Shown here: one piece after another, positions 1 through 46,425 of the stretch | Layout of the letters: every line of letters starts with the position of its first letter | Numbering within the stretch: position 1 is the first letter of the stretch | DNA from: Chloroflexota bacterium | Lineage (GTDB): Bacteria > Chloroflexota > Anaerolineae > Anaerolineales > Anaerolineaceae | NCBI GenBank assembly: GCA_019136215.1 | Contig: JAGVUP010000179.1 | Coordinates: 1 to 46,425 of the forward strand | DNA length: 46,425 nt | Direction of reading: 5' to 3' | Program-made: the position numbers and the translations under genes | Notes under the pieces: generated by a model | Databases searched by the model: none | Told to the model about the DNA's origin: nothing | Seen by the model: only the letters and a program-made list of their open reading frames with translations

Positions 1-1218
1 TTACTGTCTTCGGCGGGTAATGCGGTCGAAGATCACTGCCAGAACGAGCACCGCGCCACGGACGATATATTGAATGGAAATATCAATGTTCATCAGGTTC
101 ATGCCGCTGGTCAGAGACATCATCACCAGGGCGCCGATGATGGAGCCGGTGATGGTACCCACGCCGCCGGCAGCCGACACGCCGCCAACAAAGGCAGCCG
201 CGATGGCGTCGGTCTCAAAACCCAACCCGGCTGTCGTGGTTGCCGAGCGCAAGCGGGACGCGTACATGATGCCTGAAAGCGAAGAGAGGAAACCCATAGC
301 CCCAAACACGATGTAGGTGATCTTAGAAACGCTGATGCCGCTGAGTTCCGCGGCTTCAGGGTTGCCTCCGACCGCGTAGATGTGGCGACCGAGCGGCGTT
401 TTGGTCGTGATGAACTGGAAAGCTGCCACAACCAAGAACAGAATCACCAGGCTCCAGGAGATGCCGTTATAGCCTGAGAGGATCCAGGAGACGTATCCAA
501 TCAATCCTGAAACCAATACCAACTGGGCAACAAATAAACTGAAGCGGGGAACTTCGAAGTTGTAGGAGAGCTTCGTCCGCCGTCCCTTGATTGATGAGAG
601 CACGTAGAGGATAATGGCAACTATACCCAGGATCAGGGTCAGCTTATGGCGACCGGGCAGAATCCCTTCGAGCGGCAAATCAGGAATAAAACCGTTGCCG
701 ATAGCATTAAAGACGGGGTTCTTGATCACGATCGTGCCCGTGCCCATGGTGACCAGCAACAAGGCGCCTCTGAAGATCAGCCCCGCAGCCATGGTCGAGA
801 CGAAAGCCGGCACGCCGAGCTGCGCGACAGGCGTGGCGGTCAGCATGCCTGCCAGCACGCCCATGATCATCACGGCGGGGATAACCGCGTAGACAGGCCA
901 GCCCCAGAAGGTCATCGCGATCGCAGAAAACGCGCCGAGAAAGCCAGCAAGGTAACCAACCGAAAGTTCAATGTGGCGGATGACGATGATGAGAGTCATT
1001 CCGACTGCCAAAACCGCGATGTAACCCATTTGGTTGATCAGGTTGCTGATATTCCTGGAGGAGATAAAAACACCGTCAGTCGTGATTGTGAAGAAGATCA
1101 TGATGACAATCAGAGCGATAAACATAAAATAATCGCTGATATTGCTTTTCAGGATGTCCAGCAAGCTTTTTGATGGTTTTGCTTCACTTGTTTTTTGCTT
1201 TAGATCTTCCATTGCCAT
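1..1218 (-). CDS. Monosaccharide ABC transporter permease (XylH/GguB/MglC type)
   Basis: The 405-aa ORF is very hydrophobic with many TM segments. Its C-terminal half (GRHIYAVGGNPEAAELSGI...) is typical of branched-sugar ABC permeases. The TAA stop occupies nt 1-3, and there is a 3-nt gap to the upstream ATPase gene. Confidence 0.85.
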   Translation of the reverse strand: MAMEDLKQKTSEAKPSKSLLDILKSNISDYFMFIALIVIMIFFTITTDGVFISSRNISNLINQMGYIAVLAVGMTLIIVIRHIELSVGYLAGFLGAFSAIAMTFWGWPVYAVIPAVMIMGVLAGMLTATPVAQLGVPAFVSTMAAGLIFRGALLLVTMGTGTIVIKNPVFNAIGNGFIPDLPLEGILPGRHKLTLILGIVAIILYVLSSIKGRRTKLSYNFEVPRFSLFVAQLVLVSGLIGYVSWILSGYNGISWSLVILFLVVAAFQFITTKTPLGRHIYAVGGNPEAAELSGISVSKITYIVFGAMGFLSSLSGIMYASRLRSATTTAGLGFETDAIAAAFVGGVSAAGGVGTITGSIIGALVMMSLTSGMNLMNIDISIQYIVRGAVLVLAVIFDRITRRRQ

Positions 1219-1221
1219 CTC

Positions 1222-2745
1222 CTAATAATCTACCGCCAATGCCATGATGCGTTCCTGAGACGCTTCTTCGACAGGCATTTCACCGTTAATTTTTCCTGCG
1301 GACATGACATAAATACGGTCGCTCATGCCGAGGATTTCGGGCAGTTCAGAGGAAATCATGATAATGCTCATTCCCTGTTCCACCAATGAATTCATAATTG
1401 TATAAATCTCATATTTCGCGCCAACATCGATACCCCGCGTGGGTTCATCCAGGACCATGATTCCGGGTTTGACGAACAGCCACTTGCCAAGCGAGACTTT
1501 CTGTTGGTTGCCGCCGCTCAGGTTGCGTACTTTCTGCTGAATGGAAGGCGTCTTGATGTTGAGCTCCGTGCGGTATTTGTGCGCAATGAGGATTTCCTCG
1601 TTTTCATTAATAACACCGCTGGAAGTGATTTCCTTTAGGTTAGCAAGGCTGATGTTATGCTTGACGTCATCGATCAGGATCAGCCCGTTGCCTTTGCGGT
1701 CTTCCGTGACGTATGCCATCGAGGACCGGATCGCGTCATGTGGGTTGTGGAATCTCTGCTCTTTGCCGCGGATGAATACTTTGCCGCTCAGGCGGTAGCG
1801 ATCCGGGTTGCCGAAGATACTTTTTGCCAGTTCAGTGCGCCCCGAGCCCATCAAACCCGCGATCCCAACGATCTCACCAGCGCGGACGCTGATGTTTACG
1901 TCCTTGAGAATGTCTCTGCCGAGCGCGTAAGAGAAGGCAGACCAGTCCTCGAGCCGCAGCACTTCTTCGCCTATGTTTACCTTTTCCCGCTTGGGGAAGA
2001 TGTTATCGATCGACCTGCCGACCATATGCTTGATGAGGACAGGTTCATTGACCTTGTCTTCCTCAACGTTGAGGGTCGTGACCGTTTTGCCGTCCCGCAG
2101 GACGGTGATGGTGTCGGCGATCTCGAGCACCTCGCGCAGTTTGTGCGAGATGAGGATGCAGGTGACACCCTGCTCTTTGAGCCCGCGGATCAGATGCAGA
2201 AGGTTATCGCTGTCGGTTTCATTTAAAGCAGCAGTGGGTTCATCCAGGATCAGGATCTTCACCTCTTTTTTCAGGGCTTTGGCAATCTCAACCAGTTGCT
2301 GCCTGCCTACGCCGAGGTTCTTGATCTTTGTGAGTGGATTGACGTCCAAGCCCACCTTTTTCAGAATGTCAATTGCCTGTGAGATCGATTCATTCGAATC
2401 GATCACAAGTCCATTGGTAACCTCATTGCCAAGGAAAATATTTTCATAAACGGATAATTCCGGGATTAATGCAAGTTCCTGGTAAATGATCGCGATCCCC
2501 GCGTTTTCGCTGTCGCGGATGCTGTTGAATTTTTGCAGTTGACCTTCAACGATAATTTCACCGGAATAAGTGCCGAAGGGATGCACACCGCTAAGCACTT
2601 TCATCAATGTTGACTTCCCAGCGCCATTTTCCCCCACAAGGCAGTGTACCTCACCTTTTCGCACACTAAAGGTTACATCATCCAACGCCTTCACTCCAGG
2701 GAATTCCTTGGTAATGGATTTCATTTCGAGAATGGGTGTCTCCAT
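1222..2745 (-). CDS. Sugar ABC transporter ATP-binding protein with duplicated NBD (GguA/MglA/XylG type)
   Basis: The protein is 507 aa with two ABC domains. Motifs seen: Walker A GENGAGKST, Walker B ILILDEPT, and in the second half LSGGNQQKV plus MVLDEPTRGIDV. It sits between the binding-protein and permease genes. Confidence 0.9.
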   Translation of the reverse strand: METPILEMKSITKEFPGVKALDDVTFSVRKGEVHCLVGENGAGKSTLMKVLSGVHPFGTYSGEIIVEGQLQKFNSIRDSENAGIAIIYQELALIPELSVYENIFLGNEVTNGLVIDSNESISQAIDILKKVGLDVNPLTKIKNLGVGRQQLVEIAKALKKEVKILILDEPTAALNETDSDNLLHLIRGLKEQGVTCILISHKLREVLEIADTITVLRDGKTVTTLNVEEDKVNEPVLIKHMVGRSIDNIFPKREKVNIGEEVLRLEDWSAFSYALGRDILKDVNISVRAGEIVGIAGLMGSGRTELAKSIFGNPDRYRLSGKVFIRGKEQRFHNPHDAIRSSMAYVTEDRKGNGLILIDDVKHNISLANLKEITSSGVINENEEILIAHKYRTELNIKTPSIQQKVRNLSGGNQQKVSLGKWLFVKPGIMVLDEPTRGIDVGAKYEIYTIMNSLVEQGMSIIMISSELPEILGMSDRIYVMSAGKINGEMPVEEASQERIMALAVDY

Positions 2746-2819
2746 TGGCGTCTCCTGTAAAAGTTTTGGATAAAGCAGTGACTGGTTTCCCAGTCACTGC
2801 TTTAGATTTAGAAAAAGGA

Positions 2820-3932
2820 TTACTCGAGGCCGGTGAAATCGCTGGCAGGATAGTATCCGGAGTCAACGATGGCGGCTTTGACATTGTCCTTGGTGACGGT
2901 GACAACAGCGGACGGTTTGGCAGGCACTTCGATAACGTTGTTGTTATAGGTGTGGGTCTGCTCGGGGGTCTTTCCATCGAGGAAAGCGATCGCGGCTGCG
3001 ATGGCATCAGAAACGAGGGTGCGGACATCTTTAAGGACGGTCATAGACTGCTTACCATCGATGATGTACTGGACAGAGGCTTTTTCAGCGTCCTGACCGG
3101 TGACATAGTACTTGGTCACATCAGTGTCGGCGGCGAAAGCGTCAGCGATAGCGCGGGCGGTGCCGTCGTTTGGAGCGAGGATGAAGACTTCGCCCTTGTC
3201 CTCAGCGGTGGCGGCGGTCAGGTTGGCTTCTGCCAGGTTCTTGGCTACATTGAAGTCCCAGTTGGTCGTGATTTGACCGAGGATCTTGCCCATTTCATCG
3301 CGGGTCAGAGTGGCTTTGTCCTGCAGGGCAACGGCTTCCGGAGAGTTCTTGATCACGAAAGTGCCGTCAACGATCTTGGGCTGCAAAACATTCCAGGCGC
3401 CTTCAAAGAAGAGGAAGGCGTTGTTGTCGGAAGAGGCGCCAGCGTAGAGATAGAGCGGCAGACCGGTTCCGGCGGCGTTATCCACCAGGTATTGAGCCTG
3501 GGCGGCGCCAACAGCAACAGAATCGAAGGTCACATAATAATCAACGGCATCAGTGTCGAGGATCAGGCGGTCGTAAGAGACCACTTTCACACCGGCAGCG
3601 CGCGCGGCCTCAGCGGCAGCAGCGGCAGCAGTTCCGTCATGGGGGCAGATAATCAAAACTTTGATGCCCTTGGAAATCAGGGTCTCAACGTTTTGCTTCT
3701 CTTTGGCAGGATCACCCTGGCTGAAAAGAATCTCGACAGCGTAACCTTGTTCGGTCAGCGCGTCTTTGAACCGGGTTTCATCCTGGATCCAGCGGGGTTC
3801 ATCTTTAGTGGGGAGCACAATACCGACAGCCAGTCCCTTTTCTTCCGCTGGTTTCTGGGCGCACGCACCCAGAATCATGCTCGCAACGATTAAAACACTT
3901 GCAAGCGACAACAAAAGCTTCATTTTTTTCAT
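2820..3932 (-). CDS. Sugar ABC transporter substrate-binding lipoprotein (ChvE/XylF-like, type I PBP fold)
   Basis: The protein is 370 aa with a lipoprotein signal (MKKMKLLLSLASVLIVASMILGAC). GIVLPTKDEPRW...KVLIICPHDG... resembles multiple-sugar-binding proteins. It is the first gene of a 3-gene operon. Confidence 0.85.
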   Translation of the reverse strand: MKKMKLLLSLASVLIVASMILGACAQKPAEEKGLAVGIVLPTKDEPRWIQDETRFKDALTEQGYAVEILFSQGDPAKEKQNVETLISKGIKVLIICPHDGTAAAAAAEAARAAGVKVVSYDRLILDTDAVDYYVTFDSVAVGAAQAQYLVDNAAGTGLPLYLYAGASSDNNAFLFFEGAWNVLQPKIVDGTFVIKNSPEAVALQDKATLTRDEMGKILGQITTNWDFNVAKNLAEANLTAATAEDKGEVFILAPNDGTARAIADAFAADTDVTKYYVTGQDAEKASVQYIIDGKQSMTVLKDVRTLVSDAIAAAIAFLDGKTPEQTHTYNNNVIEVPAKPSAVVTVTKDNVKAAIVDSGYYPASDFTGLE

Positions 3933-4065
3933 TTCTTCTCCTTAAATAGTTTTGCGGCAATCGCTGCAGCCCCTGAGCCGATCATTTGTAAATCCCATAA
4001 GCTGGTTTTAGTTGAGGACAGCAGCTTTTACCAAGTTATTTGAAACATCTCGGCTTTATGTCGAT

Positions 4066-4110
4066 ATTATAACTCAAAGAATAGTTTGGAGTGTCGATTC
4101 GCAACTATTC
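4066..4110 (-). promoter_or_regulatory. Candidate promoter -10 (TATAAT) plus 8-bp-arm inverted repeat upstream of the sugar ABC operon
   Basis: A minus-strand TATAAT lies at 4066-4071. The inverted repeat GAATAGTT (4079-4086) / AACTATTC (4103-4110) has a 16-nt spacer and covers the expected -35 region. No good -35 hexamer is present. Confidence 0.3.
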
Positions 4111-4370
4111 TCAATACCGCAAGACCGAGAGTTATTGTTTATCAAATGTATCTATGACTGGAGAAGCCATAAAGATTGAATGAAGGACAGAGTCCTTGTT
4201 GGAAAAGGACAAGAGGCAAAGGTCCCCATCCGTACGAATCTCCTCAGTCCAGTACCAAATTGTCACAAATGGGGAAGCTTTGCGCTGATCCACGGTCTCA
4301 TTGGCAGCGACGCAATCTTCAAACTTCATGGCGGCTGCGGCGGATAAATACGATGCGGAAAACGGAAGAA

Positions 4371-6110
4371 TTAATATAATTGCTGCTGGGCGGTGTAGAG
4401 CTTGTAATACAATCCTTTTTCTGCCAGCAGTTCCTCATGCGTTCCAGCTTCGACAATTTTCGCGCCTTCCAATGCCACGATCCGGTCCGCGTTGCGCACC
4501 GTCGAAAGCCTGTGGGCGATGATGATCGTCGTGCGTCCCTTGATCAGGCGTTCCAATGCCTGCTGAATTAGCAGCTCAGTCTCGGTATCCACCGATGAGG
4601 TTGCCTCATCCAAAATCAGGATCGGGCTGTCCTTCAGCACCGCGCGGGCGATCGAAAGGCGCTGTTTTTGCCCGCCCGAAAGCTTCACTCCACGTTCTCC
4701 AATCAGCGTGTCGTACCCGTGAGGCATCTGGTCAATAAACTCGGCGGCATTGGCAATCTGCGCGGCGCGGATCATCTCTTCTTCCGTTGCGTCGGGCTTT
4801 CCAAAGAGAATATTCTCGCGAACGGTTCCGTGAAAAAGGAAAACATCCTGCAAAACCATGCTCACTGATTGATGCAGTTGCTCAAGCGCGATATCGCGCA
4901 CATCCACGCCATCAATAAACACGCTGCCCTGGGTAACGTCATAAAAGCGCGGGATGAGGCTCACCAGAGTCGTCTTGCCCACACCGGTGGGACCGACCAG
5001 GGCGATAGTGCTGCCGGCGGGTATTTCCAGATTGATGTCCGTGAGCACTTCCTCGCCCGGATTGTAGTGAAAACCAACGTTCTCAAAGCGGACATTCCCA
5101 CGAATGGGCTCGGGGAATTCGTGCGGTTCCGCCGGTGAGGCGATTTCCGGTGGGACGATGAGGATATCGGCAATGCGTTCAAAGCCGGCAAGGGATTCCT
5201 GTACGGCTTCCATCGAGTTGCCCAGGTTTCGGACGGGGGTATAGAAGCTGTCGAGATATAAGAAAAAAGCAACCAGGTTGGCGATGGAAAGCGTGCCGCC
5301 GATCGCCATGCGCGCGCCAAAAAAGATGACCAACAGTTGACCAATGCCGGCGGCAAGGTCAAAGATCGGGTTAAAGATTGCCATCAACTTTAATGCGCGT
5401 AAGTTTTTATGCAGCACAAGCTGAATTTTGTTATCCACCTTGTCCAGCTCATCTTCTTCCCGGGCAAACGCTTTCACTTCCCGGATTCCTGAAAGGCTGT
5501 CGTTAAGGACCGCGTTCAACTCACCCAAGGACTGCTGGCGAGTCTTGAAGGCGGGGCGGACGAGTTTGCTGTAACCGATCAGCGCGAAAATGATCAGCGG
5601 GATGGGGATGAGGGTCAGCAGGGTGAGCCGCACGTTCATGGAGAGCAGGATGGCAGTCACACCAATTAGCGTGATCCCGTTCACGATCACATCCGGCAGG
5701 GCGTGGGCAATCATACGTTCAAAGAGGTCGGTGTCATTGATGATCCGCGACATCAACTGCCCGGTTTGTTTGTCCTCGTAAAACCGCAGCGAAAGCTTCT
5801 GGATGTGCTCATACACCAGTCGGCGCGCATCCGAGACGACGCCCCAGCCAGCTTTGTGGGAAGCGTAGGAGCGGGTGAATTGCATCAAAGCCCGGGCAAC
5901 GAACACCATCAGGGCGATCAGGGAGATGCGGGTGATGAAATCAAGCGTGCCCTGATTCAGCGGTTCGGTTGTGAGACGGGCGATGAGTTGGCGGATGATC
6001 CAGGGGATGAACAACTGCGCTCCTACCAGACCCAGCATGGTCAGGGCAGTAAGAAGGATCAAACAGGAATACTTTTTTGCAAGTTTAGCAAGCAGAGCGA
6101 AAGGTTTCAC
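4371..6110 (-). CDS. ABC exporter, fused TMD-NBD half transporter (MsbA/multidrug type)
   Basis: The protein is 579 aa with an N-terminal 6-TM exporter domain. NBD motifs: Walker A GPTGVGKTT, signature LSGGQKQRLSIARA, Walker B ILILDEATS. The GTG start overlaps the upstream stop codon (GTGA at 6107-6110). Confidence 0.9.
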   Translation of the reverse strand: MKPFALLAKLAKKYSCLILLTALTMLGLVGAQLFIPWIIRQLIARLTTEPLNQGTLDFITRISLIALMVFVARALMQFTRSYASHKAGWGVVSDARRLVYEHIQKLSLRFYEDKQTGQLMSRIINDTDLFERMIAHALPDVIVNGITLIGVTAILLSMNVRLTLLTLIPIPLIIFALIGYSKLVRPAFKTRQQSLGELNAVLNDSLSGIREVKAFAREEDELDKVDNKIQLVLHKNLRALKLMAIFNPIFDLAAGIGQLLVIFFGARMAIGGTLSIANLVAFFLYLDSFYTPVRNLGNSMEAVQESLAGFERIADILIVPPEIASPAEPHEFPEPIRGNVRFENVGFHYNPGEEVLTDINLEIPAGSTIALVGPTGVGKTTLVSLIPRFYDVTQGSVFIDGVDVRDIALEQLHQSVSMVLQDVFLFHGTVRENILFGKPDATEEEMIRAAQIANAAEFIDQMPHGYDTLIGERGVKLSGGQKQRLSIARAVLKDSPILILDEATSSVDTETELLIQQALERLIKGRTTIIIAHRLSTVRNADRIVALEGAKIVEAGTHEELLAEKGLYYKLYTAQQQLY

Positions 6111-6748
6111 GATTGATGCGCGTCCTTACATGAGATGACCACTGTGGCAAACCTGCCCCAGCGCGGGAGTGGAATGCCCCAGGATTTTTGAAAGGCTTGG
6201 TCCTCCATCCAAAAGAGACCAGTGCCTTGCGTCACCCAGGAATTGATAAAACCCCATGGGGTATGGACATCACCGCTGTAATGGTCCGGATCATAAGCCG
6301 CGAAGACCATTGTATGCCCGCCAGCGCCTTTCAGCGCGTTGTAATTCACGGGGTGGTTCATGTAATAGATAGCGGGGGCTTGTTTGAACCACCAGTAGAT
6401 CGTTACCAGACTGGCAATATTCTCCGCTTCCGCGGTTGCCCGCAGAACCTCGGGACTAAGGTGGAAAAGCGACGCTTTGAGGGGCAGGCGGTGTTTCTTT
6501 GCCAGGTAGCGCAGCAGCCGCACTTGCAGAGGCGGGGTAATGCCGGATTTTGGCGCAAGACGAAAAACCCGCCCGCGCCACCAGAGCTTATTGATCTCAT
6601 CGATGATCTCCTGGGGGTCCAGGCGGACATCAGTCAACAGTTCAATAGCTGCCGAGATGGCGTGAACGGCGCAGTCGTTGCCAACTTGCAGGGATTGATA
6701 TTTAGCGAGATTCTCTTCGGGCAGGGCGCGCAAACTTGTTTTTTTCAT
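6107..6748 (-). CDS. Stand-alone papain-fold cysteine peptidase, C39-like
   Basis: The protein is 213 aa. QVGNDCAVHAISAAI matches the Gln-x4-Cys oxyanion/nucleophile pattern of C39 bacteriocin-processing peptidases. A later GGHTMVFAAYD supplies the His, followed by Asp/Asn candidates (DPDH, FINSW). No TM segment or signal peptide is visible. Confidence 0.55.
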   Translation of the reverse strand: MKKTSLRALPEENLAKYQSLQVGNDCAVHAISAAIELLTDVRLDPQEIIDEINKLWWRGRVFRLAPKSGITPPLQVRLLRYLAKKHRLPLKASLFHLSPEVLRATAEAENIASLVTIYWWFKQAPAIYYMNHPVNYNALKGAGGHTMVFAAYDPDHYSGDVHTPWGFINSWVTQGTGLFWMEDQAFQKSWGIPLPRWGRFATVVISCKDAHQS

Positions 6749-6880
6749 CAGGCTAATTCTACCTTCGCTTCCGCTTTTTTATCGAATTTTGCGCTGATCT
6801 GTCATCAGAAACGCGAGAAACGCAAGCGGATAAGCTGCGATTGCCCCGCACACACCTCACACCGCACACACGCGCGGGCA

Positions 6881-6909
6881 TTGACATTCTGAAAAAAGGA
6901 TGCTAACAT
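6881..6909 (+). promoter_or_regulatory. Sigma-70-type promoter of the riboswitch-btuFCD-like operon
   Basis: TTGACA lies at 6881-6886, followed by a 17-nt spacer and TAACAT at 6904-6909. It sits about 20 nt upstream of the riboswitch P1 stem. Confidence 0.5.
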
Positions 6910-6926
6910 CTTCCTGTAATTGAATA

Positions 6927-7038
6927 CCTGAGGTTACCCGACGCCCGGACGCCAAGGTGTAATGACGGAAGCTGGTGAAAGGCCAGCACTGTACCGCAAC
7001 TGTAAGTCTGAAAGACAAGTCAGAAAGCCTCCCTCAGG
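6927..7038 (+). promoter_or_regulatory. Cobalamin (B12) riboswitch aptamer, compact form
   Basis: P1 pairs CCTGAGG (6927-6933) with CCTCAGG (7032-7038). The core GGAAGCTGGTGAAAGGCCAGCACTGTACCGCAACTGTAAG matches the conserved GGTGAAA...CCGC.ACTGTAA core. The B12-box-like AGTCAGAAAGCCTCCC lies at 7018-7033. The element is located 5' of a BtuF/BtuC/BtuD-like operon. Confidence 0.75.
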
Positions 7039-7097
7039 AAAACCCAACAATACCTTCTCGGATTAGGAGGGTGGGTGAGATTTGGTTCTATTCTCAG

Positions 7098-7128
7098 CCC
7101 TTTCTAATTTAGAAGGGGTTGATTTTTT
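7098..7128 (+). terminator. Intrinsic terminator/attenuator (riboswitch expression platform)
   Basis: An 8-bp stem pairs CCCTTTCT with AGAAGGGG around the loop AATTT, followed by TTGATTTTTT. It lies between the aptamer and the ATG at 7146. Confidence 0.5.
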
Positions 7129-7145
7129 ATGAAATCGGAGAGAAT

Positions 7146-8396
7146 ATGAAAAAAATTGTAACCCTTCTAACTGTACTGTTCATTCTGGCGCTTAGCGCCT
7201 GCCAAGCTCCGGCAAAGCCGGTTGAAATTGTTCAAGAAGCCCCTGCCGCGGAACCCGTTGCTCCCGAAAGTCCTGCCGAAGAGGCTTATCCTGTCGAACC
7301 AAGCCCAGCGGAGACGGTTGCGGAAACCAGCCCCGAACCCGCCCCCGAAGAGCAGGTCACGGTTGACTATGCCAAAAACTTCACACTCGAGTATAAGGAC
7401 GGCTATAAACTTCTGAGCGTTCTAACCCCCTGGGCTGGCGCGGCGGAGCCTTTACAATATGCGCTTGTTCCAGCCGGGCAAGAGGACCCCAGCGGAATTG
7501 GTGACGCGATGGTGGTGCATACCCCGGTTGAGAGCTTCGTCTCACTTTCCACCACTTATCTGCCCTTCCTCGATCAAATCGATGAGCTCACAAGCCTTGT
7601 GGCTGTGGACAGCGGACTGTACACCTTCAATCCGGACGTACTGCTCTGGCTTGAAGCCGGGACGATCGCTGAGGTTGGCAGCGGTTCAATGATCAACGTG
7701 GAACAATTAGTTGAGCTTAACCCCGACCTGATCATGACCTCCGCCAGCGGTTTCGCGGAGTACGACTCGCACCCTCAATTGCTCGAAGCTGGCTTGAGCG
7801 TGGTCATCAATTCCGATTACCTTGAGTATGACCCGCTTGGTCGCGCGGAATGGGGCAAATTTATCGCCGCGTTCTTCGACAAGGAAGCCGAAGCTGACAA
7901 GTTGTTCGATGAAATGGTCGCTCGCTATGAGGAGGCGAAAGCGCTTGTAAGCAACCAGACTGAACCCGTGACCGTGTTTGCCAATACCGCCTATGAGGGT
8001 ACCTGGTATATGCCCGGTGGGGAAAGCTATATTGCCATCTTGCTTGCCGACGCCGGCGCGGATTACGTCTTCAAGGACCTCGAAGGCTCCGGCGCGCAGC
8101 CGCTTGATTTTGAGGTCGTGTTGGAACGCGCCAAGGACGCGGATTTTTGGGTCAACGTCGGAGCGATGACCGAACTGAAGGAGTTGGCAGGCATCGACGC
8201 CCGCTATGAGGATTTCGAAGCCTATCAGCAGGGCAAGGTTTACACTTACAGTAAGCGGATAACTGCCGCGGGCGGCGCGGACTACTTTGAGAGCGGCGTT
8301 GCCGCGCCGGACCTGATTCTGAAGGACCTGATCAAAGCCTTTTATCCCGACCTTCTGCCTGATTATGAATCGTATTACTATCAGGCGCTGAACTAA
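7146..8396 (+). CDS. Corrinoid/siderophore-type ABC substrate-binding lipoprotein (BtuF/FecB-like, cluster A PBP)
   Basis: The ORF track begins at 7119. I prefer the ATG at 7146, which has GGAG 5 nt upstream and yields the lipoprotein signal MKKIVTLLTVLFILALSAC. A Pro/Glu/Ala-rich linker is followed by a Peripla_BP_2-like body. The gene lies downstream of the B12 riboswitch. Confidence 0.8.
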   Translation: MKKIVTLLTVLFILALSACQAPAKPVEIVQEAPAAEPVAPESPAEEAYPVEPSPAETVAETSPEPAPEEQVTVDYAKNFTLEYKDGYKLLSVLTPWAGAAEPLQYALVPAGQEDPSGIGDAMVVHTPVESFVSLSTTYLPFLDQIDELTSLVAVDSGLYTFNPDVLLWLEAGTIAEVGSGSMINVEQLVELNPDLIMTSASGFAEYDSHPQLLEAGLSVVINSDYLEYDPLGRAEWGKFIAAFFDKEAEADKLFDEMVARYEEAKALVSNQTEPVTVFANTAYEGTWYMPGGESYIAILLADAGADYVFKDLEGSGAQPLDFEVVLERAKDADFWVNVGAMTELKELAGIDARYEDFEAYQQGKVYTYSKRITAAGGADYFESGVAAPDLILKDLIKAFYPDLLPDYESYYYQALN

Positions 8397-8424
8397 CTGT
8401 TGACTGATTTTTGAGTGTAAGCAG

Positions 8425-9498
8425 ATGACAAACAGCCTGAAAAGCAAAAAAGGTATCAAATCAAATCGCCTGTGGCTTTTTGGGCTGTTTTTGTTTGCGG
8501 TGCTGCTGCTCTTTCTGCTAAACATCATGCTCGGCTCGGTGCGGATCCCATTCAAGGAGGTTTGGGGCGTTTTGATGGCCAGGGAGGGTGTGCGGGAAAG
8601 CTGGGAATACATCGTGCGCAACTCACGCCTGCCGCGCGTCCTGACCGCTGCCCTTGCCGGCATCGCTCTGAGCGCCTCCGGACTGCAGATGCAAACCATG
8701 TTCCGCAACCCCCTGGCGGACCCATTCATCCTGGGCATCAATTCTGGAGCCAGTTTGGGAGTGGCGCTGACCATCCTCGGGACAGGTTTCGTGGGAGGAT
8801 TGTTCCTGCCGGCGGCGAATAGCGGGGGTGAGTTTACGCTCGCCCTGGCAGCCTCTGCCGGCGCAGGCGCGGTGCTCGCGCTGATCCTTCTGGTTGGTCG
8901 CTGGGTGAAAAACCCCACCACACTGCTAATCCTGGGACTGATGTTTGGGCATGCCACCAGCGCCATCGTCAGCATTCTGATCTATTTCAGCGCCCCGGAA
9001 CGCATCCATGCCTATTCCATCTGGTCTTTTGGCTCTTATAGCGGGGTCAATTGGACTCAGTTAAAGGTAATGGCAATCGTGATCCTGGCAGGACTTGCCT
9101 TGTTGCTGCTGCTCCCGAAAGGTTTGAACGCGCTACTGCTTGGAGAGGACTATGCCCGAACAATGGGGCTCAATGTGGGTCTGCTGCGTTTCGTGATCTT
9201 ACTCAGCGCCTCTGTGCTTTCAGGCGCGGTGACAGCCTTTTGCGGACCGATCGGCTTTATTGGCGTGGCGGTACCGCACCTTGCCCGAAATATATTTAAA
9301 ACCTCAAACCATAAAATCCTCATCCCGGCAATCGTTGTCATCGGCGCTGCCGTCTCGATGGCAGCCAGTCTCATTGCCCAATTGCCTGGCAGTCAGCTCA
9401 TGCTGCCCATTAATGTGGTGACATCTCTATTTGGCGCGCCGTTTGTGGTGTGGGTGCTGCTCAAGCGAAAGCGAGGTGCCGCATCGTTCAACGTCTGA
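8425..9498 (+). CDS. FecCD-family ABC permease (BtuC-like)
   Basis: The protein is 357 aa and very hydrophobic. GSVRIPFKEVW...RLPRVLTAALAGIALSASGLQMQTMFRNPLADPFILGINSGASLG is a typical FecCD/BtuC signature region. Confidence 0.9.
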   Translation: MTNSLKSKKGIKSNRLWLFGLFLFAVLLLFLLNIMLGSVRIPFKEVWGVLMAREGVRESWEYIVRNSRLPRVLTAALAGIALSASGLQMQTMFRNPLADPFILGINSGASLGVALTILGTGFVGGLFLPAANSGGEFTLALAASAGAGAVLALILLVGRWVKNPTTLLILGLMFGHATSAIVSILIYFSAPERIHAYSIWSFGSYSGVNWTQLKVMAIVILAGLALLLLLPKGLNALLLGEDYARTMGLNVGLLRFVILLSASVLSGAVTAFCGPIGFIGVAVPHLARNIFKTSNHKILIPAIVVIGAAVSMAASLIAQLPGSQLMLPINVVTSLFGAPFVVWVLLKRKRGAASFNV

Positions 9499-10505
9499 TG
9501 CCCCCGGTGCTGCAGACCAGCGCTTTGAAGATAGGTTATAAAAATGGCAGTAGAACGCCAAAAATCATCGCCGATTCTCTGGACCTGGAGTTGCGTGTGG
9601 GGGAACTTGTCTGTCTGATCGGACCTAATGGGGTGGGAAAATCAACGCTTTTGCGCACCGTTACGGGCTTGCAGCCCAAGTTGGGCGGTGAGATATTGCT
9701 CTCGGGCAAGAGTTTGGAAGCCTATGCTCCGCGGGACTTAGCCAGCCAGGTGAGCGTGGTACTGACCAGTCCGATCTCAGTTGGAGCAATGCGCGTAGAT
9801 GAACTGACCGCCATGGGACGCTTCCCGTTTACCGGGCTTTTTGACCGGATGAGCGCGCATGATTGGGATGTGGTGCGGCAGACGCTTGAAGTGGTTGGTG
9901 TGGATAAACTCCAGCACCGCTACGTTCACACCCTCAGCGATGGGGAACGCCAAAAGGTGATGATCGCGCGGGCGCTCGCCCAGGAACCGCGGCTGATGGT
10001 GTTGGATGAGCCGACGGCTTATCTGGATTTGCCGGGCAGGGTGGTGGTTATGAACTTGCTCCATGATCTCGCCTGCGGGCACGAAAAAGCTGTGCTGACC
10101 TCCACCCACGATTTGGACCTTGCCCTGCGGCATGCCGATCGGATTTGGCTGATGGACGAAGCGGGGCAGATTCTCCAGGGCGCTCCGGAAGATTTGGTTT
10201 TAAACGGCAGTTTCGCTCAAATCTTCAACCGCGCCGGTGTGCATTTTGATCCGCATTCCGGCACCTTCGATACGCAGAGCAGCGGTATAAACCCTATCTT
10301 CCTTGAAGGGCAGGGGCTCGCGCTGATCTGGACGCGCAAGGCGCTCCATCGGGCAGGATATAAAGTGGAAGAAGCCTGGACCCCGGGCTGCAAGCGTGTG
10401 CGGGTGGAAGACCAGGGCGGCGCCTACCTCTGGCATGCGGAACAGGATGGTCAGTCTGAAACCTTTCCGAATATCCATGCACTCCTGCAAAGGTTGTCTG
10501 CCTAA
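9498..10505 (+). CDS. ABC ATP-binding protein (BtuD/FepC-like) with ~90-aa C-terminal extension
   Basis: The ATG at 9498 overlaps the permease TGA (TGATG). Motifs: Walker A GPNGVGKST, signature LSDGERQKV, Walker B LMVLDEPTAYLD. Residues after about 245 form an extra domain not seen in minimal BtuD-type ATPases. Confidence 0.9.
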   Translation: MPPVLQTSALKIGYKNGSRTPKIIADSLDLELRVGELVCLIGPNGVGKSTLLRTVTGLQPKLGGEILLSGKSLEAYAPRDLASQVSVVLTSPISVGAMRVDELTAMGRFPFTGLFDRMSAHDWDVVRQTLEVVGVDKLQHRYVHTLSDGERQKVMIARALAQEPRLMVLDEPTAYLDLPGRVVVMNLLHDLACGHEKAVLTSTHDLDLALRHADRIWLMDEAGQILQGAPEDLVLNGSFAQIFNRAGVHFDPHSGTFDTQSSGINPIFLEGQGLALIWTRKALHRAGYKVEEAWTPGCKRVRVEDQGGAYLWHAEQDGQSETFPNIHALLQRLSA

Positions 10506-10633
10506 AAAGCAACCGGAAATTTCTGGCTTACAAATCGTTTGTTTGTTTCATCACATGCTCAAGAAACCTTAAATCGTAAAGATAGCTGCATTCGTTCTAT
10601 CTTTAAGTGAGTAATTTACAGAAGAAAAAACTT

Positions 10634-11836
10634 CTAAGCAAGCGCGGAGCGGTAGATCTGGCGCAGGGATTCCGTGTAAGCCTGGGGGTCGTGTTCTGCA
10701 CGGATGCGGTCCAAGGCAGCCTGCCCTTTCTGCGCGATTACCGATGGGTCTGCCGCGATCGCCCGGATGATGCTCTCCAAACCGTCTTGAATGACCTGAC
10801 TGAGATTCTCGCGGTCTTCGGGGGTCGTGTAATTTGCTTCTCCCAAATCATCTTTTGGCACACGGATCAACCATCCGACATGGTTATTGTTGATTTCCGG
10901 CAGGGCACGCACATTTGTGGTGATTACAGGGCATCCTGCAGCCTGCGCCTCCAACACGGAAAGCCCATAGGTATCCGCCCAGGTCGGCAGCAATCCGACA
11001 TCGGCACCTTTGAGCAAGTCCAGGACACTCGGATTCGGGAGTTTTTCGTAATATTCAAGCCACTCAGGCTTCCCCGCGATGATTTCGCGCGCCCAGGCAA
11101 CGTCTTCCTCTGTTTCGTGGGCAGCATAAGAATCAATGCGGAGCGAACTGACGATCACGAGGCGAACAGGCAAGCCTTCATCATCAGCCAATTTTTGGAA
11201 AACTCGGAAGAGCTCACGCCCTCCTTTGCGGAAAAAGCCAGCTCCAACCATCATAAAACGAATGGGATGGTCGTGGTCATACTCTCGCGGGGTGACTTGA
11301 TCCACGAGCGGTTCCTGGGCGGGGTGAAGAACGCGGATTTTTGCTGTAATCGGCTGACGGAATTCCTCCGGCATTTGCTCCAGAAACCTGCGTTCAATAC
11401 CAGCCGCGTTCTCGGACCATGCAATGATCTGTTTGCAGGCGGAGCCGCGAAGCGCTTCGAGCCCTCTCAGGGTAAGACGCCCAGGCTGCACGTCTTGCCA
11501 GTAGTTTTGCTTTGCGCCGCCCAATACCTCCGCAAACCGCGGGAGGATGGTCTCAAAATGGGAAACCCAGGGGGTCTTCCCATAGCTGATTCCGTTGGAA
11601 AAATGCAGGATGTCGACCCGGTTTAAATCAAAGTCATCAAACTGATTGTTTAAATCGAAGGTCTGGATGAGCGGTTTCCCTATTACCTGATTGATCTTGA
11701 GCGCTAACGCGCGTCGGTAAGAAAATGTGTCTTTCACCGGAATATAAACCGCTTCAGGGAGCTTGTGGAGCATCACCCTAAGATTGGTATAAAAGTCCAT
11801 GCGGTAGGCAAGGGCTCCTATTCTCAATTTTTGCAT
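10634..11836 (-). CDS. Glycosyltransferase, GT-B fold (family 1/4-like)
   Basis: The C-terminal motif GLSVLEAQAAGCPVITTNVRALPEI is the classic GT4 E-x7-E region. I prefer the ATG at 11836 (MQKLRIGA...) because AAGGAG lies 6 nt upstream. The ORF track's start at 11872 would overlap the MFS gene. Confidence 0.8.
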   Translation of the reverse strand: MQKLRIGALAYRMDFYTNLRVMLHKLPEAVYIPVKDTFSYRRALALKINQVIGKPLIQTFDLNNQFDDFDLNRVDILHFSNGISYGKTPWVSHFETILPRFAEVLGGAKQNYWQDVQPGRLTLRGLEALRGSACKQIIAWSENAAGIERRFLEQMPEEFRQPITAKIRVLHPAQEPLVDQVTPREYDHDHPIRFMMVGAGFFRKGGRELFRVFQKLADDEGLPVRLVIVSSLRIDSYAAHETEEDVAWAREIIAGKPEWLEYYEKLPNPSVLDLLKGADVGLLPTWADTYGLSVLEAQAAGCPVITTNVRALPEINNNHVGWLIRVPKDDLGEANYTTPEDRENLSQVIQDGLESIIRAIAADPSVIAQKGQAALDRIRAEHDPQAYTESLRQIYRSALA

Positions 11837-11846
11837 TGGTAACTCC

Positions 11847-13100
11847 TTAAACTGTTGTTGTTCCCTCAACAACTTTGATTTGCGGCTTAGATGGTTTCCA
11901 GAGGAGCATCAAAACGATGGCGATCGCCGCCAACGATGCTCCGAAGTAGAAGGGGGCAGAAGGACCGAATCCCTTCCAGTTTCCAAAACCGCTCCAAAGC
12001 AAGCCCGCAATCAGCGAGGCGGGGAAATCTAATATTCCAAGAATCGCATTATACGTGCCATATGCTGTTCCGCGCAAGTCTTCCGGGACCAAATCCGAGA
12101 GCATTGCTTTGGCAGTGCCGTATGCCATGCCGTAGTAAAGCCCATAAGCCATATAAAGCAGCCAGATATGGATCGCATTCTGTGCCAGCGCGAAACCGAG
12201 ATAGATCAGGGCGTACATGGTCCAACCGCCAAGAATCAGTTTCTTACGCCCAATTTTATCGGAGATGAAACCTGCTGGCGTTGAAATCAGGGCGTAAATG
12301 AGGTTGAAAACCGCCAGCATCAGCAGGATGTGGAGGGCGCTCATACCGCGGTCCTGCGCGCGCAGCACGAGAAAGGCGTCGGAGGAATTGCCCAGATCGA
12401 ATATGCCAACAATGATCATAAAGACCAGGAAGTTTTTCCCGAGTCCTTTGAAACTGATTCTGGGGGCTTTGGCTTCGCCTTTGGGTTTTCTCTCTTTGGT
12501 CATCACCGCGAGCGAAATCACTGCCAGAATCGCGGGAATAATGCTGACCAAAACGATTGTGCGAAAGGTGCTCTCCTGCAGGGAAGACCCCGCGGACTGG
12601 AACTTCCAGACGACGAGAGCCGCTATCAGGATCCCAATCATCGCGCCAGCGGTATCCGCGGCGCGGTGGAGCCCAAAAGCAAGCCCGCGTTGTTCGTGCT
12701 TGACGGTGTCTGCCACCAGCGCGTCGCGCGGGGCTGTGCGCACGCCCTTGCCCACGCGGTCCGCCCAACGAATCGCGCCGATCGAGCTCCAGGTGTTCGC
12801 GAAATAGAAAAAGGGCTTTGCCAGCGCTGAGATCGCGTAGCCCGTCACCGCCAGCCATTTTCGACTGCGGAGTTTGTCGGAAAGCCAGCCGGAAAAGACC
12901 TTGAGCACGCTCGATGTAGCTTCCGCAATGCCTTCGATAATACCGATGATGTTCGTTCTAACCCCCAACACGGAGGATAAAAACAGGGGCAGAATGTTGA
13001 GGACCATCTCGCTGGAGATGTCCATCAAAAAACTGGTCAGACTGACTGCCCAGATGTTTGGATGAAGATCCCGAATAGGATTCTTAGATTTTTGTTCCAT
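11847..13100 (-). CDS. MFS transporter
   Basis: The protein is 417 aa with about 12 hydrophobic segments. An MFS-type loop motif (GWLSDKLRSRKW) is present. It lies upstream of, and in the same operon orientation as, the glycosyltransferase. Confidence 0.85.
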   Translation of the reverse strand: MEQKSKNPIRDLHPNIWAVSLTSFLMDISSEMVLNILPLFLSSVLGVRTNIIGIIEGIAEATSSVLKVFSGWLSDKLRSRKWLAVTGYAISALAKPFFYFANTWSSIGAIRWADRVGKGVRTAPRDALVADTVKHEQRGLAFGLHRAADTAGAMIGILIAALVVWKFQSAGSSLQESTFRTIVLVSIIPAILAVISLAVMTKERKPKGEAKAPRISFKGLGKNFLVFMIIVGIFDLGNSSDAFLVLRAQDRGMSALHILLMLAVFNLIYALISTPAGFISDKIGRKKLILGGWTMYALIYLGFALAQNAIHIWLLYMAYGLYYGMAYGTAKAMLSDLVPEDLRGTAYGTYNAILGILDFPASLIAGLLWSGFGNWKGFGPSAPFYFGASLAAIAIVLMLLWKPSKPQIKVVEGTTTV

Positions 13101-13272
13101 AGTATTCGCAGAATTATAGTCCTGCTGCCAATTTCCTGCGCAAGTGCAACCTGTACATTGCGCCCAAAAATAGGGTCTGAGGGAGTGAACTTTTCATTTT
13201 CCCTGTACACATTTCTCCAAACTTTTTTCCAGCCACACAGTTTCAGGTATGATTATCAGTCGAGGAGCGACT

Positions 13273-14112
13273 ATGAAACAACACGGAGAATTGGATGGCA
13301 AAACGGTCCTGATCACTGGAGCTACGGACGGAATTGGCAGAGCCCTTGCGCAGATGTGCTGGCAAGCCGGCGCGAGTCTGATCCTGCACGGGCGCAATCC
13401 CCAGAAGCTCGAATCTCTCCTAAGCACTTTTAGTGAGGGGCTTTCCGGACAGACTGCCTCCACAGTCCGCGCGGATTATTCAAGATTGCAGGAGGTCAGG
13501 GCAATGGCGGGACAGCTCTTGGCTGAGGTTCCTCGGATCGACATTTTGGTCAATAACGCTGGTCTTTACCCTTCGAAGCGGGTCATCACTGAGGACGGCT
13601 TTGAGGAGTGCAACCAGGTAAATTACCTCGCGCCTTTTCTGCTGACCTGGCTTTTGCGCCCGCTCTTGATTCGTTCCGCGCCGATGCGGATCGTTAATCT
13701 CAGTTCGATTGGTCACCGCTATGTCTGGTCGAACCTGCACGCTTCCGAAAAACATCCCTTTTATTGGCGGTGGGTGGCATACTGCCGGTCAAAGCTCAAC
13801 ATCATTCCCTGGACCCGCGAACTCGCGGATCAGTTTCGCGAAGATGGGATCACTGTCAACTGCGTCCATCCGGGCGTTATTCGCACAAAAGTGATTCGAT
13901 TTCTGCCCGTTTCGTGGGGAGCCTCCACTCAATCCGGAGCGGCAACCGTGTTCCGTTTGATTACTGATCCAAAACTGGATGGGGTCACTGGCGAGTATTT
14001 TGAACGGTATAAGATCAGCAAGCCGTCCGTTGTGGCGCAGTCCACCCGTTTACAGGCTGCGCTTTGGAGGCACAGCCTGCGTCAGTTAGGATTAAAACAG
14101 AAGGAAAGTTAG
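13273..14112 (+). CDS. Short-chain dehydrogenase/reductase (SDR) family oxidoreductase
   Basis: Motifs present: the TGATDGIGRALA Rossmann motif, NNAG, and the YCRSK (YxxxK) catalytic motif. The ATG at 13273 is preceded by GAGGAG. The ORF track starts at 13249. Confidence 0.85.
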   Translation: MKQHGELDGKTVLITGATDGIGRALAQMCWQAGASLILHGRNPQKLESLLSTFSEGLSGQTASTVRADYSRLQEVRAMAGQLLAEVPRIDILVNNAGLYPSKRVITEDGFEECNQVNYLAPFLLTWLLRPLLIRSAPMRIVNLSSIGHRYVWSNLHASEKHPFYWRWVAYCRSKLNIIPWTRELADQFREDGITVNCVHPGVIRTKVIRFLPVSWGASTQSGAATVFRLITDPKLDGVTGEYFERYKISKPSVVAQSTRLQAALWRHSLRQLGLKQKES

Positions 14113-14128
14113 CGGGAGGCGCGCACGT

Positions 14129-14896
14129 CTAACCAAAACGCCCTGTAATGTAGTCTTCAGTGCGCTGGTCGCTGGGGTTGGTGAAAATCGTCTTGGTTTC
14201 GTCGAATTCCACCAATTGACCTGCGCGGGTCTCATCCGTGTAGAAAAACGCGGTATAGTCAGAAACACGTCCCGCTTGCTGCATGTTATGTGTGACGATG
14301 ACAATCGTATAGTTTTCAGAAAGTTTGTGGATCAGGTCCTCAATCCTTAAGGTTGCAATCGGGTCCAAAGAAGCGGCGGGTTCGTCCATCAGGATAACCG
14401 TTGGTTCCACCGCCAGCGCGCGCGCGATGCACAGACGCTGCTGCTGCCCGCCCGAAAGTTCCAACCCCGATTTGCCGAGGCTATCCTTCACCTCATCCCA
14501 AAGCGCAGCCGAGCGCAAACTCCGTTCGACAATTTCTTCCAGTTTGTGCCGATCTTTCAATCCCGTCACACGCGGACCATAGGCAATGTTATCGAAAATG
14601 GATTTCGGAAATGGATTGGGTTTTTGGAATACCATGCCAACGTTCTGGCGCAACGCTACAGGATCCATCTTGAACAGGTCTTCGCCGTCAAGCAATACCG
14701 AACCCTCAGTCCGCACTCCAGGAATAAGGTCGTTCATTCGGTTAAAGCTGCGTAAAAAGGTGCTTTTCCCGCATCCTGATGGTCCGATCAGGGCAGTGAC
14801 TTTGTTTTCAGGGATCTTGATGTTGATATCTTTCAGAGCCTGAAAGTTACCGTAATAAAGACTGTAATTAATAGTAACAAGTTTCGAATCGTTCAT
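14129..14896 (-). CDS. pstB: Phosphate ABC transporter ATP-binding protein PstB
   Basis: The protein is 255 aa. [23 protein letters not shown]... and [33 protein letters not shown] form the canonical PstB sequence pattern. Confidence 0.95.
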
Positions 14897-15819
14897 CGTA
14901 CTTTCCGTACTCCGGCTGTAAGTTTTCGGGATATAAGGTTAATGACCAGGTTGATGAGAAAAATCATCACTACCAGCACAGCCCCAGTTCCCATCGCCTT
15001 ATCGAAGGCGCGTGTGTCCATTGCGAGGTAATAAAGGTGCAGCGCGAGCGTGCGACCGCTATCCATGATGGAGGTTGGCAGCCGGTAGCTTCCACCCAAT
15101 GTGACATAAAAGACTGCGGTCTCGCTGATAACGCGTCCCACACTCAGAATGATACCCGTAATAATTCCTGGCATAGCAGCCGGCAGCACAATCCGCGAAA
15201 GCGTCTGCCATTTGGTCGCTCCGAGCGCCAGGCTTCCCCGCCGGTAGTCATCAGGCACTGCCAGAAGAGCTTCCTCGGTAGTGCGAATGATCGTCGGTAA
15301 AACCAAACACGCACCAGCCAGTGAGGCTGAGAGCAGGGAGAAGCCAAATTTAAGCGTTGAGACAAAGAGGACATATCCAAACAAGCCAAAGATGATGGAC
15401 GGGATACCTGCCAGGGTCTCGACCGCAAAATTGGCAATATTGATCATCGTTCGCAGGAATTTGGAACTCAGGCTTTGTTCCCCTGCGTATTCGATCAGAT
15501 AAACTGCCGCGCTGACGCCCAGAGGGGTCGCTATCAGCAGGGTCAGCCCGACCAGATAAAACGTAGTCGCGATGGTGGTGGAGATACCGCCTTCTCCAGA
15601 TAACCCTCCTTTTGGGGGCGTGGTCAGCAGCTCCCAATTGACTGCCTTGCCGCCCTGCACGAGGACATACCCAATAACCAGGATAAGAATCAGGACGGTA
15701 ATCAAACCAAAAAGCCACATCAGCGAGAACCAGAACTTTTGGACTCGGTGTTCCGTCTTAAGGTTGCGCGTCTTTGCGGTATGGGCTAAGGTGATTTCAG
15801 ATGATCTTTCTCCTATCAT
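14893..15819 (-). CDS. pstA: Phosphate ABC transporter permease PstA
   Basis: The protein is 308 aa with a permease EAA-type loop ([25 protein letters not shown]). It overlaps pstB by 4 nt. Confidence 0.9.
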
Positions 15820-15827
15820 ACCGCCTC

Positions 15828-16733
15828 CTAACGTGCCTTTTCAGACGATCTTTGGTCGTGGGTAATGATCCAGCGGGCACTGGCATTGATGATCATAATC
15901 AATGCAAAAAGCACCACACCGGTCGCAAAAAGCGCGTTGGCATGGAGACCCGTGGCGTAATTGATCTCAACGGCGATGTTGCCGGTGAGAGTGCGGGCTT
16001 GCGATAGGAAAAAAGTCAGCGGGTTAGCCGTAAGGGGTTTGGGCATGATGACCGAGTTCCCGATTACCATGATCATCGCCATCGTCTCGCCCAAAGCGCG
16101 CCCAATTCCCAGGATGATTGCGGCAATGATGCCGGACTTGCCCGCTGGCAGCACCACTTTCGTGATCGTCTGCCATTTCGTCGCGCCCAAGGCGAGTGAG
16201 CCTTGGCGGTAGTTTTCGGGGACTGCCCTAATAGCATCCTCAGCGATGCTCGCAATGGTGGGCAATATCATGACTGCCAATACAATTGAGGAAGCCAGTA
16301 AACCGAAACCCGAGTTACCCGGCACGTTCAATTTTCGGATCATGGGCACCAGGATGACTAATCCGAACAAACCGTAAACCACGGAAGGGATGCCTGCGAG
16401 CAACTGCACAGCAGGACGCACGATGGACTGAACCCCCGCAGGGGCGATCTCAGCCAGGAAAATTGCGCAGCCCAAAGCCAGCGGAACTCCCATCAAAATT
16501 GCACCAAAAGTGACCGAAACTGATCCAACGATCATTGCAAGGATGCCGTATTGGTCCTGACCTGGTCGCCAAACGCTTTTGAACAGCATCTCGCTGATGC
16601 CAATCTTTGCCCAGGCATCGAGGCTTTCGCGGAAAATAAAGAAACCGATTGCCAGGACAATGAGGATCGAAATGATCGCGCTCGCAAATAAGACAACCTT
16701 TACAGCTTTATCAACGATCATGCGTCCTGACAT
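15828..16733 (-). CDS. pstC: Phosphate ABC transporter permease PstC
   Basis: The permease loop [26 protein letters not shown] is present. The ORF track extends to 16832, but that extension reads through a perfect 28-nt palindrome. The ATG at 16733 (MSGRMIVDK...) or at 16721 is more plausible. Confidence 0.9.
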   Translation of the reverse strand: MSGRMIVDKAVKVVLFASAIISILIVLAIGFFIFRESLDAWAKIGISEMLFKSVWRPGQDQYGILAMIVGSVSVTFGAILMGVPLALGCAIFLAEIAPAGVQSIVRPAVQLLAGIPSVVYGLFGLVILVPMIRKLNVPGNSGFGLLASSIVLAVMILPTIASIAEDAIRAVPENYRQGSLALGATKWQTITKVVLPAGKSGIIAAIILGIGRALGETMAMIMVIGNSVIMPKPLTANPLTFFLSQARTLTGNIAVEINYATGLHANALFATGVVLFALIMIINASARWIITHDQRSSEKAR

Positions 16734-16772
16734 AGGTTGTTTTTGCCTCCCGGGTTCTTTATCTTCTAATCG

Positions 16773-16800
16773 GGCGTCTCTGCGAATTCGCAGAGACGCC
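16773..16800 (-). other. Perfect 12-bp-stem hairpin between pstS and pstC
   Basis: The sequence is GGCGTCTCTGCG-AATT-CGCAGAGACGCC. No U-run follows it on the coding strand. Confidence 0.6.
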
Positions 16801-16835
16801 TCTATATTATATGTGCTACTGTGCTCTGTCACCGG

Positions 16836-17735
16836 TTATTTTACTGCAATATAACCATCTTCGACGACCATCTTCTGACCGGCTTCGCTCAGGATGAAAT
16901 CCAGGAATTGTTTGACAGCGCCGGTAGGCTCGCCGTTGGTTAGCATGTTGAGGGGGCGGACAATTGGATAGGTGCCATCGGCTGCGTTTGGCTCAGTGGG
17001 TGCCACACCGCCGATACTCAGCGCTTTTACGGACTCATCAAGGTAACCAAAGGACAGGTAACCGATGGAGTAAGGGGTTGTGGAAACGGTCGTGCGCACT
17101 GAACCGTTGGAAGGCTGCAGGATTGCGGTGGCTGCAATGACGGTTTCTTTCCCCATAACCATCTCCTCAAAGGCTGCCCGTGTGCCGGAGCCTTCTTCAC
17201 GCGAGACGAGGATGATGCTCTGGTCCTCACCGCCGACGTCTTTCCAATTGGTAGTTTTTCCGCTGAAGATGTCGCGAACCTGATCAACGGTCAGATCGCC
17301 AACCGGCACTTCCGGGTGGGCAACAATCGCGATGCCATCGCGCGCGATAACAAAGACCTGGAGGTTGGGGAACTCAGTCATTTCAGTGTCTTTGACATCA
17401 CGGGAAGCCATGCCGATATCCGAGGTGCCTTCGCCGGCAGCCTTGACGCCTACGCTTGAGCCGCCGCCCTGCACATCGATGCGGACGCCAGCATTGGCGG
17501 CCATGAAGGCTTCAGCAAGCTTTTCAGCCAAAGGCTGGACTGTGGTGGAACCAGAAAGGGAAATCGCGGATTCACCTTGGGGGGCTTCGGTGGCTTCGGT
17601 GACCTTGGGAGCTTCGGTAGCTTCTGCAACCGGAGCAGCAGGAGTCGGGGTGCTTTTGCTGCCGCATGCCGCAATCAGCGCCAGGCACATTAGACCAGAC
17701 AAAACTACTAACAAACTTTTTTTAGCGTACTTCAT
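16836..17735 (-). CDS. pstS: Phosphate-binding lipoprotein PstS
   Basis: The protein is 299 aa with lipoprotein signal MKYAKKSLLVVLSGLMCLALIAAC. SLSGSTTVQPL...GGGSS...SREEGSGTR are PstS-family phosphate-binding motifs. It heads the pstSCAB operon. Confidence 0.9.
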   Translation of the reverse strand: MKYAKKSLLVVLSGLMCLALIAACGSKSTPTPAAPVAEATEAPKVTEATEAPQGESAISLSGSTTVQPLAEKLAEAFMAANAGVRIDVQGGGSSVGVKAAGEGTSDIGMASRDVKDTEMTEFPNLQVFVIARDGIAIVAHPEVPVGDLTVDQVRDIFSGKTTNWKDVGGEDQSIILVSREEGSGTRAAFEEMVMGKETVIAATAILQPSNGSVRTTVSTTPYSIGYLSFGYLDESVKALSIGGVAPTEPNAADGTYPIVRPLNMLTNGEPTGAVKQFLDFILSEAGQKMVVEDGYIAVK

Positions 17736-17769
17736 TTTTAATTCTCCTCTATGTATTCTTACAAAATGG

Positions 17770-17827
17770 TTAATACCTAGAAATGTTAATAGACCAAGGT
17801 TAACTCCAGTTTAAATCCAAATTAAGG
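17770..17827 (-). promoter_or_regulatory. Candidate Pho-box-like direct repeats upstream of pstS
   Basis: TTAATA occurs at 17770 and 17786, TTAACT at 17800, TTAAAT at 17811 and TTAAGG at 17822. The last three have 11-nt spacing. The repeats lie 35-90 nt upstream of the pstS ATG. Confidence 0.3.
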
Positions 17828-17903
17828 CATATTTAGGGTCTTGCTATTAATTGGAATCCCCCTGGCGGCGAGCGTGTTGGAAGGCGTGTTAGAATCAGAA
17901 GCA

Positions 17904-18929
17904 ATGGATGCCAATCGCGCTGTCAGACATTTGTTTTGGGGCGTTTTGATTCTGCTGCTCAGCGCTTGCAGCGTGCTGAACCCTGCCCCGAAGATTACGC
18001 CTCTTTTCACGGATTTGCCTGCGACAGCGACCTTCGATTCGCAGCAAGCTCAGACTAAAGCTGCTTACCAGGCAACCCCCACGCCGCGTCCTAGCCCCAC
18101 GCCCTGGCGGGTAGTTACACCAACCGCGACTCAAAATACCGTTCCCGATCAGACTTATAGGACCAATCCGCTGACTGGACTGGAAGTGGAAGACACGGAC
18201 TTGCTTTTGGAACGCCCTGTGATGGTCAAACTGGCTAATTGGCCTCAGTCTCTGCGCCCCTTCAATCAGATCCTGAAGGCGGACATTGTTTTTGAGTACT
18301 TTATTGGTCATCAGACCAACCACATCCTGGCGCTGTTTTATGGCGGCCAAGGCGGTAACACCGTCGTAGATACCGCCGCTCTGCGTGCTTATATCCGCAC
18401 TAAGGATCCCGAAAACGCGATCGAACGCCTTCCGGACTTGCATTTCGATAAAGAAATCTCTGCCTGGGATGAAACTGCTCTGCGGGTCAGTTACCTTTAC
18501 GCTGATTTTTCAGTGATGGACTGGCGCTACAACAAGGTTTACGGCGGTTATGAACTCTGGCAGGACTTCCAAAAGGAGGATGGGACTTACACGCTCCAGC
18601 AGACGCTCGACCGCGACACTCAGCAGCCGGTGATCTTTGAGAACGTATTGATCCTCCTGGCTGACTACATCGAATACAACCCGGCCTTTTTTGATATCGA
18701 TTTTCGCGAAGGGGATAAAGAACAAGCTGCCATCCTCCTGCGCGACGGCAAAATGACCAACGGCACCTGGTACGCGCCAGCCAACAACATGCCGCTTCAA
18801 TTTTTTGATCAGCGGGGCAACCCTTACATCCTCAAACCTGGGCAGACCTGGATCACCTTTGCCAGCACCACTTCCCGCATCGAAATGGTCGAAGAAGGCG
18901 TTTGGGATATTACCTTCGTGGCAAATTAG
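17904..18929 (+). CDS. Putative secreted lipoprotein, DUF3048-like
   Basis: From the ATG at 17904 the protein starts MDANRAVRHLFWGVLILLLSAC, giving a lipobox. ERPVMVKLANWPQSLRPFNQILKADIVFEYFIG....ILALFYG resembles the N-terminal DUF3048 signature. This is a recollection-level match only. Confidence 0.5.
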   Translation: MDANRAVRHLFWGVLILLLSACSVLNPAPKITPLFTDLPATATFDSQQAQTKAAYQATPTPRPSPTPWRVVTPTATQNTVPDQTYRTNPLTGLEVEDTDLLLERPVMVKLANWPQSLRPFNQILKADIVFEYFIGHQTNHILALFYGGQGGNTVVDTAALRAYIRTKDPENAIERLPDLHFDKEISAWDETALRVSYLYADFSVMDWRYNKVYGGYELWQDFQKEDGTYTLQQTLDRDTQQPVIFENVLILLADYIEYNPAFFDIDFREGDKEQAAILLRDGKMTNGTWYAPANNMPLQFFDQRGNPYILKPGQTWITFASTTSRIEMVEEGVWDITFVAN

Positions 18930-20981
18930 ACAGGCTTTGCCTCAAACCTGAGTGCGCGCAGCCCGTTGAGCGTTACGATCAAAGAGATGCCGATATCCGC
19001 GAAGACCGCCACCCACAAAGGCGTCCATCCCGCCATCGCCGCGATCGCCACCAGCGCCTTGATGCCAATGCTGAGGATCACATTCTGCCGACCTTGAGAG
19101 GCGCAGTGCGAAGGGCAGCCTGGTGAGGTCATCTTTCATCAGGACCACATCCGCTGTTTCGAGCACTTGCGCGTTGCCAGCTCCGCCCATCGCCACGCCG
19201 ATATCCGCCTGAGCCAGCGCTGGGGAATCGTTGATGCCATCCCCGACCATCACCACCTGTCCGTATTCCTGTTTGAGGAGTTTGAGCCTCTCCAGCTTGT
19301 CAGCCGGAAGCAGACCGGCAAAGACCTGGTCCAAACCTATTTCCTTCGCCACTCGTTCCGCGACGCCCAAACTATCCCCCGTCAGCATAACGGTGCGGAT
19401 GCCTTCCGCTTTCAGGTCCCCTATCACTTTTTTCGTGCCAGCGCGCGGTTCGTCCTCCACAGCCAGGTAGCCGATCACCCGCTCTCCGTCGCAAATGAGC
19501 ATGGTGGTCTGCCCCTGCTTTTCGGAGGCTTGCGTAGCAGCGATGATCCGCTCCGGTGTTTTATGTTCCGCCAGAAAAAGCGGAAGGCTGCCCACGGTTG
19601 CCAACTTGCCGTTTACGATTCCCTGCTGACCGCGCCCTTCCAATACTCTTAGGTCCTCTGCGGCAGGAAAACGGTCGAATACTCCGCGCGCGAGTGCTTC
19701 TTCCGTGACCGCGGTGCCAAGAGGATGGGTGCTGTGGGCTTCGAGCGAACTGGCAACTGCTACCAAGTTATCGCAGGGCTCACAGTACGCATCGCCATTG
19801 CAGTCCGTGGCTTGCACCTTGATCACCGAAGGCTTGCCGCGGGTGAGGGTGCCGGTTTTATCGAACGCCATCACTTTGCTGTCGGACAGTCCCTCCAAAA
19901 ATATTCCGCCCTTAAACACCACTCCGGCTCTGGCTGCCCGCGTCAGACCGCTGATCATGGTGATTGGGGTGCTAATAATCAGCGCGCAGGGGCACCCAAC
20001 CATCAGGACGGAAAGCGCGCGGTGAAACCATCCGTAACCCGCGGATGTGTTCCAGAAACTCTGCTTAAGGAGCAGCGTGGGAACAAGCGCCACTAAAACC
20101 GATACGGCGACTACCGCGGGGGTGTAAGCTTGGGCGAAGCGGTCGATAAATTTTTGTTTGCGGGCTTTGTTTTCCTGCGCTTCCGTTACCATGGCAATGA
20201 TCCGCTGAATCGTCGTATCCGCGGCGAGGCGGCTGACGCGCACTTCGAGCACGCCCTGCCCATTGACCGTGCCTGAGAGAACCTCATCGCCAACAGTTTT
20301 GGGCACCAGCCGGCTCTCCCCGGTAATCGGCGCCTGGTTCACCTCGCTGCTTCCGCGCACGATCTCACCGTCCATCGGAAAGCGTTCGCCCGCCCGCACC
20401 AGGATGTGATCCCCAGGTTTCAGTTCCTCAATCGCGACCCATTGCTCGCAGCCTTCCGCGACCAAAAGCGCCTGATGCGGTGCGAGGTCGGCGAATTCGG
20501 TCAGGATGGCGCGGGCGTGATCGTTGGTGTACCACTCGATTGTCTCTGAGAGCGTGAACAAAATCACCATGATCAAGGCTTCGTGCGTCTCTCCGATCGC
20601 AACCGCGCCGATCGCCGCGACTGACATAAGCACGTTCATGTTCAGATCGCGATCCCGGAAAAGGCTGATCGCTCCGTTACGGAATACCATCCAGCCTGCC
20701 ATTGGCAGGACTGCGAATTGCAAGACGCGCGTCAGGGTTAGCGAGACTCCAAAGCGTTCGAGAAAGAAGGTTGCAAAAAGGAGAATCCAGCCTGGTACGA
20801 CAATTTTCAGGTCAGGCATCCGCCTGAAGTACTGCCAGAAGCCTCTGAAGTTCAAAACAGCCGCTGTTTTCGCTGCCGCGTCCGCCGCGGGCAGGGGTTG
20901 GATGGACGTGGCGCAGTCGCAGCCACAGGAGCAAGCGGATTTTTCAGTGCAGGGTTCATGAGGTTGGTCGATTTTCGCCAT
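18926..20981 (-). pseudogene. Heavy-metal (Zn/Cd/Pb-type) P1B-ATPase, disrupted by a frameshifting deletion near the last TM helices
   Basis: Motifs present: a Cys-rich N-terminus (CTEKSACSCGCDC), the TM6 CPC motif (MVGCPCALIISTP), DKTGTLT and GDGINDSPALAQADIGVAMG. After ...LRLSRS (about nt 19090) the frame becomes non-homologous. The expected C-terminus (RQNVILSIGIKALVAIAAMAGWTPLWVAVFADIGISLIVTLNGLR) lies in another frame (ORF 18926..19132). Confidence 0.8.
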
Positions 20982-20995
20982 AAGCCAGCGTCCTT

Positions 20996-21301
20996 TCAGG
21001 CATCAAGGTGGAGACTATGTTCGTAAGCCTGCTCTATCAGAATCGGAATGTGTTCATCGCTGATGCGGTAATTCACCTGTTGCCCATCCCGCTTTGCGCT
21101 GACGAAGCGCAAATTGCGCAGCACACGCAGTTGATGCGAGGTGGCGCTTGGGCTTAGCCTGCATTGTTCAGCCAGGTCGTTGACATTGGTCTCCCCGTCA
21201 AAAAGGATTGCCAGCAGCCGCAGCCGGCTTGGGTCGGAAAGCCCCTTGAAGGTTGCCGCCATGCTGTCGAAGTCTGCCTGAGTTGATAGTTTGGTCTTCA
21301 T
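20996..21301 (-). CDS. ArsR/SmtB-family metal-responsive transcriptional repressor
   Basis: The protein is 101 aa. A winged HTH (LRLLAILFDGETNVNDLAEQCRLSPSATSHQLRVLRNLRFV) is present. It lies immediately upstream of the P-type ATPase. Confidence 0.85.
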   Translation of the reverse strand: MKTKLSTQADFDSMAATFKGLSDPSRLRLLAILFDGETNVNDLAEQCRLSPSATSHQLRVLRNLRFVSAKRDGQQVNYRISDEHIPILIEQAYEHSLHLDA

Positions 21302-21317
21302 ACCGCCTCACCGTTTC

Positions 21318-21367
21318 TGAATAATTGCTCATATCTTCATAATATATCAGGATACGTATTTTTGCAA
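21318..21367 (-). promoter_or_regulatory. Candidate arsR-ATPase promoter with ArsR/SmtB-type operator
   Basis: On the minus strand, -35 TTGCAA lies at 21362-21367, followed by a 17-nt spacer and -10 TATTAT at 21339-21344. The imperfect palindrome TGAATAATTGCTCA (21318-21331) lies between the -10 and the RBS. Confidence 0.35.
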
Positions 21368-21544
21368 TAGGAGTAAAGTTTTTTTTCCGAGAATAACAGA
21401 GTGAGAATTTGTTACATGTGGAGAATTAATTACGGACAATAAATTTCTGTCCCCTCCACCGTTAACCCTCCTTGAAAAGTATGTTTTCCAGGGTCTAATG
21501 CAGCCATTTTTATAAATCGTCAGGATACGCAAGGCGTATCCCTG

Positions 21545-21782
21545 TACGGCTGGGTCTTGGTCCAGCCGCTTGGCATTGGAGGGCAAGGCAAAAGAGGGGG
21601 GCAAAAACGTTCCGTGCGGCTGGGCTGACACCCAGCCGATAAACCATAAAAGGCGGGTCTGATGGCGGGAGCGATGCCCCCACTATACGGCTGGGCCTTG
21701 GTCCAGCCGCTTGGTATTGGATGGTAAGGCAAAAAGAGGGGGTAAAAATGTTTCGTATGGCTGGGTGTCAGCCTAGCTGATT
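21545..21782. repeat. Two ~97-nt direct repeat copies (period 141 nt), each containing two GGCTGG/CCAGCC-type hairpins
   Basis: Copy 1 spans 21545-21641 and copy 2 spans 21686-21782, at roughly 80-85% identity by hand alignment. Both carry hairpin CGGCTGG-N8-CCAGCCG. A second hairpin reads GGCTGGG-CTGACA-CCCAGCC in copy 1 and GGCTGGG-TGTCAG-CCTAGCT in copy 2, so the loop is inverted. No credible ORF is present. Confidence 0.7.
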
Positions 21783-22013
21783 CGCCTTACCTACGCGGGG
21801 GAAGGGGGACTGACGTGGATGAGGAGCGCGAAATCCCGATGCCGCCCTTAACCCGGCTATGCCGCTCCCCATAAGAGGTCCTAATACCTGATGGATCAGT
21901 TCTTTTTAATTGTACGAGAGGGCAAGTGCCCGCAGAGTTGAGCATTGCTCCACCCCTGCCCGCCCGGACTGCAAGACCCTTCTTGATTGGATAAAGCATT
22001 GGCAAATCGGAGG

Positions 22014-22400
22014 TTACTTGACTCTGTTCCACTCCTCAGAAGCGTCTTTTTCTAAGACAACTTCATAGGTGTTACCGTTCCTGTACAATCCGATCATATT
22101 TGTGTTTTCATCCAACGGAATGACAAACTCACTTTTTGCGCCAATCGAGCCGTTGATTCCCCCGAAAGCTGAAATACAATCGAGATGGAGCTTTCCGCCT
22201 TCTTGCTGGCGAACAGATACCTTTCTTATATAGCCAACAGAGCCGCTAATCCCTACTGTAATGGTCATGCTTGTCCCGTCGTCGGAGACGGCATAGTCTT
22301 GAATAAATGCACTGCCTGCTTTTGTAAAACCTGAACCCAAAACATATAGCGCACCTAACACCAATACTATGCCCACAAAGATGATTATTGTTTTTTTCAT
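22014..22400 (-). CDS. Hypothetical N-terminally membrane-anchored small protein
   Basis: The protein is 128 aa. MKKTIIIFVGIVLVLGALYVLGSG forms a signal/anchor, and the rest is beta-rich. GC is lower than in neighbouring genes. No family was recognised. Confidence 0.5.
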   Translation of the reverse strand: MKKTIIIFVGIVLVLGALYVLGSGFTKAGSAFIQDYAVSDDGTSMTITVGISGSVGYIRKVSVRQQEGGKLHLDCISAFGGINGSIGAKSEFVIPLDENTNMIGLYRNGNTYEVVLEKDASEEWNRVK

Positions 22401-22678
22401 GTATCGCGTTTATTAATCCTAATCTGTCTGAATCCAATACTATCTTATCGATTTACCATGCCCATTATAGTTCCTTGTCCTTCTGATTAACTCTCTAAGT
22501 CTGTGTCCATGTTTCTAAAAAAAATACTCAATTAAATGTGCAAGGGACTTCTTTTCGATGAGGGCTTTGCCTGGAAGGAGATAATCGATCTAGTAATGAA
22601 ATTGGTAACAATGGTATGTCTTGCAACTATGGATTACCAATGCCCACATTGCCGTTCTCAACCATTCTCAAACATGCC

Positions 22679-22707
22679 TTGAACTCAGGCATTTTTCGTG
22701 TTAGAAT
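22679..22707 (+). promoter_or_regulatory. Promoter of the tRNA-Ser pair
   Basis: TTGAAC lies at 22679-22684, followed by a 17-nt spacer and TAGAAT at 22702-22707. It sits about 12 nt upstream of the first tRNA. Confidence 0.5.
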
Positions 22708-22718
22708 GCAGTCTCTGT

Positions 22719-22803
22719 GGAGGGATGGCCGAGCGGTTGAAGGCGCCTGTCTTGAAAACAGGTATAGGGAAACCTATCGTGGGTTCGAACCCCACTTCCT
22801 CCG
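22719..22803 (+). tRNA. tRNA-Ser (anticodon UGA)
   Basis: A hand-folded cloverleaf has acceptor GGAGGGA/TTCCTCC (one G-U pair), anticodon arm CCTGT-CTTGAAA-ACAGG, a long variable arm (TATAGGGAAACCTATC) and T arm GTGGG-TTCGAAC-CCCAC. No CCA is encoded. Confidence 0.9.
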
Positions 22804-22827
22804 CTGGGTTTTAACAACCGTATATTT

Positions 22828-22916
22828 GGGGAGGTGCCAGAGTGGACGAATGGGGCCGCCTGCTAAGTGGTTGTCGGAGTAAAATCCGACCCAGGGTTCG
22901 AATCCCTGCCTCTCCG
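22828..22916 (+). tRNA. tRNA-Ser (anticodon GCU)
   Basis: The cloverleaf has acceptor GGGGAGG/CCTCTCC, anticodon arm GCCGC-CTGCTAA-GTGGT, a long variable arm (TGTCGGAGTAAAATCCGACC) and T arm CAGGG-TTCGAAT-CCCTG. Confidence 0.9.
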
Positions 22917-22922
22917 CCTCGT

Positions 22923-22951
22923 AAAAAAACCGCCATTCGGCGGTTTTTTTA
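22923..22951. terminator. Bidirectional intrinsic terminator
   Basis: The sequence is AAAAAAACCGCC-ATTC-GGCGGTTTTTTT. It lies between the convergent tRNA-Ser genes and the DUF2804-like gene. Confidence 0.7.
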
Positions 22952-22968
22952 TTCTTTCGAGCGCCGAC

Positions 22969-23988
22969 TCACCAGCGGGCGTGATGATCTTCCGCCCAGC
23001 CCACCGCCCGCCTGACTTCGATCGCTTCGCCGTTCTCGCCGAGCATCATACCGTCAAAATGCCCGATCATCTGATGCACTTCCGAGCGGATGACCACCAT
23101 GTCAGTTTTAGCGACCCGTTCAAAGAAGGGCGTGAAGGTCAGGTCAACCCGCTTCGTTTCCGCGGTGCGCAACTTCCAGGGGGATTTGAAGTTTTGGGTG
23201 GAATAACTAAAGATCACGTCCTCGCTGAGCTTAATCAGGCGCCCATCAACGCAGAGAGCGTTCTCGGTGGAACCGGTGTTGTCTGTCCATCCTGCTCCAA
23301 AGTTGCCGCCGAGCGTGCTGCCGTCCGGCAGGCGGGTGGAGAAACTCGCCCAATTCCAAAAACCCTGATAGGGCCATACTCCCCGACCAAAATCGAGCGT
23401 GGCGAAGCTGTTTTCGGGGGTGAAGGCGATTTCGTCCCCGCCCAGCAGGATCCGACCGGCAGTCGGCAGGGTGTTGTTTTTTGCCGTGAACTGGAACAAG
23501 CGCTCGCTCCACGGCACCACCACATTCAGGCTTTCGTGCATTTCGGGCTCGGTAACACGCAAATCCGCCTTGAGCGGTTTGCCCTCAAAATCCGCGATGT
23601 CCACCAGTATCCTGACGCCGCCGGGAACGTTTTCCATACTGATGCGGCAACCCTCAACCGAGAAACTCGCGTCATCGCGAACATGATCCCCGAGGCTCAC
23701 ATTCCTGCCGAAGGGAGTGATGATAGTTTTCTCGATGAACTCGCCCGTCGCGAAGTCGAGAAAATAGACGAAAGGCAGACCGGCATAGTCCACATTGCTC
23801 AGCGTGACCGAGAAAAGGTGGGTCGGACTGGTGACACACCAGTAATTCCAGCGTTTCTTGCGCAGGGGATGCCCGAAAAGCTGGCAATTCTGCAGGGGCT
23901 GGCGAGACCAGCCTACTGCCTGTGGGTTCAGTTTTCCGTTTGGAAGGCAAAGGTCAACAGTTTGGGTGAGTTCTCTTTCCGGCAACAC
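22969..23988 (-). CDS. Conserved hypothetical protein, DUF2804-like
   Basis: The protein is 339 aa and beta-rich. KKRWNYWCVTS... and the C-terminal GWAEDHHARW recall the DUF2804 family. The assignment is from memory and was not verified. Confidence 0.5.
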   Translation of the reverse strand: MLPERELTQTVDLCLPNGKLNPQAVGWSRQPLQNCQLFGHPLRKKRWNYWCVTSPTHLFSVTLSNVDYAGLPFVYFLDFATGEFIEKTIITPFGRNVSLGDHVRDDASFSVEGCRISMENVPGGVRILVDIADFEGKPLKADLRVTEPEMHESLNVVVPWSERLFQFTAKNNTLPTAGRILLGGDEIAFTPENSFATLDFGRGVWPYQGFWNWASFSTRLPDGSTLGGNFGAGWTDNTGSTENALCVDGRLIKLSEDVIFSYSTQNFKSPWKLRTAETKRVDLTFTPFFERVAKTDMVVIRSEVHQMIGHFDGMMLGENGEAIEVRRAVGWAEDHHARW

Positions 23989-24031
23989 GGCAGTTCCTTT
24001 CTGGTGAGTAAAACAAACGCTTTCTATTAAT

Positions 24032-24057
24032 AAAAAACCGCCTCGTGGCGGCGTTTT
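24032..24057 (-). terminator. Intrinsic terminator downstream of the NYN/LOTUS gene
   Basis: The minus strand reads CGCCGCC-ACGA-GGCGG followed by TTTTTTATT. Confidence 0.7.
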
Positions 24058-24822
24058 CTAATCTTCTTCTTTCGACCGGATCAGGATGATCGATTTCCCT
24101 GCCTGCTTCTTGATGTCAAAGTAAGCCTTGCGGGCGCGCACAAGCGTCGCGAGCTGCTTGGCGCCGTAGGTGCGGGGGTCAAAGCCCGGGTCTATGCGCC
24201 GCAGCGCGGTGCCCACTTCCGAGAGACGGCACCAGCCATCGTCATCCGTGCCGACCATTTCGATCGCCTGGTTGATATTGTCGATCAGCTTGGATTCCGC
24301 CTCGCTAAGTCGGGCAGACATCTGCTGGCGGGCAGCGATTCTCTTCTTTTCGCGTTCGCGTTCAATCAGGTTTTCGGTATAGATGAACACGTCGCACGCC
24401 GAAACAAAGGCGCGCGGGGTCATCTGTTTGCCGATGCCGATCACCAGTTTGCCGCTCTCGCGGATGCGCGTGGCAAGGCGGGTGTAGTCGCTGTCGCTGG
24501 AGACGAGGCAGAATCCGTCCACCAGGTTGGTATGCAGGATGTCCATCGCATCGATAATCATCGCGGAGTCAGTTGAATTTTTGCCTACCGAATACGCAAA
24601 TTGCTGGAAGGGTTGAAAGGCAAAAGAATTCAACGTTTCTTTCCAGGTCTTCATGTTGGAGGAAGTCCAGTCGCCGTATATGCGGCGGATGGTGACATTG
24701 CCGTAACGGCTCGCCTCAACGATGATCTGTTCGATCAGAGCGGACTGAGCGTTATCGCCATCGATGAGTATTGCGATCCGTTTTTCCTTCAGATCGTTTG
24801 AGAGTTCATTTCCATTTGTCAT
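24058..24822 (-). CDS. NYN (LabA/DUF88, PIN-like) domain protein with C-terminal OST-HTH/LOTUS domain
   Basis: KRIAILIDGDNAQ...IYGDW...FCLVSSDSDYTRLATRIRESGKLVIGIG forms the NYN acidic core. The C-terminal DDGWCRLSEVGTALRRIDPGFDPRTYGAKQLATLV matches the LOTUS pattern. Confidence 0.75.
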   Translation of the reverse strand: MTNGNELSNDLKEKRIAILIDGDNAQSALIEQIIVEASRYGNVTIRRIYGDWTSSNMKTWKETLNSFAFQPFQQFAYSVGKNSTDSAMIIDAMDILHTNLVDGFCLVSSDSDYTRLATRIRESGKLVIGIGKQMTPRAFVSACDVFIYTENLIEREREKKRIAARQQMSARLSEAESKLIDNINQAIEMVGTDDDGWCRLSEVGTALRRIDPGFDPRTYGAKQLATLVRARKAYFDIKKQAGKSIILIRSKEED

Positions 24823-24862
24823 ACTCTGATTATAACTGCAAAATTCCCCTGACTTGAAAGCC

Positions 24863-25345
24863 TCAACACAGACAGTCTTCTGTTATATCAACCTTGTGTT
24901 TGCGGTAGTAATCCTGGTGATATTCCTCTGCCGGATAGAAGACGCCCGCGTCGCTGACTTCGGTGATGATATCGCATTCGTACATGCCGGAGCATTCCAG
25001 GAAGGCGATCACCTGTTCGGCGGTTTCGCGTTCGGCATCATTGGCGACGAAGATCGCAGATCGGTATTGCGGAGTATAAATTCGGCTGTTGGATGGGCAG
25101 AGCGTCGGATCGTGGAAAGTGAAGAAGGCTTCGAGCAGGTCCTGGTAAGATATTTCATCCGGGTTATAGTCCACCTGCACCGCCTCAGCGTGCCCGGTCA
25201 AATCGCAACAGACATCCCGATACGTTGGGTTTTCGGTATGTCCGCCGGTATAGCCGACCAGAGTGTCGACGACACCCTGAACCTGCCTAAATCTGGCTTC
25301 CAATCCCCAAAAACAACCTCCAGCTAAGATAGCCTGTCTGATCAT
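24863..25345 (-). CDS. msrA: Peptide-methionine (S)-S-oxide reductase MsrA
   Basis: The protein is 160 aa. The GGCFWGLE active-site motif and GYTGGHTENPTYRDVCCDLTGHAEAVQVDY are present. Confidence 0.95.
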   Translation of the reverse strand: MIRQAILAGGCFWGLEARFRQVQGVVDTLVGYTGGHTENPTYRDVCCDLTGHAEAVQVDYNPDEISYQDLLEAFFTFHDPTLCPSNSRIYTPQYRSAIFVANDAERETAEQVIAFLECSGMYECDIITEVSDAGVFYPAEEYHQDYYRKHKVDITEDCLC

Positions 25346-25544
25346 GATCCTTGCTCCATGTAACGGGTAATACCCTTAGAATAGATTAAGCTTCTGTGAA
25401 TAATATATCAAGAGAATGTTAAATTTTCAACCGCATCCTTACACAACCGCCCTTTTTTGCGTTTCCTTCCCATGGGTCCGCTGAAACGCAGCGTTTCTCA
25501 ACAGGGGGGATGACAAGAGAGTTTGATACAGCAGAGAATAAAAA

Positions 25545-25627
25545 TGGGCCCGGAAGGATTCGAACCTTCAACCAAGCGGTTATGAGCCGCCTGCTCCGCC
25601 ATTGATCCGCCATTGAGCTACAGGCCC
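25545..25627 (-). tRNA. tRNA-Met(CAU)-like gene (could be Ile2-type) with an 11-nt tandem duplication in the D-arm; possibly non-functional
   Basis: The minus strand reads GGGCCTG TA GCTC AATGGCGGATCAATGGCG GAGC A GGCGG CTCATAA CCGCT TGGTT GAAGG TTCGAAT CCTTC CGGGCCC A. All stems pair. The D-loop is 18 nt because TCCGCCATTGA is repeated twice on the plus strand (25595-25605 and 25606-25616). Confidence 0.6.
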
Positions 25628-25768
25628 TTCAGGTAATAGATTTTACCACAGCCTTCCGCTCTATTGAACGATAGAGTGAGGCTTAATTTCCACCGCAACA
25701 GCCAGTGCTGTCCAACTCCTGACCTGAGGTAATCTGGTCACCTGAAAATTGACTTTTTCCTTTACTAA

Positions 25769-26619
25769 CTACTTCTGTGCCAATTCTGCAGCCAGCGCCG
25801 TGGCAATTTGCGCCCCCACCAGGGCGTTGTTGTACACCAGTTCGAGATTGGCTTCCAGGCTTTTGCCTTCCGTTCTTTTAGTGATTTCGCTGAGCAAAAA
25901 CGGCGTAATATTCTTGCCTGTTACACCCTGCTCCTGCGCAGCCTGGACTGCCTGCTCGATGACATGATCGATAAACTCATGGTCCAGGGAATACTCTTCA
26001 GGGATCGGGTTGACGACCAACAGCCCGCAACCCATTTTAAGCTGAGCTTTGGCAATGATCATCTTGGCGATTTCCTCCGGAGAGTCAGCCCTTTCAACCA
26101 GTTTGATGTCACTCGTCGCCGTGAAAAAGGCAGGAAGCACATCCGTTTTATAGCCGACAACGGGAACGCCCTTGGTCTCCAGGTATTCCATCGTGCGGGG
26201 AAGATCAAGAATGGCTTTGGCGCCCGCGCAGACCACGGTAACATCCGTCCGAGCGAGTTCCTCCAGGTCAGCAGAGACATCCATGGTCTCTTCATAGCCG
26301 CGATGAACCCCGCCAATCCCACCGGTGACAAAAACCTTGATGCCTGCCAGATGAGCCGCGTACATGGTGGTGGCTACCGTGGTCGCGCCCAGTTGCTTGC
26401 GCGCAATGATGCCCGGGAAATCACGCATGGAGACCTTTGCCACGTTCCCTGATCTGGCAAACGTTTCCAGTTCCTGATCTGACAGCCCGATTTTTATCTT
26501 GCCGTCCATGATGGCGACAGTGGCTGGCACTGCTTTGATTCGAGCGCGACCACTGCGCTGCCTGCCTCCAGCGCTGCCTTTACCGCAGGCTGAATATCCA
26601 AAATTTGATTCTTTTCCAT
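25769..26619 (-). pseudogene. psuG: Pseudouridine-5'-phosphate glycosidase PsuG, disrupted by an internal out-of-frame deletion
   Basis: The 253-aa ORF (25769..26530) matches PsuG from ...VPATVAIMDGKIKIGLS onward, including GGIGGVHRG and VVCAGAKAILD. The genuine N-terminus MEKNQILDIQPAVKAALEAGSAVVALES starts at ATG 26619, which has a GGAG RBS, but it is in another frame. The conserved ~27 aa ([12 protein letters not shown]...) between these two parts are missing. Confidence 0.75.
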
Positions 26620-26646
26620 TCCTATCTCCTATCTTTCTTTATAAAT

Positions 26647-27627
26647 CTATGTATTCGAGGTTTGAGAGGGCGAACAAAACATGGATACTGCTCCACGATG
26701 TTGAACCACCTCACCAGCCAGGTCATTGCCGGATTTCAACCAATTAGGCGGGGCTTCATTGCGCAGGAAGGACGCCAGAAAACCAGCGTTAAAGGAATCT
26801 CCCGCGCCGGTGGTATCCACGGCTTGTGCGGCAGCCTGAAAACTGAGGTTTTCGGATACCTTTTGACCATCCACCAGCTCAAAACCCGCCCGGATCGTCA
26901 TCCAGGATCCCTTGGGACCCAGCTTGACGGCAACACATTTAGACAAAACGCTTGCTTTTTCCAAGGCCGCTGATGGATCTTCTTCCCCTGTCAGTATGGC
27001 TAATTCACGGAGATTAGGCAGCAAAAGGTCCGTGAGCCCAAGCATCTTTACGCGGATTTCTGCAGGCACATCCCCGATCAGCGGGGAGGGATCAAGCGCC
27101 ACCAGATTACCTTCCGCTTTTACGCGTTCAACGATGGAAAGCACAACCCCCGCCTGCTCCGGATAGAGCAGTTGATAACCGGAAGTAAGAAGCATCCGTG
27201 ATGATTTTATGCTTTCGACAAGCTTCGTATCGATTGAGAGGGCGCTGGAGGACGCGCCGCGAAATGAAAACATTGTCCGCTCTGAGAACTGATCGATCAT
27301 GGTGATGGTGAAGCCCGTGATCTCACCGTACTGCACACCGGAAGCGTCCACACCAACAGACTGCATCTGTGAGATGACCATGTCGCCATCACGATCCCGC
27401 CCGATCTTCCCGTAAAACTTTGTTGGGACTCCCAAATAAGCCAAAGCGATCGCGGTATTCGCGGCTGAACCACCAACATTCTTCGAGATGGAACGAATGA
27501 TGGTATCTTCGCCCACCTTAGGCATCTGGTCAATCCAGTACTGAAAATCAATTAACGCATCACCTATTACTAACACCTGGCCTACTCGTCGATCGAGGTC
27601 CGATAAGCTCTCACTCCCAGGGCTCAC
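26647..27627 (-). CDS. PfkB-family carbohydrate/nucleoside kinase (pseudouridine kinase- or ribokinase-like)
   Basis: The protein is 326 aa. It has an N-terminal GDALIDF...GGSAANTAIALAYLG and the C-terminal PfkB signature DTTGAGDSFNAGF. It lies directly upstream of psuG. Confidence 0.8.
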   Translation of the reverse strand: MSPGSESLSDLDRRVGQVLVIGDALIDFQYWIDQMPKVGEDTIIRSISKNVGGSAANTAIALAYLGVPTKFYGKIGRDRDGDMVISQMQSVGVDASGVQYGEITGFTITMIDQFSERTMFSFRGASSSALSIDTKLVESIKSSRMLLTSGYQLLYPEQAGVVLSIVERVKAEGNLVALDPSPLIGDVPAEIRVKMLGLTDLLLPNLRELAILTGEEDPSAALEKASVLSKCVAVKLGPKGSWMTIRAGFELVDGQKVSENLSFQAAAQAVDTTGAGDSFNAGFLASFLRNEAPPNWLKSGNDLAGEVVQHRGAVSMFCSPSQTSNT

Positions 27628-27639
27628 ACTTCCTCTTTT

Positions 27640-28515
27640 CTAGCATGGACTGATATCTGTGTCATTTAACAATGGGCTCCAATATGGCTGCTTTGCTACT
27701 TTCTTTTCTTCATCGTGTTTTGCCAAGAGGAAGATACCTTCCAAAGTAACCAAGATCGCGTTATCAATACCTTCGGAGACACCTAATTTCTGAGTAACAG
27801 AGCTATTACAGACCACATTCACAGCACCGCCCCTAACCCCAAAAATTTGAGATAATGTAAGAATGACTGCAGATTCCCTTTCCACATTTAGAACCCTTGC
27901 ATTAGCCCAATACTCAACTATCCGATCTTGTGGCATGGGAAGGTAGCCCATTATTGATCGACCTTGTCCACTATAAATAGAGTCATTTGCTCTAGTAATA
28001 CCTACATGATGGATAATATTCATTCTTTGGCAAGCTTCGACCATAGATAACACAACTTCATAACTTGCTACCGCAGGATATTGGGATGCAATGTACTCTT
28101 TGGTCAAACCTTCATCTCGAACAACACCACTTGATATGACAATATCACCGACGCCGATCTCTTTTTGCTGAGTTCCTGATGTGCCTAGTCTGATAAAGGT
28201 ATCAACATCGGTATAGTTTAATAAATCCATGATAGCAATTTCAGTATCGGCGCCACCACTTCCGGTAGAGCAAATGATCAGATCAACCCCTTTATAATTA
28301 CCACTTAGTAATGTAAACATTGGGTTTCTTGCAATCTCGGTCACATCTTTCAATGACCGTGCAATAACATCAGCCGCATCTTCAGAAAAACCCAACGGGT
28401 CATTTACCGCTAAGATAGCAAAGCGACCATATCTATCACCCTTTTTTAAACCTGTTAATTGGGCAACTCCGTCTAACTCAAATAACGGGGGCTCAAAAAG
28501 CCTATTCTTTTCCAT
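27640..28515 (-). CDS. Nucleoside phosphorylase, PNP/UDP family (uridine phosphorylase-like)
   Basis: The protein is 291 aa. LIICSTGSGG...RLGTSGTQQKEIGVGDIVISSGVVRDEGLTKEY...NVERESAVILTL parallels the Udp/PNP-1 motif order. It is the first (3'-most) gene of the low-GC block. Confidence 0.7.
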   Translation of the reverse strand: MEKNRLFEPPLFELDGVAQLTGLKKGDRYGRFAILAVNDPLGFSEDAADVIARSLKDVTEIARNPMFTLLSGNYKGVDLIICSTGSGGADTEIAIMDLLNYTDVDTFIRLGTSGTQQKEIGVGDIVISSGVVRDEGLTKEYIASQYPAVASYEVVLSMVEACQRMNIIHHVGITRANDSIYSGQGRSIMGYLPMPQDRIVEYWANARVLNVERESAVILTLSQIFGVRGGAVNVVCNSSVTQKLGVSEGIDNAILVTLEGIFLLAKHDEEKKVAKQPYWSPLLNDTDISPC

Positions 28516-28573
28516 ATTTCACTTTTCCTTTCTCATAGAATCCTTCATAAAACAATGGCGAATATCGTAAACA

Positions 28574-29524
28574 CTACGATTTATTCTTATTTCTGACTAC
28601 ATCTAATCCCACAGCTCCAATCAATATTAATCCAAGCGCGACTTTCTGCCAAGATGCGTTGACCTCCATTAAGTTGAGTCCATTATTTATCAATCCCATT
28701 ATCAAAGCACCTGCAATTGTATTAGTTACTTTTTTCCCGCTGGCATTTCCTATGAATACTGCAGCAAGGGCTTGGAGAGATAAATCAGAGCCTGATGATG
28801 GTTGGCCAGAGGAGAGCCTAGAGGCAAGAACTATTCCCCCCAAGGCACTTGCTAAGCCAGCAAATGCGAAAATAAGGACTCTTGTTTTTGCTACATTTAT
28901 CCCAGACAGTCTAGCCGCATTTTCATTTTCGCCTATAGCTAACGTGTATCTTCCAAACGGGAGAAACTTTATCATAAACCATGTTACTATCAATACAACA
29001 GTTGTGATTAACACTGGAACAGGGATAAAACCTAAATAACCGCGCCCAAGTACTAAGAAAGATTCTGGTAAACCAGATATAGGTTGGCTATTTGTCAATA
29101 ACAAAACAGCCCCACTTAAACTATACATCATCCCTAAAGTTGTAATAAACGATGGTACTTTGAGGAAGGCAACAGCGACACCCATTATTATGCCGATAAG
29201 GAAACCAACCATTAATGCGATAAGGATTGCCACAATCGGTGAAATACCTCTTACCATCAACATAGCACAAAAACATCCTATCAATGCTGCTAGGGATCCT
29301 TGGCTAAGATCTATTTCGCCACTCATAACTACGAGAGTCGCGCCTAATGCAATAATTCCATTTACGCTTATTTGCCTGACAATGTTTAACAGGTTAGAAC
29401 CTGTCAGAAAATTATCACTTAGCAAAGAAAGTAAGATGAACAGAACGATAAAGATTAACCAAACTCCAAGGGAATCCCATAGTTTTCTTATCAGCGTTTT
29501 ATACTTTAAAGTTTTTGTGCCCAT
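28574..29524 (-). CDS. Ribose-type ABC transporter permease (RbsC-like)
   Basis: The protein is 316 aa and hydrophobic. GRYTLAIGENENAARLSGINV is the conserved loop of this permease family. Confidence 0.85.
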   Translation of the reverse strand: MGTKTLKYKTLIRKLWDSLGVWLIFIVLFILLSLLSDNFLTGSNLLNIVRQISVNGIIALGATLVVMSGEIDLSQGSLAALIGCFCAMLMVRGISPIVAILIALMVGFLIGIIMGVAVAFLKVPSFITTLGMMYSLSGAVLLLTNSQPISGLPESFLVLGRGYLGFIPVPVLITTVVLIVTWFMIKFLPFGRYTLAIGENENAARLSGINVAKTRVLIFAFAGLASALGGIVLASRLSSGQPSSGSDLSLQALAAVFIGNASGKKVTNTIAGALIMGLINNGLNLMEVNASWQKVALGLILIGAVGLDVVRNKNKS

Positions 29525-29527
29525 TTA

Positions 29528-31048
29528 TCAGAAACCTCCAATTGCATGTGTCAAAATAGTAGCTTGCGAGAAACTTTCCTTTGTAAGGAAGGCAGCAATT
29601 TTTCCTTCTCTCATCACCGCAATTCTGTCACTAATACCCATTACTTCCTCAAGTTCTGAAGAAACAACAATAATTGACTTTCCTTGTTTCGCAAGTTCGC
29701 CGATTAATGAGTAGATTTCGTACTTTGCTCCTACATCAATACCTCTTGTCGGTTCATCAAAAATGACAATCTCAGCATTTGATAGCAGCCACTTCGCAAG
29801 AACTGTCTTCTGTTGGTTACCACCACTCAGAAGAGCGACTTTACGCTCAATGGATGGGGTAACAATTTTTAGGAGTTCAATATATTTTTGAACAGCTTCT
29901 TTTTCGGATTTCAGTTTAAGGATACCGAATTTACAGAATTGCCATAAAGATACCAAAGATGTATTGATACGAACCGATTCGTTAAGAAGTAATCCATCAA
30001 CTTTTCGTTCCTCAGTAATATATGCTATCTTATTTTCTACGGCATCTCTAGGACAATTAACTTGAATCTCTTTTCCATCAATATAGATTTTGCCATTTTT
30101 TTTCTTATCTGCACCAAAAATAAGCCTCATTGTTTCTGTTCTACCAGAACCGACTAAACCTGCAAAACCTAATATTTCTCCTTTGTGAACTTTAAATGAT
30201 ACATTATCGATGAAGTAACCATCTGAAATACTTTCCACGCTGATGCGCACATCGCCAATTGAGGAGCTCCTGATAGGATACTGGTTTTGGAGTTTTCTAC
30301 CTATCATATACTGAATTAAATCTTGTCTGGAGAGACTTTTGATATCCGAGGTCTTGATCAAGTTACCATCCCGAAATACGGTAACGCGGTCACAGAGCTC
30401 ATAAACTTCATCAAGTTTATGGGATATGTAAATAATTGATACTCCTTGTCTTTTTAATTCGCGTATGATCTTAAACAGCAGAGCTACTTCCTGCTTGGTT
30501 AAAGATGATGTGGGTTCATCCATTATTACAACTTTTGCATCCATGCTAACAGCTCTCGCAATTTCAATTAACTGTCTTTGAGCGATGCTTAATGAATAAA
30601 CCGGAGAGTAAGCATCAATGTTTATTTCCAACTTACGCAACAACATTTCCGCTTCTTTGTAAATCAGATTCCAATTGATTAACCCAAACCGTTTTTTGTA
30701 TCGACCAATAAATATATTCTCTGCAACTGAGAGTCTATTAAGCTGGCTCAATTCTTGATAAACAATCGCGATGCCTTTTTCCCTTGCTTCCTTCGGTGTC
30801 TTTATCTCGACAACCTCATTTTCAATAAATATTTGTCCGCTGTCTTTTTTATAGGCACCAGACAATATTTTCATCAAAGTAGATTTACCAGCACCATTTT
30901 CTCCAACAAGCGCATGGATTTCCCCTCGCTGAATTTGGAGACTAACGTTATTCAAGGCTTTCACTCCAGGGAATGATTTAGAAACCCCAACAACTTCCAA
31001 GACTATGTCATTCAGTTCATGTTCCTCTGATTTCATCCTAAATCTCAA
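29528..31048 (-). CDS. Ribose/nucleoside-type ABC transporter ATP-binding protein with duplicated NBD (RbsA-like)
   Basis: The protein is 506 aa. Motifs: Walker A GENGAGKST, Walker B VVIMDEPTS, and in the second half LSGGNQQKTVLAKWL plus IVIFDEPTRGIDV. Confidence 0.9.
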   Translation of the reverse strand: MRFRMKSEEHELNDIVLEVVGVSKSFPGVKALNNVSLQIQRGEIHALVGENGAGKSTLMKILSGAYKKDSGQIFIENEVVEIKTPKEAREKGIAIVYQELSQLNRLSVAENIFIGRYKKRFGLINWNLIYKEAEMLLRKLEINIDAYSPVYSLSIAQRQLIEIARAVSMDAKVVIMDEPTSSLTKQEVALLFKIIRELKRQGVSIIYISHKLDEVYELCDRVTVFRDGNLIKTSDIKSLSRQDLIQYMIGRKLQNQYPIRSSSIGDVRISVESISDGYFIDNVSFKVHKGEILGFAGLVGSGRTETMRLIFGADKKKNGKIYIDGKEIQVNCPRDAVENKIAYITEERKVDGLLLNESVRINTSLVSLWQFCKFGILKLKSEKEAVQKYIELLKIVTPSIERKVALLSGGNQQKTVLAKWLLSNAEIVIFDEPTRGIDVGAKYEIYSLIGELAKQGKSIIVVSSELEEVMGISDRIAVMREGKIAAFLTKESFSQATILTHAIGGF

Positions 31049-31057
31049 TTCTTAAAA

Positions 31058-31089
31058 GACCAAACAGAGATACTAATCTCTGTTTGGTC
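31058..31089 (-). other. Perfect 14-bp-stem intercistronic hairpin between the binding-protein and ATPase genes
   Basis: The sequence is GACCAAACAGAGAT-ACTA-ATCTCTGTTTGGTC. It lies 9 nt after the binding-protein stop. Confidence 0.6.
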
Positions 31090-31097
31090 GGAAGGAT

Positions 31098-32093
31098 TTA
31101 TTTGCTCAATATTTCCTCTGAAGAAAAGGTTCCATTGATTGTATACAATACCGCTTGGAATGCAGTCTGCTTTTCAAATGTTGCACCCTCATAAAGAAAG
31201 GCTTCAATATTTTTAATCGTTTCTTCAGCCATTCCTTTTGGAAGTTGCATAATTGTCGCAATATACTGGGTACCCTCATCAATTAATTTTTGCTCATCTA
31301 ACTCACCGTCAAAACCAATAATCCTTACCTCGGTTCGTTTAGCTGCAACTATGCTATCGTAACAACCTAATCCTGCTTGAGCATTAGCACCAAAAACCAG
31401 ATCTATTTCATCGTAGGTGGTAATTGCATCTTCACAAGAAGACATGTATGACTCCCTAGAGTCACCCATAACTTCGTTCAATTTTTCTACTTGAAGTCCA
31501 CCTTCTTCCAGGCCTTTTAAGAAACCATCGACTCGGTCTCTTCCAACAGATGTGCTAGTCGTCAGTGACAAGAGTTTTACAGTTTGTTTGCCCTGAGCGA
31601 GGAATTCTTTTGCTGCCCAATATCCACCTAAGAAACCTGCGTCAAAATTTTCCGTTCCAATGTTAGTAACATAATCGCCATCTGGGGGAAGCGATCCGGT
31701 ATCTATGAGAAATACTGGTATGTTTTCCTTTTTAGCCTGTTCAAACACCTCGGAAAGAGAGTCCCCATACCAACTTGCAATTACAAGAACATCTATATCC
31801 TTTTGAAGCAGATCGAGGCAATCATTAATCGTCTTTTGAACATCCATTCCCGCTTCTGTATAAATAAGTGACCAACCTTTTTCCACTGTCGCTGATTTCA
31901 TTCCCTCTAGCATCTGAACATAATAGGGGAATGTTTGGGTAATTAACGAAAACCCAATTGTCAGCTTTCTTTCTCCATCTGATGGGGCAGATTGTTCGGG
32001 TAACTGGGTTTCAACTTGTTTCGGGGTGCTACAAGCGCTCAATATACTGAGAATCAGCATAAATAGCACAAAAATAGAAAATGTTTTTTTCAT
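31098..32093 (-). CDS. Sugar/nucleoside ABC substrate-binding lipoprotein (RbsB-like type I PBP)
   Basis: The protein is 331 aa with lipoprotein signal MKKTFSIFVLFMLILSILSAC. Peripla_BP_4-like features are present (KLTIGFSLITQTFPYY...DVLVIAS...). Confidence 0.8.
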   Translation of the reverse strand: MKKTFSIFVLFMLILSILSACSTPKQVETQLPEQSAPSDGERKLTIGFSLITQTFPYYVQMLEGMKSATVEKGWSLIYTEAGMDVQKTINDCLDLLQKDIDVLVIASWYGDSLSEVFEQAKKENIPVFLIDTGSLPPDGDYVTNIGTENFDAGFLGGYWAAKEFLAQGKQTVKLLSLTTSTSVGRDRVDGFLKGLEEGGLQVEKLNEVMGDSRESYMSSCEDAITTYDEIDLVFGANAQAGLGCYDSIVAAKRTEVRIIGFDGELDEQKLIDEGTQYIATIMQLPKGMAEETIKNIEAFLYEGATFEKQTAFQAVLYTINGTFSSEEILSK

Positions 32094-32198
32094 ATCAACT
32101 CCTCTTTTACTGTGTTTCTCTTCTACGTTCCATTCTTTATGGTAACTATCGTGTTCTTCTATCTGATCATCTGCCTCCTTACCATTCTTCCATATTAT

Positions 32199-33317
32199 TT
32201 AGATTGATACATTACCGAAACGATCCTTAGCAAACCTTAAGATATATTCTTGTATCTTCATTACACTTAAGCTCTCATTCACCGCATTATTACTCTCAAA
32301 ACAAATACTAGCTGCAGCAACTCCAGCCAGAGCTGCATCAGTAAGGTCAAAATCATTAACATAAGCCCAGACCAATGCGGCCATGAAACTATCGTGCTCA
32401 CCTGTACGGTTGACAACATGGGTGGGAAAGTAATCTAGAAAGATTTGTTCTTCTTGACTGCGAACATAGACTGAATTGTCTAAGGTGACAAATAAACGTT
32501 TCATCCCAAAGGCAAGCAACTGGTCCCCTGCTTGTTTCAAGTCTTGTCTAGTCTGAATAGGCATTTTTAGCAACACTTCAAGTTCAGCCCGAGTTGTTTT
32601 CAATGTATGAATTCTTGAAAGAATTTTTGAAAGTCTCCCTGCTTTTGCTACTGATATGGTTTCTGCGAATATTGGAACCTTACAAATTTTCGCAAGTTCC
32701 TCTAAACTAGATTCGCACAAATTCGTTTCAGTGACACACACCTTAGCTTGATTTATTGTTCGTTCACGAGAAGAGATAAACTCAGGAGTTAAACGATCAA
32801 ACATCTCTATTGCAGAAATTCCCAAATAAACCTTACCTTCTGGTGTAAGAATCGATAGAAAAGTAGGAGTAGTTCCATTTTGTATCGTAATCGATTCTGT
32901 AATATCAATGTTCAATGCATGACAGTTATCTTTTATCTTTGTCGCATAGACGTCCTCACCAAGAGCACTTATTAACCTAACGTCGAGACCCAATAATTTC
33001 ATATTTACAGCTTGATTTCTCCCCACCCCACCTAGTGCTGTTTCGACGGCACCTGGTGTCGACTCACCTTTTAATAAAGGTGCTCTTGGAGTTCCGATTA
33101 TGTCCACAAAAGCAGCGCCAATTACACAAATGTAAGGTTGCTCTTGTAAAACATATCCTTTTCCTACAATCACTCCTTTTTTCATCAAGTTGGAGACGTG
33201 TACTGAGACTGAAGAGCGAGATATCCCCGCTAATGAAGCCAGTTCTTCTTGGGAGATCAACGGATTCTCCTTAATCCAATTTAAAATTTGAAATTCCCTG
33301 TCTGTGATTCTCGCCAT
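32199..33317 (-). CDS. Fusion of a winged-helix (MarR-like) DNA-binding domain and a PfkB-family kinase (pseudouridine-kinase-like)
   Basis: From the ATG at 33317 the protein starts MARITDREFQILNWIKENPLISQEELASLAGISRSSVSVHVSNLMKKGVIVGKGY, a wHTH. A PfkB body follows (VIGAAFVDIIG...GGVGRNQA...NRTGEHDSFMAALV). The ORF track's start at 33419 adds 34 AT-rich codons. Confidence 0.75.
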   Translation of the reverse strand: MARITDREFQILNWIKENPLISQEELASLAGISRSSVSVHVSNLMKKGVIVGKGYVLQEQPYICVIGAAFVDIIGTPRAPLLKGESTPGAVETALGGVGRNQAVNMKLLGLDVRLISALGEDVYATKIKDNCHALNIDITESITIQNGTTPTFLSILTPEGKVYLGISAIEMFDRLTPEFISSRERTINQAKVCVTETNLCESSLEELAKICKVPIFAETISVAKAGRLSKILSRIHTLKTTRAELEVLLKMPIQTRQDLKQAGDQLLAFGMKRLFVTLDNSVYVRSQEEQIFLDYFPTHVVNRTGEHDSFMAALVWAYVNDFDLTDAALAGVAAASICFESNNAVNESLSVMKIQEYILRFAKDRFGNVSI

Positions 33318-33660
33318 GAATAAGCCTTTACTTATTACGGTAATCTTTTGCTTACGCGAAATATAGTATAAATAAGAATTACTGTCAAGGGTATTTAGCA
33401 ACAGTGTATTTAGCATCAATTTTTTAGATTAGAAATATAAACTGCGTTTAAAGAAAAACCATTTTTAAATATGGGGCTATTTCAAATAGCAAAGTTAGCT
33501 GTCTCTAACATGTTAACGATCAAATTAAGGGTAATAACGACACTAATAAGGATAGGTAAACAAGATCGTTATGCGCGTTCCCCTTACACAGACTCACTAA
33601 AAAGCAGCGTTTCTAAACAGGGAGGATGGGAAGAGAGTTTGTTTCATCAAAGAATCAGAG

Positions 33661-33732
33661 TCGGTCCAGAAGGATTCGAACATTCAACCAAGCGGTTATG
33701 AGCCGCCTGCTCCGCCATTGAGCTATAGGTCC
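33661..33732 (-). pseudogene. tRNA-Met(CAU)-like copy with mismatched acceptor and T stems (probable pseudo-tRNA)
   Basis: It matches the 25.5-kb copy at 66 of 72 positions once the duplication is removed. The 5' acceptor GGACCTA faces the 3' strand TGGACCG, giving only about 4 of 7 pairs. The T stem GAATG/CCTTC has one mismatch. The D and anticodon arms are intact. Confidence 0.5.
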
Positions 33733-33800
33733 TTAAGGAGGTAATTTCTACCATAAGGGCACACAAAAGAACGTGTGCCCTTTTCCATTTGCTTGTTCTA

Positions 33801-35480
33801 TTATTTATGTATTTTTGCCCAGCTATCCACCAAACCGATCGTGCGGTTGAAAACCAGCTTACCAGCCTGTGTGTGGACATTATCCAGTGCGAAGTAGCCG
33901 TCGCGCACAAACTGATACGCCTCGCCGACTTGCGCGTTTGCCAGGTCAGGTTCCAGGCAGGCGCTCACAACCTGCAATGAATCGTGATTGAAGTTATCCA
34001 GGAAGGTTTCCCCTTCGGGCAGGTCCTCGGGATATTCGTCGAGGAACATCTGATCGTAGATGCGCACTTCCGCTTCGATCGCGTGGGCTGCTGAGACCCA
34101 ATGGATTGTGCCCTTCACTTTACGCCCGTCCGGCGCGCTGCCGCCCCTGGTTTCCGGGTCGTAGGTGCAGTGTATCTCGATCACATTTCCGTCCTGGTCT
34201 TTGACCACATCCGCGCATGTGACGAAATAAGCGTTCATCAGGCGCACTTCTTTGCCCGGAGAGAGCCGGTGGTACTTGGGAGGCGGGACTTCAGCGAAAT
34301 CGTCACGCTCAATCCAGAGCTCGCGTCCGAAAGGCACCTTGCGGGAGCCGCCAGCTTCGGGATCCTGCGGAAAATCCGGAACTTCAAAGTATTCCACCTG
34401 CTCCTCTGGATAGTTGGTCAGAACAACTTTCAGGGGCTGCAGGACCGCCATCCGTCTTTTCGCGGTTTGGTTGAGCTGGTCGCGCACGATATGCTCGAGC
34501 AGTTCCACTTCAACGAAGCTGTCAGACTTCGCCACACCGATGGTATCAATAAATTCCCGGATTGCTGCGGCTGGGTAGCCGCGCCGGCGCATTGCCGCAA
34601 GCGTTGGCATGCGGGGATCTGTCCAACCGTCCACCAAGCCATTCTCCACCAGGCGGCGGAGCTTGCGTTTGCTCATGACCGTATGGGTCAAATTGAGGCG
34701 CGCGAATTCAATCTGCTGCGGGTGGAAGATGTCGAGCTGATCGAGGAACCAGTCATAAAGCGGGCGGTGGTTCTCGTATTCGAGCGAACACATGGAGTGG
34801 GTGATGCCCTCCAGCGAGTCAGACTGTCCGTGAGCGAAATCGTACATGGGATAGATGCACCAGGTATCGCCGGTGCGGTGGTGCGTGGCGTGCAGGATGC
34901 GGTACATGACCGGGTCGCGCATATTGATATTCGGCGACGCCATGTCTATCTTTGCCCGCAGAGTCTTGCTCCCGTCAGGAAATTCGCCAGCTCGCATCCG
35001 CTTGAAGAGGTCAAGATTCTCCTCGATTGGACGGTCGCGCCAAGGACTGTTTTTGCCAGGTTCGGTCAGGGTGCCGCGATATTCCCGCATTTCGTCCTGG
35101 GAGAGTTCATCCACATAGGCAAGCCCCTTACGGATAAGCTGCAGAGCCATCTCGTAGAGCGGCTCAAAATAATCTGAGGCGTAAAACTCCCTGTCCCCCC
35201 AGTCGAAGCCCAGCCAGCGGATGTCTTCCTTGATGGCATCAACATATTCCACATCTTCCTTCACGGGGTTGGTATCATCATAGCGCAGGTTGGTGATACC
35301 ACCGTAGTCTTCGGCGATGCCAAAATCAATACAGAGGGCTTTGGCGTGACCAATATGCAGATAACCGTTGGGCTCAGGTGGGAAGCGGGTATGCACTCTT
35401 CCGCCGAATCTGCCAGTGCGGTTGTGCTCGTCGATGATTTCACGAATGAAATTTGTTTTAGTCGGATTTTCTTCAGTCAT
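33801..35480 (-). CDS. glnS: Glutaminyl-tRNA synthetase
   Basis: [10 protein letters not shown]...[20 protein letters not shown] (the HIGH motif), [13 protein letters not shown] and VMSKRKL (the KMSKS motif) are present. The ATG at 35480 has AAGGAG 6 nt upstream. The ORF track starts at 35504. Confidence 0.95.
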
Positions 35481-35734
35481 CTTTACTCCTTGAAGCGGGG
35501 TCAAAGAATTATACCTTAGGGAGCCGGAGATGGAGCGGTTTCTTATTTTTCTTCTTATCGATTACCGAATGTAGCAAGGTTGTCCATCTCCCAGCATTGG
35601 GATTTGAAAAGCAAGGTGGCGTCGGAATTTACCTGCCTCGGAGATGACTATTTCGGTCGGGAAATCCTGTGAAACACCAGATTTAAATGAATAGAGCTCT
35701 ACCGAAAACGACAAAGCTCTATCAAAGTGACAAA

Positions 35735-36685
35735 TTATGCTTTCAAAAATTCGCGCACAGCGGGGAGCTGACCCGAGCTGCCGAGATAATCATTCTTCGC
35801 CGCGATGAATTTCGCGTACTCAGCCATGAAAATCTTACCAGGATCGCGCAGGTCAAATTTTTCCGGATGTTCCAAGAAAAACTCACGGTGAACGCGCGTC
35901 CAAACCAGGCGGCCATCAGTGTCGATGTTGATTTTGGTCACGCCAAGTTCCGCCGCGCGCTTGAATTGGGTGGCATCCACGCCCCTTGCGCCCGCGAGGT
36001 TGCCGCCGGCAGCATTAATGCGCGCCACCTCTTCCTGAGGCACAGAGCTGGAACCGTGCATCACCAGCGGAAAACCGGGCAGACGTTCCTGGATTTGCGC
36101 CAGCACGTCAAAATGGAGAGATTGCGTGCCCGTAAACTTGAACGCGCCATGGCTGGTGCCGATGGCGACTGCCAGGGAATCGCAGCCACTGCGTTCAACG
36201 AATTCGCGCGCTTGTTCAGGATCGGTCAATTTGGCTTCCGATTCGCTGACCGAAACGTGTTCTTCCACGCCGCCGAGCATGCCCAGCTCCGCCTCGACAA
36301 CAATACCCTTGGCATGGGCAGCATCCACAACGCGCTTCGTGATGGCGATATTCTCATCAAAAGGCTTGCTGCTGGCATCAATCATCACCGAGCTGTAAAA
36401 TCCGGATTCGATGCAGTCATAGCAAGCGGCTTCATCGCCGTGGTCAAGATGCACCGCGAAAACAGCTTCCTGGTAGACCTCATCCGCCGCGCGGATAAGA
36501 CCCTCGAGGAAAGTCTTGTTGGTATAACTGCGCGCGCCCTTGCTGATTTGGATGATGAAAGGCGCTTGAGAATCCAAATTGCCACGGAACAAGCCTACAA
36601 TTTGCTCGAGATTGTTGATGTTATAGGCGCCAATGGCATATTTGCCATAGGCATGCTCGAATAGTTTCTTAGTTGTAACGATCAT
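35735..36685 (-). CDS. fba: Class II fructose-1,6-bisphosphate aldolase
   Basis: The protein is 316 aa. AIGAYNINNLEQ...HLDHG...VMIDAS...EAELG...GTSHGAFKF...LVMHGSS is the class II FBA motif order. Confidence 0.9.
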   Translation of the reverse strand: MIVTTKKLFEHAYGKYAIGAYNINNLEQIVGLFRGNLDSQAPFIIQISKGARSYTNKTFLEGLIRAADEVYQEAVFAVHLDHGDEAACYDCIESGFYSSVMIDASSKPFDENIAITKRVVDAAHAKGIVVEAELGMLGGVEEHVSVSESEAKLTDPEQAREFVERSGCDSLAVAIGTSHGAFKFTGTQSLHFDVLAQIQERLPGFPLVMHGSSSVPQEEVARINAAGGNLAGARGVDATQFKRAAELGVTKINIDTDGRLVWTRVHREFFLEHPEKFDLRDPGKIFMAEYAKFIAAKNDYLGSSGQLPAVREFLKA

Positions 36686-36933
36686 GTTGGCTCCTTTGAG
36701 TAAGATTTACTAATTGCCTAAATTATACTATCCCAACGGGGAAGTCTCAAGCATTTTGCCTTTAGACAGACAAAATTTCCATGACACCCGCAAGGGTACG
36801 TTCTTTATCCAATCCGGAACTGGGTCTCAAGATGATTGAACGGTCTATAGAACCGAGCATCCTTCCCCACTCTTGGAGAATATCAAAAATGCCCCGTCTT
36901 GAGGGTTTTTAAAGCAATTGATACTGAACCTGA

Positions 36934-38184
36934 TCAAAGGAGTCTGATGAGCGGTTCAAACAGCAAGACAATGGTGACCAGGACGATCAAGGAAGTGATG
37001 ATGATCGCCAGGACATTCGTCAGTTTGGAGTTGCGGTATCGACCCATCACAGCTTGATCATTGGCGAGTTTCAGCACCAACGCAAGGATCACCGGCAGCA
37101 GGATCGCGTTGATGGTCTGCGACAAGATCATCATCTGGAAGAGCGGCATGCCCGGTATGAGCACGATCAACACACTGAGAACGACGATCCCGATAAACGC
37201 GCCGTAAAAGATCGGAGCGTCGCGCAGGTTGCGGTTGAGACCGCGTTCAAACCCAAACGCCTCACAAAGCGCGTAGGTCGTGGAAAGCGGCAGCACCGAA
37301 ACCGCCAGCAGAGAGGCACCCAAAAGACCGGCAGCGAAGAGGATCGTGGATGCCTCTCCTGCCAGCGGGGCAAGCGCCATGGCGGCATCTTTGGCGTCTT
37401 CCACGCGGATGCCCGCTTTAAAAAGCGTTGCGGCTGAAACAATGATGATGAAGGCTGAAATAACGTTCCCCCAGGCAGAGCCAAAGGTCACATCAATTTT
37501 CGTTTCCCCATAATTTTCCATGGAGATGCCTTTGTCAGAAACCGATGCCTGCAGATAAAAAATCGCCCAAGGGGTGATGGTGGTTCCAATAACGGCTAAA
37601 ATGGAGATGAAATAGTCGCGCGAGAGCAAAAGTTGCGGGCGGATAGTGTCCCGTAGGATGACGCCCCAATCCGGTTTGATAATGAACACTGTGGCAACAT
37701 AGCTCAGAGCGGCTAAACTGAGACCGATCAATATCTTTTCGATGATCTTGTAGTTGCCGCGCAGAATCAAAAGCCCCATGACAACCGCCATGACCGGCAC
37801 GGTAATCACTTTGCTGATCCCAAAAAGCTCGCCGGCTGCAGCAACACCCGCGAATTCCGCGACCGTCGTCCCGAGGTTGGCAATCAGCAGGCAGAACATG
37901 GCGAAAGTCGTCATCTTCACCCCAAACTTTTCGCGGATCAAGTCGGCGGTGCCTTTGCCCGTGACTGCGCCCATTCTGGCAGCCATCTCCAGAATCACCA
38001 CCTCGCCAACCGTGATTACCAAAATCAGCCACAGGAAGCTGTAGCCGTAGGTCGAACCAACCATCGAGTAAGTGGCGATCCCGGGGGCGTCATTATCCGC
38101 AGAAGCCGTGATAAGTCCTGGTCCAAGAATGCTCAGGAATAACAAGGTTTTCTTCAGCCATATAGGCAGGTTCAGCTTCTTCAT
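36934..38184 (-). CDS. Nramp-related cation transporter with non-canonical metal-site motifs
   Basis: The protein is 416 aa with 11-12 hydrophobic segments. The GPG...D..PG...T TM1 pattern places it in the Nramp/MntH family. However, it has DAPGI where DPGN is expected, and TTITPW where A..MPH is expected. Confidence 0.8.
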   Translation of the reverse strand: MKKLNLPIWLKKTLLFLSILGPGLITASADNDAPGIATYSMVGSTYGYSFLWLILVITVGEVVILEMAARMGAVTGKGTADLIREKFGVKMTTFAMFCLLIANLGTTVAEFAGVAAAGELFGISKVITVPVMAVVMGLLILRGNYKIIEKILIGLSLAALSYVATVFIIKPDWGVILRDTIRPQLLLSRDYFISILAVIGTTITPWAIFYLQASVSDKGISMENYGETKIDVTFGSAWGNVISAFIIIVSAATLFKAGIRVEDAKDAAMALAPLAGEASTILFAAGLLGASLLAVSVLPLSTTYALCEAFGFERGLNRNLRDAPIFYGAFIGIVVLSVLIVLIPGMPLFQMMILSQTINAILLPVILALVLKLANDQAVMGRYRNSKLTNVLAIIITSLIVLVTIVLLFEPLIRLL

Positions 38185-38187
38185 CGC

Positions 38188-39453
38188 TTACCTTCCAGAG
38201 AACCGGGGCAGTTTTTTCTTCCAGGCGGTTGGAAGCATGGTGTCAATCGCGTCGTCAACGGTGACAATCCCCAGCATCGCGTTATTGTCGGGGTCGATCA
38301 CCGGAACCGCCATCAGATTGTATTTTGCCACGAGGTAGGCGGCTTCTTTCTGCGGGGTCAGCGGATTGACCACCACGACGTCGTCATCAAACCAGCTGGA
38401 AAGATCCTGGTCAAGAGGCGCCGTGACGAGATCGCGCAGGCTGATGACCCCCTGGAGCTTTTTGTCCTCATCGAGCAAATAGACGTAATACATGAATTCG
38501 TCATCTTTCGCTTCCTCATTGGTGCGGAGGTGATGCAGAGCTTGTTCGACGGAGAAGTTTCCGGGAACTGACGCAAATTCGGTGGTCATAATACCGCCGG
38601 AGGAATCCTCAGGATAGCGCAGGAGGATACGCACGTCCTCTTCGTCCTCATCTTCCATGAGGTTCAGCAGTTGTTCACTGATCTGGTCATCCATGTCAGC
38701 CAGGATGTCCGCAGCCTCGTCAGGGTCCATCTCTTCCAGGACGTCGGCAGCGCGTTCCGGCTGCAAGGCGGAAATCACCGCCTGCTGCACTTCCGCTGAT
38801 GACTCTTCGAGAGTATCAGCCAATTGCTCATCCGTGAAACCCTGCAGCAGGGCTTTACTGGTGTGGTGATCCAGGTCATTGAGGATCAGAGCGATGTCAG
38901 CCGGTTCCATCTGCACCAGGCGGTCCTGCGAGACCTTGAGGCGCAAGGGGTCATCATGTTCGATCGAAGCGACATCTTCCCAGGGAATGACATGGGTTTT
39001 CCATCGTTTTTTGAGGAGCCTGGAAATCGCTTTGGCAGGGGTCTCCAGCCCCAGACGGCGCAGAAGCCCTGTGCCCCCGACATCCACACCTGTAAGATAG
39101 AAGTTATTGTTCTTGCGGGCAATTTGCAGGTCGTTCACCCGCACCAGACGCTTGCCCTCCGTGTCAACGATTTGCTGGTCGAGCGCACGTTGTTTGAGGT
39201 AAAGCTCATGCCCGGCGGGTTTAAACATGTCTAATTTGGAAATATCCACGTTCAGCGTGATGCTGGGCCAGAGCGTGGCAATATCTTTCGCGTCGATCAG
39301 TTTGGGTTCATCGGAACCACTCCTGATGGAAATGGCTGTGATGGGAGGCATACTTTGGTCAGTTCTATCCACCAGAAGGTCATCCAATTTCCCGACGACA
39401 TGCCCAAAAGCATCCCAAACCTTTTGACCAAGTAGTTTGCTTAAATAGATCAT
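38188..39453 (-). CDS. Soluble PRC-barrel x2 / MgtE_N / CBS-pair protein (MgtE cytosolic module without the membrane pore)
   Basis: The protein is 421 aa. It has PRC-like repeats (LLGQKVWDAFGHVVGKLDDLLV; QIVDTEGKRLVRVNDLQI) and an acidic MgtE_N-like helix bundle (ERAADVLEEMDPDEAADILADMDD). Two CBS motifs follow (VISLRDLV; AVPVIDPDNNAMLGIVTVDDAID). No TM segment is present. Its stop lies 3 nt from the Nramp-like start. Confidence 0.75.
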   Translation of the reverse strand: MIYLSKLLGQKVWDAFGHVVGKLDDLLVDRTDQSMPPITAISIRSGSDEPKLIDAKDIATLWPSITLNVDISKLDMFKPAGHELYLKQRALDQQIVDTEGKRLVRVNDLQIARKNNNFYLTGVDVGGTGLLRRLGLETPAKAISRLLKKRWKTHVIPWEDVASIEHDDPLRLKVSQDRLVQMEPADIALILNDLDHHTSKALLQGFTDEQLADTLEESSAEVQQAVISALQPERAADVLEEMDPDEAADILADMDDQISEQLLNLMEDEDEEDVRILLRYPEDSSGGIMTTEFASVPGNFSVEQALHHLRTNEEAKDDEFMYYVYLLDEDKKLQGVISLRDLVTAPLDQDLSSWFDDDVVVVNPLTPQKEAAYLVAKYNLMAVPVIDPDNNAMLGIVTVDDAIDTMLPTAWKKKLPRFSGR

Positions 39454-39678
39454 CTCTCACCTCACAACCTGTATTCATTTTTGGTGAAAGCGAAAATCAC
39501 AAGGGACAGGCTCACTCACCTGCGCCCTTGCCCGCGGTTTATTTACGCGGCTGAGTACGGATGAGTGGGGAGTCCCTTGATACTTGCAGGGTCGGGTTGA
39601 TCGTCTGCAGATAAACTTTCACTTTCAAGTATCAAAACAAGGTCCATTTCACTCTCTCAAATTAGTGTTTATATTATA
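39454..39678 (-). promoter_or_regulatory. Candidate promoter (-10 TATAAT at 39673-39678) plus ~200-nt structured 5' leader of the sensor/Nramp operon
   Basis: The minus strand shows nested long-range helices. GATACTTG pairs with CAAGTATC. CAAGGGAC pairs with GTCCCTTG, and this helix encloses CACTCA/TGAGTG and the hairpin CCGCG-TAAATAAAC-CGCGG. A U-rich tract (TGATTTTCGCTTTC) follows. No known riboswitch class was recognised. Confidence 0.35.
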
Positions 39679-39899
39679 CCCCCTGAATCGCGGGAATGGG
39701 GGAAAATTTGGAAAAATTCTGTAAAATGGTACGGTTTTTGGGAGATTCGAGAAGGATAATGCAGCAAGTTGCAGCTTGACGGGAATATCAACGCGAGGGT
39801 AGAGTGTCCGGTTAGCCTGGATACGCACCCGAAGCAATCTTAAGAATTATGAGGTTGCGAAACAATTGGTCGTTCGCACTTTGCCGAGAAACAGACTGT

Positions 39900-40712
39900 T
39901 CAGATTGATTGTCGGTTTTCTCCAAACAGTTTGTTCAGCCTTGGCACTTGTTCTTCCAGCGCCCAGGTCTCTGTGCGCCAACTGAACCATTCCCCCACCC
40001 CGCCGTACTCAAACGCGACAATTTCCGGCTCGCGCCATGCCTCAGCGGCAATCTGGTCTGCAGCCCATTCCGCTGAGCTCCAGTCGCCCTCTTGCATTTC
40101 AAAATGATCCGCCAGGTAGCCGTGGTATGAGCGCAAGCCAGTGATATGAATTTCGTGCAGGCGCTCCAAAGGCAGACTCTCGATGTATTCGCGGTAATCC
40201 ACGCCGAGCGTGTCCGCAGAAATCCGCGCGTGCGAAATGTCCAGCAATAAACCGGTGTCGGTCTCGAGGATCGCTTCGGTGATCAGTTTCGGATCGCTTG
40301 CGAGGTGATACTCCGGTATCGGCGGTTCAAAGGGCAAATTCTCCGAGATGACGGTATAACCCGGGAATTCTCGTTTGAGCAGGTTGATTTCATCGATCCA
40401 GCGCTTAAGCAACGTGAGACGGTCGGTTTTGTTCCCAATCTTCAAATCTGCCGAGCCCGAGAGATGGCAATTCACGTGTGGGGTGTTCGTCTCAGCCAGC
40501 ATGCGTCTTAGCTTTGCATAGTCGAGGCGCTGAACCCGGTCCCTTCCGATCGTGATATCGAGATGAAGATAAACCGGTTTGATTGGTGTAGCAGCCTTGA
40601 GCAGCCCCTCCCACTCAGGACATTTGAACAGGTCAAAGTCGACCTTGCCAGCCATTACCAATTCAGCAAGTTTGGTTGAATAGTTGACGGCAAATCGCAT
40701 CGCTGACCTCAC
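39900..40712 (-). CDS. DUF692/MNIO-like (MbnB/TglH family) TIM-barrel metalloenzyme
   Basis: The ordered motifs VYLHLDI, VNCHLSG, VISENLPF, GLLLDISHARISA, LHEIHITG, YLADHFEM and IVAFEYGG parallel the His/Glu/Asp iron ligands and the LLLD(V)xN...E(I)HLAG signature of DUF692. The GTG at 40712 overlaps the upstream stop (GTGA). The ATG at 40700, with GAGG 6 nt upstream, is an alternative start. Confidence 0.6.
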   Translation of the reverse strand: MRSAMRFAVNYSTKLAELVMAGKVDFDLFKCPEWEGLLKAATPIKPVYLHLDITIGRDRVQRLDYAKLRRMLAETNTPHVNCHLSGSADLKIGNKTDRLTLLKRWIDEINLLKREFPGYTVISENLPFEPPIPEYHLASDPKLITEAILETDTGLLLDISHARISADTLGVDYREYIESLPLERLHEIHITGLRSYHGYLADHFEMQEGDWSSAEWAADQIAAEAWREPEIVAFEYGGVGEWFSWRTETWALEEQVPRLNKLFGENRQSI

Positions 40713-42544
40713 GCAGCCAAAGCTTCACTTTCTTTATCCGCGAAGGGATCGTACTTCGATTCGAGGTCCTGGCGGAACTGTTTGGTATAGAGGTTGTAGT
40801 AGTGCCCTTTCTTGCGCATCAGGCTCTCATGATTTCCCTGCTCAATGATTTGACCGTCATCGATGACCATAATGATATCTGCCGATTTGATGGTCGAGAG
40901 GCGGTGGGCAATAATGAAACTGGTGCGTCCGCTCATCAAATTGTGCATGCCTTTTTGGATCAGGGCTTCGGTCAGAGTGTCCACTGAGCTGGTCGCTTCG
41001 TCCATGATGAAGATGTCGGGTTCTGCCAGGAGGGCGCGCGCGATGCTGATGAGCTGTTTTTGCCCAACCGAAAGCAGATTGCCGCCTTCTCCGACGTCTT
41101 GATCGTATGCCTTCTCCAAACCCATGATGAATTCATGCGCTCCGGCAAGCTTTGCTGCGTGCTCGATCTGTTCGTCCGTCGCGTTCAATCGCCCATAGCG
41201 CAGGTTGTCGCGCACACTGCCCGAAAAAAGATGCGGAACCTGGAGGACGACGCCAATGCGGGATTGAATGTCTTCGAGGGAATATCGGGTATAGTCGTGC
41301 CCGGCAATGCGGATCACGCCTTGGCTCGGTTCGTAAAAACGGCAGAGCAGGTTTACGATTGTGGTCTTTCCGCCGCCGGTCGTGCCGACAAGGGCAACGT
41401 TCTTCCCTTGGGGAATGTGGAAACTGAGGTTTTTAATGACCGGCTCATCGTCTTCGTAATGGAACGAGACGTTTTCGAACTCCACATCGCCAACCAGCGA
41501 ATCCACGGGCAATAAGTTTTCCCGGTTGCGGATTTCGGGCTGCATGTCGAGCAGGGAAAACACCCGCTCAGAAGAGGCGACAGCGTTTTGCATTTCTGCA
41601 TATACCCGCGCCAGGTCCTGGATGGGCCAAAGGATCATCATGATGTAGGAAACAAAAGCCTGCAGCACGCCCACACTGATCGCGCCTCCCGCCACTTGCA
41701 GCCCACCCCGCCAGAGGATCAGCACAAGTGAAATAGCGCTGATAGTCTGGATGGTCGGCAGGTAGATGGCGGAGAGGAAAACCGCGCGGTAGCTTTCCTG
41801 ATACATGTCCGTGGAAAGAATCTTGAAGTCCAGCAGGTTCTGTGCTTCACGGCGCAGGGCTTTAACCACTCTGACGCCGGTGATATTCTCGTTCAGCGAC
41901 GCGGTCATCTTGGAGTTTGCCCGGCGGGAGAGGCGGTAGTGATGGTAGATTTTGACGCGGAATTTAAACGACACAAAAATCATCACCACCAGCGAAACCG
42001 CGACGATCATCGTCAGCCTGGGACTGAGCTTTAGCATAAAGTACACCGCAAAACAGATGTTGGTCACCGCCCAGACGGTATCCAACACACCCCACGTGAG
42101 CAAGTCAGCCATCTTCTCCGTGTCCGAAGTCACGCGTGACATGATCCATCCCAGTGGAGTCTTACTGAAATACGACAGCGAAAGCGTCTGCAGGCGATGG
42201 AAGAGTTTCTTGCGGAAGTCGTAGCGCAGTTGCTCGCCAAGCAAGCCGATGATGTAAATCATGATAAAGAAACCAGCTACCTGCGCCAGGATCACAAGAA
42301 TGTAGCTGCGGAATAAGCTGATCATTACCGGTAGATTTTTGGCGACGATGCCTTCGTCGATGATGCGCTTGCTCAACACCGTGTAGTAGGCGTCCAAAAA
42401 GGATACCAAAGCGATCCCCAAAACCGAGATGAGAATCAGCAGCCAATAGGGCTTCAATGATTTAAATAGCCGTCCGATGACGCCGCTCTTGAGGTCGACA
42501 ACGTCGTCCAGTTCTTCTTCGTTATATTGATTCGACACGGTCAA
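40709..42544 (-). CDS. ABC exporter half transporter (TMD-NBD), consensus-site subunit
   Basis: The protein is 611 aa. Motifs: Walker A GTTGGGKTT, signature LSVGQKQLISIARA, and Walker B IFIMDEATSSVD with the canonical catalytic Glu. Confidence 0.9.
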   Translation of the reverse strand: MTVSNQYNEEELDDVVDLKSGVIGRLFKSLKPYWLLILISVLGIALVSFLDAYYTVLSKRIIDEGIVAKNLPVMISLFRSYILVILAQVAGFFIMIYIIGLLGEQLRYDFRKKLFHRLQTLSLSYFSKTPLGWIMSRVTSDTEKMADLLTWGVLDTVWAVTNICFAVYFMLKLSPRLTMIVAVSLVVMIFVSFKFRVKIYHHYRLSRRANSKMTASLNENITGVRVVKALRREAQNLLDFKILSTDMYQESYRAVFLSAIYLPTIQTISAISLVLILWRGGLQVAGGAISVGVLQAFVSYIMMILWPIQDLARVYAEMQNAVASSERVFSLLDMQPEIRNRENLLPVDSLVGDVEFENVSFHYEDDEPVIKNLSFHIPQGKNVALVGTTGGGKTTIVNLLCRFYEPSQGVIRIAGHDYTRYSLEDIQSRIGVVLQVPHLFSGSVRDNLRYGRLNATDEQIEHAAKLAGAHEFIMGLEKAYDQDVGEGGNLLSVGQKQLISIARALLAEPDIFIMDEATSSVDTLTEALIQKGMHNLMSGRTSFIIAHRLSTIKSADIIMVIDDGQIIEQGNHESLMRKKGHYYNLYTKQFRQDLESKYDPFADKESEALAA

Positions 42545-44348
42545 TTTCCTCTTTCAGGGCACTGTCAATCCGAGCCTGGATGTCGTAAATGTCCTTATAG
42601 ATTCCGGGTTGGCTGAGCAGTTCTTCATGCCCGCCCATTTGAACGATCTTACCTTTGTCGAAGACCAGGATCAGATCCGCATTCATGATGCTCTGAATAC
42701 GATGCGCGATGATGAACGTGGTCCGGTCGGTCATCAGGCTTTCCAGCGCCGCCCTGATCTGCACCTCCGTTTCCATATCCACCGATGAGGTGGAATCATC
42801 AAGGATCAGGATGCGCGGGTTGATCAGCAAGGTGCGCGCGATCGCCAGGCGCTGTTTCTGCCCGCCCGAAAGCGTCACGCCCCGCTCACCAACAAGGGTA
42901 TCGTAACCATTCTTAAAAGAAAGGATCACGTCGTGGATCGCGGCTTCGCGGGCGGCGTTTTCAATTTCTTCCTGGCTCACCTCACGGTGCACTCCATAGG
43001 TGATGTTGTCGCGGATCGAGCAGGAAAAGAGAAAGGGCTCCTGCTCCACGACCCCAATTTGAGAGCGCAAAAAATCCCGGGAGTATGCATTCAGGTTGAC
43101 CCCGTCCAGCAGGATCTGCCCGGATGTCACGTCATAAAAACGCGGCAGCAGGTTTACCAGCGAGGTTTTCCCAGAGCCAGTCGAACCGAGCAGCGCCACA
43201 ACCATCCCAGCCTGGCATGAAAAGCTGACATCGTCCAGAACCAGTTGGTCTTTCTCATAGGCAAAGCTGACTTTATCGAAGCAAATTTGCCCGCGGATGC
43301 CTTCTTCGGGTTGGTAGGTGCAGCCGGTCATATCTTCTTCCGGCGCCTGCAACACCACCGCGATGCGTCCGTACGAGACGAGCGCACGCGACGTGTCGAT
43401 GATGAGGCGTCCGAGGTTGCGGATGGGCCATATCAGCCAGCCCAACAAGCCGTGGAAACTGATGAAATCGCCCAGGGTGATGCCCCCGTTGAGCACCATC
43501 ATCGCCGCGTAAAAGTTGCTTCCGACGCTCTGCGCGGAACAAATAATATCCGAAAGAGGCCAGAATAAAGCGTGCATCCAGTTAAATTTCTTGCCAAGGC
43601 GCAATTTTTCCCGGTTTTCTTTATCGAACTTCTCGATCTCATATTCCTGGCGGGCAAACGCCTTCACAACACGCACACCGCTGAGGTTTTCCTGCAGGTC
43701 GGTGGAAAGGATCGCGCCTTGCGCCTGGTAAGCTTCGTAGGCTTTAGACAGCCGTTTGAAGAAAATGAGCGAGATGACCAACACGATCGGGAAAATGATG
43801 ATGGAAACCAGTGCGAGGCGCAGGTTGATCCGCGCAATGGCGATGAAAGAGATGATGAAAATCATTACGATCCGTCCCACACCAATCGCCTGGTCCGCGA
43901 AGAAACGTCGCAGTGTGTCCACGTCGGAGGTTGCCCGATCCAGTAAGTCGCCTGTCTTAGATTCTGAGTGATAGCTGTAGGAAAGCCGCTGGATATGGTC
44001 AAAGAGATGGTCGCGCAGGCGGCGGGTGGAATTTTCGGCGGTGAAATTTGCCATCCAACTGCTCATGAAGCTCGAAAGGGCTTGCAGAGCGATCAGCGCG
44101 CCAAAGGTCAGCGCTCCAAGTGTCAGCTCCTGACCGACCAGCTTTCCAACCATCATTCGGTCAATGAAATTACCAAGGTAAATGTACATCCCCGTGCGGG
44201 CAAAGGCTGCCAGGGAAAGGAAGATCGTGGAAACAAGGTAATGGAAATGATATCCGCGCATTAAATGCCACAAACTCAGCAGTTTATTCTTACTGCCGAG
44301 TACCTCAGGCATATCCAGCGGGATATAGGGTCCCTTAGTCTCGTTCAC
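42522..44348 (-). CDS. ABC exporter half transporter (TMD-NBD), degenerate-site subunit
   Basis: Motifs: Walker A GSTGSGKTS, signature LSGGQKQRLAIART, and Walker B ILILDDSTSSVD, where Asp replaces the catalytic Glu. The ORF track's start at 44645 overlaps the moaA remnant and precedes the promoter. The GTG at 44348 (GGAG 5 nt upstream) or the ATG at 44312 is more likely. Confidence 0.85.
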   Translation of the reverse strand: MNETKGPYIPLDMPEVLGSKNKLLSLWHLMRGYHFHYLVSTIFLSLAAFARTGMYIYLGNFIDRMMVGKLVGQELTLGALTFGALIALQALSSFMSSWMANFTAENSTRRLRDHLFDHIQRLSYSYHSESKTGDLLDRATSDVDTLRRFFADQAIGVGRIVMIFIISFIAIARINLRLALVSIIIFPIVLVISLIFFKRLSKAYEAYQAQGAILSTDLQENLSGVRVVKAFARQEYEIEKFDKENREKLRLGKKFNWMHALFWPLSDIICSAQSVGSNFYAAMMVLNGGITLGDFISFHGLLGWLIWPIRNLGRLIIDTSRALVSYGRIAVVLQAPEEDMTGCTYQPEEGIRGQICFDKVSFAYEKDQLVLDDVSFSCQAGMVVALLGSTGSGKTSLVNLLPRFYDVTSGQILLDGVNLNAYSRDFLRSQIGVVEQEPFLFSCSIRDNITYGVHREVSQEEIENAAREAAIHDVILSFKNGYDTLVGERGVTLSGGQKQRLAIARTLLINPRILILDDSTSSVDMETEVQIRAALESLMTDRTTFIIAHRIQSIMNADLILVFDKGKIVQMGGHEELLSQPGIYKDIYDIQARIDSALKEEIDRVESI

Positions 44349-44399
44349 AATAACTCCAATCAAACCAAAACAGGTCTTTTGTTTGGCATCAAGTGGAGA

Positions 44400-44428
44400 A
44401 GTATAAACCTCTGATCCTATTGAGTCAA
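44400..44428 (-). promoter_or_regulatory. Sigma-70-type promoter of the ABC-ABC-DUF692 cassette
   Basis: On the minus strand, TTGACT lies at 44423-44428, followed by a 17-nt spacer and TATACT at 44400-44405. The promoter lies within the non-homologous tail of the truncated moaA ORF. Confidence 0.5.
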
Positions 44429-44917
44429 AGGTTTTTGCAAGAGGCTGTGCAAGAGGCTGCTGAAAAAAACCGCTTCTTCCGCGGCGCGGATGCCTTCCAG
44501 GGTTTGCGCGAGCGAGCCAAGCCGCGTGATGTAGCGGAATCTCTCTGGTCGCAGCGTATCCAGGCTGATGTTCAGCCGGTCCACGCCTCCCTCCCGTAGC
44601 GGTCGGGCTAAGGCAGGCAAAAGGCTTCCGTTTGTCGTCAGACACAGCTCCTCAAGCCCCTCAAGCGCGGAGAGCATGCGGCAGAAGTCCACGATTCCCC
44701 GGCGCACTAAGGGTTCACCGCCTGTCACGCGGATCTTATTAATGCCGCACCTGACCGCGGCAGCGGCGATATCGCGCAGTTCTTCAAAAGAGCACATATC
44801 GCTGTGCACGCGCATTTTAACGCCCTCTTCCGGCATGCAGTAGCGGCAGCGGAAGTTGCAGCGGTCTGTCACGCTAATGCGCAGATAAGTGATGGGTCTT
44901 TCAAAAGTATCGAGCAT
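44417..44917 (-). pseudogene. moaA: Truncated GTP 3',8-cyclase MoaA (radical SAM N-terminal half only)
   Basis: YLRISVTDRCNFRCRYCMP (the CxxxCxxC motif), KIRVTGGEPLVRR, LTTNG and NISLDTL match MoaA up to ...GIRAAEEA (about nt 44471). The frame then reads unrelated sequence and stops. The C-terminal ~180 aa, including the second-cluster domain, are absent. Confidence 0.75.
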
Positions 44918-44929
44918 AAGTTTTTTGCG

Positions 44930-45736
44930 TTAATTTCCAGCGCCCAATGCTATTGGGAATCCAGTGTGGGCGCGATCCTCACGGCTCAATCTATCCAGCC
45001 TCTTGGAAAGAAAATTGAGAGTCAGGTCATGCACTTTCTGCTGTTCATTCGCCAGCAGAATGACATGCGGCGAGTTTTTGAGGATGACCACCTCAAGATC
45101 TCTCGTACCGAGCCTGTCTTTCAGGAGTTTACTGGCGCTCGTTGGGACCGTCGCGTCTTTTTCGCTAAAAATAGCCAGGGTGGGCTGACGGATACTGCCA
45201 AGCTCCCGCCGCACGACTTTTTGTAATCGCAGCATCTCCGCGGCGCCTCTAAGCGGATAGACGTTGTAGCCTTTCCAGAGTAGTTCATTCGTTTTTGAGC
45301 GTTTGGGAAGGTGTTTTTTTACATATTGCAGCAGATATGCCCCCCACAGCTTGCGGACTTGCAGCGCGGGCGCGTAGAGCAGCAAACCCTGAATTTCAGG
45401 ATGCCTGGCTGCCAACAGAAGGCTGAGCAGCCCTCCCATCGACTCGCCCGCCACCCAAACCTGGTCGCACTGACGGCTCAAACTGGCGTATGCGTCTTCA
45501 GCGGATCGGAGCCAATCCTGCCAGCGTGTTCGGTTCAGGTCATCAGGATGGGCACCGTGCCCGGGCAAAAGCGGCGCGCTGACGCTGAAGCCATTGCGGT
45601 GCAGCAGTTCGCCAAGCGGGCGTACTTCCGCAGTCGTTGCCGTGTAGCCATGCAGCAGTAAAACACCATTCTTTCCGCCTTGAAACGTGAATGCCCCGCC
45701 TTCTAACTCCGGATGGATAATGTAGTTCTCACCCAT
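44930..45736 (-). CDS. Alpha/beta-fold hydrolase (carboxylesterase/lysophospholipase-like)
   Basis: The protein is 268 aa. It has LLLHGYTAT, the nucleophile elbow GESMGG, and a C-terminal His region (NSPHVI). Confidence 0.8.
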   Translation of the reverse strand: MGENYIIHPELEGGAFTFQGGKNGVLLLHGYTATTAEVRPLGELLHRNGFSVSAPLLPGHGAHPDDLNRTRWQDWLRSAEDAYASLSRQCDQVWVAGESMGGLLSLLLAARHPEIQGLLLYAPALQVRKLWGAYLLQYVKKHLPKRSKTNELLWKGYNVYPLRGAAEMLRLQKVVRRELGSIRQPTLAIFSEKDATVPTSASKLLKDRLGTRDLEVVILKNSPHVILLANEQQKVHDLTLNFLSKRLDRLSREDRAHTGFPIALGAGN

Positions 45737-46002
45737 GATTTTTTATCATATCAAGTTTCAGGAATTTTGGCAAAAATTGCTCAATAATTAACTAATTTCT
45801 TGCTTTTGGAAAGGCAAAACAGGTGAATTGGTATTCTAAACACTGAAAAAACTTTTTTTGAGACCGTTGAAATAAAGCAGTATTTTCGACAGGAACCCTA
45901 TCAAACCCGGTTGTGAACCGGATCAGCGGTTCATCTGAGGCTTGTTATCCTCGTTTTATTCACCTCCTTTCCTCCACCATCGACAATCCTCCCTCACTCA
46001 AG

Positions 46003-46425
46003 CTATCCTCTGCTATAACCCGGACAGTTGAAACCCACCCCGCTTATCAGTTTCACCATCCGCTTCAAATTCAGTACGATCGCGGTAAGATATGCCTGAA
46101 CCCCATACTTCTCCAACCCAATATACCGGCAGCGCCCTAATCCATGCCGCAGTTTGGCTTCCCCAAATTTGCGCTCAATCTTATACCGCTCCCGTTTCCC
46201 CTGCTGGTATTCCTCCGTCCCGACCATATCTTGCCGAACCTCTTTATTGCTGTCTTTCTTTTTCAGGCGATTATCCTTCAACAAGATCGCGGAATGTAAG
46301 CCTTTATACGCCAGATAATAGTGATTGTTGCCATCGTCATAGCCCCGATCAGCCGCGTAGGTCTCCACCGGCAAACCCTGTTCCATGTCCATCTCCACCA
46401 GGCTGCTGAAGTGTTTTCCGTCCCA
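46003..46425 (-). mobile_element. IS4/IS5-superfamily DDE transposase gene, 3' part (5' end beyond the window)
   Basis: ADRGYD...YKIERKFGEAKLRHGLGRCRYIGLEKYGVQAYLTAIVLNLKRM is the conserved C-terminal DDE_Tnp_1 region. The reading frame stays open to nt 46425. The IS end must lie between about 45890 and 46003. Confidence 0.75.

Follow-up and report, generated by a model that had tools for sequence, protein, structure and literature searches.

An mgtE-like fragment and nrmT operon of an Anaerolineaceae bacterium behind a putative MgtL-like leader

Organization of the operon

The DNA analysed here (the window) is a stretch of 46,425 nucleotides from a bacterium of the Anaerolineaceae (Chloroflexota). 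Its minus strand carries two adjoining ORFs at the coordinates first given for them. The first (38188..39453) codes for a soluble protein of 421 amino acids with the domain order PRC-PRC-MgtE_N-CBS-CBS, a pore-less MgtE cytosolic module that we refer to as the sensor. The second (36934..38184) was assigned by Pfam, its PDB match and an alignment with EleNRMT as the gene for an NRMT-type (Nramp-related Mg2+/Mn2+) transporter of 416 amino acids. The original prediction had placed an Nramp-fold gene three nucleotides downstream of the sensor ORF, and this was borne out: after the sensor stop codon TAA come the three bases gcg and the ATG of the second ORF, whose product matches Pfam Nramp (PF01566) over residues 36-386 with an E-value of 1.5e-89. 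Since a GGAAGG sits within the end of the sensor ORF, the transporter gene is probably translationally coupled to it.

Adjacency of the two genes in related genomes had been proposed as a check, and it is conserved: in each of the 29 related Anaerolineaceae/Chloroflexota loci whose sequence extends past the sensor gene, the NRMT gene lies directly 3' of it. The same order was found in a Magasanikbacteria locus, in metagenome loci and in the locus of a homologue with 46-50% identity (L033); in another distant locus (L034), a gene of 401 aa with no domain match on record lies downstream of the sensor homologue.

The operon type, a gene for a pore-less MgtE-like sensor followed by one for an Nramp-related transporter, is a known kind of Mg2+-uptake operon. 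Shin et al. (2014, PLoS Genet, PMC4072509) described 'mgtE-nramp operons' and found that most NrmT genes have a gene for the MgtE cytoplasmic domain ahead of them and that an M-box often precedes the two. They speculated on cytoplasmic feedback regulation by the MgtE fragment; co-expression of the A. capsulatum pair Acp2976/2977 did not improve rescue further, and C. acetobutylicum transporters worked without the fragment, two observations that count against a sensor function (PMC4072509). The earlier statement that such a pairing had no experimental description therefore fails, as these authors had reported such pairs and co-expressed one of them. Of the predicted two-polypeptide cation uptake system, at most a transporter plus a regulator is left, because the C. 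acetobutylicum transporters functioned on their own. The sensor gene fits the description of an MgtE-like ancillary fragment, being a stand-alone cytoplasmic domain that adjoins a co-directional NrmT gene, and we class the locus as an 'mgtE-like fragment + nrmT' operon.

The transporter belongs to the NRMT clade

The best PDB match of the transporter was EleNRMT (7qia, E 1.5e-102), whereas MntH/DMT chains matched far more weakly (E 1e-20 to 1e-30) and the NCBIfam MntH model reached 130 bits, under its cut-off of 430 bits. The alignment with EleNRMT comprised 399 gapless positions at 43% identity and placed D32, G35, E110, T201, T204, W206 and Q356 on EleNRMT D55, G58, E133, T224, A227, W229 and Q379, respectively. 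TM1 reads D32-A-P-G35, with the Asp of the canonical DPGN retained and the Asn replaced by Gly, while TM6 reads T201-T-I-T204-P-W206, with Thr in place of Ala, Thr in place of Met and Trp in place of His. This gapless alignment upheld the proposal that both motifs depart from the canonical DPGN and A-x-x-M-P-H. The published NRMT signature is DxxG-TxxA/T (PMC8806188), and the transporter carries both parts of it: DxxG and not DxxN in helix 1 (D32/G35 on D55/G58), and TxxA/T and not A/CxxM in helix 6 (T201/T204 on T224/A227). Residues of the proton pathway are lost in the NRMT manner, with W206 at the first helix-6b His position and the helix-10 Gln retained (Q356). Judged from its sequence, the transporter is a member of the NRMT clade of SLC11/Nramp, in agreement with the Nramp-related Mg2+ transporter type first suggested: the Pfam assignment, the EleNRMT match and the DxxG/TxxT motifs all place it there. 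Homology to EleNRMT predicts that it imports hydrated Mg2+, and also Mn2+, in a manner not coupled to protons.

The sensor is a pore-less MgtE cytosolic module with tandem PRC barrels

In the sensor, Pfam detected MgtE_N at residues 182-283 (E 2.5e-23) and two CBS domains (CBS E 4.5e-16). PRC scored 27.2 bits on the whole protein, with a cut-off of 21.2, and the separate N-terminal halves gave weak matches to PRC (PF05239; E 0.0019 and 0.011). An AF2 model of residues 1-175 (pLDDT 88, pTM 0.84) matched the tandem PRC-barrel proteins CdpB1/CdpB2 (8qzo) over the full 175 aa with E 1.8e-6 and a TM-score of about 0.6, and it also matched single PRC barrels. According to this model, the N-terminus of the sensor is made of two tandem PRC-barrel folds. 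The double-PRC module is widespread (394 clusters at E<=1e-10), is also found on full-length MgtE channels of about 600 aa, and goes beyond the literature that we searched.

No match to the pore domain PF01769 was obtained with Pfam in the sensor. The NCBIfam mgtE model (TIGR00400) aligned with it only over profile positions 24-251 of 450, with 173.6 bits against a cut-off of 232.75, and the protein extends only 14 residues beyond the CBS pair. Because PF01769 is missing, the TIGR00400 match is partial and under its cut-off, and the protein ends just after the CBS pair, the sensor is not an MgtE transporter. The domain composition first read from the sequence, two PRC repeats, MgtE_N and a CBS pair with no pore, was thus recovered by Pfam, NCBIfam and AF2. 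The sensor is neither a pore protein nor a truncated mgtE pseudogene but an intact and conserved module, whose length of 421 aa is common to 28 related loci.

The MgtE cytosolic domain 2yvy matched sensor residues 176-407 with E 6e-32, and the Foldseek comparison gave a TMt of 0.81. Thermus MgtE E59, D91, D95, D247 and D250 correspond to sensor D213, D245, D249, D401 and D404, and D226 corresponds to N379, so that five of the six cytosolic Mg2+ ligand positions are acidic in the sensor. As an MgtE cytosolic Mg2+-sensing module fused to a double PRC-barrel, the sensor would most likely exert feedback on the carrier when it binds Mg2+ in the cytosol.

The metal served by the operon could also be manganese or another divalent metal, to which the MgtE-like protein would respond or for which it would act as a chaperone. 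NrmT of A. capsulatum, encoded next to an MgtE-like fragment and without an M-box, behaved as a Mn2+ transporter: it fully rescued a Mn2+ transport defect and rescued a Mg2+ defect only at millimolar Mg2+ (Shin et al., PMC4072509); EleNRMT carries both Mg2+ and Mn2+ (PMC8806188), and the window likewise has no M-box. However, the EleNRMT residues needed for Mg2+ are kept (T224 as T201, G58 as G35), and so is the majority of the MgtE Mg2+ ligand positions; a homologous PRC-MgtE_N gene is under M-box control (L032, see below), and the leader peptide described below resembles the Mg2+-responsive MgtL motif class. We consider a manganese operon unlikely.

A conserved and structured leader in place of an M-box

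A conserved TATAAT at 39673..39678 on the minus strand, 219 nt before the sensor ATG, is the -10 box of the promoter that drives the operon. When 24-28 related upstream regions are aligned, conservation begins with this block, and none is seen upstream of it. No -35 box was recognisable at this promoter, and the promoter scan made no call there because a -35 match is lacking. The leader RNA that follows (about 210 nt, 39454..39666, minus strand) has no Rfam family. Its fold reaches -67.6 kcal/mol (z = -2.8). Conservation extends over 24 distinct related leaders, although the sensor proteins of these loci are only 57-89% identical. At its 3' end is the ribosome-binding region of the sensor gene (GTGAGGTGAGAG, 39454..39465, minus strand), recognised as invariant alignment columns that include GAGGTG.

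Three helices were found in the leader, all on the minus strand. The long-range helix H1, taken from the RNAalifold consensus, pairs GAAAGTGAAAGTTT (39613..39626) with TGATTTTCGCTTTC (39486..39499), a U-rich tract that reads TAATTTTTGCTTTC in the closest relatives. Its pairs covary (AU<->GC 14:8), and the duplex between its arms has an energy of -15.9 kcal/mol (z = -5.0). The hairpin P_stop (CCGCG/CGCGG, 39532..39550) has arms that covary to CCATG/CATGG in other lineages, with GC<->AU changes in 6-7 sequences at two pairs. P_term (GCAAGGG...CCCTTG, 39500..39531) is a conserved and covarying terminator-like hairpin directly followed by the U-rich tract that forms the 3' arm of H1. In the 24 distinct leaders, 91.9% of the cells of the three helices taken together are paired, compared with about 50% in slid controls; double changes occur in 12 of 15 pairs, and none of 500 shuffles reached the observed score. 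The roughly 200 nt of structured leader expected behind the TATAAT box are therefore real.

The Rfam search proposed for this region gave nothing: in a scan of 39300..40000 at E<=1, neither an M-box (RF00380) nor any other family was detected. M-boxes at the gathering threshold were likewise absent from ten related loci (L018, L021, L022, L023, L027, L029, L030, L033-L035). As a positive control, a true M-box (129 bits) was detected just upstream of the PRC-MgtE_N homologue in a Thermoleophilia locus (L032).

An Asp/Glu/Pro-containing upstream ORF within the leader

Within the leader, an upstream ORF (uORF) of 34 codons plus TAA at 39543..39647 on the minus strand encodes the putative leader peptide MDLVLILESESLSADDQPDPASIKGLPTHPYSAA. 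It had been missed by the first reading of the sequence. The 5' arm of H1 corresponds to its codons 8-12, and its stop codon lies in the loop of P_stop. Codons 15-20 (39588..39605) specify DDQPDP, a candidate ribosome-destabilising or stalling motif in which five of six residues are Asp, Glu or Pro. Among 12 representative peptides, ten have such residues at at least four of six positions within residues 14-23, and three new metagenomic peptides also carry a cluster of at least 4/6; the background in the proteins of the window is 9% for at least 4/6 and 1.9% for at least 5/6. In the distant homologues L033 and L034, too, the uORF is rich in Asp, Glu and Pro, and a canonical terminator comes after it at the place equivalent to P_term, with a 13-bp stem and a U-run in L033 and at 785-809 in L034. 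A leader with an Asp/Glu/Pro uORF likewise has no counterpart in the literature searched.

The leader might instead be a new riboswitch for a metabolite or an ion, possibly Mg2+, with the three helices as its ligand-binding fold and the uORF incidental or secondarily translated. Such a switch would fit the covariation of the helices, the fold z-score of -2.8 and the position, which is that of the M-box of a homologue. Moreover, CCUGCAA is nearly invariant in the leaders, third codon positions included, and this points to an RNA-level constraint beyond the leader-peptide reading. Yet the ORF itself bears coding signatures. The same aligned ATG, the frame and the stop are kept in every related leader (24-38 codons), while in 11 of 12 representative leaders neither of the other two frames stays open beyond 9 codons. 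Insertions and deletions come in multiples of three, variation is highest at codon position 3, and one Ser is retained despite a switch from AGY to TCT. Substitutions are biased towards synonymous ones exactly at the Asp/Glu/Pro cluster: in the closest group, codons 14-21 hold four synonymous variants and one amino-acid variant, and codons 22-34 hold 5 and 13. The distant homologues retain the Asp/Glu/Pro-rich uORF and the terminator but not the RNA sequence, and the region between H1 and P_stop folds differently from lineage to lineage. A riboswitch is, in our view, quite improbable. The RNA-level control originally predicted thus stands as far as a conserved leader is concerned, but this leader resembles a leader-peptide attenuator and not a plain structured RNA or riboswitch.

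The uORF could also encode a functional small protein or a RiPP precursor tied to the upstream MbnB/TglH-like (DUF692) gene and ABC exporters. The gene at 39900..40712 matches PF05114 with 38.5 bits and follows two ABC exporter genes, 19 related loci have a homologue of it upstream in the same orientation, and the peptide, like RiPP precursors, is conserved in its N-terminal half and variable in its C-terminal half. On the other hand, the DUF692 gene lies anywhere from 0.3 to 3 kb away from the uORF, and no such gene is found within 4 kb in six loci (L021, L022, L029, L030, L033, L034), whereas the uORF stays about 195 nt before the sensor ATG, right behind its own conserved TATAAT. MbnB/TglH enzymes modify Cys, and the uORF peptides have no conserved Cys. 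The C-terminal half is moreover constrained by RNA pairing, with P_stop covariation turning ...AA* into ...AM*. A role as small protein or precursor is therefore highly improbable.

Proposed mechanism of the leader

Nascent chains with Asp, Glu and Pro abort translation more at low Mg2+, and MgtL thereby controls mgtA (bioRxiv 10.1101/2021.02.02.429294). By analogy, we infer that the leader is a putative MgtL-like, ribosome-mediated attenuator, whose acidic, proline-containing peptide may sense magnesium through the ribosome; both Mg2+ as the signal and the direction of the switch are inferred. Transcription from the conserved TATAAT would produce a leader of about 210 nt that stands in for the M-box of other lineages. 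At low Mg2+, the ribosome would stall or drop off at the Asp/Glu/Pro cluster, other leader helices could then form, and transcription would proceed into the operon. At high Mg2+, the peptide would be finished and the terminator would form.

P_term folds as a 13-bp hairpin once the uORF is masked. Several observations weigh against this mechanism. P_term is already formed in the naked-RNA consensus, and in the closest group an alternative 'rod' fold ends in the same helix beside the U-tract. A consistent antiterminator was looked for across the lineages and was not found, and no leader segment paired with the sensor ribosome-binding site better than in shuffled controls. Several lineages (L021, L024-L026) have only a weak U-tract or none. 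The cluster, at residues 14-20, is not right after Met as in MgtL, which speaks against an MgtL-like reading: the nascent chain before the motif counteracts ribosome destabilisation according to its length, little with 5-10 residues and protectively with 20 or more (10.1101/2021.02.02.429294). Taken as a whole, the best explanation is an NRMT with a feedback sensor and a leader-peptide attenuator that replaces the M-box, to which we assign a probability of about 0.6.

Comparison with known systems

EleNRMT of Eggerthella lenta (PDB 7QIA; Ramanadane et al. 2022, eLife, PMC8806188) shares the D, G, T and Q site residues with the transporter, as well as the helix-3 Glu and the Trp in place of the first helix-6b His. 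The canonical Met position is Ala227 there and Thr204 here, both of which the signature allows, and the second helix-6b His position is Asn there (PMC8806188) and, as read from the motif alignment, Leu here. Transport by EleNRMT has been characterised, while the present protein is known from sequence alone. The MgtE channel of Thermus thermophilus (PDB 2YVX/2YVY) matches the sensor in sequence and fold over its N domain and CBS pair, but it has a plug helix and a five-helix transmembrane pore domain, both missing from the sensor, which in turn has the added double PRC-barrel.

In the operons of Shin et al. (e.g. C. acetobutylicum Ca_c0685 and A. capsulatum Acp2976/2977), the gene for MgtE N and CBS lies, as here, directly upstream of and co-directional with an NrmT-clade gene, and the feedback role proposed for the fragment is the one suggested for the sensor. 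The present operon differs in the extra N-terminal double PRC-barrel of about 175 aa, in its leader with an Asp/Glu/Pro uORF and no M-box, and in its host, a Chloroflexota bacterium. The M-box (ykoK) Mg2+ riboswitch, RF00380, occupies the same position before homologous PRC-MgtE_N/NrmT operons (L032) and presumably has the same regulatory input, whereas the leader described here has an architecture of a uORF and three helices.

The ribosome that translates MgtL in the mgtA leader of Salmonella and E. coli is intrinsically destabilised at EPDP (work of Chadani et al. and Gall et al., cited in 10.1101/2021.02.02.429294). Both 5' leaders contain a short ORF and head an operon for a Mg2+ importer, which is putative here; both ORFs have an Asp/Glu/Pro cluster with alternating prolines (DDQPDP here, EPDP there) and lie within stem-loops ahead of a termination signal. 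The two are not homologous in sequence, belong to different phyla and serve different transporter families. The peptide has 34 aa here and 17 aa in MgtL, the cluster lies at residues 14-20 here and 2-5 there, and the terminator looks intrinsic here and is Rho-dependent there; MgtL is a Mg2+-responsive leader, and the uORF leader has been read from its sequence only. Overall, the locus is a known system in a new regulatory variant.

A pore-less MgtE-like sensor carrying a double PRC barrel

Both open reading frames are located on the minus strand at the positions predicted originally, the sensor gene at 38188..39453 and the transporter gene at 36934..38184. In the 421-aa sensor, Pfam recognized MgtE_N at residues 182-283 (E 2.5e-23), two CBS domains and a PRC match exceeding the cut-off, with a weak PRC match for each half of the N-terminus. 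Only positions 24-251 of the 450 in the NCBI mgtE equivalog model could be aligned, and neither Pfam nor the NCBI model detected an MgtE transmembrane domain. Residues 176-407 aligned with the cytosolic domain of Thermus thermophilus MgtE (2yvy, E 6e-32), and the AlphaFold model of the sensor (pLDDT 82.8) could be superposed on the MgtE cytosolic domain with a TMt of 0.81. A separate model of the first 175 residues (pLDDT 88, pTM 0.84) resembled, along its entire length, CdpB1/CdpB2 of Archaeoglobus, which are tandem PRC-barrel proteins; it matched single PRC barrels too. Owing to these profile, alignment and model matches, the predicted architecture of two PRC-barrel-like repeats, MgtE_N and a CBS pair without a pore is correct. 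Because a pore was looked for and is missing, the sensor is no MgtE channel; it belongs to the ancillary-fragment class, of which it represents a PRC-extended form.

When the cytosolic Mg2+ ligands of Thermus MgtE (PMC5882242) were mapped by alignment, E59, D91, D95, D247 and D250 corresponded to D213, D245, D249, D401 and D404 of the sensor, and D226 to N379. [quoted passage not shown]

A truncated mgtE pseudogene can be ruled out, as the length of 421 aa is conserved in 28 loci, and so is the stop codon. Decay of an mgtE gene is also countered by the spread of the N-terminal module: a protein database search with the double-PRC module alone returned 1268 representative clusters, of which 394 had E<=1e-10. 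Among the top matches were many proteins of about 420 aa with identical architecture, and others, about 600 aa long, in which a genuine MgtE pore domain is joined to the PRC-MgtE_N-CBS module. The homologous proteins P0062, P0093 and P0065, for instance, combine double PRC, MgtE_N and CBS with a complete pore domain. PRC-bearing MgtE channels thus coexist with the pore-less form. We found no paper naming both PRC-barrel and MgtE in the literature searched, and as far as this search goes the PRC-extended fragment is common, yet undiscussed.

The partner belongs to the Nramp-related Mg2+ transporter clade

Three bases separate the sensor stop codon (TAA) from the ATG of the 416-aa Nramp-fold protein, confirming the predicted junction. 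A GGAAGG within the 3' end of the sensor gene suggests that the transporter may be translationally coupled to it. Past the transporter stop codon there is only a weak hairpin with a T-run, so the end of the operon is poorly defined. Further on, a strong sigma-70-like promoter match (TTGAGA-17-TATAAT, 11/12; 36722..36750, minus strand) precedes a class-II fructose-bisphosphate aldolase gene (35735..36685).

The nearest solved relative of the transporter is EleNRMT, the Nramp-related Mg2+ transporter of Eggerthella lenta (7qia, E 1.5e-102), MntH/DMT structures reaching just 1e-20 to 1e-30. The gapless alignment with EleNRMT covers 399 residues at 43% identity and confirms the predicted departures from the canonical motifs: TM1 reads D32-A-P-G35 instead of D-P-G-N, keeping the metal-binding Asp and replacing Asn by Gly, and TM6 reads T201-T-I-T204-P-W206 instead of A-x-x-M-P-H. 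The signature defining NRMTs, DxxG-TxxA/T (Ramanadane et al., PMC8806188), is present exactly. In EleNRMT, T224 is required for Mg2+ transport and Q379 is essential, and the helix-6b histidines are replaced in NRMTs (PMC8806188); the equivalent residues here are T201 and Q356, with W206 at the position of the replaced histidine. All sequence-level tests of clade membership were passed, and by its signature the transporter is a bona fide NRMT.

The gene pair belongs to a known operon class

In a scan of species-representative genomes, 30 loci were recovered with sensor identities of 57-89%, all from Anaerolineaceae/Chloroflexota MAGs, which places the window in that family. Survey of these loci showed that the adjacency is kept, the NRMT gene directly following the sensor gene in 29/29 loci having downstream DNA. 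Four loci (L002, L003, L004 and L019) have two tandem NRMT paralogues after the sensor gene, as at 5284-6516 and 6611-7840 in L003; they are about 65% and about 86% identical to the transporter of the window and may be specialized for different metals or concentration ranges.

The gene order is also identical in a locus from Candidatus Magasanikbacteria, which has separate PRC-MgtE_N and CBS genes for the sensor, and in L033, a homologue locus with 46-50% sensor identity; in L034 the downstream gene (401 aa) has no domain match on record. Split sensors were seen in the more distant homologues L031 (4001-5231), L033 (3001-4265) and L034 (886-2154) as a PRC-MgtE_N gene plus a second, adjacent gene. 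This second gene matches CBS in L031 and L033; for that of L034 no domain match is on record. In L033 and L034 the split could instead be a frameshift or an assembly error. The MgtE-like fragment of C. acetobutylicum is likewise split in two according to Shin et al. (PMC4072509).

The original prediction held that no experimental description of such a pairing existed. This is wrong: Shin et al. (2014) named mgtE-nramp operons, many of them behind M-box riboswitches, and co-expressed the A. capsulatum pair, by which rescue was not further improved (PMC4072509). As both the pairing and the feedback idea were published there, the earlier interpretation is a re-derivation of an existing hypothesis, and the gene pair is just one more member of the mgtE-fragment/NrmT operon class known since 2014. 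Its value lies in a reminder about the role of the MgtE-like fragment, for which no settled function was found in the later literature searched, and in supplying a well-conserved family in which to test it, PRC-bearing, 421 aa long and always coupled to an NRMT.

A conserved leader where a homologue has an M-box

The leader is more useful than the gene pair, and is the part that departs from what is known: a uORF-based, attenuator-like element replacing the M-box. In alignments of the upstream regions, the TATAAT box (39678..39673) is the first conserved block and the sequence 5' of it diverges, while the 219 nt from TATAAT to the sensor ATG stay conserved even where the encoded proteins share about 70% identity. 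An Rfam scan of the leader at E<=1 gave no match, which rules out the M-box and all other known Rfam families. Elsewhere in the window, Rfam identified a cobalamin riboswitch (RF00174, 6914..7050, plus strand, 41.3 bits; gathering score 31.5) upstream of an ORF at 7119..8396 (plus strand), and four tRNA genes, at 22719..22803 and 22828..22916 on the plus strand and at 25545..25627 and 33662..33732 on the minus strand.

L032, from a Thermoleophilia MAG, has a full-length M-box (129 bits, 3140-3339) upstream of its PRC-MgtE_N gene, ending 90 nt before the start codon and provided with a terminator-like expression platform. Homologous operons are thus controlled by a Mg2+ riboswitch elsewhere, and the leader studied here occupies the position where the M-box would be. 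A pattern scan of metagenomes returned nine matches to the leader. Five were true leaders, all upstream of the sensor gene and none before any other Mg2+ gene; the other four lay inside coding regions and were discarded as chance matches.

A conserved uORF for a putative acidic, proline-containing peptide

Unremarked so far, an upstream ORF (uORF) runs through the leader from ATG 39647 to TAA 39543 (minus strand) and encodes MDLVLILESESLSADDQPDPASIKGLPTHPYSAA. An ORF starts from the identical aligned ATG in every leader examined; it usually has 34-38 codons, that of L018 having 29 and those of L029/L030 24. The other two frames are closed within nine codons in 11 of 12 representatives, and indels in the uORF are in-frame. 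Codon-position entropies are 0.90, 1.00 and 1.22 for positions 1, 2 and 3, the third being the most variable, and a conserved Ser switches from AGY to TCT codons in L018. The conserved ATG, closed frames, in-frame indels and codon signatures are evidence that the uORF is probably a real coding feature.

All versions of the peptide share G/E-S-E/D-S, an acidic run and then P-x-P, with clusters such as DDQPDP, DPDDQPGP, ADEKPGP, ADEDPGP, EEPAKP and EDPATP. At least four of six residues are Asp/Glu/Pro within residues 14-23 in 10 of 12 representative peptides, against a background of 9% of 34-aa segments from the window's own proteins. Among the nearest-relative leaders (the closest group), four variants in codons 14-21 are synonymous and one alters the amino acid; in codons 22-34 the corresponding counts are five and 13. 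In two much more distant homologous operons the Asp/Glu/Pro theme is kept and the sequence is not: in L034 a canonical terminator comes after the uORF METDSSSSHIASPDEPASYQDTLPP, and in L033 MPEPSDQASSSETTEDAVPLPG... precedes a 13-bp hairpin with a U-run. Just past the acidic cluster, the Pro-Ala codons form a CCUGCAA heptamer (39584..39590, CCTGCAA; uORF codons 20-22, columns 83-89 of leader alignment A1) that is nearly invariant, third positions included, across otherwise diverging lineages. No pairing partner consistent across lineages was found for it.

Because a DUF692 gene lies upstream, we considered whether the uORF might encode a RiPP precursor, which is unlikely. The gene (39900..40712, minus strand), just upstream of the leader, matches PF05114 (MbnB/TglH/ChrH, DUF692 RiPP-modification enzyme) with 38.5 bits and is preceded by two fused ABC exporter genes (40709..42544 and 42522..44645, both minus strand). 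In 19 related loci a homologue is found 0.3-3 kb upstream in the same orientation, and no precursor peptide was identified.

Leader RNA structure

The RNAalifold consensus of 24 distinct leaders contains three helices: H1 pairs uORF codons 8-12 with the U-rich tract that follows the final hairpin, P_stop has the stop codon of the uORF in its loop, and P_term is the terminator-like hairpin GCAAGGG...CCCTTG. Double compensatory changes were observed in 12 of the 15 pairs, 91.9% of cells were paired versus about 50% with the partners slid, and the observed covariation score was reached in 0/500 shuffles. With the uORF masked, as if occupied by a ribosome, P_term of the closest group becomes a 13-bp hairpin followed by (G/T)AATTTTTGCTTTC.

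An anti-SD role of the H1 3' arm, by pairing with the sensor ribosome-binding site, is unsupported beyond shuffled controls: the closest group, L027 and L023 show reasonable pairing (z about -2), and L021, L024-L026, L018, L029 and L030 show none. An unbiased sliding-window search for leader segments that pair with the sensor translation-initiation region gave, in every lineage, nothing better than shuffled controls, so this was dropped as a general mechanism. In the closest group and L022, the DDQPD codons (39591..39603, GACGAUCAACCUGACC) are complementary to the sensor SD/start region (39448..39461, GGUGAGAGAUGAUC), reminiscent of an erm-like translational attenuator. This pairing, proposed by RNAalifold for the closest group, was likewise dropped as a general mechanism, its energy being within the shuffled range and the pairing unseen in other lineages.

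A possible ribosomal Mg2+ sensor

Asp/Glu/Pro-rich nascent chains destabilize the translating ribosome, more so at low Mg2+, and in this way MgtL (MEPDPT...) induces mgtA (bioRxiv 10.1101/2021.02.02.429294). The mechanism that we propose is based on the promoter-proximal conserved uORF with its Asp/Glu/Pro cluster, the conserved terminator-like hairpin just 3' of it, and the missing M-box where a homologue has one. The uORF would be the Mg2+-responsive element of a ribosome-mediated attenuator in this lineage: at low Mg2+, translation would be impaired at the cluster and read-through would be favoured, and completed translation of the uORF would favour P_term.

As to how the leader would switch, a trp-like 1:2/2:3/3:4 scheme is a possibility. 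It fits the geometry of the closest group, where a ribosome whose P site holds Pro20 would cover CAAGGGAC, with which the terminator 3' arm can alternatively pair, and would leave free the segment that sequesters the terminator 5' arm; however, the scheme could not be transferred to other lineages and is reported as a possibility only. Against attenuation in general, the naked-RNA consensus already contains P_term and the U-tract is poor in some lineages. Moreover, the cluster sits 13 residues into the peptide, and a nascent chain preceding the motif counteracts destabilization in a length-dependent manner (bioRxiv 10.1101/2021.02.02.429294).

The boldest reading joins two ideas, and we give the combination a chance of about three in ten: that an MgtL-like ribosomal Mg2+ sensor evolved independently in Chloroflexota, and that a portable MgtE gating module acts in trans. 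In the first, which is possible, the M-box of the Anaerolineaceae/Chloroflexota nrmT operon was replaced by an MgtL-like sensor. By way of its acidic/proline cluster, the 34-aa leader peptide would turn the translating ribosome into the actual Mg2+ sensor, which would stall or be intrinsically destabilized at low Mg2+, with coupling to an intrinsic terminator. In the second, likewise possible, PRC-PRC-MgtE_N-CBS is a putative portable Mg2+-gating module, which in some organisms would work as part of a fusion with an MgtE pore and in others would act in trans on an unrelated Nramp-fold carrier.

All examples of MgtL-type control in the literature searched are enterobacterial, and no case was found outside this group. 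If the uORF does sense Mg2+ via the ribosome, an Asp/Glu/Pro uORF plus terminator upstream of Mg2+ transport genes would serve as a search image. The strategy would then not be confined to the enteric mgtA/mgtCBR leaders and would have arisen independently in a distant phylum, where it would serve another transporter family and functionally stand in for the M-box riboswitch, offering a natural comparison of two solutions to one regulatory problem.

Follow-up and report, generated by a model that had tools for sequence, protein, structure and literature searches.

An Anaerolineaceae chromosome (Chloroflexota; Anaerolineae) carries three co-oriented minus-strand genes downstream of a single promoter. 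They encode two ABC half-transporters, here called ABC1 and ABC2, and a protein of the DUF692 family (Table 1). The whole stretch of DNA analysed, hereafter the window, comprises 46,425 nucleotides. Start codons were chosen by homologue alignment, and independent gene calls are concordant with them. ABC1 begins at GTG 44348, preceded by GGAG, and gene calling on independent contigs gives the same gene of 608 aa. For ABC2, the longest ORF begins at TTG 42544, but GTG 42538 is the most likely start; consequently, the overlap with ABC1 is most likely 17 nt and not the 23 nt given in the initial annotation. Similarly, the GTGA junction proposed there between ABC2 and the DUF692 gene gives way to an 8-nt gap, ATG 40700 (MRFAVNYS) being the likelier start. 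Scanning the operon for promoters and terminators brought out no prominent internal element. The three genes form a genuine self-promoted operon, and the earlier description of three co-oriented genes behind a TTGACT-17-TATACT element is borne out.

Table 1. Features of the ABC1-ABC2-DUF692 locus, in window coordinates
Feature	Coordinates	Strand	Basis
DUF692/MNIO-fold protein, partner-less	39900..40700	-	266 aa; PF05114 38.5 bits, AlphaFold, Foldseek, ligand alignments
ABC2, half-transporter 2	40709..42538	-	609 aa from GTG 42538; Pfam, motif reading
ABC1, half-transporter 1	42522..44348	-	608 aa; Pfam ABC_membrane 9.6e-48, ABC_tran 2.1e-31
5′ leader with conserved TGTTTTGG...TTGGAG (ribosome-binding site)	44349..44399	-	12-species alignment, nucleotide-level conservation
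Sigma-70-type promoter: TTGACT 44428-44423, 17-nt spacer, TATACT 44405-44400	44400..44428	-	Consensus scan, 12-species alignment
Truncated moaA (166 aa), outside the cassette	44417..44917	-	NCBIfam moaA model positions 1-155 of 336
Terminator-like hairpin (GCCGCGGAAGAAGCGG, then T7), where moaA homology stops	44469..44485	-	Terminator scan, sequence reading
Alpha/beta-hydrolase gene (Hydrolase_4, S33 type)	44930..45736	-	Pfam

The promoter agrees with the consensus at 10 of 12 positions and is the top match between 39400 and 45000. Promoter-like matches are frequent in this region (7 observed against 3.3 +/- 1.8 in shuffled sequences), so that the call rests on conservation across species. In an alignment of 12 species, the -35 element is invariant and the -10 element nearly so, with one difference, and similarity to the relatives starts about 5 nt upstream of the -35. 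The 9-codon leader ORF MPNKRPVLV noticed earlier is indeed present at 44389-44360, but it is not conserved: its start ATG is missing in the relatives of the same alignment.

A truncated moaA, composed of the N-terminal radical-SAM half and an unrelated 15-aa tail, separates the hydrolase gene from the operon promoter. An identical copy of its protein, in the same arrangement, occurs in 245 blocks of a public collection. As none of the relatives’ loci has moaA at this position, the piece is a newcomer and not part of the cassette; locus comparison shows it to be a species-specific insertion upstream of an ancestral promoter and cassette. The initial annotation had the cassette begin exactly where moaA homology breaks off. 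This is literally true, since the homology stops just before the promoter, but the direction has to be reversed, moaA being the inserted element. The terminator-like hairpin at this point shields the operon from upstream transcription, and the alpha/beta-hydrolase gene is probably a separate transcription unit.

Both ABC proteins display an ABC_membrane domain followed by ABC_tran, and neither carries a C39 or other peptidase domain according to Pfam. The two Walker B motifs initially read as degenerate (ILILDD) and consensus (IFIMDE) were found in the respective translations. ABC1 thus lacks the catalytic Glu while keeping a canonical LSGGQ signature, and ABC2 combines the consensus Walker B with a degenerate LSVGQ. 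One ATP site hydrolyses; in the other, which is degenerate, the Asp of the ABC1 Walker B is paired with the LSVGQ signature of ABC2. The nearest bacterial solved structures for ABC2 are TmrAB (5mkk_A, 1e-114) and TM288 (3qf4_B, 2.6e-107). Judged by these features and by NCBIfam hits, the pump is an unexceptional asymmetric heterodimer and belongs with the ABC exporters of TM287/288 or TmrAB type. With TM287/288, TmrAB, BmrCD and LmrCD it shares the two half-transporters, encoded here by overlapping genes, the order of transmembrane and ATPase domains, the change of the catalytic Glu to Asp in one subunit and the non-canonical signature in the other. The last gene distinguishes it from these systems: at the 3′ end, the operon adds a soluble metalloenzyme gene, and we know of no characterised heterodimeric ABC pair with such an addition.

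The DUF692 protein scores above the PF05114 cut-off of 25 bits, with residues 59-204 covered, and 25 of 25 diverse relatives are also above threshold (best E 3.1e-13). On the other hand, AP_endonuc_2 (PF01261) gave no match to it at E <= 0.01 and matched 4 of the 25 relatives weakly. In Foldseek, the AlphaFold model (pLDDT 92.5) found TglH as best match (8hi7_B, E 4.7e-13, TM 0.64), followed by MbnB (7tcw/7fc0, TM 0.65-0.67), while psicose epimerases and endonuclease IV ranked below the MNIOs, with TM values of 0.57-0.62. PF05114 and Foldseek thus favour DUF692, as first supposed, and no better match to barrels of the AP-endonuclease or isomerase type was found. Assignment to a characterised MNIO subfamily was rejected, all scores being far under the NCBIfam equivalog cut-offs (ApyH 50.5 against 400, BufB 32.9 against 310, HvfB 21.8 against 360 and ChrH 17.5 against 600). 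The 266-aa product is predicted, from sequence and model, to be a soluble TIM-barrel metalloprotein of a distinct DUF692/MNIO branch.

The ligands of MbnB are His54, His90, Glu133, Asp163, His192 and Glu239 for Fe1/Fe2, and Asn166, Asp208 and His210 for Fe3, Asn166 being described as highly conserved (PMC9060507). The candidate tri-metal ligands of the Chloroflexota protein (266-aa numbering) are H46, H79, E120, D154, H157, H185, D198, H199 and E231. Among these, the Fe1/Fe2 candidates H46, H79, E120, D154, H185 and E231 are invariant or at least 90% conserved across the family, and all except E231 align with 3BWW, TglH or MbnB; E231 was assigned from its conserved position and spacing and not from the structure-family alignment. 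In the third site, Asp and His are the adjacent pair D198-H199, whereas the position of the MbnB Asn is occupied by an invariant His (H157), so that the family displays an invariant D-x-x-H instead of the D-x-x-N of MbnB, TglH and 3BWW. The seven motifs listed in the initial annotation (HLDI, CHLSG, SENL, LLLDISH, EIHITG, DHFEM, FEYGG) are all present in the translation, and the claim that they mirror DUF692 ligands holds for the positions aligned with MbnB, TglH and 3BWW but not for the MbnB Asn. An hhalign comparison with E. coli Nfo, of 48% probability, places H79, E120, D154, H157, H185, D198 and H199 on H109, E145, D179, H182, H216, D229 and H231, which are zinc-binding residues of Nfo. 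A third metal site is therefore plausible, with His-Asp-His as in endonuclease IV and not the Asn-Asp-His of MbnB.

The protein has several features in common with the MNIOs (MbnB, TglH, ChrH, ApyH, BufB, HvfB): it passes the PF05114 threshold, its TIM barrel is nearest to those of TglH and MbnB, its Fe1/Fe2 positions keep the series His, His, Glu, Asp, His, Glu, and a plausible third site lies on a beta-hairpin. It departs from them by the His in place of the Fe3 Asn and D-H in place of D-x-H, by the absence of a partner protein and an adjacent precursor, by its distance from every equivalog cut-off, by its Chloroflexota-wide and apparently vertical inheritance, and by its position in Anaerolineales, where it closes an ABC exporter operon. 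With endonuclease IV and xylose-isomerase-like barrels (PF01261) it shares the superfold and the nine-residue His/Asp/Glu tri-metal pattern, D-x-x-H included. Yet the window protein has no PF01261 match, its TM is about 0.58 to these barrels against about 0.65 to MNIOs, and it presents no sign of DNA binding.

Characterised MNIOs listed in a review all act on RiPP precursors, usually with a partner protein; a few may function without one, and MovX needs no separate partner (PMC12452194). We searched for RiPP components in the 46-kb window and in 7-9 kb flanks of related loci. No precursor, partner protein (MbnC, TglI, DUF2063 or PME type) or peptidase domain appeared in the approximately 170 loci examined, nor any RRE family in the window or the relatives’ neighbourhoods. 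The earlier remark that neither partner nor precursor is visible therefore extends from this operon and its flanks to those of the relatives. Nearly every locus without the cupin, this one among them, has an ABC2-DUF692 gap of -9 to 20 nt, too short to accommodate a peptide gene, and alignment of the relatives revealed no conserved small ORF in the operon or its leader. The sole conserved small ORF nearby, 39647-39543, travels with the MgtE_N gene and not with DUF692 (locus L063), and is absent in the clade B loci examined; it was rejected as a precursor, being a uORF of the MgtE_N operon. RiPP clusters with a dedicated ABC exporter (PCAT-/NHLP-type) resemble the locus in pairing a member of a modifying-enzyme family with an ABC exporter. 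The present locus differs from them in having no precursor, leader-recognition protein or C39 peptidase domain, and its distribution is not patchy.

Relatives of the DUF692 protein occur in 283 species genomes, and almost all of the best 80 of the 283 bear an Anaerolineae or other Chloroflexota label. At E <= 1e-30, the branch comprises 229 clusters at 50% identity, of which the named ones are all Chloroflexota. It is also found in genomes assigned to Thermomicrobiales, of which aerobic isolates are known; anaerobic digesters and sewage are the main sources of the close relatives. The branch has apparently been inherited vertically across Chloroflexota, unlike a patchy biosynthetic cluster.

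The order abhydrolase, ABC1-ABC2, (cupin), DUF692 is held in about 80 Anaerolineales species genomes, where sequence suffices. The block is kept across 41-78% DUF692 identity in both Anaerolineales clades, most loci of each having the alpha/beta-hydrolase gene ahead of ABC1, despite the exchange of the outer flanks (MgtE_N/Nramp in one clade, DtxR-like/HTH in the other). Being maintained in so many genomes down to 41% identity, this order is therefore more than chance adjacency. About 9 of the 19 cupin-bearing clade B loci examined have a hairpin with a T-run, resembling a terminator, between ABC2 and cupin-DUF692, and several others have 0.7-5 kb inserted at this point. The hairpin region also holds a promoter-like TTGCAG-17-TATGAT. 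Since hairpins and insertions split ABC2 from it, cupin-DUF692 may be the ancestral tight unit, the pump merely neighbouring. ABC-DUF692 adjacency is broken in loci L085 and L086. Outside Anaerolineales (31-42% identity), the pump was never found beside DUF692 homologues in the loci examined; distant members are stand-alone, in contexts as variable as UDP-glucose dehydrogenase/HAD/PfkB, CorA, MgtC, Era, aldo-keto reductase and YceG. The ABC-ABC-DUF692 arrangement put forward initially is thus conserved among Anaerolineales but does not reach the distant homologues.

How enzyme and pump are related can be explained in several ways. The DUF692 protein could be a stand-alone Chloroflexota housekeeping enzyme whose gene in Anaerolineales happens to follow those of a generic multidrug-type ABC pump; loss of the cupin gene and of a terminator in between would then have placed it under the pump promoter. 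The monocistronic or unrelated settings of distant members, the clade B hairpins and insertions and the two broken loci all point this way. We nevertheless consider it rather unlikely: about 80 species genomes retain the genes side by side on one strand despite exchanged outer flanks, hardly any locus without the cupin departs from the very tight spacing, and a gene neighbourhood conserved over such divergence usually signals a functional link. A new RiPP-like system, in which the MNIO would modify a remotely encoded peptide exported by the ABC heterodimer, is suggested by the PF05114 membership and MNIO-like fold, by the precedents of the characterised MNIOs and of MovX, and by the ability of TmrAB-type pumps to carry peptides. 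It appears improbable in view of the missing precursor, partner, RRE and protease, the lineage-wide, vertical distribution, a pump devoid of C39 domain and the low scores against characterised subfamilies such as ApyH and BufB, the small ORF of the MgtE_N operon offering no substitute.

Another alternative bears on the chemistry and could hold for a pump-linked enzyme as well as for simple co-location. The protein would not be an oxidase but an O2-independent tri-metal hydrolase or isomerase, phosphoesterase-like or of sugar type, with a His-Asp-His third site. The invariant D-x-x-H, the seven residues placed on those of Nfo, the PF01261 matches of some relatives and the next-best folds of epimerases and endonuclease IV are in line with it, as are the HAD phosphatase and sugar-kinase genes that adjoin some distant members. 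Such an activity would also suit strictly anaerobic hosts, and the close relatives stem from anaerobic reactors. In sequence and fold, however, MNIOs come closer than endonuclease IV or epimerases, the hhalign probability to Nfo is low, and the family is also present in genomes assigned to Thermomicrobiales with its aerobic isolates. We hold this alternative to be unlikely, if slightly less so than a RiPP-like system.

With a confidence somewhat short of even, we favour a non-RiPP, partner-less metalloenzyme that belongs to a genuine ABC exporter operon and is linked to efflux. What survives of the initial interpretation is the DUF692 membership, the ligand positions and the gene order in Anaerolineales, but not the RiPP-like system, of which none of the loci examined showed a sign. 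As no signs of a peptide natural product exist here or in the relatives, the enzyme probably has a function not yet described. It would work on its own, with no partner to bind a leader, and its substrate would be non-ribosomal, for example a small metabolite or a short free peptide. In Anaerolineales, this chemistry would have become coupled to efflux, the pump exporting the product of the enzyme or removing a compound that the enzyme also processes; we read this link from gene order. The reaction could be an O2-dependent oxidation as in known MNIOs, or a metal-assisted hydrolysis or isomerisation. Since known MNIO chemistry needs O2, an oxidase role fits awkwardly with close relatives mostly from anaerobic digesters and sewage. 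It is conceivable, though doubtful, that we are dealing with the first MNIO/DUF692 branch off ribosomal peptides, a partner-less tri-metal enzyme of Chloroflexota that has a His-Asp-His third site, takes a small molecule or free peptide as substrate and, in Anaerolineales, is coupled to a dedicated ABC exporter and, in one clade, to a small metal-binding cupin.

If this last reading is true, the operon would represent an undescribed make-and-export or process-and-expel module. A large Chloroflexota branch without partner or precursor, and with an altered third metal site, would broaden the presumed roles of the MNIO fold. For genome mining, it calls for caution: a PF05114 match beside an ABC transporter is not necessarily a RiPP cluster. 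The DUF692 protein, small and confidently modelled, offers a defined target for new metalloenzyme chemistry. Anaerolineae are abundant in digesters and sewage and poorly understood, and in these bacteria the pump-enzyme block marks a physiological function apparently under selection.

The initial annotation described a promoter driving a cassette of two ABC half-transporter genes, ABC1 and ABC2 (together the pump), and a DUF692 gene. This organization is confirmed with small corrections: in the region 44428-39900, three tightly packed genes, all in the same orientation on the minus strand, follow a conserved promoter (Table). Gene coordinates were chosen by aligning homologues, locating ribosome-binding sites and comparing independent gene calls. 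Although the promoter is the region's best match, promoter-like matches are not rare there (n=7 observed vs 3.3 +/- 1.8 in shuffled sequence), and cross-species conservation is the stronger evidence. When the window is aligned with 11 related species, the -35 box is invariant, the -10 box shows a single difference, and conservation extends to the ribosome-binding site and the GTG start. The proposed 23-nt overlap between ABC1 and ABC2 holds for the longest ORF but not for the likely ABC2 start, and the DUF692 gene likely begins at the ATG past the ABC2 stop and not at a GTGA overlap. Every motif listed by that annotation is present in the translations. The 9-codon ORF of the leader (~50 nt) exists too, but is not conserved in related species.

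Table. Coordinates of features in the window and in related loci
Feature	Position	Strand	Remarks
Operon promoter TTGACT-17-TATACT	44428-44400	-	10/12 consensus positions
ABC1	44348-42522	-	608 aa; likely coordinates
ABC2	42538-40709	-	609 aa; likely coordinates; 17-nt overlap with ABC1
DUF692 gene	40700-39900	-	266 aa, N-terminus MRFAVNYS; likely start 8 nt past ABC2 stop
MgtE_N leader promoter, -10 TATAAT	39678-39673	-	
MgtE_N leader ORF	39543-39647	-	~34 codons
Terminator-like hairpin and T-run	~39500-39540		after MgtE_N leader ORF
Truncated moaA ORF	44917-44417	-	166 aa; moaA model positions 1-155 of 336, then unrelated tail
Hairpin and T7 run	44485-44469	-	ends moaA fragment, just upstream of promoter
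Transposase-like ORF fragment	46003-46398	-	upstream of hydrolase gene
FecCD-type importer	7146-10496		behind cobalamin riboswitch 6914-7050
Clade B ABC1 leader	L007:3740-3910		equivalents in 17 other clade B loci
Clade B hairpin CAGCCTTCCCAT...ATGGGAAGGCTG	L007:7542-7623		equivalents in L010, L011, L068, L072, L079, L081, L091

A truncated moaA, of which only the radical-SAM half is left, separates the hydrolase gene from the operon promoter. At the corresponding site relatives lack moaA and carry an unrelated stretch of 60-190 nt. In a public collection, 245 blocks, most of them from sewage and digester assemblies, encode exactly this truncated protein with its neighbours arranged alike, so the fragment is real and common in the window's species rather than an assembly artefact; it is an insertion beside an older promoter. 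Upstream of the hydrolase gene, where the window has a transposase-like ORF fragment, contigs of the same species (L178-L181) differ, displaying an S8 peptidase, a phage Mu F-like gene and a DDE transposase; this boundary is thus rearrangement-prone.

The pump is an asymmetric exporter. Each protein is made up of ABC_membrane and then ABC_tran, and the Pfam search of both found no further domain, a peptidase domain included. ABC1 carries an Asp in place of the catalytic Glu in Walker B (ILILDD) with a canonical signature LSGGQ; ABC2 has the consensus IFIMDE with a degenerate signature LSVGQ. Such asymmetry is standard in heterodimers of the TM287/288 and TmrAB type; among solved bacterial structures, these are also the nearest to ABC2. 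NCBIfam matches of both are generic, every one under the equivalog cut-off.

The 266-aa protein matches a single Pfam family, PF05114 (38.5 bits, cut-off 25). It scores only 50 bits against NCBIfam ApyH (cut-off 400) and lower still on BufB, HvfB and ChrH; on these scores it falls outside every characterised MNIO subfamily. The AlphaFold model, built with 28 homologues, is an eight-stranded barrel (pLDDT 92.5, pTM 0.91). The initial annotation had considered that isomerase or AP-endonuclease TIM barrels might fit better than DUF692; in Foldseek, TglH (E 4.7e-13) and MbnB (TM 0.65-0.67) rank top, ahead of D-psicose epimerases and endonuclease IV (TM 0.57-0.62). The protein is a soluble MNIO-fold barrel carrying all residues of a putative tri-metal site: H46, H79, E120, D154, H157, H185, D198, H199 and E231 (266-aa numbering) are conserved in close and distant homologues. 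The Fe1 and Fe2 ligands of MbnB are His54, His90, Glu133, Asp163, His192 and Glu239 (PMC9060507). Five of these six positions align directly with 3BWW, TglH or MbnB, and E231 was matched to Glu239 via position and spacing. The third site of MbnB comprises Asn166, termed highly conserved, Asp208 and His210 (PMC9060507). In the alignment TglH and 3BWW share this Asn, whereas the Chloroflexota branch displays an invariant His instead (motif LLDLSHARI). In a profile alignment to endonuclease IV (Nfo) of E. coli, at 48% probability, H79, E120, D154 and H157 fall on Nfo H109, E145, D179 and H182, and H185, D198 and H199 on H216, D229 and H231; these Nfo residues are its zinc ligands. Together, the family and fold evidence and this alignment make the protein an MNIO relative with a predicted third metal site of endonuclease IV type.

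Among 5.8 billion proteins searched, 236 homologues were found, those named being Anaerolineaceae, and a scan of species-representative genomes found a relative encoded in 283. The best 80 of these are nearly all labelled Anaerolineaceae, Brevefilum, Mesolinea or unclassified Chloroflexota; we suspect that two labels, Patescibacteria and Marinimicrobia, are binning errors because the remaining genomes are Anaerolineae. Ten reference proteins were placed on all 93 homologous loci. Wherever upstream sequence suffices, ABC1-ABC2 lies directly upstream of DUF692 on the same strand, with the exceptions of L085, which carries a 5-kb insertion, and L086. Two gene-order groups can be distinguished. 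Clade A, which includes the window, has an aminotransferase (opposite strand), an abhydrolase, ABC1-ABC2-DUF692, MgtE_N/CBS-Nramp and a FecCD-type importer (opposite strand). Clade B (Brevefilum and others) has LarA-abhydrolase, ABC1-ABC2, a 126-aa cupin with metal motifs retained, DUF692, a DtxR-like gene and an HTH gene; where gene calls exist, its DUF692 start overlaps the cupin stop. In nearly all cupin-less loci, the window's clade included, the ABC2-DUF692 gap is -9 to 20 nt. The enzyme and the pump are therefore conserved neighbours inside Anaerolineales, and since this core block persists at 41-78% DUF692 identity while the outer flanks change between clades, the linkage argues for more than inherited synteny.

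Could the two nevertheless be adjacent without sharing a function? The branch is much larger than its Anaerolineales group, as indicated by an exhaustive profile search giving 229 clusters (50% identity) for E <= 1e-30, rising to 633 for E <= 1e-10. Distant members (31-47% identity to the window protein), Chloroflexota, Anaerolineae or Thermomicrobiales where named, retain the ligand set including D-x-x-H, but not the Cys of the KCPxW motif. Their contexts are variable and the gene is often monocistronic, with neighbours such as UDP-glucose dehydrogenase/HAD/PfkB, CorA, MgtC, Era, aldo-keto reductase, Zn-dependent alcohol dehydrogenase, YceG and a GH20 glycosidase/PPTase pair. No pump, abhydrolase or cupin orthologue occurs at any of their 83 loci; the absence of ABC exporters beside homologues, which the initial annotation would have read as coincidental adjacency, thus holds for the distant members and fails for the close ones. 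At about 9 of the 19 clade B loci, ABC2 and the cupin gene are separated by a conserved hairpin with a T-run behind it; this element also holds a promoter-like TTGCAG-17-TATGAT and may be a terminator, a promoter or both. Further loci have 0.7-5 kb inserted there, so cupin-DUF692 may be the oldest tight unit. Set against the persistence of the core block, we consider mere adjacency unlikely, though it keeps real weight.

The RiPP-like system suggested initially finds no support, even though family membership and, for close homologues, the pump linkage stand. RiPP parts are absent from the operon and the neighbourhoods examined. A six-frame small-ORF search of eight loci, nearly all of whose matches are shadows of large genes, and inspection of intergenic regions yielded no precursor candidate in the operon, the junctions being too short for a peptide gene; no neighbourhood examined contains DUF2063, MbnC, TglI, RRE, protease or radical-SAM maturase families. 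The conserved 34-codon uORF at 39647-39543 was rejected as precursor: its distance ahead of the MgtE_N gene is always 175-200 nt, it stays with that gene 6.6 kb from the DUF692 gene in L063, and is not in the clade B loci examined. The remainder of the window is ordinary chromosome (Glu/Gln-type (class Ic) tRNA synthetase, aldolase, pst genes, P-type ATPase, MsrA, a pseudouridine/sugar island). Unlike a biosynthetic cluster, the gene is found throughout the lineage and appears to be vertically inherited. Small precursor-less clusters are reported in a survey of MNIO gene clusters (PMC12452194), the main text of which mentions neither Chloroflexota nor ABC transporters; our literature search found no paper linking DUF692/MNIO with Anaerolineae or Chloroflexota. 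A RiPP system with a remote precursor appears improbable. Overall, the best explanation, held tentatively and at a little under even confidence, is a partner-less enzyme linked to export: it would act alone on a non-ribosomal substrate, and the Anaerolineales pump would export its product or a related compound. As to chemistry, a non-oxidative reaction (metal-assisted hydrolysis or isomerisation) is a serious option beside O2-dependent oxidation because the third site resembles that of endonuclease IV and close relatives live in anaerobic habitats; the hydrolase idea, which concerns chemistry and not linkage and is hence weighed separately, seems rather improbable.

The Nramp, FecCD-type and DtxR-like neighbours prompted the idea of an iron/manganese metallophore, which weakened on inspection: the importer lies behind a cobalamin riboswitch, the MgtE_N/Nramp pair has a promoter and leader of its own, only clade B has the DtxR-like gene nearby, and no convincing shared operator was found. 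The importer is directly beside the Nramp gene in relatives but ~26 kb away in the window, which suggests an insertion or rearrangement; the intervening stretch (~10500-36900) includes four tRNA genes and, at 28-34 kb, an island of low GC (37-42%) that carries genes for sugar ABC transporters and is flanked by pseudouridine-utilisation genes (~25.8-28.5 kb). Repeated elements GTTCTCGCCGGTCTCC...GAGGGTTTCGACCGCCAGGTCTCC (~1 kb) separate the DUF692 and MgtE_N genes in some relatives (L001:8900-9500 and L002:5330-5700); a 211-aa gene called in this gap has no Pfam hit and is probably spurious.

Rfam gave no known riboswitch for the window leaders or for clade B loci. The acidic MgtE_N leader ORF MDLVLILESESLSADDQPDPASIKGLPTHPYSAA, which every clade A locus conserves 175-200 nt ahead of the MgtE_N/CBS-Nramp genes, is probably translated, since its third codon position varies most (entropy 1.13 vs 0.84 and 0.82 for the first two), and resembles a leader-peptide attenuator of mgtL style, with no Rfam match. 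The conserved clade B ABC1 leader (~100 nt, CTCGGGAACA...GCAAACCTCAC...ACGGACTGCG...CGCATGCC), preceded by an invariant promoter TTGACA-17-GGTAAACT, may be an undescribed regulatory RNA. It has no Rfam match; some stems seem to covary, judged by eye, and RNAalifold, run on a poor alignment, gave no consensus structure.

The enzyme/pump operon is no striking anomaly, yet it merits biochemical study: it represents an uncharacterised, partner-less MNIO branch in Chloroflexota that one order has taken into an ABC exporter operon.
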